Origin: Octopus sinensis
Taxonomy: Eukaryota
Direction: 5' to 3'
Length of the DNA stretch: 64,000 nt
Assembly: GCF_006345805.1 (NCBI RefSeq)
Contig: NC_043010.1
Location: forward strand, 61,690,001 to 61,754,000
The notes below the pieces were generated by a model. The model was not told where the DNA came from. It did no database searches and saw nothing but the letters and a program-made list of their open reading frames with translations. The stretch's first letter is position 1, and every line of letters begins with the position of its first letter. Positions 1 through 64,000 of this stretch are shown one piece after another. The position numbers and the translations under genes are program-made.

Positions 1-490
1 TGGCTGTGATGCCTTTGATTGTAGGTCAGTTCAATCGCGTTAGGCCCGGGGCTAAACAACATCAAAGTGTACACGAGGCAACGACGGAGCCTCTTCATGG
101 TCGTTAGATCTGCTAGAAATAGCAGTCACAACACCATCAACACGCCAAACTGTGTTAAAAAAGGCGAAGGATACGTTAGATAAATATAGTTCTAGATATA
201 CTATGCCGGAAATAGAAAAAGGAATTGTCACGGAAGGAACGTCTTTGATCAGTGCTGACCTTGGACTAAGCAACACAAACTGCATGAACCAATGAGGGAA
301 CTTTTAAGCGGTCATTCGACCTGCTAGAAATAGCAGCAATATCTACAACCAAATCACACTATGCCTTCGAAAAAGGACACACTGGACAGTGAAGTCCTAG
401 ATATAAGAAACAGACGTGATGGTCATAACTGGAGCGCCTGTAGCCATAAGTCGTCTGATCTATCAGGGCTCACATGTGGTTTAACAACAG
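1..490 (+). mobile_element. Three clustered partial copies of an interspersed repeat (family S5, 'ctgctagaaatagcagc...ggggctaaacaac')
   Basis: The motif 'ctgctagaaatagcag' occurs at about 110 and 320, and 'ggggctaaacaac'-like ends occur near 55, 270 and 485. Related copies lie at about 1290-1470, 10260-10430 and 38105-38320. Confidence 0.7.
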
Positions 491-811
491 CTGATGATGA
501 TTATGGGTGATGGTGGTGGTATTGTAATGATGATGTTGATGACGATGACAATTTTGATGATGATGGTAATGATTTATTTCAATGAGGGATGAAACTAATT
601 AATCTTGGGGTAGTTAGCAATACCGAATTGATTAGAACTGAGAACAGACGACGCACCAGACTAGAGAGATGACCCTGGATTATTTAGTCACAGTCTGTCC
701 CCAATACAATGGACTGGAGGGGGGGGACACCCATGGACGCCTGCTGTAGGAAGCATTCATAGCCATGGGGTTGTTAACGTAGTAAATACAGTGAACCAAG
801 AAATTTTGATC

Positions 812-1187
812 GAGTGGCTGCGTGGTAAGTAGCTTGCTTCCCAACCACATGGTTCCGGGTTCAGTCCCACTGCGTGGCACCTTGGGCAAGTGTCTTCTGC
901 TATGGCCTCGGGCCGACCAAAACCTTGTGAGTGGGTTTGGTAGACGGAAACTGAAAGAAACCCGTCGTATATATGTTTCTGTGTGTGTTTGTCCCCCCCC
1001 CCCCCAACATCGCTTAACAACCGATGCTAGTGTGTTTACGTCCATGTAACTTAGCGGTTCGGCAAAAGAGACCTAAAGAATAAGTACTAGACTTACAAAG
1101 AATAAGTCCTGGGATCGATTTGCTCGACTAAAGGCCGTGCTCCAGCATGGCCGCAGTCAAATGACTGAAAAAATTAATAGAATAATT
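812..1187 (+). mobile_element. tRNA-derived SINE, family S1, near full length
   Basis: It has the head 'gagtggctgcgtggtaag...ggttcagtccc' with Pol III A/B-box-like motifs, an internal TA/TG tract and the tail 'ggccgcagtcaaatgactgaaa'. Many copies occur in the window. Confidence 0.9.
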
Positions 1188-1494
1188 AAAGCTACACCCT
1201 TAATGAGGAGGAGAAAAATCATTATCTTAATGCTTAATTAAATTTTTTGACGAGGTTAAGTGTTGTCTATTTTACACCAGGGAACCTGTAAATGGTGGCT
1301 AAACGTGCTAAACATAGCAGCTAAAATTCTTACATATCATATCTTACTGTCTTAAAAACAGACGAACACACTGGACAATTTAGTCCTTGATATACTATGT
1401 TGGACAGGTAGGACAGTTACAGGTAGAGCGTCTTTGACCATGGGTCAGTTTGATCAGTACCGATTGTTGGGGAGGAGGGGAGAGCGTTTTATAC

Positions 1495-1830
1495 AAAGGT
1501 CAATTAGATCGACCCTCAGTACGTAAATGGTACTTAGTTTATCGATCCTGAAAAGATGAAAGGCAAAGTTGACCTCGGCAGAATTTGAACTCAAAACATA
1601 GACAGACAAAATACCGCTAAGCATTCTTTTCTATTCTAGGCACAAGGCCTGAAATTTTTGTGGAGGGGGCCAGTCAATTAGATTGACCCCAGTATGTAGC
1701 TGGTACTTAATTTATCAACCTTGAAAGGATAAAAGGCAAAGGCGACCTCAACGGAATTTGAACTCAGAACATAAAGACAGACGAAATACCACCAAACATT
1801 TTACCCGGTGTGCTAACGCTTCTGCCAGCT
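1495..1830 (-). mobile_element. tRNA-derived SINE, family S2, tandem dimer
   Basis: Two successive reverse-complement copies of 'gagttcaaattc..gaggtcgactttgcctttcatccttt' are present. Confidence 0.85.
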
Positions 1831-2019
1831 CGCTGCCTTGTGCATGTAAATATTGGATGGAAAAAGTTGAGGGCTGCCAGTGGGAATTGAACCCACATCT
1901 ACAGTATACATGAGAGGTATTCTATCTCTAAACCAAAGTGATCCTTTGAATTTCTCTTCCCATTTTGCTTTTCTGAAAAGGGACTCAACAGCTCCAATCT
2001 CACATGACATCCGTTTTCC

Positions 2020-2700
2020 CTTGCTTTCATGAGTTGGACAGGTATTGGTCTTGTCACACAAGAACCATCCACTCGGATCCCTCGTCACATCTTCAAATAG
2101 CTGTCCTCCTCTTTATACATCCATCTTCATGTCTTTACCAATCTTCTTTCATCACATCCGATTCCACTTATACCCAGTTTTTTTCTCTTGGCTCGTTTGG
2201 GATCTACCTTGGAAGCACTCCGTCGGTTACGACGATGAGAGTTCCGGTTGATCCGATCAACGGAACAGCCTGCTCGTGAAATTAACGTGTAAGTGGCTGA
2301 GCACTCCACAGACACGTGTACCCTTAACGTAATTCTCGGGGATATTCAGCGTGACACAGAGAGTGACAAGGCCGGCCCCTTGAAATACAAGTACAGCAGA
2401 AACAGGAAGTAAGAGTGAGAGAAAGTTGTGGTGAAAGAGTACAGCAGGGATCACCACCATCCCCTGCAGGAGCCTTGTGGAACTTTTAGGTGTTTTCGCT
2501 CAATAAACACTCACAACGCCTGGTCTGGGAATCGAAACCGTGATCCTACGACCACGAGTTCGCTGCCCTAACCACTGGGCCATTGCGCCTCCACTTGTGA
2601 TCTACCATTCATAGACCCTAACACTGCTTACCCAGCAGAGCATGCTCACCTCATTTCTTTGAAGCTTTGACAAATTCTCAGCATTCACTGTGTGCATAGA
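2020..2700 (-). mobile_element. RTE-clade LINE 3' remnant interrupted by an S3 SINE
   Basis: The minus strand at about 2620-2690 translates to TVNAENLSKLQRNEVSMLCWVS, matching the RTE C-terminal motif 'RLERNEASMLRWM'. An RTE-type tail 'cctgtccaactcatg...ggaaaacggatg' lies near 2010-2045. Confidence 0.6.
2209..2598 (-). mobile_element. tRNA-derived SINE, family S3, full length
   Basis: It is the reverse complement of the 41675-42060 copy and is flanked by the direct repeat 'gatctacc' at 2201-2208 and 2599-2606. Confidence 0.9.
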
Positions 2701-2703
2701 TGT

Positions 2704-2895
2704 GGACATGGCTACACGGTAAGAAGTTTGCTTCCCAACCACATGGCTCTGGGTTCAATTCCACTGCATGGTACCTTGAGCAAATGCCTTTTACTTTAAA
2801 CTCAGGCTGAACAAAGCCTTGTGAGTGGATCTCGTAGATGGAAACTGAAAGAAGCCCATTGTATGTGTGTGTGTGTATGTATGTATATATATATA

Positions 2896-2928
<33 letters not shown>

Positions 2929-3180
2929 GATAGATACAAATATAGATGTGTGTGTGTGTCTTTGTGTCTGTTTGTCTCTCACCACCACTTAAAAACTGGT
3001 GTTGCTGTGTTTATGTCTCCATAACTTAGCAGTCTGACAAAAGAGACCGACAGAATAAGTACCAGGCTTTAAAAAAAATACAGTAAGTACGGAGGTCGAT
3101 TAATTCAACTAACAGGTCTTCAAGGCAGTGCCCCAGCATGGCCACAGTCTAATGACTGAAACATGTAGAAGATAGAAGAT
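2704..3180 (+). mobile_element. SINE S1, older diverged copy
   Basis: Head, body and tail motifs of S1 are recognisable, with CpG decay. Confidence 0.8.
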
Positions 3181-3689
3181 TCCCTGTCCATGTTTCACCA
3201 CCAGGCAACATCACACATTATCTACAAGCCTTGTACAATCTTCCCTTTACTCTCAGAGTGAAAAACAGAGGTAGAGGCCCCTTGTTGCCAACAGAAGCAA
3301 AAACTCCCTGAACTATTTCCACCCAATTTTCATCCTTTCCCTGACTCACACCTACGTGCTCCACGGATATTCGTCTCTGACTTTGCCTCCACCTCTATCC
3401 ATGTGCCACTCACCCCTCCCACAAACTGACCTACCTCCCCCACCACTTCTCTTCTCTTTCCCATTCCTATAATTCAAGGGTTTCTCATGACACATCACCA
3501 CCACCACCACCACCACCTGCCTTCTTTTCTAATTGAGGTAACCAAGTGTCTCCCATACAATCAGCCGACCCCTGTTCCTGTCCCCCATCATACTATATAT
3601 CCTCTCATCACCTGGCATTAAACCACCCGCTTCAATACTATGCTACTTTGCCCCCCAAGCTGAGTGGTGGCAGGGGGGGACTCTTCCAA

Positions 3690-3870
3690 GTTTCTTGGTA
3701 ACTTCACTAGTGCCAGTGCCACACAAAAAGCACCCAGTACCCCCTGTAAAGTGGTTGGCATTAGGAAGGGCATCCCCTGGTTTGCCAGCTCCTATTGAAC
3801 TATCCAACCCATGGAAAACAGACGGTAAATGATGATGACGATGACAATGTTGTGATGATGATGATGATGA
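3690..3870 (+). mobile_element. RTE-tail repeat (family S4) ending in (GAT)n
   Basis: It reads 'aaaagcacc...ggttggcattaggaagggcatcc...ccaacccatgg' followed by (gat)n. Further copies lie near 7565, 15330, 18860, 26180, 27790, 41480, 43515, 46205 and 61620. Confidence 0.75.
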
Positions 3871-4207
3871 CGACAACGACGACGATGAAGATGATACTAT
3901 ACTCTCTGAACATCCACTTTGACTATCAGTTAAGGCCCCATCAGTCAGAGAAAATATCAATTACTTCTCAGGTCCCTTCTGAGGTTTAAAACAGATATAT
4001 TTAACGCACCCTGTGAACAGCACTGAGACATCTGCCATATATAAAGTATATGCTCACCCCGCCACCATCAACAACCCGTGACCCCCCACCCCCACTACAT
4101 CCCATAGTTATTGTTTACATTGATTTGTTCAGGAGGAAGTGGTTGTGCCCATGGTCGTCCAAGCCCTCCACCTAACCACGGTAACCAGCTACCAATGTTC
4201 CACTTAA

Positions 4208-4798
4208 CCCTTTAGCATTTAATCTGGCCAGATCCAGCCAAAATATTCTACTTGCTCTATGTTCAAACTGGCCAGATCTGACCTTTCCTACCTATGCTAA
4301 AATATCATTTCAAACATTGGTAACAAAAGCACTCAGAGAGTGCAAACCTCTGCCCAGGCAACACCAACATCCTCTTGACGATTAGCCAGAGATGATTTTT
4401 AAAATGAGAATATCTGAAATAAACTCGATTGCTCTCACAAACGAGAATACTAATAATGAAGCCGAAGCGACTGCTCTCAAAAATTTTTTTAAAAACTGGA
4501 AAAATAATCCAGAATCCTTGTCTGGTACTGGATCAATCCCAAAATCTAATCAGTTTGTGCCAGTCATGAGGCCAAACATCACTGAAAGTTTCATCCGAAT
4601 CCATCCAGCAGTTCTTGAGATATCTTGTCCACGGACAAACAAACAAACACAACTGAAAACAATACCTCCGCCTTCGCTAAGGCAGAGGTGATAATCACAT
4701 CATCAGGATCTGAAGATTACAATATAATGCAGAATAAATTCTAAACAATGTGAATAGATAAGCATTACATTTGACTGGGTAAGCTCAAGACAAAAGGG
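4208..4798 (+). mobile_element. piggyBac-type MITE (TTAA-CCCT...AGGG-TTAA) containing a nested insertion
   Basis: TTAA at 4204-4207 is followed by CCCT, and AGGG at 4795-4798 is followed by TTAA. The body matches copies at about 5730-5912 (-) and 42261-42484 (+). Confidence 0.75.
4321..4693 (+). mobile_element. Helentron-associated non-autonomous element (HINE-like)
   Basis: A 3' hairpin 'acctccgcctt-cgct-aaggcagaggt' lies at 4664-4689. The 5' subterminal 'acctctgcc' (4346-4354) is the exact inverse of 4681-4689. The segment is absent from the other MITE copies. Confidence 0.6.
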
Positions 4799-4972
4799 TT
4801 AAACATCTACAGGTCAAAATATAAGCAGGGAGGAAATTTCAGTGGGAGGGCATTCTGGAGAAGAAAGATAGGGCATAGTGGTTGGTGTTGTCTTGGTAGT
4901 GATGGTGAGAGGAAGGGGAGGAAAGATGAGCGAGTTGGGTGTTGCTGAGTGGCAATGGTATGAAATGGGTTG

Positions 4973-5205
4973 AAGGCGGCGAACTAGCAGAATCCTTAGC
5001 ACGCCGGGCGAGATGCTTAGTGGTATTTCGTCTGCCGCTACGTTCTGAGTTCAAATTCCACTGAGGTCAACTTTGCCTATCATCTTTTCGGGGTCGATTA
5101 AATAAGTACCAGTTACGCCCTAGGATCAATGTAATTGACTTAATCCGTTTGTCTGTCCTTGTTTGTCCCCTCTGTGTTTCGCCCCTTGTGGGTAGTAAAG
5201 AAATA
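4973..5205 (+). mobile_element. SINE S2 with 16-bp target-site duplication
   Basis: The TSD 'ggtatgaaatgggttg' occurs at 4957-4972 and 5206-5221. Confidence 0.92.
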
Positions 5206-5729
5206 GGTATGAAATGGGTTGGGTTTGAAGAGGATCAGAGGCCTCTTTAGTAGTGGTAGACTGGACAGAGTGAGGAGACACAGCATGTCTGGGAAGGAGG
5301 GGAAGAGGTTGGGAGTGTTGTAGCAAGCACCTTCACACGGATCAGTCGATTCCTAATTATTTGGGTGTGATTTCAGGTGTTTATGGTGTGCAAGTGGTCT
5401 GTGAGTGTGTGTGTTTGTGTGTGTAAATATGCATAGAAGCAGCACCACCCTCCCCAAATGTGGTAGCAGCATTCTATTGTGGGGTTTCCCTTGAGCCTTG
5501 TAAAGGAATTTACGAATTGTTGGCTGGGATGAAGTATTTTCTATCCTTGAATAAGAAGGAAAGTGATGGACACACATCGTTTGCTGGGTTATGGCTCAAC
5601 AATAGGGTTTATCTAAAATTTCTCAAAGGCAAGAACTCCCCGGTGAATCATCTTCATTATCCTCATCATTATCATCATCACCATTTACCTCTTTAGTGTT
5701 CGCATTATTCTACCAAAATTAATGCCACT

Positions 5730-5912
5730 CCATCTACATTGTTCTGAACTAATCATGCATTATCTTGTAGCTATGAGATTTTGATGAGGTAGCTGTTAAT
5801 TTTTAAAACGACATTGTAGGGCTGGTGTGAGAGACCAGATCTGGCCAGTTTGAACATAAAACAGGCAGAATACTTTTGGTCAGATATGGCCGGTTTAAAT
5901 GCTAAAGGATTA
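5730..5912 (-). mobile_element. piggyBac-type MITE, partial copy
   Basis: It ends 'aaatgctaaaggattaa' and is the reverse complement of the start of the 4208 element. Confidence 0.7.
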
Positions 5913-6354
5913 ATGTCCATTTTCCATGCTAGCATGGGTTTGATGGTTTAAGAAGAGATGGCAAGGCCAAGAGCCATACTAGGTTCCATAGTCTGTTCTG
6001 GGCATGATTTCTACCACTGGATGCCCTTAATAATGTCGACAGTGGCAGCTTGTAGATAAAATTAGTGGGGGTTCTGCTTCAGAGAATTTTTAGCCATTGT
6101 TTTAATATTGTGTAAAAGGAAACAAACATATAAAAAGAAAATTTATACATAAACTTGATCAATTCACTGCCAAGAAGTGTGTTTAATTTTTTCACTGAAC
6201 ATCACTGCAAATTCCCCCTTGTTTTTCAAAAATCCCCCCTAAATCACAAAATACAGTGGGGGACATGTGCCCTATTTTTCAAATCCTGGCAGCAACACAC
6301 TTAGTTGTTAGTTGATAGAGCACCAGTAAAATCAATTCTTACATAAACTTTAAA

Positions 6355-6512
6355 AACTCCACAGAGGTTGTTGATGGTTTCTGTTATGTAGGAGTCCTAA
6401 ATAGCTACACAGGATGGGGTTACAAGAGGTACAGTGGCCAGAATAACAAGAGGACGGAAAAAGTTCAAGGAGTTATTTCCTCTGTTGGTAACAAAAGGAT
6501 TATCTGTTTGAT
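6355..6512 (+). mobile_element. RTE LINE reverse-transcriptase fragment (frameshifted)
   Basis: It translates to EVVDGFCYVG...VARITRGRKKFKELFPLLVTKGLS, matching the RTE motif 'VVDSFCYLG...GWKKFRELLPLL'. Confidence 0.7.
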
Positions 6513-7666
6513 AGAGAGGGACAGGATAATAATTTAATTCTACACTTTATGACATTCAAGAATATAAACACATTCTTAAGCACAACACACATGGAGCCAA
6601 AAAGAAACACTACCTTTCACCAGCACACAAGGGTCAGCACTGCACGAATGACAGTGCTCTCTTTCCCTAGTGTGAAGCTTCCTATCTCAGACATGTGAGC
6701 ATGTGCATAACTCGCTAGAACTGTGAAGTGCACAATTCTATACAAGGATTTTGTATTTTTTTCATAAACTAGGGGATGGCTACTGACATTAAAGCTTAAG
6801 GGTTATATAATGTACAAGAATAAAGAGAGAATTAAAGAAAAAAAGGACTCATTATATTGAATGTTATCGATAATATTGAGTGGAAATAGGGGGTGCTGCA
6901 GTCCTGCAGGGCCTATACATGAGCTGCCACTGAATGCTAACTGCTTTAAAGAGTGTACTGGGTGCTTTTTATGTGCCCCCGCCCACAACAGTGCTTTTCA
7001 AAATGAATACCATTAAGAAGTAGTTTTTCTTAGATCTGACTTCATGCGAGACTGGCAGAGAACTCTTGCAGGTGAATCCCCTTCACCAGAAGGAACAGAC
7101 TCAACACTGCTGCATATATACAATATATATACATGCATATGTGGGTACAGGACATCACAAACAGTAAACATGAAAACGAAAACAAAACAGTTGAATACAC
7201 AAACAATGAGAGAAACAAATAGAAAACAGGACAAATAACATAAAGAACAACCCTTCATCAGTTGTCGGGTGTCCATCTACTCCTCATTTCGAGCATTGTG
7301 TGTGTATATATATATGCACACACACACACACAATGGGCTTCAGTTCCCATCTACCAAATCCACTCACAAGGCTTTGGTCATGAAAGGGCTTTTAGCAGAA
7401 ATCACTTGCCCAAGGTGCCACACAGTGGGACTGAGCCTGAAACCATGTGATTGGGAAATAAACTTCTAACCACAAAGCAATGACTGCACCTCAAATACAT
7501 ACATACATATACGCATACACAAATACATACATAAATACACACACACACATATATATATATATGACTGGAGCCTGGTGCAGCCCCTGGCTTACCAGACCCC
7601 GGTCAAACCGTCCAACTCGTGCTAGCGTGGAAAACGGACGTTAAACGATGATGATGATGATGATGA

Positions 7667-7707
<41 letters not shown>

Positions 7708-7734
7708 CATAAATACACACATATTACACACTCT

Positions 7735-8000
7735 CCTGTCTTAGAAAGAACTTTTTCTTCATCCATTCCCTTCCGGTCATTTCAAAATGTAACCACATGT
7801 GAATCGTTGGCGATTTTCTTCCTCTGTTTACCCTTCTTTTGGACTTTTCTCTATTTCTGAAGAAGAGCTTTGCTCAAAACATAAGATCCTCTTTCTTTCC
7901 TTTCCTAAGAGTCTTTATTACAGTATTTGTGTCAAGTCCTCACGTTGTTGTTTTTTCTTGTTGGTTCTTCTTTGCTTGGATTCACCATATATATAGTTAA
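7735..8000 (+). mobile_element. Penelope-like 3' tail with decayed hammerhead core
   Basis: The motif CTGAAGA-A-GAGC-TTT-GCTC-AAAAC lies at 7857-7880. The segment is homologous to 27925-28110. Confidence 0.55.
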
Positions 8001-8309
8001 AATTCTAATTATATTTGGATATAAACCTTGAAGGATGCTGTGTAAAGCACTTCCACATTTATTGGCTACCTGATGTTAGCATCAGTAGTAATGCATGTGC
8101 TTATCAAAACAACTGTAGTGGATTTGAATAAAGAACTACATGAATAATTCCATTTTCTCTCTCTGATCTATTTACACACACACACACACACACACCATAT
8201 CAACCCATGCCAACATGAGAAACAAACACTAAATAATGATGATGATGATGGTGGTGATACTCACTTTCTCACACACAAACACACAAAGTGGAATCAGAAA
8301 TTTTCCCAG

Positions 8310-8990
8310 CGAGGCTTAAAGAAAAACTGCAACATCTCTCCAGTAAATAATACATTTCCTCTATCATTTATTGTGATGTATCATTCCCTTCAAAATGGTC
8401 CCCTTGGGAATATACACGATAAGCCCAGCATGGCTTTGATAACTCCAAAACAATGCGGAAGTGTTGTTGCTGAAGGTCACCAAATACCCCCTGCAGTTCC
8501 CTAAGAATTTCATCCGTCATTTCTAGGTGGCATCACTTCAGGAATCACAGAACAGCCACAGAGGAATAAGTTAGGCAAATATGGAGGGTGTGGAAGAACT
8601 TCTGGGAGATAAACTTTGGTGCAACATGATGGATGTTTAGGTTTCCCGAGAGAATTTCCTGGCAGACTCCAGGAAATCAACAATGGTCCTCAAGGATGAG
8701 ATGAAATTTTTTTCCTTATTTTTTAACTTTTTTGATCATGGTTACTCACTCTGAACACTTAGCAACCTGAATCAACCCTTCAGTCAACCTTGAAATACAC
8801 ATAAAACCCCAAAGGCTGTGTTTCACCTAATGGATGTCAGCCGAGACTCTGATGAAGCATTTCAAGGGTTCCAGTAGTAGATTCGTTCAACTTCATACAA
8901 AACTTGATGCAGGCAACATTGCTCAAATTGTCATGTATTATAAAAATAGTACAAATAGTAGAATTCTTCTAAAACAACACTGTTAAGAAC
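8310..8990 (-). mobile_element. Degenerate mariner transposon remnant
   Basis: The reverse complement of about 8380-8405 reads QGDHFEGN*, resembling the mariner C-terminus 'GDYFEG'. A TIR-like 'cgaggcttaaagaaaaactg' lies near 8310. Confidence 0.5.
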
Positions 8991-9039
8991 CTTGTGTAAT
9001 AATCAAACACAGGCAGAGCATATAAAGCATGTTTGCAGG

Positions 9040-9266
9040 GTGGTAAGCAGGCAGAATCGTTAGCACGCCGGGCGAAATGCTTAGCGGTATTTCGTTTGCC
9101 GCTACGTTCTGAGTTCAAATTCCGCCATGGTCGACTTTGCCTTTCATCCTTTCAGGGTCGATAAATTAAGTACCAGTTACGCACTGGGGTTGATGTAATC
9201 GACTTAATCCGTTTGTCTGTCCTTGTTTGTCCCCTCTATGTTTAGCCCCTTGTGGGTAGTAAAGTA
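9040..9266 (+). mobile_element. SINE S2 with about 20-bp TSD
   Basis: The sequence 'atataaagca(t/c)gtttgcagg' occurs at 9020-9039 and 9267-9286. Confidence 0.92.
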
Positions 9267-9391
9267 ATATAAAGCACGTTTGCAGGCTGGCACAGTGATA
9301 TGGCAGCAATGATGGTCAGATTCACATATTTTCCTACAGTACAATCACAGCATGGGCGGTCTAGAAATTTTCTGATAAAACCTTGTAGGTG

Positions 9392-9424
<33 letters not shown>

Positions 9425-10017
9425 AAATGAAAATTGTAGTAGAAGACATGACTGAGAACAAAAAAGACAATAAACAGGTACGGATAAAACCATATCATCA
9501 GCCGTGTTTTCATCCAGAGTCATTATGATTTCGGTGCTAAACACAAATATGTATACATACATATACACTTCAAAGAATGTCCTTACAACTATATATGCAC
9601 ACATGTCTTATCAAGACATATAAATATACTCTAAACAATATCCTTAAATCTAAATATGCACATACTATTATCACACACACACACACACAGATAGAAGGAG
9701 AGATAGATATAGATTAGTCTACCTTTCAGAAATAGAATCATTTTATTTTGACTATAAACGATATCTGTGCAGGGATTATCGTTTCATGTCTCGTGACTTT
9801 CTTCAGGGTCTTAGGAACACAGTTGAAGAAACTCGTGAGATTTGAAACGATGGTACATTTACAGGGTTTGTATTCCAACACACACACACACACGCATATC
9901 TGTATATATACATGCATACGTGTGTGTGTGTGTGTGTGAGGTGTGTGTATTTATATATACATATATATTTGTGCTTACTCCGGTGTACATATATACACAC
10001 ACACACATATATATATA

Positions 10018-10019
10018 TG

Positions 10020-10051
<32 letters not shown>

Positions 10052-10190
10052 TATAGATAGATAGATAGATGGATAGATAGATAAATGAATAGATAGATAG
10101 ATAGATAGATGGATAGAGAGAGAGAGAGAAAAAGAGAGAAAAGCAGAGAGATATGAGAGGGTGGTGATAGAGAGATAGATATACACAAGG
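10018..10190. repeat. (GATA)n/(GA)n compound microsatellite
   Basis: Read directly from the sequence. Confidence 0.95.
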
Positions 10191-10691
10191 AAGCTAGCGT
10201 CACGATTATCCCGCCTTCCCCACCATCATCAAATCTATACACAACCAATCACCACTACTATGCAGTGAAATGTGCTAGAAATAACAGCCAAATTTCCCTA
10301 AAATAACACCTTACTGTCATAATACAAAAAGGACACAAAGGATAAAAAGGGGATGGTCATGGCAAGACCGCTCTTGATCATAGAACGACAGCTCGATCGG
10401 GGCTGACTTGGGGCTAATCAACAAGAAAAACATAAGAGCCCCCGCCGCCACCGCCACATCAAGGCGAGCACCCCCACACACATCACTAACCAAAACAACA
10501 GCCACCAAATTTCAACGTTTACAACCACCACCTCGAGACACCAACCCCTACAACAACCACCAACTCCACCACCACCACCAGCATTACCGCCGCTGACACC
10601 ATCATCGCCTCTGCCTCCGCTATCACCACCACATTATCATCGCCAACACCCCCATCAGCAGCACCACCACGAGAGAGAGAAAAAGAGAGAT

Positions 10692-10734
<43 letters not shown>

Positions 10735-11626
10735 TGCAAGACAAAAGATAATCCATGTATTATTATTATTATTATTATTTATTTTTATCAATGGATGTCC
10801 TGATTTCTCGAGTCTGAACAGTTGATGGAGGAGGAGAAGAAGGGTGGGAGGCGAAAGTTTAGTTGGTCATCGGAGGACTACTACTACTACTACTACTACT
10901 ACTACTGCTCTCTCCCTCCTTCCTTCTCCTCCTCCTCCCCCTATCTCTATTAATCTTGTCTCTCTCTCTCTCGGTTTAAGATTCAGCTCTGGTTAGGGAC
11001 AACTGGCTTCCTTCTTGGCTGCCATACACAGAACCAAAGAGACACAAAAACCAATTATAATAGTCACAGAAGAAACAATAAAGAAGGAAAGAAAAACAAA
11101 AAGGGAGGGGATAAAATCCCCAGTTCACAGCAACACGAATCCAGTTACATATTGTGACACAAGCTATTCATGCACTTAAAATCACACAAACACGTAGAGA
11201 GAGACACACTTGAGAAAATTACAGACACACACAACCTCCATTTCCATACAAAAAAAAAGACCCCAGCTAATTATTACACACACACACACACAGAGGCGGC
11301 TTAAGATACAAGTTATTCCTCCCCCTCCTCCTCCGCCGCCTTCCACCGCATCCTTCTCTACTTCTGACACTCAAATCCCCTCACCGCCGCCAACACCACC
11401 ACCACATTCTGTGTTGTTCGTCTCCCACTCCCTCCCTCGTACTTAACGTTGATGACAGATAACAAACAGGACTTTCAGTAAGAGGGAGAGAGAGAGAGAG
11501 GTCTCGACTGGGGGCTGTAGACCGAATTTTGACCTGGCCTGCACTAAGGTTCTTCAATGTTGTGAAGGATAACATATACATACACACACACACACATATA
11601 TATATATATACTTTATTTTAACAAAA

Positions 11627-11664
11627 CTGTCCGACGAACGGGAACGTGAAACTCCGAGTAACAG
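11627..11664 (+). ncRNA. Minimal type I hammerhead-like motif with variant core (CCGACGA) in a Penelope-type tail
   Basis: Layout: CTGT / CCGACGA / ACG-GGAA-CGT / GAAA / CT-CCG-AGTA / ACAG. Stems I, II and III all pair, and the cleavage triplet is GUA. Confidence 0.5.
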
Positions 11665-11760
11665 CTTTTGTTAAATTTCTGCTGCTTTTAAGTAAAGCAT
11701 ATTACTCTACCTCTGGTATTTGAGTACTCTTTTTTCCACCTTGTTTCACATTTATGTGTT

Positions 11761-11809
<49 letters not shown>

Positions 11810-11882
11810 GAGAGAGAGCCAAGTTCGTTAGATCGAGATAGACACAATATATATATATATATGTATGTATGTATGTATACTC

Positions 11883-12272
11883 TTTACTCTTTTACTTGTT
11901 TCAGTCATTTGACTGCGGCCATGCTGGAGCACCGCCTTTAGTCGAGCAAATCGACCCCGGGACTTATTCTTTGTAAGCCCAGTACTTATTCTATCGGTCT
12001 CTTTTGCCGAACCGCTAAGTAACGGGGACGTAAACACACCAGCATCGGTTGTCAAGGAATGCTAGGGGGACAAACACAGACACGCAAACACACACACACA
12101 TACATATATACGACAGGCTTCTTTCAGTTTCCGTCTACCAAATCCACTCACAAGGCTTTGGTCGGCCCGGGGCTATAGCAGAAGACACTTGCCCAAGATG
12201 CCACGCAGTGGGACTGAACCCGGAACCATGTGGTTGGTAAGCAAGCTACTTACCACACAGCCACTCCTGCAC
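11883..12272 (-). mobile_element. SINE S1, full length
   Basis: It is the reverse complement of 62272-62710 with high identity. Confidence 0.93.
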
Positions 12273-12431
12273 CTATGTATATATATTCTTTTATTTGTTT
12301 CAGTCATTTGACTGCGGCCATGCTGGAGAACCGCTTTTAGTCAAACAAGTCTTGTACTTATTCTATCGGTCTGTTTTGTCGAGGCTTCCAGTAGAAAGGG
12401 ATTATTATTAGCATTATTATTATTATTAAAA

Positions 12432-12626
12432 AGTGGTGAGCTGGCAGAATCATTAACACACCAGACAAAATGTGAAGTGGTATTTCTTCTGGCTTATTGT
12501 CCCGAGTTCAAATTCCACTAAAGTTGGCTATGCCCTTCATCCTTTCGGGGTTGATAAAATAAGTACCAGTTGAGTACTGGGGTCGATATAACTGATTCGC
12601 CCCTCCCCCCAATAGTAGAAAGGATT
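12432..12626 (+). mobile_element. SINE S2, diverged
   Basis: It contains 'gtggtgagctggcagaat...gagttcaaattcc...catcctttcggggttgataaaataagtacc'. Confidence 0.8.
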
Positions 12627-12639
12627 ATGAATTAGTAGA

Positions 12640-13190
12640 ACTCTGGTGCTACAATGGTCTTTGTCTCCCACTCATAGAAATTTGTGATGATTAAGGAGGG
12701 ACCGAGTCAATACTAGGTTTCAGTCGTGTTAATGGCTACAGCAAAGTTGGGAAGAATTAGCTTGAAGGATTAGTTTGCAGGTGCTGCTTCAAAATAATGG
12801 TTTCTGCACCAAGGGAATTTACAGACTACAAAGAACTGGGTGTTACATGCATGGCTGAATCTTGTTTCCACACGAACCCTTCCTTGCTGAACCAACCATG
12901 ACACTAAATTCCATTTACCATTGTCAGGGGTTTTCTCTCCTGGTCTTAATTCCCTTAACGCCATTCCAAAATTATTGTCTTTGGCTAATTCTGCATTCCA
13001 ATTAGCAATGGCCTCCAAAACTAAATCACTTCAAATTCTTTACCAGCCCCATCCATTTCACCTAAGATCTTAACTGGGTTCCTTGGAAGTTCCAACCCCT
13101 TCCAACCTCCATTATACAACAACCGACCAAATATCTTTTACAAATACCCTTCATTAACTCATATTTTCAGATATCTCGTTATGTGTTTAT
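12640..13190 (-). mobile_element. Possible decayed L1/Tx1-like ORF2 C-terminal fragment
   Basis: The peptide NLVSWLVQQGRVRVETRFSHA...CKFPWC loosely resembles the Tx1 'W+...L....L...CP.C' zinc-knuckle region. Stops lie upstream. Confidence 0.25.
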
Positions 13191-13219
13191 TAGTCATTAA
13201 TTTATTTCTTTATCTTTTT

Positions 13220-13450
13220 TATTTGTTTCAGTCAAGTTGTCAACCTGTGGTGGTGAGGGGGGGGACAAACACAGATACAAAGATACACACAATGGGCTTC
13301 TTTCAGTTTCCATCTACCAGATTCACTCACAAAGCTTCAGTCAGCCCAAAGCTTTAGCAGAATTCACTTACCCAAGGTGCCACACAGTGGGACTGAACCT
13401 GTGACCTTGTGGCTGGGAAGCAAAGTGCAAATCATGCAGCCATGCCTGCT
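13220..13450 (-). mobile_element. SINE S1, partial and diverged
   Basis: It contains 'gggcttctttcagtttcc...cccaaggtgccacacagtgggactgaacc'. Confidence 0.75.
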
Positions 13451-13935
13451 TATATATTCCTTATTTCTATATTTTTTCTTTTCATTTTTAGAGCCGTCCC
13501 AACTTCTCACCCCCAGGCATGCTGTCTCCTCTTTCTGTCTTTTTGACCCCTACTATAATGGTTTCTGTCTCTTGGAGCTGGTTCATTTCATACCTCCACA
13601 ACTCATGTAACTCCTGAGTATTTCCTCCTCCCATTGCCCTTATTGCCTCCAACCCCACCACCTTAACACTAACTACTATGCACAGTCCTTTCTCACCACA
13701 GCATCATCCCTCTGGAATCTTCTCTCTGTCCGTGTCTTTCCTGTCGCTATTGTCTTGCAACGATTTAAACAAAGCAATGAAGACCATGAAACTCACCAGT
13801 CCTGGAAGACCCAGAAAGGTCATGGGCTCTGCTCCTTCTTCATGCCTCAGCGAATAAAACAATAAGAAATTGTTGTGGCATTAGTACTCTATTAAATTCT
13901 TTTACCAACCAGTTGACCATGGCCACAACACATGT

Positions 13936-14040
13936 CAATCACCTGCCCTCTTGAACACGCCCACAAATGCCAATCACCTGGCCTCTTGAACATGCCCACA
14001 AATGCCAATCATCTGGCCTCTTGAATACGCCCACAAATGT
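13936..14040. repeat. 35-bp minisatellite, three copies
   Basis: The unit 'caatcacctg(c/g)cctcttgaacacgcccacaaatgc' starts at 13936, 13971 and 14006. Confidence 0.9.
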
Positions 14041-14841
14041 TAATATTTTGACACTCTTAAGCACAGAACTTATATATAAAGGACTAATCAACTATAGCTG
14101 TTCTGCTTGATGAATTCTCCAGGAACATAACAGATCTAGACATGTAACAGCCGCTAATCACTAAATGTGTGTGTGTGTGTTCACATTAGAAATAACAATA
14201 GAGGAAGAAAAAACCAAGTTTGACAAATAAGATTTCAGCTTTAGTGGAAAGAGAAAGTGCCTTAATGTTTTGGACAATAGTCCTTCATCAGAAAAAGGAA
14301 AAGAGGGGTAAGGGGGAGTAAGAAAGAAAGAGTCAGTGAAAAAGTGGGTCAAGAAGGGAATGCTGTTTGATGAGGTGGGGGGGGGAATAAGAAAGGAGGA
14401 AGGAGCAAGTGAGGGGATACGTAGGCAAGTGTGAATCTGTGTGGAAGTGGGCATAAAAGGGGATGGTGTGTTTGTGCTAGTGTGGTGTATACATATGTAT
14501 GTGTGTATATACACACATTCACAAATGCAAATTCATATATAAATATACAAATATATATACACTTCTAACATATACCAATAATGACATAGTTATATGTAAC
14601 ACTCACACACAAACAGAAGAATATAATACACAAGTGTATACAGGTATCTTTATATACATGCTGAGACTATACACACAGCTGTATATATTTCCTACACACA
14701 GACATTGTGTGTGTGTATATATTCCCCCCCCCCCCACACAATCTTTTACATACAATTACACAGACAAAACACAGAGAAATGTACAATATTTTTACCTATA
14801 ATTACAAACACACCTGTACACATATATAAATTCACAACGCA

Positions 14842-15160
14842 GCTATACACGTTCTGGCTCAGTGGTTAGAGCATCAGGCTCACAATCACGAGGTAGTGAG
14901 TTCAATCCCTGGACCAGGCTCTGAGTTGTGTTCTTGAGCAAGACACTTTATTTCACATTGCTCCAGTTCACTCAGCTGTAGAAATGAGTTGCAACATCAC
15001 AGGTGCCAAGCTGTGTCGGCCCCTTTGCCTTTCCCTTGGATAACATCTGTGGCGTGGAAAGGGGAGGCCGGTCTTCCATAAACAACCTTGCTCAGATTTG
15101 TGCCTCAGAGGGGAACTTTCTAGGTGCATCCCATGGTCAGTCATGACCAAAGGGGGTCTT
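14842..15160 (+). mobile_element. tRNA-derived SINE with a CORE-like central domain
   Basis: It has the A box 'tggctcagtggtt', the B box 'gagttcaatccc' and the core 'gtgttcttgagcaagacact...ccagttcactcagctg'. Relatives lie near 17170-17300, 27495-27720 and 48480-48730. Confidence 0.8.
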
Positions 15161-16070
15161 AACTTTTTTTTTTACACACACTCTCACCTTGGCTGGGTAA
15201 CCATGGACCTCCACTACAGTGTGGCATCTGTTTCTGTCTCTCTGTCACAATCCAACCTTTCAACACCTGACCCAAGACCACCTCCTCCGATGCCCCCTCC
15301 CCTCTCAAAAATTCTTTATCTTGCAAGTTATTTGGTGACCCTGCCACTGCTGTTGCCACATAAAAAGCACCCATTCCATTCTGTGAAGCGGTGAGCATTT
15401 GGAAAAGCATCCAGCTGTAAAAACAATGCCCAAACTGGCTTCACCTGTGCTGGGGTCACATGAAAAGCACTCAGCCCACTCTATGGAGTGGTTAGTGTTA
15501 AGAAGGGCATCCAGCCGTAAAAAACCCTGCCAAAACAGACACAGAAGTCTGGTGCAGTCTTCTGCCTGGTTGGGTCCTGTCAAAGCATCCAACCCATGCC
15601 AGCATGGAAGGTGGACATCAGACGATGATGATGATGATGATGATGACACACAGAAATTTACAATACATTATTATTTATATATTATCACATACACATAGAA
15701 GCTTTTACGTATAATTACACACACACAATTACAACCTCCACACACACATGCACACGCAATCTTTTACACACATTTACATTAAATGGACATAATTGACACC
15801 CACCTCAACAGACCTCACACACACTGAATGCAATTACTCCTTCCCTTACACACACACATGCATGCAGACACACACACACACACACATGCGTATACAAATG
15901 CATTCATGACACACAATCTTTTAAAGTACAATTACATAGAACACAATTACCATTCCCTACACATACACACATATTTATACACACACACACATATATATAT
16001 ATATATACACATATATATACACACATATATATACACACAGATATATATACACAGATATATATACACACAG

Positions 16071-16101
<31 letters not shown>

Positions 16102-16793
16102 CACATATATATACACACATATATACATACACATATATACACACACACACACAAACATCCAATCATATACATATACAAACATAGTCACATAGGTTACAAC
16201 CATTCAGACCCACACAAACAGACTGTCCAAATGACCACTCTGGCAAGCAGCAGCAGCAGCAGTGGTGGTGGTAATGGTGGTAGTAACAGTAGTAACTTAC
16301 CTTCAGGTGGACAGCAGTCTTTGGCCACTGGTCAAGGCAAGACAGGTTTCATGGCTTCTTCTGACAGACCTACAAGACAAAGAGCAGACAACAAAACGGT
16401 TAATGATAGCTTACTTAGAATCTGGTAATCTGCAGGCTTTGCTTCAGACAACACTCGAGACATTTTATTGTCATACACATTAGGAAGAAAATAGTTTTAT
16501 AAACTGCATTTATACATACATACAATATATATATATATATATATATAATTGAGTAGTTGAATGAATTATCTTATTATGGATAATTCGGTTAACCGATACC
16601 TGGGTAGCAAATTCACGTCAGAAAAACACGGTTGAAGCTACATGCCTAGAGCAGAGATCACGTGCTATCGTGTGGAAATTTGTGTGTTTTTTTAAATACA
16701 AATATTAGGAATATGCAGCCTTCGAAACATATGTCGAAAATAAAATAAAGGAATTTTGTTAATTCGTCGTTCAACTCCATTCTTTCATTTATT

Positions 16794-16828
<35 letters not shown>

Positions 16829-16830
<2 letters not shown>

Positions 16831-17150
16831 TCTTTTGCTTGCTTCAGTCATTTGACTCTGGCCATGCTGGAGCACCACTTTTAGTCAAATAAATCGACCC
16901 CAGGACTCATTCTTTGTAAACCTAGTACTTGTTCTATTGGTCTCTTTTTGCCGAACCGCTAAGTGATGGGGATGTAAACATATCAACATTGGTTATCAAG
17001 CAATGGTGGTGGTGGGGGGACAAACACAGACACAAACACATACATACATATATGATGGGCTTCTTCCAGTTTCCACCTACCAAATCCTCTCAGAAGGCTT
17101 TGGTCGGCCTGAGGCTATAGTAGAAGACACTTGCCCAAGGTGCCGTGCAG
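16829..17150 (-). mobile_element. SINE S1
   Basis: Tail and body motifs are present in reverse complement. Confidence 0.85.
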
Positions 17151-17499
17151 GGGGACTGTGTGTGTGTGAAGGTGCATGGCTTAGCGCTTAGGGTGTTGGT
17201 CTCATGGTGGTAAGATTGTCATTTCAATTCCTGGACCAGGCGAGATGTTGTGTTCTTGAGCAAAACACTTCATTTCACATTGCCCCAGTCCACTCAGCCG
17301 GCAAAAAGGAGTCATTCTGTGAGAGAACTGGCTCAAGAAGGAAACATTTATTTTTTTTAATTTCATATCATCATCATCGTTTAAAGTCCGCTTTCCATGC
17401 TAGCATGGATATATATGTATATAAAATTGGTAAAATGTAGACAATAGACATCTACATTGATGGCGCCTTCCATGTTCCAGTAGCTCATAATGGATGATA

Positions 17500-17722
17500 C
17501 CTATTTCTTTACTACCCACAAGGGGCTAAACACAGAGAGGACAAACAAATGGATTAAGTCGATTATATAGATCCTAGTGCGTAACCGGTACTTATTTAAT
17601 CGACCCCAAAAGGATGAAAGGCAGTCGACCTCGGTGGAATTTGAACTCAGAACGTAGCGGCAGACGAAATACCGCTAAGCATTTCGTCCAGCGTGCTAAC
17701 GACTTTGCCAGCGCGCTGCCTT
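17500..17722 (-). mobile_element. SINE S2, full length
   Basis: It is the reverse complement of the 4973 copy. Confidence 0.9.
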
Positions 17723-17744
17723 AAATGATACCTTTTATGTTCTA

Positions 17745-18150
17745 TCAACATGGAGCAAGAATTTTTGTGGATGGAGTTCTGCTTTTGGTGTTGGCACTGG
17801 CCTCTCATTACATGATAACCATTGTCTTTTACATCTTCTGCTGTGATGCAAAACCCATTTTCCGTCACCTGTAATAATGCACAGCAGAAATGACAGATTG
17901 TTATCCCTGGTTAGAAGACTGCTGCAGATGCTGGAATGTTGTGTGTTCGGTCCTCCAGCATAATAAGCTCATGTGGAACCCAAATTCCCACTTTGCCATG
18001 TTTTCCCAATTTGCTTGAGATGTTCAAGGACAGTTGAACATGACTCATTAAATTTTTGCACCAAATCTCTGCTGCTTTGATGTGGATCCAGTACAAAAGT
18101 CTTATTCAAAAATTTGTCATTCAGAATGGGTCGACTTCCAGAGCAAGGCC
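17745..18150 (-). pseudogene. mariner transposase remnant
   Basis: The ORF track shows LGKHGKVGIWVPHEL, containing the mariner WVPHEL signature. Downstream CIITGDGKWVLH matches the first catalytic Asp motif 'IVTGDEKW'. Confidence 0.85.
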
Positions 18151-18400
18151 AACTTTAAATGACACACTGCCAGATAGAAGAGATGGCATACTATTTCTGG
18201 ATAGTTCCAGACCATTCGACCTTGCTTCTGATGAGATTGGTTGATTCATATTTCATAATGGTGGAAAAAGGCAATTACTTTCCAAACACCATAATATATA
18301 TATATATGTATGTATGTATACATACATACATAGAAGATATATATATATAAAAATAGGTAAAGTTGGTGAAATGTATGTATGTATGTATATATATATATAT

Positions 18401-18774
18401 ATTTATAATAAGTGTAGGTCGTATACGAGTGGGTATATATTTATAAAAAAGAAGTTTGAAAACGCCACTATATAAGTCTGCTGCTACTGCCATTTCAGCC
18501 ACTGGTCACTTCCTTAATTTTATTCAAACACATGCTTACTCCCCACAAAAAACCATTACGTGGATTCTTGTTGAGACCAGTAAGAAACAATTATGAACTT
18601 TTTTTTATTACACTTAACTGTTAAAAATATTTTTGATAAGGTTCGTTTTTTCAAGAAGAACCAAAGCATGTAAAATTTCTAAGAAAATTAAAATTTATCT
18701 TATATAGTGGCATTTTCAAACTTCTTTTTTATAAATATATACCCACTCGTATACGACCTACACTTATTATAAAT
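18401..18774. mobile_element. Element with 76-bp inverted arms between (TA)n tracts, probably a PLE inverted tail
   Basis: 18401-18476 is the reverse complement of 18699-18774 with one mismatch. The interior 'gaaacaatt' resembles the hammerhead tail at 22940. Confidence 0.6.
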
Positions 18775-19251
18775 ATATATATATATATACACCTCCTTGA
18801 CAGCCTATCCTGCTTTAGCTCCTTCTCTGAAGATTCATGGTCTTGCAAGCTGCTCAGAAACTTCACTAGTGCTGGTGCCACATATAAAGCAGCCAGCACA
18901 CACTGTAAAGTGGTTGGCACCAGGAAGGGCACCCAGTTGTAGAAACCATGCCAAAGCAGTCAGTGGAACATGATACAGTCCTTTGGGCCTGGCAAATCCT
19001 CTTGAATCATCCAATCTTTGCCAACATGGAACATAGGACTTTATATGATGATGATGATGATGATAATGGTGGTGGTGGTGGTGAGGAGGAGGAGGATCCA
19101 GGTTGATTGTGCAGCATCTTGTGAAAGTGTGTTTAACAATAAACCTGGCCCTACTAAAGTCTTTTGAGTAGATCTGGTAGGCAGAAAATGAAAGAAAGCT
19201 GATGTGTGTGTGTGTCTCTGCATGTGTATGTATATGTGTGTTCATGTGTAC

Positions 19252-19392
19252 ATTTGTTGTTATTTATGCTCTAATGAGTTTAAAGAAATTTTATTTTATA
19301 AGTATGATAATTTACTTAATACTGGTGAAGAGCGCAAAATAAAATGCAGACATAAGTTACTTTACCTATATAATAAGTTTCATGATAAATAG
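19252..19392 (+). pseudogene. C-terminus of a Penelope-like element ORF (end of the GIY-YIG endonuclease region)
   Basis: It reads ICCYLCSNEFKEILFYKYDNLLNTGEERKIKCRHKLLY..*, matching the PLE terminal pattern C-x-L-C-x-x-E...LLN...E...K-C-R-H. It is 5'-truncated at a TG repeat. Confidence 0.75.
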
Positions 19393-22300
19393 TAATAATA
19401 GTTCCCTATTAGGTTACTTTAGTTTAGTTTAAATTAGTTTAGATAATATATTTTTTGGTTATGTAGTCTAGGCTTTAATTATAGTTAGTCTTTATTGATA
19501 TTTCTTTGTTTTAATTAGTTCACTTTTAATGTATATTAATATAACAGTTTATGGTATGTTAAAACTTTAATAATTTATATTAGATTTTTTTATTTTCTTT
19601 ATTTATATATATTTTTTTATTTTTTTTAAAAAATTTTTATTTTATTTTATTATGTATTTTTATTATGCATTTGTTATATGTATTTTGGAGGATATATTTA
19701 TATGTTGATGGGTGTTATTTAGTGGTGTTTTTATTGAGTTTTGTATGTATGTGTGAATGTTTACGATCCCTTTGTTTTTTGTTTTTTATTTGGTATGTTG
19801 AATTGACAGATTTTATTTGGGTATTGTCTGTTATAATAAAGTATACACACCCATAACAAATATAAGTGCCCACTTCATTCGCGCGTACCTGGAATTGCAT
19901 GTGAGCCTCAACATATACCCAAACGGCCACTCCCGCCCTATACGGACAAATAAACACATACATCCCCAAAAATGGGCGTAATCCCACTCACACCAATCAT
20001 ATGTATACAATTATACACACTAGAATAATACATAACTAACCCAAATATACAGAACATATTAAAAATCACCAACAAACCACCATCACAAATGAAACCTACA
20101 CCAACATACAATGACAAAACTCCCCCCTCTATACCCAATTTACACCCACATAGCAATCCCAATATATTCATCCATACATGGACGCACGTGCGTGAAGCAC
20201 ATGCACACAATAAATACGTACAACCCCCCAATACACACTCATATACATACGTATCAAGCTCGACATCCACAGCAATACGCTTACACCCACTCACACCCAG
20301 ATGGGTGAATTGCACAACCAGGGAACGCACACACACACGTGTGCGTATTTTGATTGTGCAACTCGCCCATATGCATGTATGCGGGCGCGATTACATTGTT
20401 GCACATATTGAGCCCAACTAGCATGCATATGTACATGTGAGGGGGTACACGTACATGCCGTGCGCGTGTACCCCCTGCATTTATACCCGTGCGTGAATAT
20501 ACACATGGAGACTACCACACAGGTACAAATGTGTATAGTAATGGGAGCCCCATCACTACACTCAATGTATACTCTCACCCATCCGCACGGATTGAAAGCG
20601 AATCTCCGGTGTATATGTTGAGGCTTATATGTAGCGCTGTGGAGTTGAACGTCGTTGAAATTGTGAATGAATGGGTGGAGTTGGGAATTGTAACCGGGTG
20701 GTGGGCTAGCGTTGCTTGGAATTGGGAATGAATAGTGTAGTAGTAAGGCAGGTATCGAGAATAGATATGGGTTACTGCAAGTTGTTTGTTAGAGCTGCTA
20801 AGATGAGCTAAAGCTCATAATTGTATATAATAATTTATTATGGTAGTTTTATTAAAGAATCCATTCATAATAAATTTTTTTTAAGTAGTGTTGGTTTGCC
20901 ACGTGGATATAGTTTTTAGTTCCATTTATTCTATTTCTCCATTCATAATTTTAAATGACGTTTACTTTCCATGGCGCGTATTCTTTTTTACATAAGTTAT
21001 ATTTCTATGGTAACGTAATTTTGGTTTGGTTTTTTTAACGGCTAAGAATTTAAGTTCACTTCATAATTTGAAACTGACTTGTAAGTATGTATTTTATTTC
21101 TCCTTATGTCATATTGTTATTTTGATATTCTGGTTAATTACGATGTATTTAATGTTGTTTTTTATTGGAGTGTTTATGTATATGAGATTGTGTGTGAGTT
21201 TTTAGTTGTATAATTTATTTATCTGTATGAGTGTGGGTGTGTAAATATTGTTGTATATATCGAGTTTAGTGAGTATGTATATGCGTATATGTGAGGGAGT
21301 ATATGTATCTGTTGTGTGTGTGTGTTTTGCGTGTGTGTGTGTTTGTGTGTGAATGTGTATATGGGTTTGTTATTTAGGTTTTGGGATGTATGTGTTAATT
21401 TGTCTGTGTGGGGAGGGAGTGGGTTTTTGGTGTATATTGAGGTTTATAAGTTAGTATAGGTATGTGTATAAGTCGTGGGTCTGTGGTTTACGTGTGTGTT
21501 TTTTGTGTGTGAATGTTTAGGTTAGGGGGATTGCTATATAGGTTTGTTATAGAGTTTAGCAAAGGGAGATTTTATCGTTATATGTTTTTAAGAGTTTTGG
21601 TTTATCATGGTTTTTTTAGGGAATTCGTGGTAATTTGTCTATTTTCGATGTTGGTTGTTTTATTACATTGTTTCATTCATAATTTTTGAGTGGTGTTCGT
21701 TTTGCCACGTGAATATTATTTTTAATTCCATTTATTCCATTTCTCCATTCATAATTTTAAAAGATGTTCGTTTCCAGAGCGGTTATACTTTTATACATAT
21801 GTTAAGTTCCTTGGTAAAGTAATTTTGTTTGGTGTATATGTTGAGGCTTATATGTACTTGTGGGTGTGTGTGAGTGGGGTGGGTGTTTGTATTTGTTATG
21901 GGTGTGTGGTTTACGTGTGTGTATTTGTGTGTGAATGTATAGGTTAAAGGGATTGCTATATAAGTATGTTATAGTGTTTAGTAAAGGGAGGTTTTATCAT
22001 TTATGTTTTGTGAGTTTTAGCTTATCATGGTAGTTTTATAAAAGAATCCATTCATAATTTTTGTGTTTATTTGTCTGTGTGGGGTTGAGTGGGTTTTTGG
22101 AGTATATGTTGAGGTTTATATGTATGTATAGGTATGTGTAAGTGGTGTGGGTATTAGTATATGTCGTGGGTGTGTGGTTTATGTGTGTGTATTTGTGTGT
22201 GAATGTTTAGGTTAGGGGGATTGCTATATAGGTATGTTATAGAGTTTAGTAAAGGGAGATTTTATCATTATATGTTTTTATGAGTTTTGGTTTATCATGG

Positions 22301-22912
22301 TAGGTTTGTTAAGGAATTCGTAGTAATTTGTGTCTATTTGCGATGTCTGTTGTTTTATTGCATTGTTTCATTCATATTTTTAAGTAGTGTTCGTTTTACC
22401 AAGTGAATATAATTTTTAATTCCATTTATTCCATTTCTCCGTTCATAATTTTAAGTGATGTCCGTTTTCTAGAGTGTGAATGTGGGTTGTATGTGTGTGT
22501 GTGTGGGAGTATGAATAAGTATTGTGTTGAAGTATTTAGCTATTTTATTTATAGTTGCCTAGACGTTTTTATGTGTATGTATAGGGATATATATATAGGG
22601 GTGTGATTTAGTGTATGTAGTTAGATATGGTTATATATAATTAGGTATATGTGTATGGGTGTATATATAGTTTATTATATTATTATTATATTTTTTTGTT
22701 TTGTTTTATATTTTATATTTTTTATTTTATATTTTATATTTTATATTTTATATTTAATTGTTGATAGGTTTATTTTAGTTTATATATTGTTTATATATTG
22801 ATTATATATAGGTTATATATGGATTATATATTTATATTTTTTCATTCATACTTTAATTATTTTAAAATTATTATTTTTATATTCTAAAATATTGATATTT
22901 TAGATTGGAAGT

Positions 22913-22955
22913 CCACCTGAAGATTGTCGATCAAGACAAGAAACAATTGTAGTGG
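22913..22955 (+). ncRNA. Minimal type I hammerhead ribozyme, intact consensus
   Basis: Layout: CCAC / CTGAAGA / TTGTC-GATCAA-GACAA / GAAA / C-AATT-GTA / GTGG. Predicted cleavage is after GUA at 22951, and stem III is palindromic (ACAATTGT). Confidence 0.8.
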
Positions 22956-23133
22956 CGGTTTTTTTGACTATTTATTAAAATTTTATGTATTGATTAAGTC
23001 TTTCCTTGTTTGTTTTGTAAAATAGTGGTTTTGTCTCTAATAATATTTTATAATATTTTACTATAAAATTGGATTTAATCCTAAATCTGATTTTTTCCCT
23101 GTAAATTTGGATTTATTCCCTAATATTTATTAT

Positions 23134-23160
<27 letters not shown>

Positions 23161-23165
<5 letters not shown>

Positions 23166-23972
23166 GACCCACACACACGCACATGGTTTCAATCAACGGA
23201 ACAGCCTGCTCACGAAGTGAACATTCAAGTGGCCGAGTACTCCACAGACACATGTACCCTTAACAACAGTTGTCAGGGTACAACTCATTTTTGCCAGTTG
23301 AGTGGACTGGAGCAACATGGAATAAAGTGTTCCGCTCAAGGACATAACACACTGCCAGGAAAGATAAACAGACTTTTGGTGTAAACCCGTCCACATCATG
23401 TTAGTGAGCTCCATATCTCAATAGAGGAGTCATGTCTCCTCAGACAGCAAAATACCCTGAGAGGAGTTTGGCCCCTTCCAATAGAACCCCACAGTTTCAT
23501 ATGTGATTTCTATGCAACACACTCCTCCCCAGCTTATCAGTTCTTCCAATCTGTGCAAGATTATTGCCCTCAACCTCTTGTCCTTTTATTACGTATTTCA
23601 TTAATGTTTCCCTTGGTCGGTGGATCTCCATTATTTGTGTCTGTGTCACGTTAGAGGAGTTCCATTCCAAGTGTGAAACCTATGGCTGACATTGTGCTCC
23701 CAGCTGCACTTCCTGCCTTCATAAAGGTCCATACCGCATTGCTGTGTAGACCTTTATGGTAAAGCACATCGAGGACTGGCAGTAAATAAAAAATACAAAC
23801 TGAATTTACTCAGGTACAAGATGTACCCCTAATTTAGGGCTAAATCTTGACACGAAGTTCTTTCCCATCATAGATTGAGCTTTGACCCATGTATAAGTCA
23901 AACCCTAGATTTTACAGCTAAAATCAAGCATAAAATAGAGACTTATATACACAAGTAAATACAGTGTATATG

Positions 23973-24009
<37 letters not shown>

Positions 24010-24229
24010 CTATATAGACATCTTTTTATTTTATTTTTTTTTTTACTTGTTTCAGCCATTTGACTGCGGCCATGCTGGAGCACCGCCTTTAGTTGAGCAA
24101 ATCGACCCCGGGACTTATTCTTTGTAAGCCAGTACTTATTCTATCGGTCTCTTTTGCCGAACCGCTAAGTGACAGGGACGTAAACACACCAGCATCGGTT
24201 GTCAAGCAAAGCTAGGGGGACAAACACAT

Positions 24230-24292
<63 letters not shown>

Positions 24293-25373
24293 ATATACAC
24301 ACAGACCCACACACACGCACATGGTTTCAATCAACGGAACAGCCTGCTCACGAAGTGAACATTCAAGTGGCCGAGTACTCCACAGACACATGTACCCTTA
24401 ACAACAGTTGTCAGGGTACAACTCATTTTTGCCAGTTGAGTGGACTGGAGCAACATGGAATAAAGTGTTCCGCTCAAGGACATAACACACTGCCAGGAAA
24501 GATAAACAGACTTTTGGTGTAAACCCGTCCACATCATGTTAGTGAGCTCCATATCTCAATAGAGGAGTCAATGTCTCCTCAGACAGCAAAATACCCTGAG
24601 AGGAGTTTGGCCCCTTCCAATAGAACCCCACAGTTTCATTATGTGATTTCTATGCAACACACTCCTCCCCAGCTTATCAGTTCTTCCAATCTGTGCAAGA
24701 TTATTGCCCTCAACCTCTTGTCCTTTTATTACGTATTTCATTAATGTTTCCCTTGGTCGGTGGATCTCCATTATTTGTGTCTGTGTCACGTTAGAGGAGT
24801 TCCATTCCAAGTGTGAAACCTATGGCTGACATTGTGCTCCCAGCTGCACTTCCTGCCTTCATAAAGGTCCATACCGCATTGCTGTGTAGACCTTTATGGT
24901 AAAGCACATCGAGGACTGGCAGTAAATAAAAAATACAAACTGAATTTACTCAGGTACAAGATGTACCCCTAATTTAGGGCTAAATCTTGACACAAAGTTC
25001 TTTCCCATCATAGATTGAGCTTTGACCCATGTATAAGTCAAACCCTAGATTTTACAGCTAAAATCAAGCATAAAATAGAGACTTATATACACAAGTAAAT
25101 ACAGTGTATATGTATATATATATATATACACACACACACACCACACACACACACCTATATAGACATCTTTTTATTTTTTTTTTTTTTACTTGTTTCAGCC
25201 ATTTGACTGCGGCCATGCTGGAGCACCGCCTTTAGTTGAGCAAATCGACCCCGGGACTTATTCTTTGTAAGCCCAGTACTTATTCTATCGGTCTCTTTTG
25301 CCGAACCGCTAAGTGACAGGGACGTAAACACACCAGCATCGGTTGTCAAGCAAAGCTAGGGGGACAAACACAT

Positions 25374-25400
<27 letters not shown>
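23161..25400. repeat. 1138-bp near-identical tandem duplication
   Basis: The sequence 'acacagacccacacacacgcacatgg' occurs at 23161 and 24299, and the units run colinearly until the (CA)/(TA) tracts. Confidence 0.92.
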
Positions 25401-25458
<58 letters not shown>

Positions 25459-25630
25459 TATACGACAGGCTTCTTTCAGTTTTCGTCTACCAAATCCACT
25501 CACAAGGCATTGGTCGGCCCGGGGCTATAGCAGAAGACACTTGCTCAAGATGACACGCAGTGGGACTGAACCCGGAACCTTGTGGTTGGTAAGCAAGCTA
25601 CTTACCACACAGCCACTCCTGCGCCTATAT
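25185..25630 (-). mobile_element. SINE S1, full length; the tail-only duplicate lies at 24043-24240
   Basis: Reverse-complement S1 tail, TA tract and head 'accacacagccactcctgcgcct' are all present. Confidence 0.9.
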
Positions 25631-27202
25631 ATAGGTATCAAATAAAAAAAACAAGAGAAGTTGGCAGTGAATGTCATTAGGGTTGATGCCCAAAGAAGAA
25701 TGGAAATAATAAGGAGAATCAGATTTAGGAGATGGTTCTTTGGATATTAAGAGAAAAGTCCAGAAAAGGAAACTGGGATGAGAAGAAAATAAAAGGAATA
25801 AAAATAAAAGAAGAGAGTGGGTGGGGGGAAGACAGAAGACACAGGGGATAAGTCCACATATCTGATACTTTTTCTCAGACCCTCTGTGTGTGTGCATGCA
25901 CGTGTGTGTGTGTGTGTGTATGTAAGTTTTTGAATCACTAATGCGACTACAGGCCTGTAATTTTAAAGGGGACAAGGCAACCAGATTAGTGCTGCTACCC
26001 ATGACAAAATGCACCCAGGACACATTGTAATTCTGTGATAGAGAGGACAGCTGGTGCCGCTCCCCAGTTTACCAGTTTTCAGTCAAACTGTCCAACCCAT
26101 GCCAGCATGAAAAAAGGACATTAAATGATGATGATGATAATGTACGTGTGTGTGTGTGTGTGTGTGTATGTATATATATGGAGCTGTGCGGGTGGCACGT
26201 AAAAAGCACCCACTACACTTACGGAGTGGTTGGCATTAGGAAGGGCATCCAGCCGTAGAAACACTGCCAGATCTGACTAGGCCTGATGAAGCCTTCTGGC
26301 TTCACAGACCCCAGTTGAACCGTCCAACCCATGCTAGCATGGAAAACGGACGCTAAACGATGATGATGATGATGATGATGTATACACATACACACACCGT
26401 TAATCACACATCCTTTTATCATGTCTATCACCCCTACCACTTTCATCCAACCCCTTTATCTCACACACCTCTCATACCCATGTCCCTTACAGCTCATCAT
26501 TACTACCCCAGCTCTCTATCTCCTCTTGAGGTTCACATACGTATTGCAGCGGTCCTTCAGTTTTTCTAAGCCCTGTAAAAGAAGTCGGAAGGTCGGGCCT
26601 CCGACCAGGCCTTGCAGATGCAAGAGCAGGTTGACATGTTTAAGTATTGATATGTTTAACAATGGGTTCCATTGTTGACCAAACAGTGGACCACAGCTGG
26701 GAAATCAAAACAAAACTTGCTGCAGAAAGACCAGACCTGAGGTCACCCAGTACAATACAGGGAAATGGAAACCTCAGCAAAAACATTAAAGTGAAACCTC
26801 TAAAAGCCTGGTCTGGTCAGGAGCATTGCATGGGTGTAAAGTGCAGACCCTAAGGATGGTGGACACTGTGTGATTAAGGGGTGGGATTGAGATGACACAC
26901 TAGAGGAGAGGGCTCAGTGGGGGAGGGTTACAGAACAAAGGATTCAATACTGGAGAAGATAAGAGTGGAACGGAAGTTGGTGGTGATGGTCAGAAAAAGT
27001 TACCAAGGTCCAGAATGTCTGTACCCACATCTGGATGGAAACAGGCCCACGACTGACTAAAGGAAAGAGGGAGTGATTACATCAAGGAGGGGACAGGAAG
27101 GATCCTGGTAGAATGTATGGGTGTGACAGGGGCCAGTGGTGTGTGTTAAGGAGTGTAGGTCATGTCTGAGAACCTCAGAATTCAGCTATGAAGGTGAGTA
27201 TA

Positions 27203-27251
<49 letters not shown>

Positions 27252-27924
27252 AACGATTACATTACATATAAACAAAAATACATATCTATACACACATACA
27301 AATGTGTATGTGTATCCATACGCACACATATAAGAGTATATATATATATATATATATACACACACATATACAATTATAAATACATTTACATATATATCTA
27401 TATATATACATACATTTATATATATATATTTGAATATAATTATATCTATGTACATATATAAGCTTTATACGCATGTCTATGTGTGTGTGTGTGTGGAGGC
27501 ATGTGGCTTAGTGGTTAGAGCACTGTACACATGAACATAAGATTGCTGTTTCGATTCCTGGACCGGGAGATGCTATGAATTCTTGAGCAAAACACTTCAT
27601 TTCCTCTTGTTCCAGTCTACTCAGCTGGCAAAAATGAGTGACCCCGTGACAGACTGGCATCCGGCCCAGTAGGGGGGAATATATACGACGCAGAATTCTG
27701 AGAAACCAGCCTTATTAGCCTATGGCTTGGGAAGGACCTCTGGCCCTATCGATATACGTATATGTTTGTGTGTGTATATATATATATACATCATCATCAT
27801 CGTTTAACGTCCGTTTTCCATGCTGGCATGGGTTGGACAGTTTGACTGAGGACTGGCAAGGCAGATGGCTGCACAAGGCTCCAATCTGATCTGGTAGAGT
27901 TTCTTCAGCTGGATGCCTTTGACC

Positions 27925-28110
27925 GCGTGTGTACCGTTGCCGATTTTTTTCCCTCTGTCTTCCCTTCTCCTATGTTTCCGACGAAGAGCTTCACTCGAAA
28001 CGTCAAACCCTCCTTCTTTCCTTCTTTCCTGAGCGTCCAATAATACTATATTTGTTCCACGTCCTCGCGTTGTGTTTTTTTTGTGCTTTCTTGTTTGGAT
28101 TAACTTTTAT
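27925..28110 (+). mobile_element. Penelope-like 3' tail with minimal hammerhead motif at 27974-28008
   Basis: Layout: GTTT / CCGACGA / A-GAG-CTTCA-CTC / GAAA / CGTC / AAAC. The segment is homologous to 7735-8000. Confidence 0.6.
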
Positions 28111-28113
28111 ATA

Positions 28114-28158
<45 letters not shown>

Positions 28159-28341
28159 CAATAATTAAGGGTAAAATCAATTAGTTATTAATTAATTTCA
28201 CCAAGTAGTGTTCAGTATGTAAAAGGACCATTCAAGGCGTATTCAAAATATTACTTTATATAATTAAGGGCTCAGTAAAATAATCTACTTTGCCACATAC
28301 TGAAATTTTTAGAAATAGCAGCCAAAAGTTTCTTTAGCCAT

Positions 28342-28374
<33 letters not shown>

Positions 28375-28382
28375 ATTATATA

Positions 28383-28594
28383 TGGGGGGGGGGGCTGAGA
28401 AGTTCCTGGCTTTGGGTACAAGGAGGATCAGTTAATTATGATTTTATTCAACATATTCCCCTTCTCAAATTCACACATTTATTGCAGAGGCCCCTCAGCT
28501 TTTCTAAGCCCTGTAAAAGAACTCAGAGGTTGGGCCCCCAACCAGACCTTTCGCAAAACCTTTAAAACCAGGAACTTTTCAGTACCCTCCTCGT
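28383..28594 (-). mobile_element. mariner-derived MITE (deletion derivative)
   Basis: The TIRs are 'gggggctgagaagttcctgg' and 'ccaggaacttttcagtaccctcctcgt'. The interior encodes a decayed transposase end (GLEKL...KCVNL..EYVE*). A related fragment lies near 26535-26660. Confidence 0.75.
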
Positions 28595-28624
28595 GTGTGT
28601 ATGTGTCTATATATATACATGTGT

Positions 28625-28995
28625 AGGTGTAACTATGTGGTAAGACGTTCCCAGCCACATGGTTCCGGGTTCAATCCCACTGCATGGCACCTTGCACGAG
28701 TGTCTTCTAATATAGCCTTGAGCTGACCAAAGATTTGTGAGTGAATTTAGTGCACGGAAACTGAAAGAAGCCCATCGTATGTGTGTATTTGTGTTTGTCC
28801 TCCCACCATCGCTTGACAACCGATGTTGGTGTGTTTACGTCCCCCGTAACTTAGCGGTTCGGCAAAACGAGACCGATAGGATGAGTACTAGGCTTACAAA
28901 GAATAAATCCGGGGGGGGGTCGATTTGTTCGACTTAAGGCGGTGCTCCAGCATGGCTGCAGTCAAATGACTGGAATAAGTAATAGAATAAAAGAA
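28625..28995 (+). mobile_element. SINE S1, followed by a partial copy to about 29230
   Basis: Head, body and tail motifs are present. Confidence 0.85.
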
Positions 28996-29479
28996 TGTGT
29001 GCGCGCGCGTTTGTCCCCCACCCCTCGTACCAGCACTTGACAACCAGTATTTATGTATTTACCTCCCCCGTAACCAAGCAGTCTGTTGAAAGAAAACTGA
29101 TAAAATAATTAGCAAGCTTTTTTTTAAAAAAAAAAAAACGTTTCTGGGATCGATTCATTTGAGTAAAAACTCTTTGAAAGCAGTGCTCCAGCATGGCCAC
29201 AGTCTAATGCCTGAAACATTAAAAGATAAAAACTGCAAACATACATGCACGCGCGCACAACACATACATGTATATACGTATTTATGAATATGAGTATAAT
29301 ATATGTATATATAACTATATATATATGTACATGTGTGTGTGTGTGTGTATACAAATCTATTTTTTTCGGATTGGGTATAAAGTTAGATGTGTGACTCAGA
29401 GGCCAAGAGTCTCATACCTTGTATTTACAAATATATATATATATATATATCGTCATACTACATGTATATAACACATACA

Positions 29480-30260
29480 TATACATAATATACACGCACA
29501 CAAACACACACATATATATGTATATATACATATATGTATACACACTCACATACACACGGACATATAATATATACATGGGTAAATTACCTATACGTGTATA
29601 CACACACATATATACATACACACACATATATATATATACATACATGTAGACATATACACATACATATATTATACTTACATGCTTTCACACACACATTGAT
29701 ACACAAACATGTATACACACATATATACATACACACACATATATACATAATATAAACATACACACAGACATATACTTACATATTTTCACACACATTCATA
29801 CGTGTATACACACGCATATATACATACATGTAAACATACACACAGATATATTATACTTACATCACACACATGTATACATACATGTAAACATACACACATA
29901 TATTATACTTACATATTTTCACACATTCATAAATGGATACACACACACACATGTATACACACACATATATACACACACACAGACATATTATACTTACATA
30001 TTTTCACACACACATTCATACATGTATACACACACATATATGCATACATGTAAACATACACACAGACATATACTTACATATTTTCACACACACATTCATA
30101 TATGTATACACACACATATATACACACACACAGACATATTATACTTACATATTTTCACACACACATTCATATATGTATACACACACATATATACATACAT
30201 GTAAACATACACACAGATATATTATACTTACATGTTTTCACATAGACACACACAGAGAAA
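29480..30260. repeat. Degenerate AC/AT-rich minisatellite with a unit of roughly 60-85 bp
   Basis: The block 'atattatacttacatattttcacacacacattcata' recurs throughout. Confidence 0.85.
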
Positions 30261-33179
30261 TATATATACCAAGGCTTCCTTACAGTTTCGCTTAAGTCCA
30301 ATCGAATGGCAACGACGATAAATGAAAGACCAGCAACAACAGTAACAACAACAATAATAATAATAATGATCCAGGGCGATTGGTGCGTTTCATTTTCATC
30401 CCAGGGGCCAATATATTTGGCTGTGGAGAAGGAGCGATCGGGCGATCTCTCTCGCTGGAAGCCGAAGAAGATTGCTCGACGTCTACCAAACTAGACCGGA
30501 CCCTCTCGCCGTCGTCATAGTGGCAGACATAGCTGTTGTGGTGGGGGAGGGGAACAGCCGTTGTTGTTGTTGTGGCTGCTGCTGCTGCTGATTCTATTCT
30601 TTCAGCTCTACAACCGCAAAACCAGACCAGTCCAGACAAGAGGGAAGACCAGTGGAGGAGAGAGAGGTTACACTCGAGTTTGAAGAGACAGACACACGTA
30701 CACCATATATAGAGAGAGAAATGCCCCCCCCTCACCTACACACACGTACACCGCCGCCGCCGCCGTTGCCGGGTCTTCCCTGACTGATGTTCTCTCTCTC
30801 TCTCTCTTTCTCTCTCTTTCTTTCTCTCTCTCGCTTCTGGCAAACGTCGTCGCATCATAAACATCAACATTATCTTCACATCAGCAGCTACTGAAATATC
30901 AGCTTCACCATTATTATTATTATTATTATTATTAATGATAATTATAATGAATGTTGTGGCAATGTGATTTACTGACACTTTCTCCTGTCAGCCTTACACT
31001 TCCATCTGATACACAGCCGTCTCCATTATTCACACACACACACACACACTACAAGCACACACACATACAGAAATATAAAACACGTACATATACACACACA
31101 CACGGAAACAGACAAACACACACACACACACACTTCTACTTTACAGACAGGCACATGTTTACACGCAGAAAGATTAATCTGGAACGGCTTCACTTGCGAT
31201 AAACTGTGTAGAAAGTATTCGATTAACCGACATTTATCCGTACAATTAACAAGCAAAAACTCCCCCAACAGTGTTGTAATTGCAGAAACAGAGTGAACAA
31301 GGGAAATAACTCAAATACTCGAATAAAATCGGAATTTTGTAACGAAATTGTTCGTGTTTGAATGGAGAGAGAGAGAGAGTATATGTATTAAAGAACCATC
31401 TGATATTGTGCCTAAATAAATGTCTGTTCGAGATGAAACATAAAGACTGGATTTTCCACAGATGATGCTCAGGCAACCAAAATATCAATGATCAAGTTTC
31501 AATCAATAGATACACGACTGATGTCCAGCCACTCTGTAGCAGTACCACGTGCACCGCGGAGTACAGGGAGTCCCAAAGATCAGCTTGGTCATCCCACTAC
31601 ATCCCTGGTATATTCAGAGTCACTTTGGCCACCTCGGTCACAGGCCCAGTGGTGGAAAAAAAGTCAGTGACGAATAGCAAAAGTGGGTTACTTGTCATAG
31701 ACTTTCTTCAGCATAAGTCGAGAAGATCCGAATTTCTTCAAGGACGGATGTTCTCAACCACTTTTCTACGTATGGACCATTTGATTACCATTTCATTCCA
31801 GTGGACCTCCCACAGCCATTCGATGTATAGAAACTAGTTTTATACACACTTCTTTCAAAATTCTTGTTTTGTTTTTCATACGTTCACTTGTGTAGCTTGA
31901 ACTACACCAGAGAAACAAACCTAGCTGTTTCTTGCAAATTTGGTAGACGGAAACTGAAAAGAAGCCCATAGATAGATATGCGTGTGTATGTATGTATGTA
32001 TTTGTGTGTCTGTGTTCACATCTACAGCAAAACTTCTCCATGAGCCTTTAATATACTACGATAGATCCATAATTTACTATTTTACTTGCGTTGACCTCCC
32101 CCCACCCTCGGGTCATATGGATTCCCGGTTAAGAAACACCGATGTTAGACATTTCATTGTGGCAGTCACAGTAATCATATGGCGTTTGCAATATTGAAAT
32201 ATTGAGGCTGCTGGCTTCTGTTGCACGGAAGATGGAGCATGGAAAGAAGCAGTCTTTGGTTGTCTTTGCGGTTGCATCAACCTCACCACATATATTATCA
32301 TCGTCATCGTTAACGTCCACTTCTCTGTGCTTGCATGGTCAGGCGGAATTTTATTGAAGTAGATTTTTCTATAGCCAGATGCACTTCTTATCGCCAACCT
32401 TCATCTGTTGTCAAGCAAAGTAATATCTTCTCAGGGCCAGACGTGTTTTTCATGGAAAACGAGAAACGAACAACCTCGCTTGTATGACGGTGATGGTCGT
32501 CTACTACCACCACACAAGGTCAATACAACGATACACACACACACATGTATACGACAAGCTTCTTCCATTTTTCGTCTACCAAATCCATTCACAAGTCTTT
32601 GGTCGGCCCGGGGTTACTGTAGAAGATACTAGCCCGAGGTGCCGTGCAGTGGGACAGAACCCAAAACCACAGGATTGCGAAGCAAGCTCCTTAACCACAC
32701 AGCCACGTCTGCGGCTATTATGTGTGTGTTTCCTTGTCATGACATCGCACCCTATTTTATAATAAGCATCACTGCCATACACGCCATGCCGTTTTCAGTT
32801 TTCTGTGAGAACATGTCGAAACTGGGGTGGGGGACTATTACCTTCTTCAGAAAGTGAGGATTGGAGACTGGAAAAGCATCCCGCTGTAAAAGATTTACCT
32901 CAATGAATCTCTTCCAGTCCGTACAAGCAGAAATAGCATTAAAATAATTGTGTGTGTCTATGTTTGTCCCCCTAGCATTGCTTGACAACCGATGCTGGTG
33001 TGTTTATGTCCCCGTTACTTAGCGGTTCGGCAAAAGAGACCGATAGAATAAGTACTGGGCTTACAAAAAAAAAGAATAAGTCCCGGGGTCGAGTTGCTCG
33101 ATTAAAGGCGGTGCTCCAGCATGGCCGCAGTCAAATGACTGAAACAAGTAAAAGAGTAAAGAGTATACATATATACAAG

Positions 33180-33500
33180 GTGAAGAGAGTTTTTCTCACG
33201 AACCCAGTTTCACGCCAGGGCGATCATCAGGTGAAACTAACAGAACTCGGTATTGGCGTGTTTACATATCTGCTGATGAGGTTGGTCTGGGAGTTGTGTC
33301 ACACCAGTGGTTGTATCTTGTACCGGGTGGTACGGTATTTGAATTTTCGCGCAAGTAGGTGGCGGTGTGGGGAGAGGGGCTATTATTAATTTGTTTATGG
33401 AAAATTTAGTAGATTGATGGTGGATGTTTTAGTTTTATTTGTATACTTTCTGTTCATTTATTTACTTGAGTAAATTTTGGCATCTGTGTTTGAATGCCTT
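33180..33500 (-). mobile_element. Penelope-type tail with hammerhead core; left arm of a diverged inverted pair
   Basis: The minus strand reads 'ttcacCTGATGAtcgccctggcgtGAAActgggttcgtgag' at about 33195-33237. Confidence 0.55.
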
Positions 33501-33838
33501 GGATATTCAATTTGAAACAAAAAAAGGGTGTATTTATGTACGGGGGTAGGCGGTGGTGTGTGTATGTGTGTATACATGGGTAGGTGGGTGCAGTCAGTTG
33601 GTTTGCTATTTTTCTAGATGAAACGTATGTATACGTGGTCAGAGGTTTTATGTATTTGTGTATTTCAGCAATATTTTCTTTGCGCGTGCGCGTGTCTGTC
33701 TGCATGTAAGGTCTTTCTCGGTTGATTGATTGGAGTAGGATTAGCTGACAAACATCACACACACACTCAACTGAAATACTCCGCACATACAGACACACAA
33801 GAGAAATTACTCAAGTAAAGAGATAAAAAATATATATA

Positions 33839-34235
33839 GGAGTTGGTTTGTGGTATGAAGTTCGCTTCCCAACCACACAGTTCTGGGTTCAGTCCCACTG
33901 CGTGGCACCTTGGACAAGTGTTTTCTACCATAGCCTCGGGCTGACCAAAGCCTTATGAGTAAATTTGGTAGACGGAAACTAAAAAGAAACCCATAGATAG
34001 ATATGCGTGTGTATGTATGTATGTATTTGTGTGTCTGTGTTTCTCCCTCCACCATCGCCTGACAACCGATGCTGGTGTGTCTATGTCCCCGTAACTGAGC
34101 GGTTCGGCAAAAGGCAACCGATAGAATAAGTACTAGGCTTACAAAGAATAAATCCTGGGATCGATTAGTTCGACTAAAAGGCGGTGCTCCAGCATGGCCG
34201 CAGTCAAATGACTGAAACAAGTAAAAGAATAAAAG
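33839..34235 (+). mobile_element. SINE S1, full length, inserted in the right arm of the inverted pair
   Basis: Head-to-tail S1 motifs are present. Confidence 0.9.
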
Positions 34236-34239
34236 TATA

Positions 34240-34500
34240 ACGGAATACAAACTAGGACGTCTGCCATCAACCCCCTCTGCTTACCACAAACAAATTCAGA
34301 ACTCCCCACCCTACCTACAATCGCATGAAAATACAAACACCGTAACACTAGAACAACATACAGCGAATGGCATAACACAAGTACCAGGTCACCCCCAAAT
34401 ATCAATGGATATATATACATCACCAGTACCGAGTCTTGTTAGTCTCGCCTGATGATCGCAGTAGCATGAAACTGGAGTCACGAGACAAACCCTTTGCTTC
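34240..34500 (+). mobile_element. Penelope-type tail with hammerhead core; right arm
   Basis: It reads 'gtctcgcCTGATGAtcgcagtagcatGAAActggaGTCacgagac' at 34442-34486, with a 6-bp stem I and a GUC triplet. Confidence 0.6.
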
Positions 34501-34527
34501 ACTTTCAATACGGTTTAGCACTCCTTT

Positions 34528-35120
34528 AGGGCGACGAGCTGACAGAAACGCCGGGCGAAATGCGTAGCCGTATTTCGTTTGCCGTTACGTTCTGAGTTCA
34601 AATTCCGCCGAGGTCGACTTTGCCTTTCATCCTTTCGGGGTCGATTAAATAAGTACCAGTTACGCACTAGGGTCGATATAATCGACTTAATCCGTTTGTC
34701 TGTCCTTGTTTGTCCTCTCTGTGTTTAGCCCCTTTTGGGTAGTAAAGAAATAGGTATTTCGTTTGCCGCTACGTTCTGAGTTCAAATTCCGCCGAGGTCG
34801 ACTTTGCCTTTCATCCTTTCGGGGTCGATTAAAATAGTACCAGTTACGCACTGCGGTCGATATAATTGACTTAATCCGTTTGTCTGTTCTTGTTTGTCCC
34901 CTCTGTGTGTAAGCCCCTGTGGGTAGTAAAGAAATAAGAAACGTTTGCACGCCGGACGAAATGTTTAGCCGTATTTCGTCTGTCAAATTCCGCCGTCGTC
35001 CACTTTGTCTTTCATCCTTACGGAGTCGATAAATTAAGTACCAGTTGCGTACTGGAGTCGATCTAATCGACTGGCCCCTCCCACCAAATTTCGCGCCTTG
35101 TGCCTATGGTAGAAAAGAAT
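34528..35120 (+). mobile_element. SINE S2 head-to-tail trimer
   Basis: Three successive 'ttcaaattccgccg...ctttcatcct' cores occur near 34600, 34785 and 34985. Confidence 0.88.
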
Positions 35121-35666
35121 TTAGCACTACCCATTCGCACGACATTAAGCAATGCACATATTTTTGTGTGTATATACTTACACGTATATACGTGTGTGTA
35201 TGCTTACATGTATATACATGTATATGGAGACTCCATGGAGAGTTAAAGAGCAGGTGACTCAATTACTGATAATATCCCAACACAGGACTGAAACCACTCT
35301 GGAATTTCCTCACCACCACCTTTTCTGCCTCCAAACACATTGTATATGGAGACGATGCCGTTTAGATCTGTCGATGACAGGGTGGTGACCAGAATGTGTA
35401 GAAATATTCTGGAGAATAGAATAACGTATATACAGAATTTGCTCGACTAAAAACCTTAAGGTGGTGCCCCAGCATCGCCGCAATCTTATGTATATTATTA
35501 TTATATATATATATATAATATATATAATATATAAAACTTGTCTTGTTTTCCATTTCCCTTCTTCGTTTGTTTACGTATTTCATGTTATTTGCACCGTTGG
35601 TGACGTCCTGTACCTATATATATTGAGTACCTTATTTACTGTGGTTAACCCGATCAACCCGGGACC

Positions 35667-35708
<42 letters not shown>

Positions 35709-35960
35709 ATATATATATTATATCACACACACGCGCATGTTTTATAACTGTGTATATATAGATAGACATAGATAGATAGATAGACAGCTATATAATATAC
35801 ACAAATATATATATATATATATATAGACACATATGTAAATATGTGTATATATATATATATAGGCACATGTAAATATGTGTGTATATGTATATATATACAT
35901 ATATAAATATGTGTGTGTATATATATACATATATAAATATGTGTGTGTATATATATATAT

Positions 35961-37219
35961 TTGTTTGTCTATGCCAGAAAAAAGGCTTTTTCGTTCGTCC
36001 TCTTGTGTTTGTTTTTGTACATGTATTTTAATTTTGCAGTCTTATTGTTACGTCTTGTTTGTGTTCGTACTCATTGTGCCCCGCTGCTTGAAATTTTATT
36101 TTAATTCTCTCGCAGGAAGGCCTATTGGATTAGTGTTCTGTTATGCCTTCGAAACATGCCTGACTCCTCTAGCGACAGCTGATGACGGGTGTTTTGTCCT
36201 TGTGTAACCTGTCCTGTATTTGGTTTTCGTTTTCCGTTTTCTTGTTTTTTGTTTTTTGGCTTTTTCTGTTTCTACGTCTTATGTGATGTCCTGTACTTCC
36301 GTATAATTATTTATATTGCATGTATATATACATGTAGATGTAGGTACGTACATATATGTTTGTATGTATGCATAATTTTTATTTATCTCCTTATTGTCTG
36401 ACAGCGCCCCGCATCAGGTTCGTTCCGATTCGTCGTTTCGATCCACTTCTTGGTCCCCTTTTTTTATATTAATATTATTATATTGAAGATGCGGTACTCT
36501 CTCCCTTTGCTTTAACCCCTTCAATCTTTCTCCCTCCCCCTCCTCCTCTCTCTTCGCCGCGTGTCCCCCTCCTCCTTCCCTCTTCCTTGCCTATAAAACA
36601 AAATTCCTTTACACGTGGTTACCACTATTGAAAAGACTGCCTCCACGCGCTGCTACTACACTTTCGTCCTTGCCAGCAAAAAGGCTTCTTCGTTCGTCCC
36701 CTTGTGTGGTTAATTTCCTGTATAGTATTCTTGTTATTTTCTCGTTTTGTAACTAATTGTACTTTTTGTACATGTATTTTTATTTGTGCAGTTTTATTGT
36801 TTGTCTATGCCAGAAAAAAGGCTTTTTCGTTCGTCCTCTTGTGTTTGTTTTTGTACATGTATTTTAATTTTGCAGTCTTATTGTGTCTTTGTGTGTTCGT
36901 ACTCATTGTGCCCCGCTGCTTGAAATTTTATTTTAATTCTCTCGCAGGAAGGCCTATTGGATTAGTGTTCTTTATGCCTTCGAAACATGCCTGACTCCTC
37001 TAGCGACAGCTGATGACGGGGGTTTTGTCCTTGTGTAACCTGTCCTGTATTGGTTTTCGTTTTCCGTTTTCTTGTTTTTTGTTTTTGGCTTTTTCTGTTT
37101 CTACGTCTTATTGTGATGTCCTGTACTTCCGTATAATTATTTTATATGCATGTATATATACATGTAGATGTAGGTACGTACATATATGTTGTATGTATGC
37201 ATATATTTTATTTATCTCC
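35961..37219 (+). mobile_element. Non-autonomous element with about 430-bp direct terminal repeats, inserted in (TA)n
   Basis: 35961-36391 matches 36797-37219 at an offset of 836. TATAAAA lies at 36592-36598 in the spacer, after a pyrimidine-rich tract. Confidence 0.6.
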
Positions 37220-38459
37220 TATATATATATATATATATACGTATATATATATATACGTATATAAATGTGTGTGTGTTGTGTGTGTATGTATATATACGTA
37301 TGTGTGTGTATGCATATTTATACATCCATAAATGCATGAATGTATGTATTTCACGCGTCTACATACATCGCCATATAGATATGAATGAATGACGGGAGGA
37401 AGCGAGGGGTGGGGTGAGGTGGCGGCTATATTATATTTTCATTCATAACGCCAGCCGTCTGCTATCAACACCAACATTTTTCTCTGTTTATAATTGTTTT
37501 CGCTATTCCCAGCGTGAAACAACGATGGAGGCGCTGGTTGTGGTAGTGGTGGTGGGAGGAGAGAGGGGGGACGCGCGATATTGCTTTGCTTCCCCCTGCC
37601 CCCTCTCACTTCACTCCTCGCATACAATCAACCGTCCCCCCCCCTCGCCGTCGCTGTCGTCGTCTTCTATTCTTCCTCCTTCCTCCTCCTCCCTGTCCGC
37701 ACGTTACCGCTACAACACCCTCCCCTTCCCAGCAGCAGCAGCAACCTCCATCGCCACCACCACCACTATAGTGACTGCCACCAATTACAGTTCCACGTCA
37801 CCACCACCACCACCGCCACCGCAATCATCTTCTGCGCTACAACCACTACAATATCTGCTGCAGCTTCACCGCCGCCACCATCACGTTCCGCAGAAACGCA
37901 CGCGCGCGCCAGAACCATCACCACCACTACTATCATAGTCATCATCATTATCATCATCATCAGCGACGTCTTCACCATCACCACCACCACCACCACCACC
38001 ACCACCACTACCAAAATCACCCTCCCTTCACCACCGCCTTCGTCGCTATTACAACCACCTACCTCCACACCTCCGTCTCCCTCACCCTATTCATAATCCA
38101 ACGAAGGCGCTTCAACGTGGTTGCTCGGCCTGCTAGAAACAACAGCCAAACCTCCCCCTGAACTCACGTCCTATTGTCTTGGAATACAAAAGGATGAATT
38201 AGATTTATCCGAATGTGCATTGCCTGTGCGTTTGGAGGAAGTAATGGTGGATGGTCACGGCATGATGAGATAGATCATAGGTCTGTTTGATTAGGGCTGA
38301 CCTGGGGCGAAACGTATATAACAACACCTATTTCCAACATTACCACCACCACCAATACAACACAATCCTCGCCATTCTCACCGCCGCCCTCGTCAATATT
38401 CACACCATCCCCATCACCGCCATCACACCAATATAACAGTTTTTTGTTATCCTCTACCA

Positions 38460-38526
38460 CTATTCTCACCAATATATATACATATATATATGCATATATA
38501 TATATATGCATATAATATATATATAC

Positions 38527-38558
<32 letters not shown>

Positions 38559-38662
38559 GCATATATATATATACATATATATATATGCATATATATATAT
38601 ATTATATACATATATATATACATATATATACATATATATATACATATATACATACATATATT

Positions 38663-38718
<56 letters not shown>

Positions 38719-38745
38719 CATATATATATATATACACGCACACAC
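38460..38745. repeat. (TA)n/(CA)n compound microsatellite
   Basis: Read directly from the sequence. Confidence 0.95.
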
Positions 38746-40321
38746 ACAACGCACCAACTATATCACCACAACCTACCTACATCAATAAACCAATATTCCA
38801 TCATCATCATCATCAACTTCTGCCGCCACAAATGCAACGCCATCTTTACCACCACCACCATCACCAATATACCAATATACGATAACGACACCGCCACCAT
38901 CTCACCATCACCACCACCACCCCCATCACCAATAGTTTACTGTTTTTGCCACCACCCCCACCACAATCCTTCCCAATAAACACACCAACTCCGCCACCAC
39001 CACCGTCTACCACCTCATATGACCATCCTCGTTCTCCTCCCCGCCACCATCCTTACCAATAAAAACCACCACCGTCTCCACCATCATCACCACTGTCATC
39101 ATCGATATACCGATATCGAGTCGTTAGCACCGCCGCCGCCAATACAACACCATCTGCACCAGCACCACCACCACCACCATCGATATACCCATATTCCATC
39201 TTCACCATCACCGCCGCCGCCACTATAGCACCATCTCTGCCTCTACCGCCACCATCGCCACTGCCAAATATGACCATTCCTCGCCGTCCCCGCCATCATC
39301 TTTACCCATATAGCACCGTCTCCCCCACCACCATCCTCGCCGTCCCCACCGTCTGGTGTGGATTATTTGGGCGGTGCATGTCGGCAGAGAAGTTAACAAT
39401 AAGGCTGACGGGTGCTGAATTAACTATTTCCCCTTGCCGCCGCCGCCTCCACCGCCACGTTTCCCTGTCCTACCCCAGACACTGCATCACCACCCAGGAT
39501 AGGCCGGGGTGGGTGGCAGCGGGGTGGCGAGCGTCTATTATCTTTCCTTCTGTTTACATTTTCGATCAACGACCTCCCTCCATCCACCCCCACCTCGTTC
39601 ATCCCTCATCCGCCGTCACCGCCGCCCCCCACTCAGTCGTTCACACCACCCCTCGTCACCCCCGTCTTCCTTCCTTCCTCTCCTCCCGCCCCCTTCTAAC
39701 ACATGTTCACACGTAGGGGGGAAGGGTGAGAGGCAATCATACACCTCCTTTTTACACATAAACCCCCGTCTTTCACACACCCATACACACACACAAATAC
39801 ACACATACAGACACACGTACACATACAGACGTTCAGCTTCAAGACTACACCGCTCAGCTTCCACGTTTACACACACACACACAGACGCGCACACATGCCC
39901 ACACACGCACCCATCCACCTTCAACGCAAACACAAGAACGGTCTCCAGCATACACATCAACACATACGCACACTCTCCCACACACACACACTCGCAGCTA
40001 AACACACACACACACAAACACATAGAAGTGCTCTCATCCACACGCAAGACACACCAGCGCAAGCAAGCATCAAGACTTACGATGTCAATCTCACGCACAC
40101 AGACAAGGGTGCAGAACATATGCACACACACACACACACATGCACACACACGCTCTCGCGCACACACACACACAGACATAAGAACATACATCTTACTACA
40201 GACGAAGCTGTTGACAAACCAAGATAAAACTCCAACGACCACACGCATTGAATTCATACAATCCCACTGATACATTTGCACACACGTTTTAATACACATA
40301 CATACACACACAATATTATAC

Positions 40322-40357
<36 letters not shown>

Positions 40358-40480
40358 AAGACTAAAATATTCAGTTTTCACCTGAGAAACCCGGAGAACT
40401 CGGATCTCAACACCAGCGTCTCTTAAAGGAGTATAGCTCCCTGACACACACATTGATACTCACACACACACATACATACA

Positions 40481-40561
<81 letters not shown>

Positions 40562-40590
40562 ATGTGTGTGTGAGTATATGTGTGTATGTG

Positions 40591-40622
<32 letters not shown>

Positions 40623-40899
40623 TATATGTATGTCTGTGTATTCTACTATAATCTTGGTAGATGGAAACTGAAAGAAGCTCATCGTGTATACATGCATACA
40701 TGTGTGTGTGTGTGTGTGTGTGTCACTTGAAAACCAGTGTTGGTGTGTTTACGTCCCTGTAACTTAGAAGCTCACCAAAAGAGACTGACAGAAAGGTTAA
40801 ACAAACAGAAATAAGTACTGGAGGAAAACTGCCCGAGGTGGCAGCCAAGGCTGGCTGCAGTCTGATGACCTAAGGGAGTAAAAGACAAAAGATATACAC

Positions 40900-41145
40900 C
40901 AGGGATGGGCAACTTTTCGTCAGCTGGGGCCGGGGGCACATCGTAGTATTTCCAAGTGGGAGAGGGCTGTGTAATAAAACACATAGGCATGAAATATTAC
41001 TTTCCCAATTTACACTGAATTTTTTGCAATTCTTAATTTTATTTGTCTTAGTATGAAATTAGTAACCAAGGAACTCGGTGAGGGACCACACAACAACATG
41101 TCGAGGGCCGCATGCAGCCCGTGGGCCATAGGTTTCCTATGCATG
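40900..41145 (+). mobile_element. hAT-type MITE
   Basis: It starts 'cagggatgggcaac' and ends 'ggtttcctatgcatg'. The flanks atatacac and atatatac form a 7/8 match to an 8-bp TSD. Confidence 0.6.
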
Positions 41146-41189
41146 ATATATACTCTAGCAAAAAGCATGACGTAATCTATTCTTTAGGT

Positions 41190-41408
41190 CAGTGCTTTTC
41201 AAACTTTTTGCTGGAGCGGAACCCCAAGGAAACATTCCACTGGCTCGAGGAACCCCTGCGCAATAATTTGATAGTCTTATGCACACATATCTGCACAGGA
41301 GAATTAAAAACTACTGCCGATTTTAGCATTTTTGTAACTTCTTGCAGAACCCCTGGACTGTACTGGCAGAACCCTAAGGTTCCGCGGAACCCTGGTTGAA
41401 AACCACTG
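41190..41408 (+). mobile_element. hAT (Charlie-like) MITE with perfect 8-bp TSD
   Basis: The TIRs are cagtgcttttcaa and ttgaaaaccactg. The TSD ctttaggt lies at 41182-41189 and 41409-41416. Confidence 0.9.
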
Positions 41409-41674
41409 CTTTAGGTTAATGGCAAACTCTTTATATTTATAACTCAACTTAAAAACAAACATCAATATCTCTCAACACCGTCATCGTCATTTAGTGTCCA
41501 TATTCCATGCTCGTATGGATCGGACAGTTTCACAAGATTCAACAGGTCAAGGAACTATGTCAAACTCCAATGTCTATGTGGATATGGTTTCAATGGCTGG
41601 ATGTCTTAATGCCAACCCCTTTACAGAGTGGACTGGTTCCAATGCTTATTCATGTCACTGGCTCTAGTAATGTC

Positions 41675-42060
41675 GGTGGAGGCGCAATGGCCCAGTGGTT
41701 AGGGCAGAGGACTGGCGGTCGTAGGATCGTGGTTTCGAATCCCAGACCGGGCATTGTGAGTGTTTATTGAGCGAAAACACTTAAAGCTCCACGAGGCTCC
41801 GGCAGGGATGGTGGTGATCCCTGCTGTACTCTTTCACCACAACTTTCTCTCACTCTTACTTCCTGTTTCTGTTGTACCTGTATTTCAAAGGGCCGGCCTT
41901 GTCACTCTCTGTGTCACGCTGAATATCCCTGAGAACTATGTTAAGTGTACACGTGTCTGTGGAGTGCTCAGCCACTTACACGTTAATTTCACGAGCAGGC
42001 TGTTCCGTTGATCGGATCAACCGGAACCCTTGTCGTCGTAATCGACGGAGTGCTTCCCAG
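41675..42060 (+). mobile_element. SINE S3, full length with 12-bp TSD
   Basis: It has the A box 'tggcccagtggtt' and the B box 'gtttcgaatccc'. The TSD tctagtaatgtc lies at 41663-41674 and 42061-42072. Confidence 0.93.
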
Positions 42061-42260
42061 TCTAGTAATGTCACCAAGTGGCTCACAAGATAAGACCCCT
42101 TGACATTCACTTAGTATTGAAGGGGTGCCAGGTGTTGGGAGAAAGGAGAATGATAGAGGGATGGGAGTAGGTAGGTGCCTTGCTGTGGAGGAGATACATG
42201 GCTACCCCAACTGAGGAAGGAGAACAAAAGATGGTAGTGATGAGATATTAAGACACACCC

Positions 42261-42484
42261 TTAATGTTTTAGCATTTAAATTAGCCATATCTGGTCCCAA
42301 ATATTCTCCCTGTCTTATGTCCAAACTGGACAGATCTGGGCTCTCACACCTGTCTTACAATGTCATTCTAAAAATAAACAATCACATCAAAATCTTCAAG
42401 CTAAGAGATAATCCAGGATTAATTCACAGCAATGGGTATAAATAAGGATTGCATTTGACAGGGTAATATGAACGCTAAGGGGTC
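42261..42484 (+). mobile_element. piggyBac-type MITE, diverged uninterrupted copy
   Basis: It is colinear with 4208-4320 joined to 4694-4798. Confidence 0.7.
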
Positions 42485-42810
42485 AGGGTACAAGAAGGAG
42501 AATGTAAGGTGGCAGGGGGAGAGGGGGAACAAATGAGGAGGATAGGGTGAGAGAGGGTCAGATACATTTAGAAGAGGGTGAGGTGAGTGACAGATGGTTG
42601 GAGGTTAGGAGGTGATGCAGCAAACCTACAAACAAGGGAAGGGCCCAGGGAAGAGGAGGTGGTAAGTGGCAGTACAAAGAGTTGGGGAATGCTCAGTTAC
42701 AAGGGCGGAATCTGAGGTATGTAGGAGTGAATATACAGAGTGTGATGAACAGAAAAAAGAAGGGGGTGATGGCCCGGATATGAGATGGTGCTCAAAGTTG
42801 GTTTGAAATT

Positions 42811-43080
42811 AAGGTGGTGAGATGGCAGAATTGTTAGCATGCATGGCAACAATGCTTAGCGGCATTTTGTCCATTTTAACATTCTGAGTTCAAATTCCTC
42901 CAGGGTCGACTTTGCTTTTCATCCTTTTGGGGTGAATAAGATAAGGACCAGTTGAGCACTGGGTTCAATGTAATTGACTTATCCCCTCTCCCAAAATTGC
43001 TGGCCTTGTGCCAAAATCTGAAATCAATATTGCTTTTGGCACAAGGCCAGTAATTTTCGGTGGGTGGGGGATTATTTAAA
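42811..43080 (+). mobile_element. SINE S2
   Basis: Core motifs are present. Confidence 0.8.
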
Positions 43081-43514
43081 AGCAAGATTGGTGTTCCAGA
43101 AAAAAAGTCAACAGTTGAAGGATAGAATCAACCAGGATGAAAGACCAGCTGTGATGAGAGATTTCCTCGTCGAATCTTTGATTAATTAACCACAGGGAAG
43201 AGGAAAAGGATGCCCTTTTGATCATGACAATGACCAGCTAAAGTCAACCCTCAAAACAGCTGGAATTAAAGGGGAAAATGTGAGAAACTAAAGTCCAGAA
43301 GGGTGCCAACTGATGTCCGTGTATCACCGTTGAAATTGACACTTTTTCAAGGCAGAGCATTTAAAAGGATTTAAGATACAAAAACAACAACCAAACACTT
43401 TACCAATGTCAACTTGTCATTTTGATCAGCCTGCTTTATGAGAAAATTTACCATCAACAACGTCAGCATGGAGGAACATGGTCAAGAGGACATTGAAATT
43501 ATCAGATACAACAT

Positions 43515-44335
43515 ATATCATCATCATCATCATCATCATCATCATCGTTTAACGTCCGTTTTCCATGCTGGCATGGGTTGGACGGTTCGACTGAGGACTG
43601 GGAAGCCAGGAGGCTGTACCAGGACCCAATCTGATCTGGCAGTGTTTCTACAGCTGGATGCCCTTCCTACCACCAACCACTCAAAGAGTGTAGTGGGTGC
43701 TTTTTATGTACCACCAGCACAGGGGCCAGAGGAGCTGGCATCGGCCACAATCGGATGGTGCTTTTTACGTGCCACCAGCACAGAAGCCAGTCAAAGCGAC
43801 ACTGGCATCAGCCACGTTCAGATGGTGCTTTTTACATGCTACCGGCACGGGACTCACAACTACAATTTCCATTTGATTTGATTTTGATATTGCTGTTGAT
43901 GTTGATGTACTTGACTCAGTAGGTCTCCTCAAGCACAGCATGTCACCCTACGACCTAAGGTACTTTTGAGTGGGCTGGTTATATGACACTGGTGTAGGTT
44001 ATAGCTGTGGACCCACATTATTTGCTGGATCTTCTCAGTCACAGCATATTTCCAGAGGTCTTGGTCTTTTGTCATTGCCTCTGTGAGGCCCAACGTTCAA
44101 AGGTCATGCTTCACCACCTCACCCCATGTCTTCCTGTGTCTCCCTCTACCTCAGATTCCTTCCACTGTTTGGGAGTGGCACTTTTTCACTTTTCCATCCA
44201 TAGTACATAACCATACCAACGCAAACATCTCTCCTGCACACCACATCTGATGCTTCTTATGTCTAACATTTCTCTCAGGGCCCTTACACTCTGTCGTGTG
44301 TGCACACTGACATTACACATCCAGCGGTTCATACT
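43515..44335 (-). mobile_element. RTE LINE 3' end with tail
   Basis: The minus strand reads RWMCNVSVHTRQSVRALREMLDIRSIRCGVQERCLRWYG...GRGRHRKTWGEVVKHDL, an RTE C-terminus. It is followed by a 3' UTR and a (GAT)n tail near 43515-43545. Confidence 0.85.
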
Positions 44336-45372
44336 AGCTTAGCAATATATATATATAGTTACATTTAGACCTCTTATAAGGATTTTTTTTTATCCAAGAT
44401 ACACTGGTTTAATACATTGTATCTTGAAGAGATATTTCTTCAATGAATATATCATATAAAATATAAAATATCAAATATTATCATAAAGTTTGAAAGTGGA
44501 GAAATCTAATGGACACAAATTAATTTATTAATAAATTAACACATTCACCTATAATTGTTTCATTTCACAAGCAAAATTAAAACTGCAAAACATATATAAA
44601 TACATAATCATGCATTTTAAAATACCTTGGGTGGAAAACCATGAGGGTGTGCAAAAGGACAATACTAGGTATACATTGTGATCCATTGGAATATTCAGAA
44701 TATATATATATATAAATTAGAAAAAAACCACCTTAAATCAATTCAAAATGAACAAATGTATATATTTCGTTATTCTACCAAATATATACGTTTTTATTAA
44801 TATTTTTTTTATTATTATTTTGCAATTTACTTAATCATCGGTATATTATTGTTATTTTAATTTTAATATTTCTATTATATGTAATTTTCTAGATGGTGTA
44901 ATTTAATTGTTCATTTTGAATTGATATAAGGTGGGTTTTTCTAATTTTTTATATATATATTTTATATTTTGTGAAATTTGATTTAGTATTCTAAATTGAA
45001 TTTTTCCTTGTAAGTTAGGAATAATATTCCCTCAAATAATAATTATATATATATATAGTTTACAGTTCCAGTATAGGCATGATCAACAAAAATGTGTTCC
45101 ATTCAGTGAGAGATAAATATCATTTAATATACACATTTACAAAGAGAGAGCAATAGTTTCATGCTTTAAGATACCTTAAATTGACAGATTTATATAACCT
45201 GCCGCCATCTATCTCCAAGCAATCTTTCAGACTCAGTTCATAATGAAGAGAAAACATGAGGTAAAAAAAAAAAACAAGAACAAAAACAGAAGAAAAAAGT
45301 CCTTGAAGATACATGACATGTTGTACAACTTGCCAATTTAATGTATCTTAAAGCATGAAACTATCAATAGCT

Positions 45373-45515
45373 CATTATTTACATTAGACGGATATTTGTC
45401 CTCATCTTGTTTGTTGTTAACACAATGTTTCGGCTGATATACCCCTCCAGCCTTTATCAGGTGTCTTGGGGAAATTTCAAACCTGGGTTTTCATTCCTAA
45501 GGTATTTTTCGATGA

Positions 45516-45547
<32 letters not shown>

Positions 45548-45628
45548 TATTATTCAGGTCACGGCCTGGAATCGAACTCGGAATCTTGGAGTTAGTAGCC
45601 TGTGCCTCTTAACCACTATGCCATATGC
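45373..45628 (-). mobile_element. tRNA-head SINE with (AAT)n linker and hammerhead-bearing tail
   Basis: On the minus strand: A box TGGCATAGTGG, B box GAGTTCGATTCC, (AAT)n, then ACAC-CTGATAA-A-GGCTG...CAGCC-GAAAC-ATT-GTGT. Confidence 0.7.
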
Positions 45629-45720
45629 CTGATGGAGGCTAGAGCCGAAATGTGTTAACAACAAACAAGATGAGGACAAATATCCGTCAAATTCCTCATC
45701 TCTTAAATATAGAACTCTAC
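45628..45720 (+). mobile_element. Inverted partial copy of the same hammerhead tail abutting the SINE 5' end
   Basis: The sequence 'cctgatggaggct..agccgaaatgtgttaacaacaaacaagatgaggacaaatatccgtc' is the inverse of about 45387-45460. Confidence 0.75.
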
Positions 45721-45789
45721 TATTAACAGCTGTTTAGTAATTGCATAGATTGATATATATATATGTATATATAAATAATAAATACTTAT

Positions 45790-46100
45790 CTAGCAGTATG
45801 GTTCTAGTCTGTTACAAGACCAGAAGAGATGCAGCAGAAAGACAAAACTAGAGAAGGATCAACCTGTTGGAGCAGGTCATGAAAGTTATTGGAAGAATTA
45901 TAGCAAAATTAACTCAGAACAGGACGAGTCTGGGCAAAATGTAGGAAAAGGTATCCAGTGATATCATCTTCCGATGGAGACAATTGTAAGAAACCTATTT
46001 AGGAATATTACTCTATATCCAGCATTTGTAAACATGGAGAAAGATTTCCATGGGTTCAGTCCAATCTGTTATTTAGTGGTCAACACAGAAGCTAGGGATA
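45790..46100 (+). pseudogene. RTE LINE RT-domain remnant
   Basis: It reads RDAAERQN*RRINLLEQVMKVIGRIIA...LYPAFVNMEKDF, compared with the RTE 'NYRGIKLLDQVMK...LYLAFVDMEKAFD'. Confidence 0.8.
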
Positions 46101-46434
46101 GAAGAATGGTCTGTGAGGGAAGAGCAAAGTATATACATCGTAGGTTCTCTCAAAGTGGGCCCTACCCCCCACCCCACCCCCAGTGGGCGTTGAGATGGTC
46201 CTCACTATTTCTGGCACCCGGCACATAAAAAGCACCCACTACACTCACGGAGTGGTTGGCATTAGGAAGGGCATCCAGCTGTAGAAACACTGCCAGATCT
46301 GACTGGCCTGGTGCAGCCTTCGGGCTTCCCAGACCCCAGTTGAACCGTCCAACCCATGCTAGCATGGAAAGCGGACGTTAAACGATGATGATGAATACAC
46401 ACCATAAATTGGTTTACAAATTGAACAGAGACAA

Positions 46435-48100
46435 TGCAGTGTTTAAGAAACTCCTCAGATGCCAATGGAATCTTTTGAAGGTGACATGGTGAGATTGGAA
46501 AGCTGTTGGTTAGTGAAGAGACATTCAGAGACAGGCATTTGGGTGCCGCCTGTTTGGCATTGCTGTTACGGTTGTGACACTGACTTATTTGACATAGCAA
46601 TGTTTCTTTTGTTCTCTTCTTGCTTCTTTCTTACTCGCTCCCCTGTTCCCCAGTTTGTGTGTGTGTGAGCCTATTTCCCTGTGTGTATAAGGAGAAGCAA
46701 AGTGTTTATGTCAGTCGTGTTCATGCATGAGTGTGTGTGTGTGTTTGCTGCCAATACTATAATGTACTGTTGCCTAAACAGGCGGATATTTAGTCAGCCG
46801 TGCCAAACCCTCAGCAGCCAAACAGCTGTGCCCAATTGTCTCATTCTACTGTGAAGGTGTGCTGAAGGACTTTGGATTCCTAAAGAGGAAAACTCATACA
46901 ACATCAATCACTTTCAGTCAGTTTTGCTGCTGAGTGTTGAAAGGAAGGTTTGTTCAGCTTTCTTCCCGAAAGAAGACTGCGATTCTTCCCAAGAACAGGC
47001 TGTACCGAATCATCAATGCCAAAGGTCAGCATCCCTGGTCTCCCTGTTGTAATCCCCCCAGCTTAACAGGAAACCCCTTGAGAGCAGAGGTGACCTATTC
47101 ATACTGTGGTTTGATCTGGCCAAATGACATGATTGTGAAAGAATTGGAAGGGCAATTATGTGTGTGAGCCTATTTCCTTATGCATATATCACACAGAAGA
47201 CACATCAAGCTTGCACTATACCACCACCACCACCACCACCACCATCATATTCTCAGCAATATCAAGGACCTGGTATTGTTGATGGTCATTTTTGGATCAG
47301 AAACATGAGACTAGCATTGACTTAGAAAAGAATAATAACAGCACTATCCCTGCTGTTGCATTCTTGCCATGGACATAGTGACTGAGTCTTCGCAGGGGTG
47401 GTGTGCAAAGAACTTCCCACCCCATCCAAGACCGGTCTATGACAACCTTCATTTATAGGTGACCTGACCATCACAATGTCAGTCCCAGGATGTTGGCAAA
47501 TTCTACAAAGAATCGAGAAACTTACTACTTGGCCAAGGATGAATTTAAAATCTGCCAACTAAAGATCATGGTGCTAAACAAGAGAAAAGTAGTCGACAAA
47601 CTCCATTCCTCAAAATCCAGAACTGTCACCCCACCCACCTCACATAGCAAACAGACAGTCTAGGGAAGCTAGTCAACTCAACTCTAAAAAAAACTACTAT
47701 GATTCAAAAATTCAACAAAGAAGTTTGGTTCACCAAAGTCAACAAGTGAAACCTTACAAGCAGATCCAAGGTCAATGAATCAGGCCTTCCTAGCAGATCC
47801 AGAATCAACAAGTGAGGCCTTCCTAGCAGATCCAAGGTCAACGAGTCGGGCCTTCCTAGCAGATCCAAGGTCAATGAGTCAGGCCTTCCTAGCAGATCAA
47901 AAATCAACAAGTTGGGCCTTCCAAGCAGATCCAAGGTCAACGAGTCAGGCCTTCCTAGCAGATCCAAGATCTGAATTTACCAATACTTTCTCCATAGAAC
48001 TGCTTGACAGGGCAGTGTACTCAGCTTCAACAAGCAATAGAAGTCTACCTGCATGATGCTCAACCAAGTAATGCTAAAAGGCTTTCCACACATTCTACCA
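46435..48100 (+). pseudogene. HERO/NeSL-type (RLE clade) non-LTR retrotransposon RT remnant, fragmented
   Basis: Successive blocks read FKKLLRCQWNLLKVTW, AEGLWIPKEENS/INHFQSVLLLSVERK, KVSIPGL, ILAMDIV and FIGDLTIT...WQILQRIEKLTTWPRMNLKSAN. These match RT motifs in order (YMDD decayed to FIGD). Confidence 0.75.
47731..47970. repeat. 33-bp minisatellite, about 7 copies
   Basis: The motif 'cagatc' starts at 47761, 47794, 47827, 47860, 47893, 47926 and 47959. Confidence 0.95.
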
Positions 48101-49547
48101 CCTTGTCCCCACTCGCTGCAACCTGAAACCCATAACTTCTGGTCATTCATACTTCCTAAAGTGACATTATGCTTCTCCTTGTCAAGCTAGGTCTTTGAGG
48201 AATATCCCAGACCTAATCTGCCAGTTATCAAGTTGCCTTTTAGTTCCTTCTCCTTAGGTAGGATTTTACCATATGCCTGGCTGTCTCTGCCTTCCATTTT
48301 GTCTCTCTTCTTACTCTGATGTCAATGAAAACCAGCAGAGTCTTGTGCCCTCTCTGGGTTTACCCAACTCCACAGCTAACATTAGAGTCTCTCAAAAAGG
48401 AAGATCAGTGGTTTTCTCTATTTGTAGTTGAGGTCTCCCCATGTCCTCGGAGGCACAGCACTGTATGGGACTGAAGGTGTGTGGTTTAGGGGTTAGGGGT
48501 ACTTGACTAACAACAGTAAAGTCATGAGTTCATTTCCCACCTAACACTGTGTCCTTGAGCAAGACACTTTATTTCACATTGCCATAGTTCACTCAGCTGG
48601 CAAAAATGTGTTGTACCTTGAATTCAAAGGGGTCAGCCTTGTCACATTCTGTATTGTTCTGAATCTCCCTTAAGGGCACCCATGTCAGTGGAGTGCTCAG
48701 CCACTTGCACATTAACTCCACAAGCAGGCAGTTCCATTGACTGGATCCACTGAAACACTTGTGTCATCATAACCAAATGAGGACCTTTCCTACTATGCCA
48801 CAGTACGTCTCTCGCTGTCTGTCTTCCACCACCACCACCACCACCACCACATGTCTCTATCTCTCTTTCTATCTTCCTTCCTCTTCATCATAAACAGTTT
48901 TGAATGGGCCAAGTAACACCTCGCAGCTCCCATTCAGGGGTCTCACAGAAAAAAATTTGAAGTAACACAAGCAAGAGAACAATTCTAAGGAGTTCTTGCA
49001 GTCCAGAAACTCCCAAAGTCATCAAAATCCACTTGCATCACAGTGCTGACCAGACTATTAGACAGCAGTATACACCACTGATCATGATGCGCTTCCAATT
49101 CTTTCACAATCATGCCAATCTTGTTCATCGTTCCTCTAATTGTTTAACTAAATTGTCTTCCCATCATCGTGGAGGCTTTCCAAAGTGGCCTTTCCCAATG
49201 TTCTCTGTGAACTTTGCAACACTTCTGGCCCAACGGGACTTGTACTTTCGGCATTCTGTGATCACACATTCCTTCCATTCTCTTCTGGAATTACCTCATT
49301 TCGGATAGGATCTTGCAATGTTATTTCTGGCACAGATCTTTCCAGGGCCCTTTTCATATACATGTGTGTATGGCTAAGAGAGAGCAGGGGAACATGTTTG
49401 TTGAAGACAATGGAAAATCTGTCCATTTAATTGATTTAATAAAGCAAACAATTGTTCTGTTTTTAGGGTTCTCAGGCACAGAAATACATTAGGACTTATT
49501 TTAGGCAAGAGTGGACGTGTTTAAGAGACAATTTTATATATATATAT

Positions 49548-49606
<59 letters not shown>

Positions 49607-50979
49607 CATACATATATATATATAAATATATATATATACACACACACATAAATATATAAACATAATAAACATGCAAAACAATACATATTTTATTACTGTT
49701 ATGTATAAAATATATATATATATATATATACATGGAAAGATGTATAGAAATATGCTTAAAATATATAAATATAATTTATATATATACATACATATGTGTG
49801 TTATATATATATGTATGCGTATATATGTGTGTGTGTGTGTATACATACATGCATATATATATATATCAATATTTATATATTTATAAATATTTAGATAGTA
49901 TATAAATATAGCACGTCTATAAATAATCTGTCTAGATATGAAATGTATAAAAATATAATCAGCTACATAAATAACATCAGCCATATAAATATATTATCAA
50001 TATAAATATATATATATACATAAGATCTGAAGATATATAAAAAAAATACCCCAACCGAAAATACAACATGGATTCCCAATATAACCCTTTCGCCACCATC
50101 GCCACTCATATTCTCTCCCACCACATTCCTCTCCCTCTCACCATTACCCGCTCTCACACCTCTCACTTGTTCACCCCACCCCACCCCACCGTAACTTTCT
50201 ACACCACATGTCTTCCTCTCTGTCTATCTCCCTTTTCCTCTATCATCACATGACTCCTTCTCCCTTCCTTTCTACCACCACCACCACATGTCTTTCTATC
50301 ACCCTCCCTTCCTTTCCACCACCACCACATCTCTCTCTCTCTCTCTTCTTTCTTTTTCACCCTCCTCGCTGTCTTTCACCGTCTCTTTCTGTCCACCACC
50401 ACCACCATCACCATCACCACACGTCTCTATCTCTCTTTCTATCTTCCTTCTTCTCCATCACCACATGTGTGTGTGTCTCTCTCTCTATCTTTCTTTCTCT
50501 CCATCACCACATCTCCCTCTCTCTCTTTCTCTCTTCCTCTGCGCCGTCGGCATCGCCCACACCATTATTCCTCACCCTTATTCGCATCTCCACCCCGTAA
50601 AAGAAAAAAAACAACAACAACCATACACAGAAGAAAAACGAAATAAAATAAAAAATAAAATTAAGCAAAGAAAATAATAAAAGAAACAAAAAATGAATGT
50701 CAGCAGACGAGAAGAAATGGAGGACGAAAGAGAGAGAGAAGGAGGAAGAGGAAGAGATGGAAAAGAAGAAGAAGAAGGAAAGGAAAGAGGGAGAGAAAAA
50801 CGATAACAACAACAAGGAGAACAAGAAGCCCCGCCAACAGGAGGGAAAAAATCGTATCAGTAAATAAAAACCTTAGGTTAGTAGGTAGGTCGGTGGTGTA
50901 TGGTGGTTGTTGTTGTTGTTTGTTTTTGTTTTTTGGTGAAGGTAGTAAGGTAGGTCGGTCCGTTCCAGTCCTCACTCGC

Positions 50980-53516
50980 TTTTGCCTTTTTTTGCCTCAT
51001 CTGCCTTGCCTTCCAACAAAACAGCTCGTCTGTCTGTGTGTCGTCGTCGCCGTCGTCGCTATCGTCATCGTCGTCATCATCATCATAATAATAATCATCA
51101 TCAACATCACTACCACCACACACGTTCCCCCCTCCCTTCTTTTTGTCGCCGTCGTCGCCTTCTTACTTTACACTTTCTCTGTCTCGCTTTATTTTTCTAC
51201 GTCTTTTTTTTCTTTTTTTTCCCCCCCTTCTCTTTCCCTATTTATTTCCTTTCTCTTTTTCTTCTTCACGTCTACGCCAGCCTCTCCCACCCTACCCCTT
51301 GCTTCGTTTTCTTTCTTTTCTCTCTCTCTGCCTTCGTCCTCTCCTTCTCCCCCCGCCCCCCACATCACGCCTTCCTATTCTTTATTTATCTTTTCTTTCT
51401 TTCCTTTTCATCCCTTCCCCTCTGCCTCTCGCTTTCTTATCTTTCCGTCTCCCCCCCTTTTCTTTTCTTTATCTCTTCCTATCCTTTTATTCAATTCTTT
51501 CTTTCTCCTCTTCTCCTTCTTCTTCCCTTCTTTTCTGTCTTTTTCGTCACCTTCACCGTTCTTTCCCTCACCTTCTACTTCCCTTTCTTCCTTTTTCCAT
51601 TCTCCTGTCTCTCTCTCTCTCTTTCCCCCCTTTCTCCCTCTATCCAACCCACCTATTTCTCCACATCCCCATCACCCTTTCCTCACGCTACTTCCGCCTG
51701 CAACGTCTGTCTCTTCCATTTTTTTACTTATCTTTTCACAGTTCTTTTCTCTATCACATTCTCCTGTCCTCATTATCCTTCCCCCTCATCTCCACCTCCA
51801 CCTTTCACTGCTTCTTCTTTTCTTTCCTCTCAACATCTTCTCCCCTATCCTTCCAATATTTCCTTTTACCTATATCTGTCTTTATTTATCTCCATTCCTC
51901 CATTAATCCCATGTTTCTATTTTCTCTCTTTATCCATTTCCCCTCCCCCTCCACTCTTTTTCTTCTCTTTCTTCTTTTTTTTCTCTTCTCCCACTTCTAT
52001 CTTCAGTTCTTCCTCTCCTCCTCCTCCAATTGTTTCTAACACATTTTTCTCTTATCTCTTTCTACTACCCTCCCCTCCACCACCACCACCACCACATTCT
52101 CTCTCTCTCTCTTTCTCTCCATCACCTTCCTTATCTATCCAAGTTTTCTTTACTCTTATCTCTTTTTTTTTTATTGACCTGTTTTCTCTTATTCTCTTCA
52201 CATTTAATTTAATCTCATTCTTTCTTCTCCATTTCTTCCACCTTCCTTTCATTTAGACATTTATTTCTTCTATTTTTAACGTTATCCCACTCTCTTTCTA
52301 CCAAATTGTCTCCTGCTTTCTCAATCTCTCTCTCTCTCTGTCTCTACTTCTCTTCTCTTCTCTTTTCTTTATCTTCCAATCTCTCTCTCTCTTACTCTCT
52401 TCTTTTCTTTCCTCTTCCTTTTGCTCTGCTATCTTTCTCTTGTAATTTGAACCAACTCGCCCTTCGCCCTTACCTTTGGTTTATCTCTTGTCACTCTCTT
52501 TCCCCCCCTTTCTCTCTCTTCCTCACTTTTCTCCCTCTCTCTTTCTCTCTCTCATCTCCTCCCATCCTCTCTCTATAGCTTGTAGTCTTTCTGCCCACCT
52601 TCATCACTCGTTTACCAAACGCCATATACACCAAGCCACATATATTCACAACCACTCTCGTCTGCTCTTACCAATTCCTCTCCCCATCGTCTGCATTCTT
52701 TCACCGTTGACCCCACCACCGCCGTCTCCATACTACTTATCTACCCTGCTTCTCCCTCCCCAACACTATACACTAAGCAGTTTGCTATGCCATTATTCTC
52801 CATCTTTCTCCTACGCTCTCTCTCTCTCCCACTCTCTCAATCTCTATCCTTCTTTCACTCACTCTCTCACTTCCACTCACTCTGCTTTCATAAAAGCCAT
52901 ATTGTTTATTTTAAATTACACACACACAATCCTCACTCTCTGATTTATACTCTCTATTAATACAATGTCAACTATTCCCTCTATCTTTAGAGCCATATAT
53001 ATTTATATACAAGTATTTTTTTTTCTCTTTCATTTTAAGCTTTGCCCTCTCTCCCTCTTACTCTCTCTATTTCACTCTCAGTTCATCTCTGATTCCTAGT
53101 CATTGAAATTCTATGCTTTCTTCCTCTTATTTCCACTACTAAACTTTTTTTTTTATTTTTCTCCTCCCCTTCTCTCTTTGCTTTTATTCTATCTTTCTCC
53201 ACTTCTGCCAGTGTCTGTTCCACCCCCTTCACTGTCACGCGTATCCCTCTCAACACACTCTCTCTCTCCTTCTCTTCTCCTCCCACATCATCCATCCATT
53301 TCTCACATGACCGTCTCTTTATTTCTTTTACTCCCTCCTTTTCTTTTTCTCTCTCCTACTCCGGTCTATTTTCCCCCTCTTTTCTCCTCTCACTACCACT
53401 ATTTTATCTTTCTGTCTCTATCTATAACCTTTCTAAAACCTCTCACTCCGTCTACTCTACCTTTTCTTTTAATTCTCTTTCTCTCTCCCGCTATCTCTCT
53501 CACTCTCTCTCTCCCG

Positions 53517-53555
<39 letters not shown>

Positions 53556-53930
53556 CATACACATACATGCACACACACACATATATATATATTCCTTTTT
53601 CACGATTATATTTCTCCCAACACTTTGCCCTTAAACACTCCCCCTCTCTCTATACTATCTCTCTTTCTCTCTTTACCTACCCTTTACCCCCCCATCTGTC
53701 TACCAATCTATATCTTTAAGCACTATCTTCCCCCTCTCTCTCTAGCTTTATCCTCTCTACTCTCTTCCACACTCTTCGCCTTTCTCCGTTCTTCTCTCTC
53801 CTACCTGCCTCCCACTTCCTCTAATTTCCTTTCGTTCTTCCCACCTGCGCCTCCCCCTCTCTCTACTCTCCCTTACTCTCACCACGCACGCTCAGTTATT
53901 TCTCATTGTCTCTCAATCTTTCAGACGGGT
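50980..53930. repeat. About 3-kb polypyrimidine (CT-rich) low-complexity tract
   Basis: The plus strand is almost entirely C/T, which explains the F/S/L/P pseudo-ORFs. Confidence 0.9.
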
Positions 53931-54148
53931 CTTGTGTATGTATATGTGTGTATGTGCGTGTGTATGTCTAACCACACACACACACACAGGCACACACACG
54001 CACGCGCACGCACACACACACATAAACGCATATACCTACACACACAAATACATACAAAGACACGCGCGCGCTCGTACGCACGCTCACCCACAACCATATA
54101 TACACAGCCTTCACAACAGCTACTCCTGCTACTACCACCACCACCACC

Positions 54149-54199
<51 letters not shown>

Positions 54200-54479
54200 G
54201 CTGCTGCTACTGATGACCAGGTTTGTTATTAATTACTATAACCGTTATATTAGTAGTAGTATTTTTCATTTTATTATTGTTGTTGTTATTATTATTATTA
54301 TTATCATGTATCCCCCCCCTGCTGTTCGTGTTGTTGTTGTTGGTATTGTAATTCATCTTTCTATCGCTCTACTGGCCCGATTCCATGTCGTTTTGGTGAG
54401 GTGGGGGACACACGCACACACACACACATACTCACACACACACACACACGCATATACATATATACATATACATCATATG

Positions 54480-54764
54480 CATATACATTACCATACACAC
54501 ACACACACATATGTGCATGTTTATATATATATATATATACACATATATATATACATATACACATATACACATATATATAAATATATATATATATATATGT
54601 ATACAAAGATATATAAATATATATGTAAATTATGTATGCTCTGAAGCACACAAAAATACATATATACATATATGCATATATATGTATATATATATATATA
54701 TACATATACATATAATATATATATTTATATATATGTACATATATATATATATTTATATATATGT

Positions 54765-54819
<55 letters not shown>

Positions 54820-54867
54820 AATATATATATATATACATATAAATATATATATATATAAATATATATA

Positions 54868-54899
<32 letters not shown>

Positions 54900-55225
54900 G
54901 CTCTGAATATATGCATATGTACGTGTCTGAATATATGTGTGTGTATGTACATATATATATTTGTATGTATGTGTGTATATATATATATATGTATATACAC
55001 ACATATGTATATATATATTGTATATATGTGTGTATGTAAAAATATTTAGGCTTGTAAATATATGCGTGCACATATATATTCATATATATGTATACATTTG
55101 TATATGTATATATGTATGTAGGCACGTACGTATATGCTGATGGTTGTAACGAACTGACTCAGACACACATACATACGCACTGACATATGTACACATAACT
55201 AAACAAGCACATATGTGTTTACATA

Positions 55226-55257
<32 letters not shown>

Positions 55258-55389
55258 ATTCACACATATATAAATATATATATATATATATATTCATCAC
55301 ACACACATATATATATATATTCACACACATATATAAATATATATATTCACATACATATAAACATATATATATGTATATATGGATATATT

Positions 55390-55420
<31 letters not shown>

Positions 55421-55468
55421 CATACATATAAATATATATATATATATACATATAAACATATATATATG

Positions 55469-55520
<52 letters not shown>

Positions 55521-55900
55521 TCAGACATATAAATATACATATATATATTAACATACACGCATATAAACATATATATATATATATATGTATATGTTCACAC
55601 ATATATAAATATATACACACATAAAAGATTAAAAGAAATAAAGCATAAAGGCAAATAAATAAAACATATGTAAATATATACCCCCCTCACATTCACACAC
55701 ACACACACACAACATACATAGATATACATTTATATATATATATGTATATGGATATATGTGCATGTACATACATATGTATAATCTCACATATATGTACATT
55801 TTTGTATATATGTGTATATGCGCACATACATTCCATATATATGCATATATATATATATATAGATTTAAATGTATATACATATGTGTGGGTAGGTATAGCC

Positions 55901-55953
<53 letters not shown>

Positions 55954-56097
55954 CACATATATATATACATACACACATATATATATACACACATATATAT
56001 ATATACACACATATATAATATATCACACATACCCAATATATATACACACACAATATATATATATATTATATATTATATATGTATATATATAATAATA

Positions 56098-56135
<38 letters not shown>

Positions 56136-56386
56136 CACACACATTTAAAAATATATATGTATATATATATATATACATACATTTGTGTATATACTTATAT
56201 ATATTTATTACGTTTGTATATACAGAGATATATATATGCATATATATATATGTATACACAGATATATGTGTGTATATATATATATTTATTATATATATAT
56301 ACATATATACATATATATTATATATATATATATACATACATATACATATATATATGTATTTATACATATGTATTTATATATACATA

Positions 56387-56460
<74 letters not shown>
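54480..56460. repeat. About 2-kb degenerate (TA)n array
   Basis: Read directly from the sequence. Confidence 0.95.
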
Positions 56461-57946
56461 AGACAACAGACAGCTACATTTATTCAGTCATATATTTATT
56501 ACTGACTTCCAGACACCACCATCAGAGAGAGTCGGTGTGCGTGTTGAGGCAGTGTCCAGATTGGCTCGTCGTTTCGAAATCTCACCGCACACACACACTT
56601 CCAAGTGGCTGCCAGAATAACTGCCGAATGTCCAACAGCCATCGCTAACCATCCATTCTCATTACTATCATCATTAGTTCTGATTGCAGTTGATGTTGTG
56701 ATTGTTGTAAGAGTAACCCTTCCAGAGAATGAGAGAGAGACCCATACACACACACACGCATTCATCAAGGTCTGCATCTCCCGTGTTACATTACATCACA
56801 CACACATGCACGCACGCACACACACACATAGATACATATAAGCACATAGACACACGCACACCCACAGATACGTACAGACAGAGACACCCAAAGACGTATG
56901 CACACTGCTGTACATAGTGACACATAGAGCCACTCAGAGGCGTTCAGATACACAGCTACATGTAGATACATAGGCACACGTAGCCATAGAGCCACACACA
57001 CGCACACATAGGCCATTATAGACTGCACTACAACCAGAACATACGGCTACCACTCGCAGTGCACCGCCGCCACCACCGCCACCATCATCATTACTACCAT
57101 CACCATCGGGCACCCGCCGCCCGCCGCCCCGTCCTTGCCTCTGCTCCTATCCTCCGTCGTCTAATACTTGCTCTTCTTTCTACTCTGCTCCATGACTCTC
57201 TGTCGCTAAATGTCTGTCTGTCTGTCTCCCTGTGAAACTCTTCTTCTTCTTATCTATGTCTCCTCCATGCACGGGCGAGAATCTGAAGGCCGGCCTCTTT
57301 AGCCAGCACCACATTTTTACACGGGTAAAATTCCAACCATGGGTTCCTGGCCGTTTTTGTCGTCAACCGTTTCAATCGGTAAGATTACCATATAAGAAAA
57401 AATATATACCACATTAAATTAATAATAATGATAATGATAATAATAATAACGATCATCATCATCATCATAATGATAATTATATTAATTTAGCGCACCTTGC
57501 CTCTTTTTCTGAGTGATTAATTAATTGTATTCTCTATGTATTGTGCCAGAACCATCATATACATCCATTCATATATATACACACTCACATATATAAATAT
57601 ATATATATATATATCTGTATCTATATGCATATATATACTTCTACACGTTTATATATAGATATATTTACAAATATGTACAGGTGTACATATATATACATAC
57701 ACATGTATGTGTGTGTGTGCGTGTGTATGTATACATACGTTATATTTATACCAGAGGTATATCTATTCTATATATGGAATGTGGCAAGTGTTCTGGGCCA
57801 GTGTTTATATAGGTTGTATAATATTTGTGTATATTGTAAGAAGCATGTTTCTTACTGTAAATACAAGCGATCTCTGTCTATCACTATATATATATAATAC
57901 ACAATCTATGTTTATATATATATATATATTTATACATAGTCTATAT

Positions 57947-57982
<36 letters not shown>

Positions 57983-58023
57983 CATAATGTTGTGTATATA
58001 TATATATATATACATAGGCTATG

Positions 58024-58059
<36 letters not shown>

Positions 58060-58108
58060 CATAATGTTTATATATAATATATATACATAGGCTATGTTAT
58101 ATATATAT

Positions 58109-58155
<47 letters not shown>

Positions 58156-59109
58156 CTTGCTTTATGTTAAGTTTATTGATCATTTCTCAGTCTATATATA
58201 CACGTATATACACACAGACACATTACACGTCTTACCGACGTCGTTTGCCAGTGTGTATAGAGAGAGATTCATGATATAAGAAGAGCTAGATGTGCCATGG
58301 TCGAGAGAGATACCAGACATTTCGAAACGGGCTTCCCTTTTTCCGTCCATTCCTTTCTCCACGTCTCTTACCAAGTTCCCACTTCTGTCCCAACAATCTA
58401 CCATTTTTACACTTCCATAATTAATTACATTTTCACCAGTTGGAGCAATCTCTTGTAATATGGCTTGTGTATTTTCTCTTGAATTATCTATCTATCTATC
58501 CCCAACTCAACCATTTGATAGCCGCCACCTTCATGACAAACCATTACACCTCAACTAATATTATTATCACTATTGCTATAACTACAACCACTACTACTAT
58601 TACTACTACTAATAATAATAGTCACCATGGCTCTTTTACCAGTACCAGCTTGGTTTATGAGACGTTGCTTTTGTAGTTGTTTCATAAACGATCGTCTCGG
58701 GGGTCTCTCTTTGTATAAATAATGTATATATATGCTTGTCGCTAATTAAGGTGACATCCCTCCCTCCCCACTTTACTTCGTCTCTTTGCCACCTGTCTGA
58801 TCATTGCGGTTGTGATGGTGATGATAACCCTTATATATTTCCCCTCTTATATATATATACATATATACATACGATATACATATATACATAACACACACAC
58901 ACATATATATTTATACACTATGTATATATATTAAATATATGTGTGTATTTACATACATTATATATATATAATATATATATATATACATACATACATACAT
59001 ACATACATGTATGTTTATACGATGTCTCTCTTTCTTACATACATATATAAACAAAAACTATATTTATATACGCGTTTATTATTTATTGACCATTTCTACA
59101 CTATAAAAA

Positions 59110-59184
<75 letters not shown>

Positions 59185-59440
59185 CACCTATATAATTCTC
59201 TCATGGTAGGATGTAAATACTATATATATGTATATACACTATATACGTGTGTGTACAATTTATAAAATACACTATATATACATACTATACAAGCCGCTTT
59301 TACACTACATATATGTATATATATGTACACATACCATATATATACATACTATGTGTAAGCCGTATTTATACAATATATGTATATATACTTCGTATACACT
59401 GTAATCTGTTATTTACACTATATATGTGTGCGTGTATATG

Positions 59441-59487
<47 letters not shown>

Positions 59488-62271
59488 CGATCTTCTCTAT
59501 TCTCTGCTCCTATTGTTGTTATGTCACTAATTAACGGTTGTAGTACTTTTTAGACAGACCGCCGTGACAGAAGAGCAAACGGGTACCTTGTCAGCATCAT
59601 CATTATTATTACTATTATACGAGATTTAATGAAGAAAAGCCCGCCATAGCCACTAATAATCATCACCCCTTCTATGTTTCTGTCTCTTTCCTCACCTAAT
59701 GGACAAGAATTCCTTTTAATGGACCAGAATTCCTCCTCTATATACTCACATAACACAACACTTTCGGGTCTGGTCTGCCATCCGCCAGTCTACTTTCTCA
59801 CTCACACACAAACCGACACACCCTGAGATTTGCCTCAACGTACCCAGACATCTATTTTTCAATTTATACAGCTGTCTATTTTATTATTAGCTACTAGACT
59901 GAAAGTAATATACACATAGACAGAGACCATATATACCCGTAATTTTATACACACACGTTCAATTATTTCTACACTAAACACACCATAATGTATGTGCGTG
60001 TGTATAGAGTGTGTGAGGTATATAAATAATTGAATGTGTATGTGTATGAATCTACGGGTATATATCGTCTCTCGTATAGAACATATAATGTTATAATTTA
60101 GTATGTAAATCCACGTATTTATATATGTGTGCACATGAGAGTAGAACGAAGTGTATATAAACATGTGTAATATATAAACACACGCACAAGTAGTCTATAA
60201 ATAAAAACTGCCCAACTATGTGTGTGTGTGTGTGTGTGTATAACGTGTTTCGGTGTTGTGTATTGATAGCATATAAAATTGTGTATATTTTCACTCTATG
60301 TGTGTGTATAATGTATTTTAGTATTGTGTACACTCAGGACTAGATAAGATAAAGCTACTAAAGATAAACTTTAGTCCTCCGATGTTTAAATCATCACGAA
60401 TGGTTAAGTGTTATCAAGGAAATCAAGCCATAGAATTGTCATTGTACAGCTGTGTCTAACTTCTCGGTACACGCGCGCGCCTGTATATATATGTATATAT
60501 ATGTATGTGTAATATGCCCACTGTGTGTGCGTGTACTCGGCTGTGTATATATTGTGTATAAACATGCCTTTAATTACATGTAATTTCGTGTGTCAGTATT
60601 TGTTGGCATGTCTGTATGCGTGTGTAGATTGTGTATATAAAGTCTAGTTTATATGCATATTGGACGTTGTATTTTAGTATGGCTTTTATGAGTATGTGTG
60701 TGTATACACATACAGAAAGAAATATGTATGTATATATATATATATATTCATGTATCTATAGCTACGTACGGGTGTGTGTGTGTGTCATAGATACCAGGAT
60801 GGGACCTGCTTATCTTTCGTTCCTGGGTGTGATGCAAGTAAAAAGTAAATTGCCCCCTGGCTAGGACGGCAGCCTATCACGGCTAACGTCTCTCATATGA
60901 TCTGGTACCGACTCCTAAAAGCTACATAAATTAGCATGCGAAATAAAGTGTTCTGCTCAAAATCTCAACAAAATGCCTGCAACTTATTTGAACTCGTAAT
61001 TTAACAGTGCAGTCAGTCGCTTTCTTATCACCAACTTGGTTGTCTTTATATGTATACCTACACACGAGCTACAATCGTCATGCCAGCATTATTAGCCCCT
61101 TGGCAAATCAATCGCTGGGTCCTTTTTATTGACAGCAAGCCACAACATGCAAAAATCAGAATTGGGTCCCTAGACTCAAGAGGCCCTCTGGGGAAGCTGT
61201 CCAGCGTGCACATAGCACAAGGCTGCCCTGGCACATGCATAGATATATAAATAGATGGGGAGTTTCTGTTTTTTTAATATGGAGGGAAGAACCGTTGTCT
61301 TGAACCTTTTCAGGGCCCCTGACAGTTGGGAGGAAATGAAGGAGGTATCATTAAATGTAAGCCCTGGTCTGAGTGCTTGCAACAGGGTCAACTCTACTTA
61401 AAGTCCCCCAAGGCACCCAGTAGTGGTGACACTCATTTAAAACAATCACATAATGTCAGCATAAACAGGCACAAACAAATGCACACACAAACATATACAT
61501 GTGCGAAGGGCTTCTTTAAATTTCTGTTTACCAAATTTACTAACAAGGCCTTGGGCTTATAGTAGATGACACTTGCCCATGGGTTCACACAATGGGACTG
61601 AAACTAAAACCACATGGTTCATCATCATCATCGTTTAATGTCCGTTTTCCATGCTAGCATAGATTGGATGGTTCGACTGGAGTCTGGGAAGCCAGGAGGC
61701 TGCACCAGGCTCCAGTCTGATCTGGCAGAGTTTCTACAGCTGGATGCCCTTCCTGACGCCAACCACTCCGTGAGTGTCGTGGGTGCTTTTTACATGCCAC
61801 TGGCACAGGTGCCAGGCGAGGCTGGCAAACGGCCATGATCAGTTGGTGCTTTTTACATGCCACCGACACAGACACCAGTTAGGCGGTGCTGGTATCAGCC
61901 ACGTTCAGATGGTGCTTTTTACGTGCCACCGGCACAGGCATCATAACTACAACTTGCCACCGGCACGGGTGGGAAGGGAAATTCTTAACTACAGAGCCAT
62001 GCATGAGAGAGAGAGAGAGATACTTATATATACCAAGAGGAGATTGGGAAAAAAAATTTTGGTGTTATCTATTCACCATTACACATGTTTCATTTGCTAA
62101 TAGGAATCACAAAATTGTACATGTAGGAGAAACATGTAAGATATCTCCAAATAGAAATTCTTCAGACAGAAAATCTAATAATACCAAGCATTTTTTCCCA
62201 ATTTCCTCTTCCCCAATATTTTCAACTCTTCTGCATTCCTCACACGAATATAACATCCACATACACATATA

Positions 62272-62447
62272 GGCGCAGGAGTGGCTGTGTGGTAAGTAGC
62301 TTGCTTACCAACCACATGGTTCTGGGTTCAGTCCCACTGCATGGTATCTTGGGCAAGTGTCTTCTGCTATAGCCCCGGGCCGACCAATGCCTTGTGAGTG
62401 GATTTGGTAGACGGAAACTGAAAGAAGCCTGTCGTATATATGTATAT

Positions 62448-62494
<47 letters not shown>

Positions 62495-62710
62495 TTATAT
62501 GTGTGTGTTTGTGTGTCTGTGTTTGGCCCCCCTAGCATTGCTTGACAACCAATGCTGGTGTGTTTACATCCCCGTCACTTAGCGGTTCGGCAAAAGAGAC
62601 CGATAGAATAAGTACTGGGCTTACAAAGAATAAGTCCTGGGGTCGATTTGCTCGACTAAAGGCGGTGCTCCAGCATGGCCGCAGTCAAATGACTGAAACA
62701 AGTAAAAGAG
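62272..62710 (+). mobile_element. SINE S1, full length and young
   Basis: The head-to-tail sequence is complete and most CpGs are retained. Confidence 0.93.
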
Positions 62711-62976
62711 TATACAAGTTTGAAGTACTGGAATGAGCAAACATGCTTTCAGGGGACACAGCTTGGACTCTATCTTCATAATACTTTATTATGTATTAAT
62801 TTCTGTGTAAATAGTTGCATATTGTAAGGCTGTGTGTGTAGATGTATATGGTGTGGATGCAGGTGTAGCAGAGTGGTTAAAAAATCAATTTGCACTCAGA
62901 TGGCCCGGCAGTGGGTTCAATCCCAGTGCTTGGCATTTTGGTCAAATGTCTTTTACCATATTCTTGCAATTATCCA

Positions 62977-63410
62977 AGGGCAGTGAGCTGGCAGAAACGT
63001 TAGCACACCAGGCGAAATACTTATCGGTATTTCGTCTGCCGCTACGTTCTGAGTTCAAATTCTGCTGAGGTCGACTTTGCCTTTCATCCTTTTGGGGTTG
63101 ATTAAATAAGTACCAGTTACACACTGGGGTCGATATAATCGACTTAATCCGTTTGTCTGTCCTTGTTTGTCCCCTCTGTGTTTCGCCCCTTGTGGGTAGT
63201 AAAGATATAAGAAACATTAGCACACCGGGTGAAATGCTTAGCAGTATTTTGTCTGACTTTATGTTGTGAGTTCAAATTCCACCGAGGTCGACTTTACCTT
63301 TCATCCTTTCGGTGTTGATAAATTAAGTACCAGTCGCGTACTGGGGTCAATTTAATCAACAGGCACCCCCACCCCCAAAAAATTTCGGGCCATGTGCCCA
63401 GAGTGGAAAA
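62977..63410 (+). mobile_element. SINE S2 dimer
   Basis: Two cores are joined at 'gtagtaaagatataagaaacattagcac'. Confidence 0.88.
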
Positions 63411-63562
63411 GATTAGATGGATAAAAACAATGAAAGTTTGTCAAATAGACTGTACCTGTCACAACAGACTTGCCACACACTCCATCACTGATTCTGCTTG
63501 AAAATTTCATTTATGACATATATGTGTATGTGGAGTACTCAGCCAGTTATATGCTAATTCAC

Positions 63563-63930
63563 TTCTACCCACATTAGCCAGACTCTTCATCTTTCTACCC
63601 ACCTCACTAGACTCTTCATCTCTCTACTCCTCTACTCACCATAGCCAGACAGACTCCTCAACTTTCTACTCACAATAGACCCCTAATTTCTCTACCCAAC
63701 TTAGCTAGACTCCTCCCCGTTTCTCCCCACTTTAGCCAGACTCTTCATCTTTCTACCCACCTCACTAGACTCTTCATCTCTCTACTCCTCTACTCACCAC
63801 AGCCAGACAGACTCCTCAACTTTCTACCCACAATCGACTCCTAATCCCTCTACCCACCTTAACTAGACCCCTAATCTCTCTATCCAACTTAGCCAGACTC
63901 TTATCCCCTTCCCCTCCATCTTAGCTAAGC
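63563..63930. repeat. About 29-bp minisatellite with a 158-bp higher-order repeat
   Basis: The block 'agccagactcttcatctttctacccacctcactagactc' starts at 63576 and 63734. Confidence 0.9.
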
Positions 63931-64000
63931 TTCTCATCTTTACACCCATCTCATTATAACCCCTTCACTCTTAATTACTTCGACAGTACCCCTATTTTTT

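What the first reader, a model, noticed from the sequence alone, without database searches (positions are those of the whole stretch)
20090..20575. Fold-back with transition-saturated arms biased toward G-U pairing on the minus strand
Seen in sequence: the apex 'acgcacac-acacac-gtgtgcgt' at about 20325-20346 centres an inverted repeat whose roughly 240-nt arms align almost gap-free at only about 55-60% identity. Most mismatches are transitions. My hand tally is roughly 50 mismatches that are A-C on the plus strand (G-U on minus-strand RNA) against about 16 of the opposite kind. Inference: either a long minus-strand RNA stem has been kept by wobble pairing, or the arms experienced strand-specific deamination (A-to-G, C-to-T) and were then re-inverted. 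A speculative source is A-to-I editing of a retroelement hairpin fixed by reverse transcription; coleoid cephalopods are known for very high ADAR activity.
Basis: partly seen in the sequence, partly recalled or inferred. Interest (0 to 1): 0.72.

Follow-up and report, generated by a model that had tools for sequence, protein, structure and literature searches.

The report
Fold-back scarred by one-strand transition mutation
The hairpin-forming inverted repeat in this octopus DNA is real, and its arms differ almost only by one-directional A/G and C/T changes. This most likely records strand-specific mutation plus inversion inside a G+T-rich repeat array, not a conserved RNA hairpin.

Summary
The arms 20090-20335 and 20336-20575 align with only 6 gap columns: 56% identity, 81-85 transitions, 19-22 transversions. 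Of the transition mismatches, 66-69 would be G·U in minus-strand RNA and only 15-16 in plus-strand RNA (p~5e-9). The minus strand folds into one long hairpin (-228 vs -146 kcal/mol).

The bias does not belong to the hairpin pair. The right arm (tract 20336-20607) shows the same or a stronger one-way difference against direct-repeat copies that cannot pair with it (55:5 and 59:6). The other copies are symmetric among themselves.

The fold-back lies in a 3.7-kb C-poor, G+T-rich tandem array in octopus DNA. The left arm is an array unit in inverted orientation. The excess is extra mutation, about 3.4 times the neutral expectation, not purifying selection.

If one exchange between the two inverted 26-nt "B blocks" is undone, all the aberrant sequence falls into a single 350-nt inverted unit. 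A→G and C→T on one strand always turn Watson-Crick pairs into G·U, so the wobble-paired stem is a by-product.

Which state is ancestral, and which enzyme acted, remain unresolved. No copies outside the window were found.

The parts
19200..22900 (+). C-poor, G+T-rich ('K-rich') tract. It is an irregular tandem array built from A, B and C blocks, flanked by ordinary-composition SINE-bearing DNA.
   Evidence: Composition. Repeat structure. A blocks at 20920, 21726 and 22420. (TG)20 at 21313-21351.
19844..20335 (-). Left arm 'L': one array unit in inverted orientation. Its ends are at 19843/19844 (plus or minus 2 nt) and 20335/20336.
   Evidence: rc(19844-19930) followed by 20336 onward is collinear with copy u_c across the junction, with a 3-nt gap. 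19740-19843 followed by rc(20260-20335) is collinear with the sequence upstream of U2a.
20325..20346 (.). Apex palindrome acgcacac/acacac/gtgtgcgt: two unit starts joined head to head.
20336..20607 (+). Right-arm tract 'R': balanced composition (G+T 0.48). It carries C/A where every other copy has T/G. It ends sharply one base before the B block.
   Evidence: Against rcL 68:15, against U2a 55:5, against U3 59:6. Taking the C-poor state as ancestral: T>C 29/65 and G>A 8/48, and T>C 10/17 and G>A 6/12 at its outer end. K (G+T) profile.
19860..19945 (-). Second aberrant tract 'S2', inside the left arm. In the repeat unit's own orientation it differs in the same direction as R, so on the window's plus strand the change reads A→G/C→T. 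It begins inside the left B block.
   Evidence: 19844-19918 against rc(u_c): 56 identical, 17 transitions all in one direction, 2 transversions. Against u_c=u_d: T>C 11/29, G>A 4/23, A>G 0/8.
20090..20335 (-). Inner left arm: G+T-rich in unit sense, hence A+C-rich on the plus strand. It is the partner of 20336-20575.
   Evidence: Derived A>G 12/28 against R=U2a, but not clearly above non-partner copy U3.
19965..20089 (-). About 125 nt present in the left arm and absent from the right arm. It forms the bulge of the hairpin and is homologous to the 'tail' of other units.
19896..19921 (-). B block of the left arm. It is a hybrid: the unit-sense 5' 16 nt are unmodified and the 3' 9 nt carry T>C changes.
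   Evidence: I3, 90% complementary to 20611-20631.
20608..20633 (+). B block of the right side (ggtgtatatgttgaggcttatatgta). It is unmodified, marks the end of tract R, and is the proposed exchange point.
   Evidence: Other B blocks lie at about 21430, 21835 and 22100.
21189..21430 (+). U2a: a direct-repeat copy of the same unit type as R and L, used as outgroup.
21834..22481 (+). U3 (u_c and u_d): direct-repeat copies, 92-97% identical in their best-conserved blocks (about 85% over the whole units), used as outgroups.
20440..20476 (+). Perfect 12-bp local hairpin inside R (agggggtacacg ... cgtgtaccccct). The G+T-rich copies have G·U or mismatched versions.

Best explanation
Shown by the data:
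- The fold-back consists of one unit of a G+T-rich tandem array lying in inverted orientation next to the following unit.
- Its G·U-on-minus bias exists because tract R (20336-20607), and a second tract (about 19860-19945) on the other strand, differ from every other copy of the repeat, direct or inverted. The differences are dense, one-directional transitions with almost no transversions.

Logical consequence: A→G and C→T on a single strand change A-U and G-C pairs into G·U. A hairpin in that strand therefore stays paired automatically, and no selection is needed.

Inferred history (my preferred reading, ~0.45):
1. A single 350-nt unit was inverted. This unit is today's 20336-20607, plus a B block, plus 19844-19895.
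2. Over its whole length it acquired wobble-type transitions on what was then the plus strand. About 45% of adenines and 17-21% of cytosines changed.
3. There are two possible routes. In the cumulative route, the array is under a plus-strand-specific deamination-type bias (a displaced or non-template G+T-rich strand, R-loop-like) and the inverted unit records that bias on its opposite strand. In the one-off route, the inverted copy was made or exposed during the rearrangement, through error-prone T·G/G·T mispairing synthesis or through deamination of a single-stranded or RNA:DNA-hybrid intermediate.
4. A later exchange between the two inverted 26-nt B blocks flipped the central 686 nt (19922-20607). 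This put the altered half-unit opposite an unaltered G+T-rich unit and produced the present mosaic.

The core claim is that strand-asymmetric transition mutation plus inversion explains the locus, and that the wobble stem is a by-product. I hold this at ~0.8.
For: - Arm statistics and folding.
- Same bias against non-pairing direct copies; G+T-rich copies symmetric among themselves (16:30, 14:20, 11:11).
- Neutral yardstick from SINE and other repeat pairs in the window: transitions to transversions 3730:1908 = 1.95, symmetric. With 19-22 transversions, about 40 transitions are expected, about 20 per direction. Observed: 15-16 and 66-69.
- The R lineage has 39 transitions to 2 transversions (p 2e-5 against neutral). 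T>C 29/65 against A>G 1/17 (p 0.004).
- A window-wide scan with bases collapsed to purine/pyrimidine finds unidirectional transitions only at this locus (17:0 and 17+3 against 1+3).
- Inverted orientation and collinearity with the array.
- Tract limits: the apex, the B block (20607|20608), mid-B block on the left, and about 13-16 nt from 19844.
- Undoing a B-to-B flip leaves one contiguous ~350-nt zone of G+T 0.4-0.6 in a 0.66-0.82 tract.
- The G+T-rich copies themselves show A>G (23/78) well above G>A (10/112), p 4e-4, occurring independently in different copies. This means a bias toward G+T acts on plus-oriented units.
- Context of the changed adenines: 5' U/A in 20/29 changed against 9/36 unchanged (p 5e-4); AA dinucleotides became GG 5, AG 4, GA 1, AA 2.
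- Background from papers: G+T excess on non-template strands and single-strand deamination (PMC10030826); strand-coordinated clusters in single-stranded repair intermediates (PMC6786661).
Against: - The ancestral state is not settled. R could be the unaltered state and all other copies the altered ones. R contains a perfect 12-bp local palindrome that arises in only 0.5-7% of simulations starting from a G+T-rich ancestor. R also has the fewest private transversions (2, against 4-7).
- The flip model needs the 5' 16-17 nt of the B block to have stayed unmodified in the altered unit (about 1-3% by chance).
- It needs two inversions.
- A regional bias would have to stop at the array borders, because the flanking SINEs have normal composition.
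- Plus-strand C→T rates differ between orientations: 17-21% against 13/16.
- Copies u_b, u_c and u_d are 92-97% identical in their best-conserved blocks, so any bias is not visibly active since their duplication.
- Only one locus is available. No copies outside the window were found.
Confidence: 0.45

Rival explanations
1. Local burst without a flip. L (19844-20335) was inverted in one step. A single hypermutation event then converted ~40-60% of adenines (and fewer cytosines) in sharply bounded tracts on opposite strands: the plus strand at ~19860-19945 and the minus strand at 20090-20607. This is the geometry of the two 3' single-stranded tails (or RNA:DNA hybrids on them) on either side of a break at ~19946-20089. 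The candidate enzyme is an ADAR-type adenosine deaminase acting on a duplex or hybrid.
For: - The tract strands fit 5'→3' resection polarity, left = plus and right = minus. This matches the 'single-switch' clusters described in PMC6786661.
- Burst-like ratio of transitions to transversions, 39:2.
- About 45% of adenines changed, with a 5' U/A preference and AG>GA intermediates. These match known ADAR preferences (PMC5850729).
- ADARs deaminate dA in DNA/RNA hybrids in vitro (PMC5389660) and act on hybrids at breaks (PMC8448848).
- The DNA is from an octopus.
Against: - It does not explain why the tracts end at the B blocks.
- The A→G excess in the inner left arm is not clearly above that of the non-partner copy U3 (13/39 vs 10/39).
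- The mutation density is orders of magnitude above known single-strand clusters.
- The unmodified 125-nt middle needs an extra assumption (repair synthesis).
- Fixation of ADAR-type changes in germline DNA has never been shown.
Confidence: 0.2
2. Reverse polarity. R, together with 19860-19945, is the unaltered state. It is either a relic or a B-block-to-B-block cassette brought in by gene conversion from a balanced-composition copy elsewhere. All the G+T-rich copies are the altered ones, with near-saturating C→T and ~30-45% A→G on the unit's sense strand. The cause would be long-lived single-strandedness, helped by microsatellite 'purification' toward (TG)n.
For: - The purine patterns fit independent A→G changes in each G+T-rich copy (chi-square 0.46).
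- R has a perfect 12-bp palindrome that appears as G·U versions in the other copies (no-G·U folding simulation p 0.06-0.09).
- R has the fewest private changes.
- The tract limits at conserved B blocks look like conversion end points.
- A spectrum with C→T above A→G is the classic single-strand deamination spectrum (PMC10030826).
Against: - It needs ~1000 changes over 3.3 kb, or several parallel saturating events.
- The array contains sub-blocks with other three-letter compositions: the A block is G-free yet 23% C.
- G+T-rich or A+C-rich (TG/TA)n-type tracts are a common intrinsic class in octopus DNA, about 1 per 30-40 kb.
- No balanced copy was found anywhere.
- CpG observed/expected of ~1 in R fits recent TG→CG change better than an old sequence in a genome with CpG observed/expected of 0.45.
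Confidence: 0.2
3. A functional long hairpin RNA transcribed from the minus strand (for example a precursor of small RNAs), whose stem has been maintained by tolerating only G·U-forming substitutions.
For: The minus-strand fold is -228 kcal/mol (z -9.8) with ~85% of positions paired. G·U to A·C is 66-69:15-16.
Against: - The same directional bias appears against non-pairing direct copies.
- The G·U class is in ~3.4-fold excess over the neutral rate, rather than the A·C class being depleted.
- There are 19-22 uncompensated transversions.
- The bias vanishes or reverses in the outer stem.
- Rfam has no match.
- Any same-strand A→G/C→T process gives this pattern for free.
Confidence: 0.04
4. A hairpin transcript of a retroelement was hyper-edited by ADAR, reverse-transcribed and re-integrated.
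For: A→G-dominated spectrum, ~45% of adenines changed, ADAR-like 5' neighbour preference. Octopus DNA.
Against: - Both arms are collinear with the surrounding tandem array, so this is an in-place rearrangement and not an insertion.
- No poly(A) tail or flanking duplication was noticed on reading the ends, and there is no ORF of 90 aa or more in the array proper. These were not searched for formally.
- The partner arm is not specifically edited.
- The best-paired B block is unedited.
- A second tract lies on the opposite strand.
- Part of tract R also has G→A changes (6/12).
Confidence: 0.05
5. Assembly or base-calling artefact at a palindrome in low-complexity DNA.
For: Palindromes and (TG/CA)n tracts are error-prone for long-read assembly. 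No read data are available to check.
Against: - The differences are 34% transitions with almost no indels.
- The left arm has 125 nt that are absent from the right arm.
- The outer part of the left arm matches copy u_c better than its own partner does.
- The tract boundaries are sharp and coincide with repeat landmarks.
Confidence: 0.04

Closest known systems
Strand-coordinated mutation clusters (kataegis-like) in single-stranded DNA formed during break repair or break-induced replication (PMC6786661, PMC3521656)
   Same: Dense runs of one mutation type on one strand, with sharp limits. A possible single switch of strand between two adjacent tracts with the polarity expected from 5'→3' resection. 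Association with a rearrangement.
   Different: The dominant change here is at A (A→G), not at C in a TpC context. The density (~45% of target bases) is far higher. The event is fixed in an animal germline genome. The flip history explains the two strands without any break between them.
ADAR hyper-editing of long double-stranded RNA formed by inverted repeats (PMC4365171, PMC5625713, PMC5850729)
   Same: A→G on one strand at ~45% of adenines. 5' U/A favoured. AA dinucleotides changed together, with AG more frequent than GA. An inverted-repeat partner is present. The organism has very high ADAR activity.
   Different: The changes are in the DNA, not only in RNA. The partner arm is not clearly edited. 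The best-paired segment is untouched. Some C→T-type changes are present. The same difference is seen against copies that cannot pair.
Compositional strand asymmetry from single-strand deamination: G+T excess on non-template or leading strands (PMC10030826), and the vertebrate mitochondrial heavy strand (from memory)
   Same: C→T and A→G accumulate on the strand that is more often single-stranded and make it G+T-rich. An element inserted in the opposite orientation would record the bias on its other strand.
   Different: The skew here is extreme (G+T 0.75-0.85) and confined to a 3.7-kb array. Nuclear examples known so far are a few percent.
Error-prone replicative rearrangement (MMBIR/FoSTeS) with point mutations near breakpoints, and T·G-mispairing translesion polymerases (from memory, not checked in the library)
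   Same: An inverted segment carries a burst of base substitutions limited to the rearranged piece. Wobble mispairs (template T:dGTP, template G:dTTP) give exactly A→G and C→T on the product strand.
   Different: Reported mutation densities near breakpoints are of the order of 1 per 100-1000 nt, not ~1 per 4 nt.
Repeat-induced point mutation (RIP) of fungi (from memory)
   Same: Transition-only hypermutation of repeated DNA. The C→T component here is at CpA on the mutated strand (TG→TA on the plus strand).
   Different: RIP is fungal and produces only C→T/G→A. Here the main change is A→G/T→C, the genome is animal, and only one copy of the repeat is affected.
Hairpin-RNA (hpRNA) and long inverted-repeat small-RNA loci (from memory)
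   Same: A stem several hundred nt long, formed by one strand only.
   Different: There is no evidence of selection on pairing (see the rival explanations), and no expression data.

Membership tests
ADAR hyper-edited dsRNA region | Mismatches are A→G only, clustered on one strand | tested here: inconclusive
   In the main part of R, T>C is 29/65 on the plus strand (A→G on the minus strand) with purine changes near background. The outer end of R shows G>A 6/12 and tract S2 shows G>A 4/23. The polarity depends on which state is ancestral.
ADAR hyper-edited dsRNA region | Both strands or arms of the duplex are edited | tested here: not met
   Partner arm A>G 13/39 against non-partner copy U3 10/39 (p 0.62). 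The B-block stem, the best-paired segment, has no changes.
ADAR hyper-edited dsRNA region | 5' neighbour preference: G avoided, U/A favoured; 3' G favoured | tested here: inconclusive
   5' U/A in 20/29 changed against 9/36 unchanged adenines (p 5e-4). G neighbours are too rare to test, and the signal is confounded with CA/TG dinucleotide composition and CpG decay.
ADAR hyper-edited dsRNA region | The difference is between RNA and its genomic DNA | tested here: not met
   The changes are in the genomic sequence itself. No RNA data are available.
APOBEC/AID-type kataegis | Strand-coordinated C→T (or C→G) in TpC / WRC context | tested here: not met
   The dominant change is at A/T. The C→T component is at CpA on the mutated strand (TG→TA 7, TG→CA 3, GG 0/8).
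Single-switch cluster from bidirectional resection | Left tract mutated on the top strand, right tract on the bottom strand, adjacent to a break | tested here: inconclusive
   The polarity fits: plus strand at 19860-19945, minus strand at 20090-20607. However, 125 nt between the tracts are unmodified, the inner-arm signal is weak, and the flip model explains the same pattern.
Functional hairpin RNA locus | Pairing maintained by selection (compensatory changes, depletion of disruptive changes) | tested here: not met
   The disruptive A·C class is at the neutral level. The G·U class is in excess. The bias is equal or stronger against non-pairing copies.
Functional hairpin RNA locus | Strand-specific transcript or small RNAs | not testable with these tools
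   No expression data. Rfam has no match at gathering thresholds.
Fold-back transposon / MITE / retroelement hairpin | Terminal inverted repeats with target-site duplication, dispersed copies, or poly(A)/reverse-transcriptase features | tested here: not met
   Both arms are collinear with the tandem array. No other copies were found in the window, in 163 kb of O. vulgaris DNA, or in the other collections. No poly(A) tail or target-site duplication was noticed on reading the ends; these were not searched for formally.
Fungal RIP | C→T/G→A only, in a fungal genome, affecting all copies of a duplication | tested here: not met
   Octopus DNA. The main change is T→C/A→G. Only one unit is affected.
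Tandem minisatellite array with an inverted unit | Direct repeats with shared blocks; one unit reverse-complemented in register | tested here: met

The most novel reading that the evidence does not exclude
The tracts are ADAR-type adenosine deamination written into octopus germline DNA. The route would be either direct deamination of dA in RNA:DNA hybrids at a broken or transcribed palindrome, or repair templated by a hyper-edited transcript. If so, the exceptional RNA-editing activity of coleoid cephalopods would occasionally act as a DNA mutator at inverted repeats.
Probability: 0.1. Interest if true: 0.9.

Novelty: new variant of a known kind. Interest (0 to 1): 0.5.

Why it matters
Strand-coordinated hypermutation is well documented in tumours, yeast models, retroelements and fungal repeats. 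A germline-fixed tract with mainly A→G-type changes, hitting ~45% of target bases in a nuclear animal genome, is unusual.

If the altered state is the derived one, the locus records one of two things. It may record an extreme local strand-asymmetric mutation bias, for which an inverted repeat unit acts as a built-in control. Or it may record a one-off mutagenic rearrangement. Both readings can be tested genome-wide in the available octopus assemblies.

There is also a practical warning. A long hairpin with a strong G·U excess on one strand is not evidence of a conserved RNA structure, because any same-strand A→G/C→T process produces it automatically.

Tried and rejected
1. Purine/pyrimidine alternation as the sole cause of the transition-rich alignment. 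Rejected: only one register gives few transversions.
2. R as an ordinary old, decayed copy. Rejected: its lineage has 39 transitions to 2 transversions, against a neutral ratio of 1.95:1.
3. Bisulfite-like sparing of CpG in the C-poor tract. Rejected: CpG observed/expected is ~1.0, not enriched.
4. G→A changes in R as secondary CpG decay after T→C. Mostly rejected: 7 of 11 are TG→TA.
5. Polarity from Watson-Crick-only folding. R gives -57.2 against simulated -49±5 kcal/mol, p 0.06-0.09, inconclusive. The longest perfect stem gives p 0.005-0.07.
6. A→G in the unpaired 125-nt bulge as a test of hairpin dependence. The outgroup alignment is too poor (many transversions) to decide.
7. A regional bias without a flip. 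Rejected: R would always have been plus-oriented.
8. 3'-tail or fill-in models with breaks at the two inversion end points. Each explains only some of the tracts.
9. Search for outside copies. Protein searches with the R ORF and the L ORF gave no hits. Exact-pattern scans of metagenome contigs (twice) and prokaryotic genome contigs gave 0 hits. Eight O. vulgaris loci (163 kb) gave only generic (CA/TA)n similarity.
10. Rfam and tRNA scans of the window found nothing.
11. Literature searches found no description of such DNA tracts in cephalopods.
Full report
**1.

The sequence has a perfect 8+8 palindrome around 20335|20336. A formal global alignment of the reverse complement of 20090-20335 with 20336-20575 gives 246 columns. 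Of these, 137 are identical (56%) and only 6 are gap columns. There are 81-85 transitions and 19-22 transversions, whatever the scoring scheme.

The transitions are strongly directional. In 66-69 columns the left arm (read as its complement) has T or G where the right arm has C or A, which gives G·U in minus-strand RNA. Only 15-16 columns are of the opposite kind (p 5e-9).

The sequence alternates purines and pyrimidines in places, so I checked neighbouring registers. Only the true register has few transversions (11-13% against at least 27%). The homology is therefore real.

As RNA, the minus strand folds into one continuous hairpin (-228.4 kcal/mol, z -9.8). The plus strand reaches only -145.9 kcal/mol.

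The fold-back continues beyond the reported coordinates. After a ~125-nt bulge in the left arm, 19925-19964 pairs with 20564-20605 (16 G·U-on-minus against 3). The two 26-nt 'B blocks' (19896-19921 and 20608-20633) then pair at ~90%.

**2. Context.**

The window is octopus DNA. A SINE-derived ORF matches 'hypothetical predicted proteins' of Octopus vulgaris (E down to 2e-56). There are no Rfam or tRNA hits.

The fold-back sits in a 3.7-kb tract (about 19200-22900) whose plus strand is depleted in C (about 5%) and rich in G+T (0.65-0.85). The tract is an irregular tandem array with recognisable blocks:
- A blocks at 20920, 21726 and 22420.
- B blocks at 20608, about 21430, 21835 and 22100.
- C blocks.

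Several G+T-rich copies are 92-97% identical in their best-conserved blocks and about 79-85% over whole units.

Tracts this rich in G+T or A+C occur about once per 30-40 kb, both in this window and in 163 kb of O. vulgaris DNA fetched for comparison.

The left arm is an array unit lying in inverted orientation:
- rc(19844-19930) followed by 20336 onward is collinear with copy u_c across the junction.
- 19740-19843 followed by rc(20260-20335) is collinear with the sequence upstream of copy U2a.

**3. Where the asymmetry comes from.**

The decisive comparison is. The right-arm tract R differs from its inverted partner by 68:15, counting partner T/G against R C/A versus the reverse. It differs from the direct-repeat copies U2a and U3, which cannot pair with it in a hairpin, by 55:5 and 59:6. 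The G+T-rich copies compared among themselves are symmetric (16:30, 14:20, 11:11).

The bias is therefore a property of one tract, 20336-20607. That tract has balanced composition (G+T 0.48) and ends one base before the B block.

A window-wide scan for repeat pairs that match once bases are collapsed to purine/pyrimidine finds unidirectional transitions only here. It reveals a second tract inside the left arm. Segment 19844-19918 against rc(u_c) has 56 identities, 17 transitions all in one direction, and 2 transversions. Against two outgroups the tract (about 19860-19945) shows T>C 11/29, G>A 4/23 and A>G 0/8 in the unit's own orientation. On the window's plus strand this is the opposite strand from the changes in R.

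**4. What this excludes.**

*Selection for a wobble-paired stem.* SINE and other repeat pairs in the same window give transitions to transversions of 3730:1908 = 1.95, with symmetric directions. With 19-22 transversions, about 40 transitions are expected, about 20 per direction. The pair-breaking class (15-16) is at that level. The G·U class (66-69) is about 3.4 times above it. That is excess mutation, not removal of disruptive changes.

*Ordinary decay of an old copy.* Taking the C-poor state as ancestral, the R lineage has 39 transitions to 2 transversions (p 2e-5). T>C is 29/65 against A>G 1/17 (p 0.004).

*A logical point.* A→G and C→T on one strand convert A-U and G-C pairs to G·U and never to mismatches. 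Any such process keeps a hairpin in that strand paired.

**5. Anatomy and the flip.**

The limits of the aberrant sequence coincide with structural landmarks:
- R runs from the apex to the base before the right B block.
- The second tract begins inside the left B block, whose unit-sense 5' 16 nt are unmodified and whose 3' 9 nt are modified.
- The second tract ends ~13-16 nt from the outer end of the inverted unit.

The two B blocks are inverted repeats of each other. If the 686 nt between them (19922-20607) are turned round in silico, all aberrant sequence becomes one contiguous ~350-nt inverted unit (G+T 0.4-0.6). It then sits in an otherwise uniform G+T-rich tract (0.66-0.82), bounded by the two inversion end points.

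That is the pattern expected if three things happened. One unit was inverted. It diverged from its siblings by wobble-type transitions on the then plus strand. A later exchange within the B blocks flipped the centre. This explains all four boundary coincidences.

A burst model without a flip explains only the two coincidences at the inversion end points. The cost of the flip model is a second inversion, plus the need for the first 16-17 nt of the B block to have escaped change (about 1-3% by chance).

**6. Polarity remains open.**

Evidence that the G+T-rich state is ancestral and R is derived:
- All other copies, including deeper paralogues, are G+T-rich.
- G+T-rich (TG/TA)n-type tracts are a common intrinsic class in this genome.
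- The array contains sub-blocks with other three-letter compositions, such as the G-free, C-containing A block. This argues against tract-wide C→T conversion.
- R's many CpGs arise naturally from TG→CG (7 of 29 ancestral TG).

Evidence that R is the unaltered state:
- R contains a perfect 12-bp palindrome (20440-20451 / 20465-20476). Its counterparts in other copies are G·U versions. It arises in only 0.5-7% of simulations from a G+T-rich ancestor (whole-structure test p 0.06-0.09).
- R has the fewest private transversions.
- The purine patterns fit independent A→G changes in each G+T-rich copy (AAA 16, AGA 13, AAG 10, AGG 12; chi-square 0.46).

That last result also shows that a G+T-directed bias (A>G 23/78 against G>A 10/112, p 4e-4) acts on plus-oriented copies regardless of the fold-back. 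This is why I slightly favour the cumulative version, in which both kinds of unit move in opposite unit-sense directions under one plus-strand bias.

I put about 55-60% on R being at least partly derived.

**7. Mechanism.**

Taking R as derived, about 45% of the adenines on the affected strand changed, and up to 59% at the outer end of R. Cytosines changed at 17-21%, up to 50% at that end and almost only at CpA. Changed adenines have a 5' U/A (20/29 against 9/36, p 5e-4). AA dinucleotides became GG 5, AG 4, GA 1, AA 2. The neighbour preference resembles the rule given in PMC5850729: G avoided upstream and favoured downstream, with AG intermediates outnumbering GA.

A hairpin-dependent ADAR event is nevertheless poorly supported:
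- The partner arm is not more changed than the non-partner copy U3 (13/39 against 10/39).
- The best-paired B-block stem is untouched.
- The second tract is on the other strand.
- The context signal is confounded with CA/TG composition and with loss of newly made CpG.

Three candidate processes remain:
- (a) A strand-asymmetric single-strand, R-loop-type bias on the G-rich displaced strand. G+T excess on non-template strands and promotion of R-loops by GC skew are described in PMC10030826.
- (b) Low-fidelity synthesis of the inverted copy with T·G and G·T mispairs. This rests on my own knowledge of translesion polymerases and replicative rearrangements and was not checked in the library.
- (c) Deamination of single-stranded tails or RNA:DNA hybrids during break repair. 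Strand-switching clusters are described in PMC6786661. ADAR acts on DNA in hybrids in vitro (PMC5389660) and at breaks (PMC8448848).

None can be singled out from one locus.

**8. Comparison and novelty.**

The locus works like a strand-coordinated hypermutation scar combined with inversion of a repeat unit. It fails the defining tests for the following (see the membership table):
- an ADAR-edited RNA region, because the changes are in DNA and the partner arm is unedited;
- APOBEC kataegis, because the wrong base is affected;
- fungal RIP;
- a fold-back transposon or retroelement;
- a selected hairpin RNA.

I class it as a new variant of a known kind. It is interesting mainly because the mutation density, the A→G predominance and the germline fixation are unusual, and because the inverted unit offers an internal control for a strand-specific bias.

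**9. Limits.**

All inferences rest on five or six related copies within one window. No copies outside the window could be retrieved. No reads or RNA data were available. The order of events (inversion, mutation, flip) is inferred, not shown.

Noticed in passing
window 23123-24315 and 24258-25458: A 1.2-kb tandem segmental duplication at 98.2% identity (5 transitions, 3 transversions). It includes a SINE and AT/AC microsatellites.
   Followed up: no
window 35961-36391 and 36797-37220: A 433-nt direct repeat at 96.5% identity whose few differences are all transversions (0 transitions, 4 transversions).
   Followed up: no
window 51000-54000: A ~3-kb pyrimidine-rich tract (C+T about 85% on the plus strand, G as low as 3%). 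It produces spurious ORFs of up to 513 aa. Its skew is of a different kind from the G+T skew of the array (transversion-type).
   Followed up: no
window 38300-39200 and 29400-30250 (also 15850-16190, 39750-40200): G-poor tracts of CAC/CAT or (CA/TA)n type. The reverse complement of these (CA/TA) satellites resembles the G+T-rich array units at 62-68% identity, probably through low-complexity convergence.
   Followed up: partly
whole window: CpG observed/expected is 0.44-0.46 in ordinary sequence. It is ~1.0 in the skewed low-complexity tracts, including the array and both arms. This suggests these tracts are unmethylated, young, or continually regenerate CpG through TG→CG / CA→CG changes.
   Followed up: partly
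window 54517-55612: An AT-rich imperfect palindrome of ~1.1 kb, 70% self-complementary, with symmetric transition directions. It served as an internal contrast to the finding.
   Followed up: no
window 812-1185, 1499-1839, 18869-19068, 43438-43881 and many others; L001-L008: At least two SINE families, each with more than 10 copies in 64 kb. ORFs read through them are annotated as 'hypothetical predicted protein' in Octopus vulgaris GCA_951406725.2, so those annotations are probably repeat-derived.
   Followed up: partly
window 20440-20476: A perfect 12-bp local hairpin (agggggtacacg / cgtgtaccccct) inside the right arm. The G+T-rich copies have G·U or mismatched versions. It bears on which state is ancestral.
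   Followed up: yes
window 20918-20990, 21726-21800, 22420-22470: The A blocks of the array are G-free but about 23% C. The array is a patchwork of sub-blocks with different three-letter alphabets.
   Followed up: partly
window 21189-22481 (copies rcL, U2a, U3): The G+T-rich copies show A→G about three times more often per site than G→A (23/78 against 10/112). The changes arose independently in different copies, including one outside the fold-back.
   Followed up: yes
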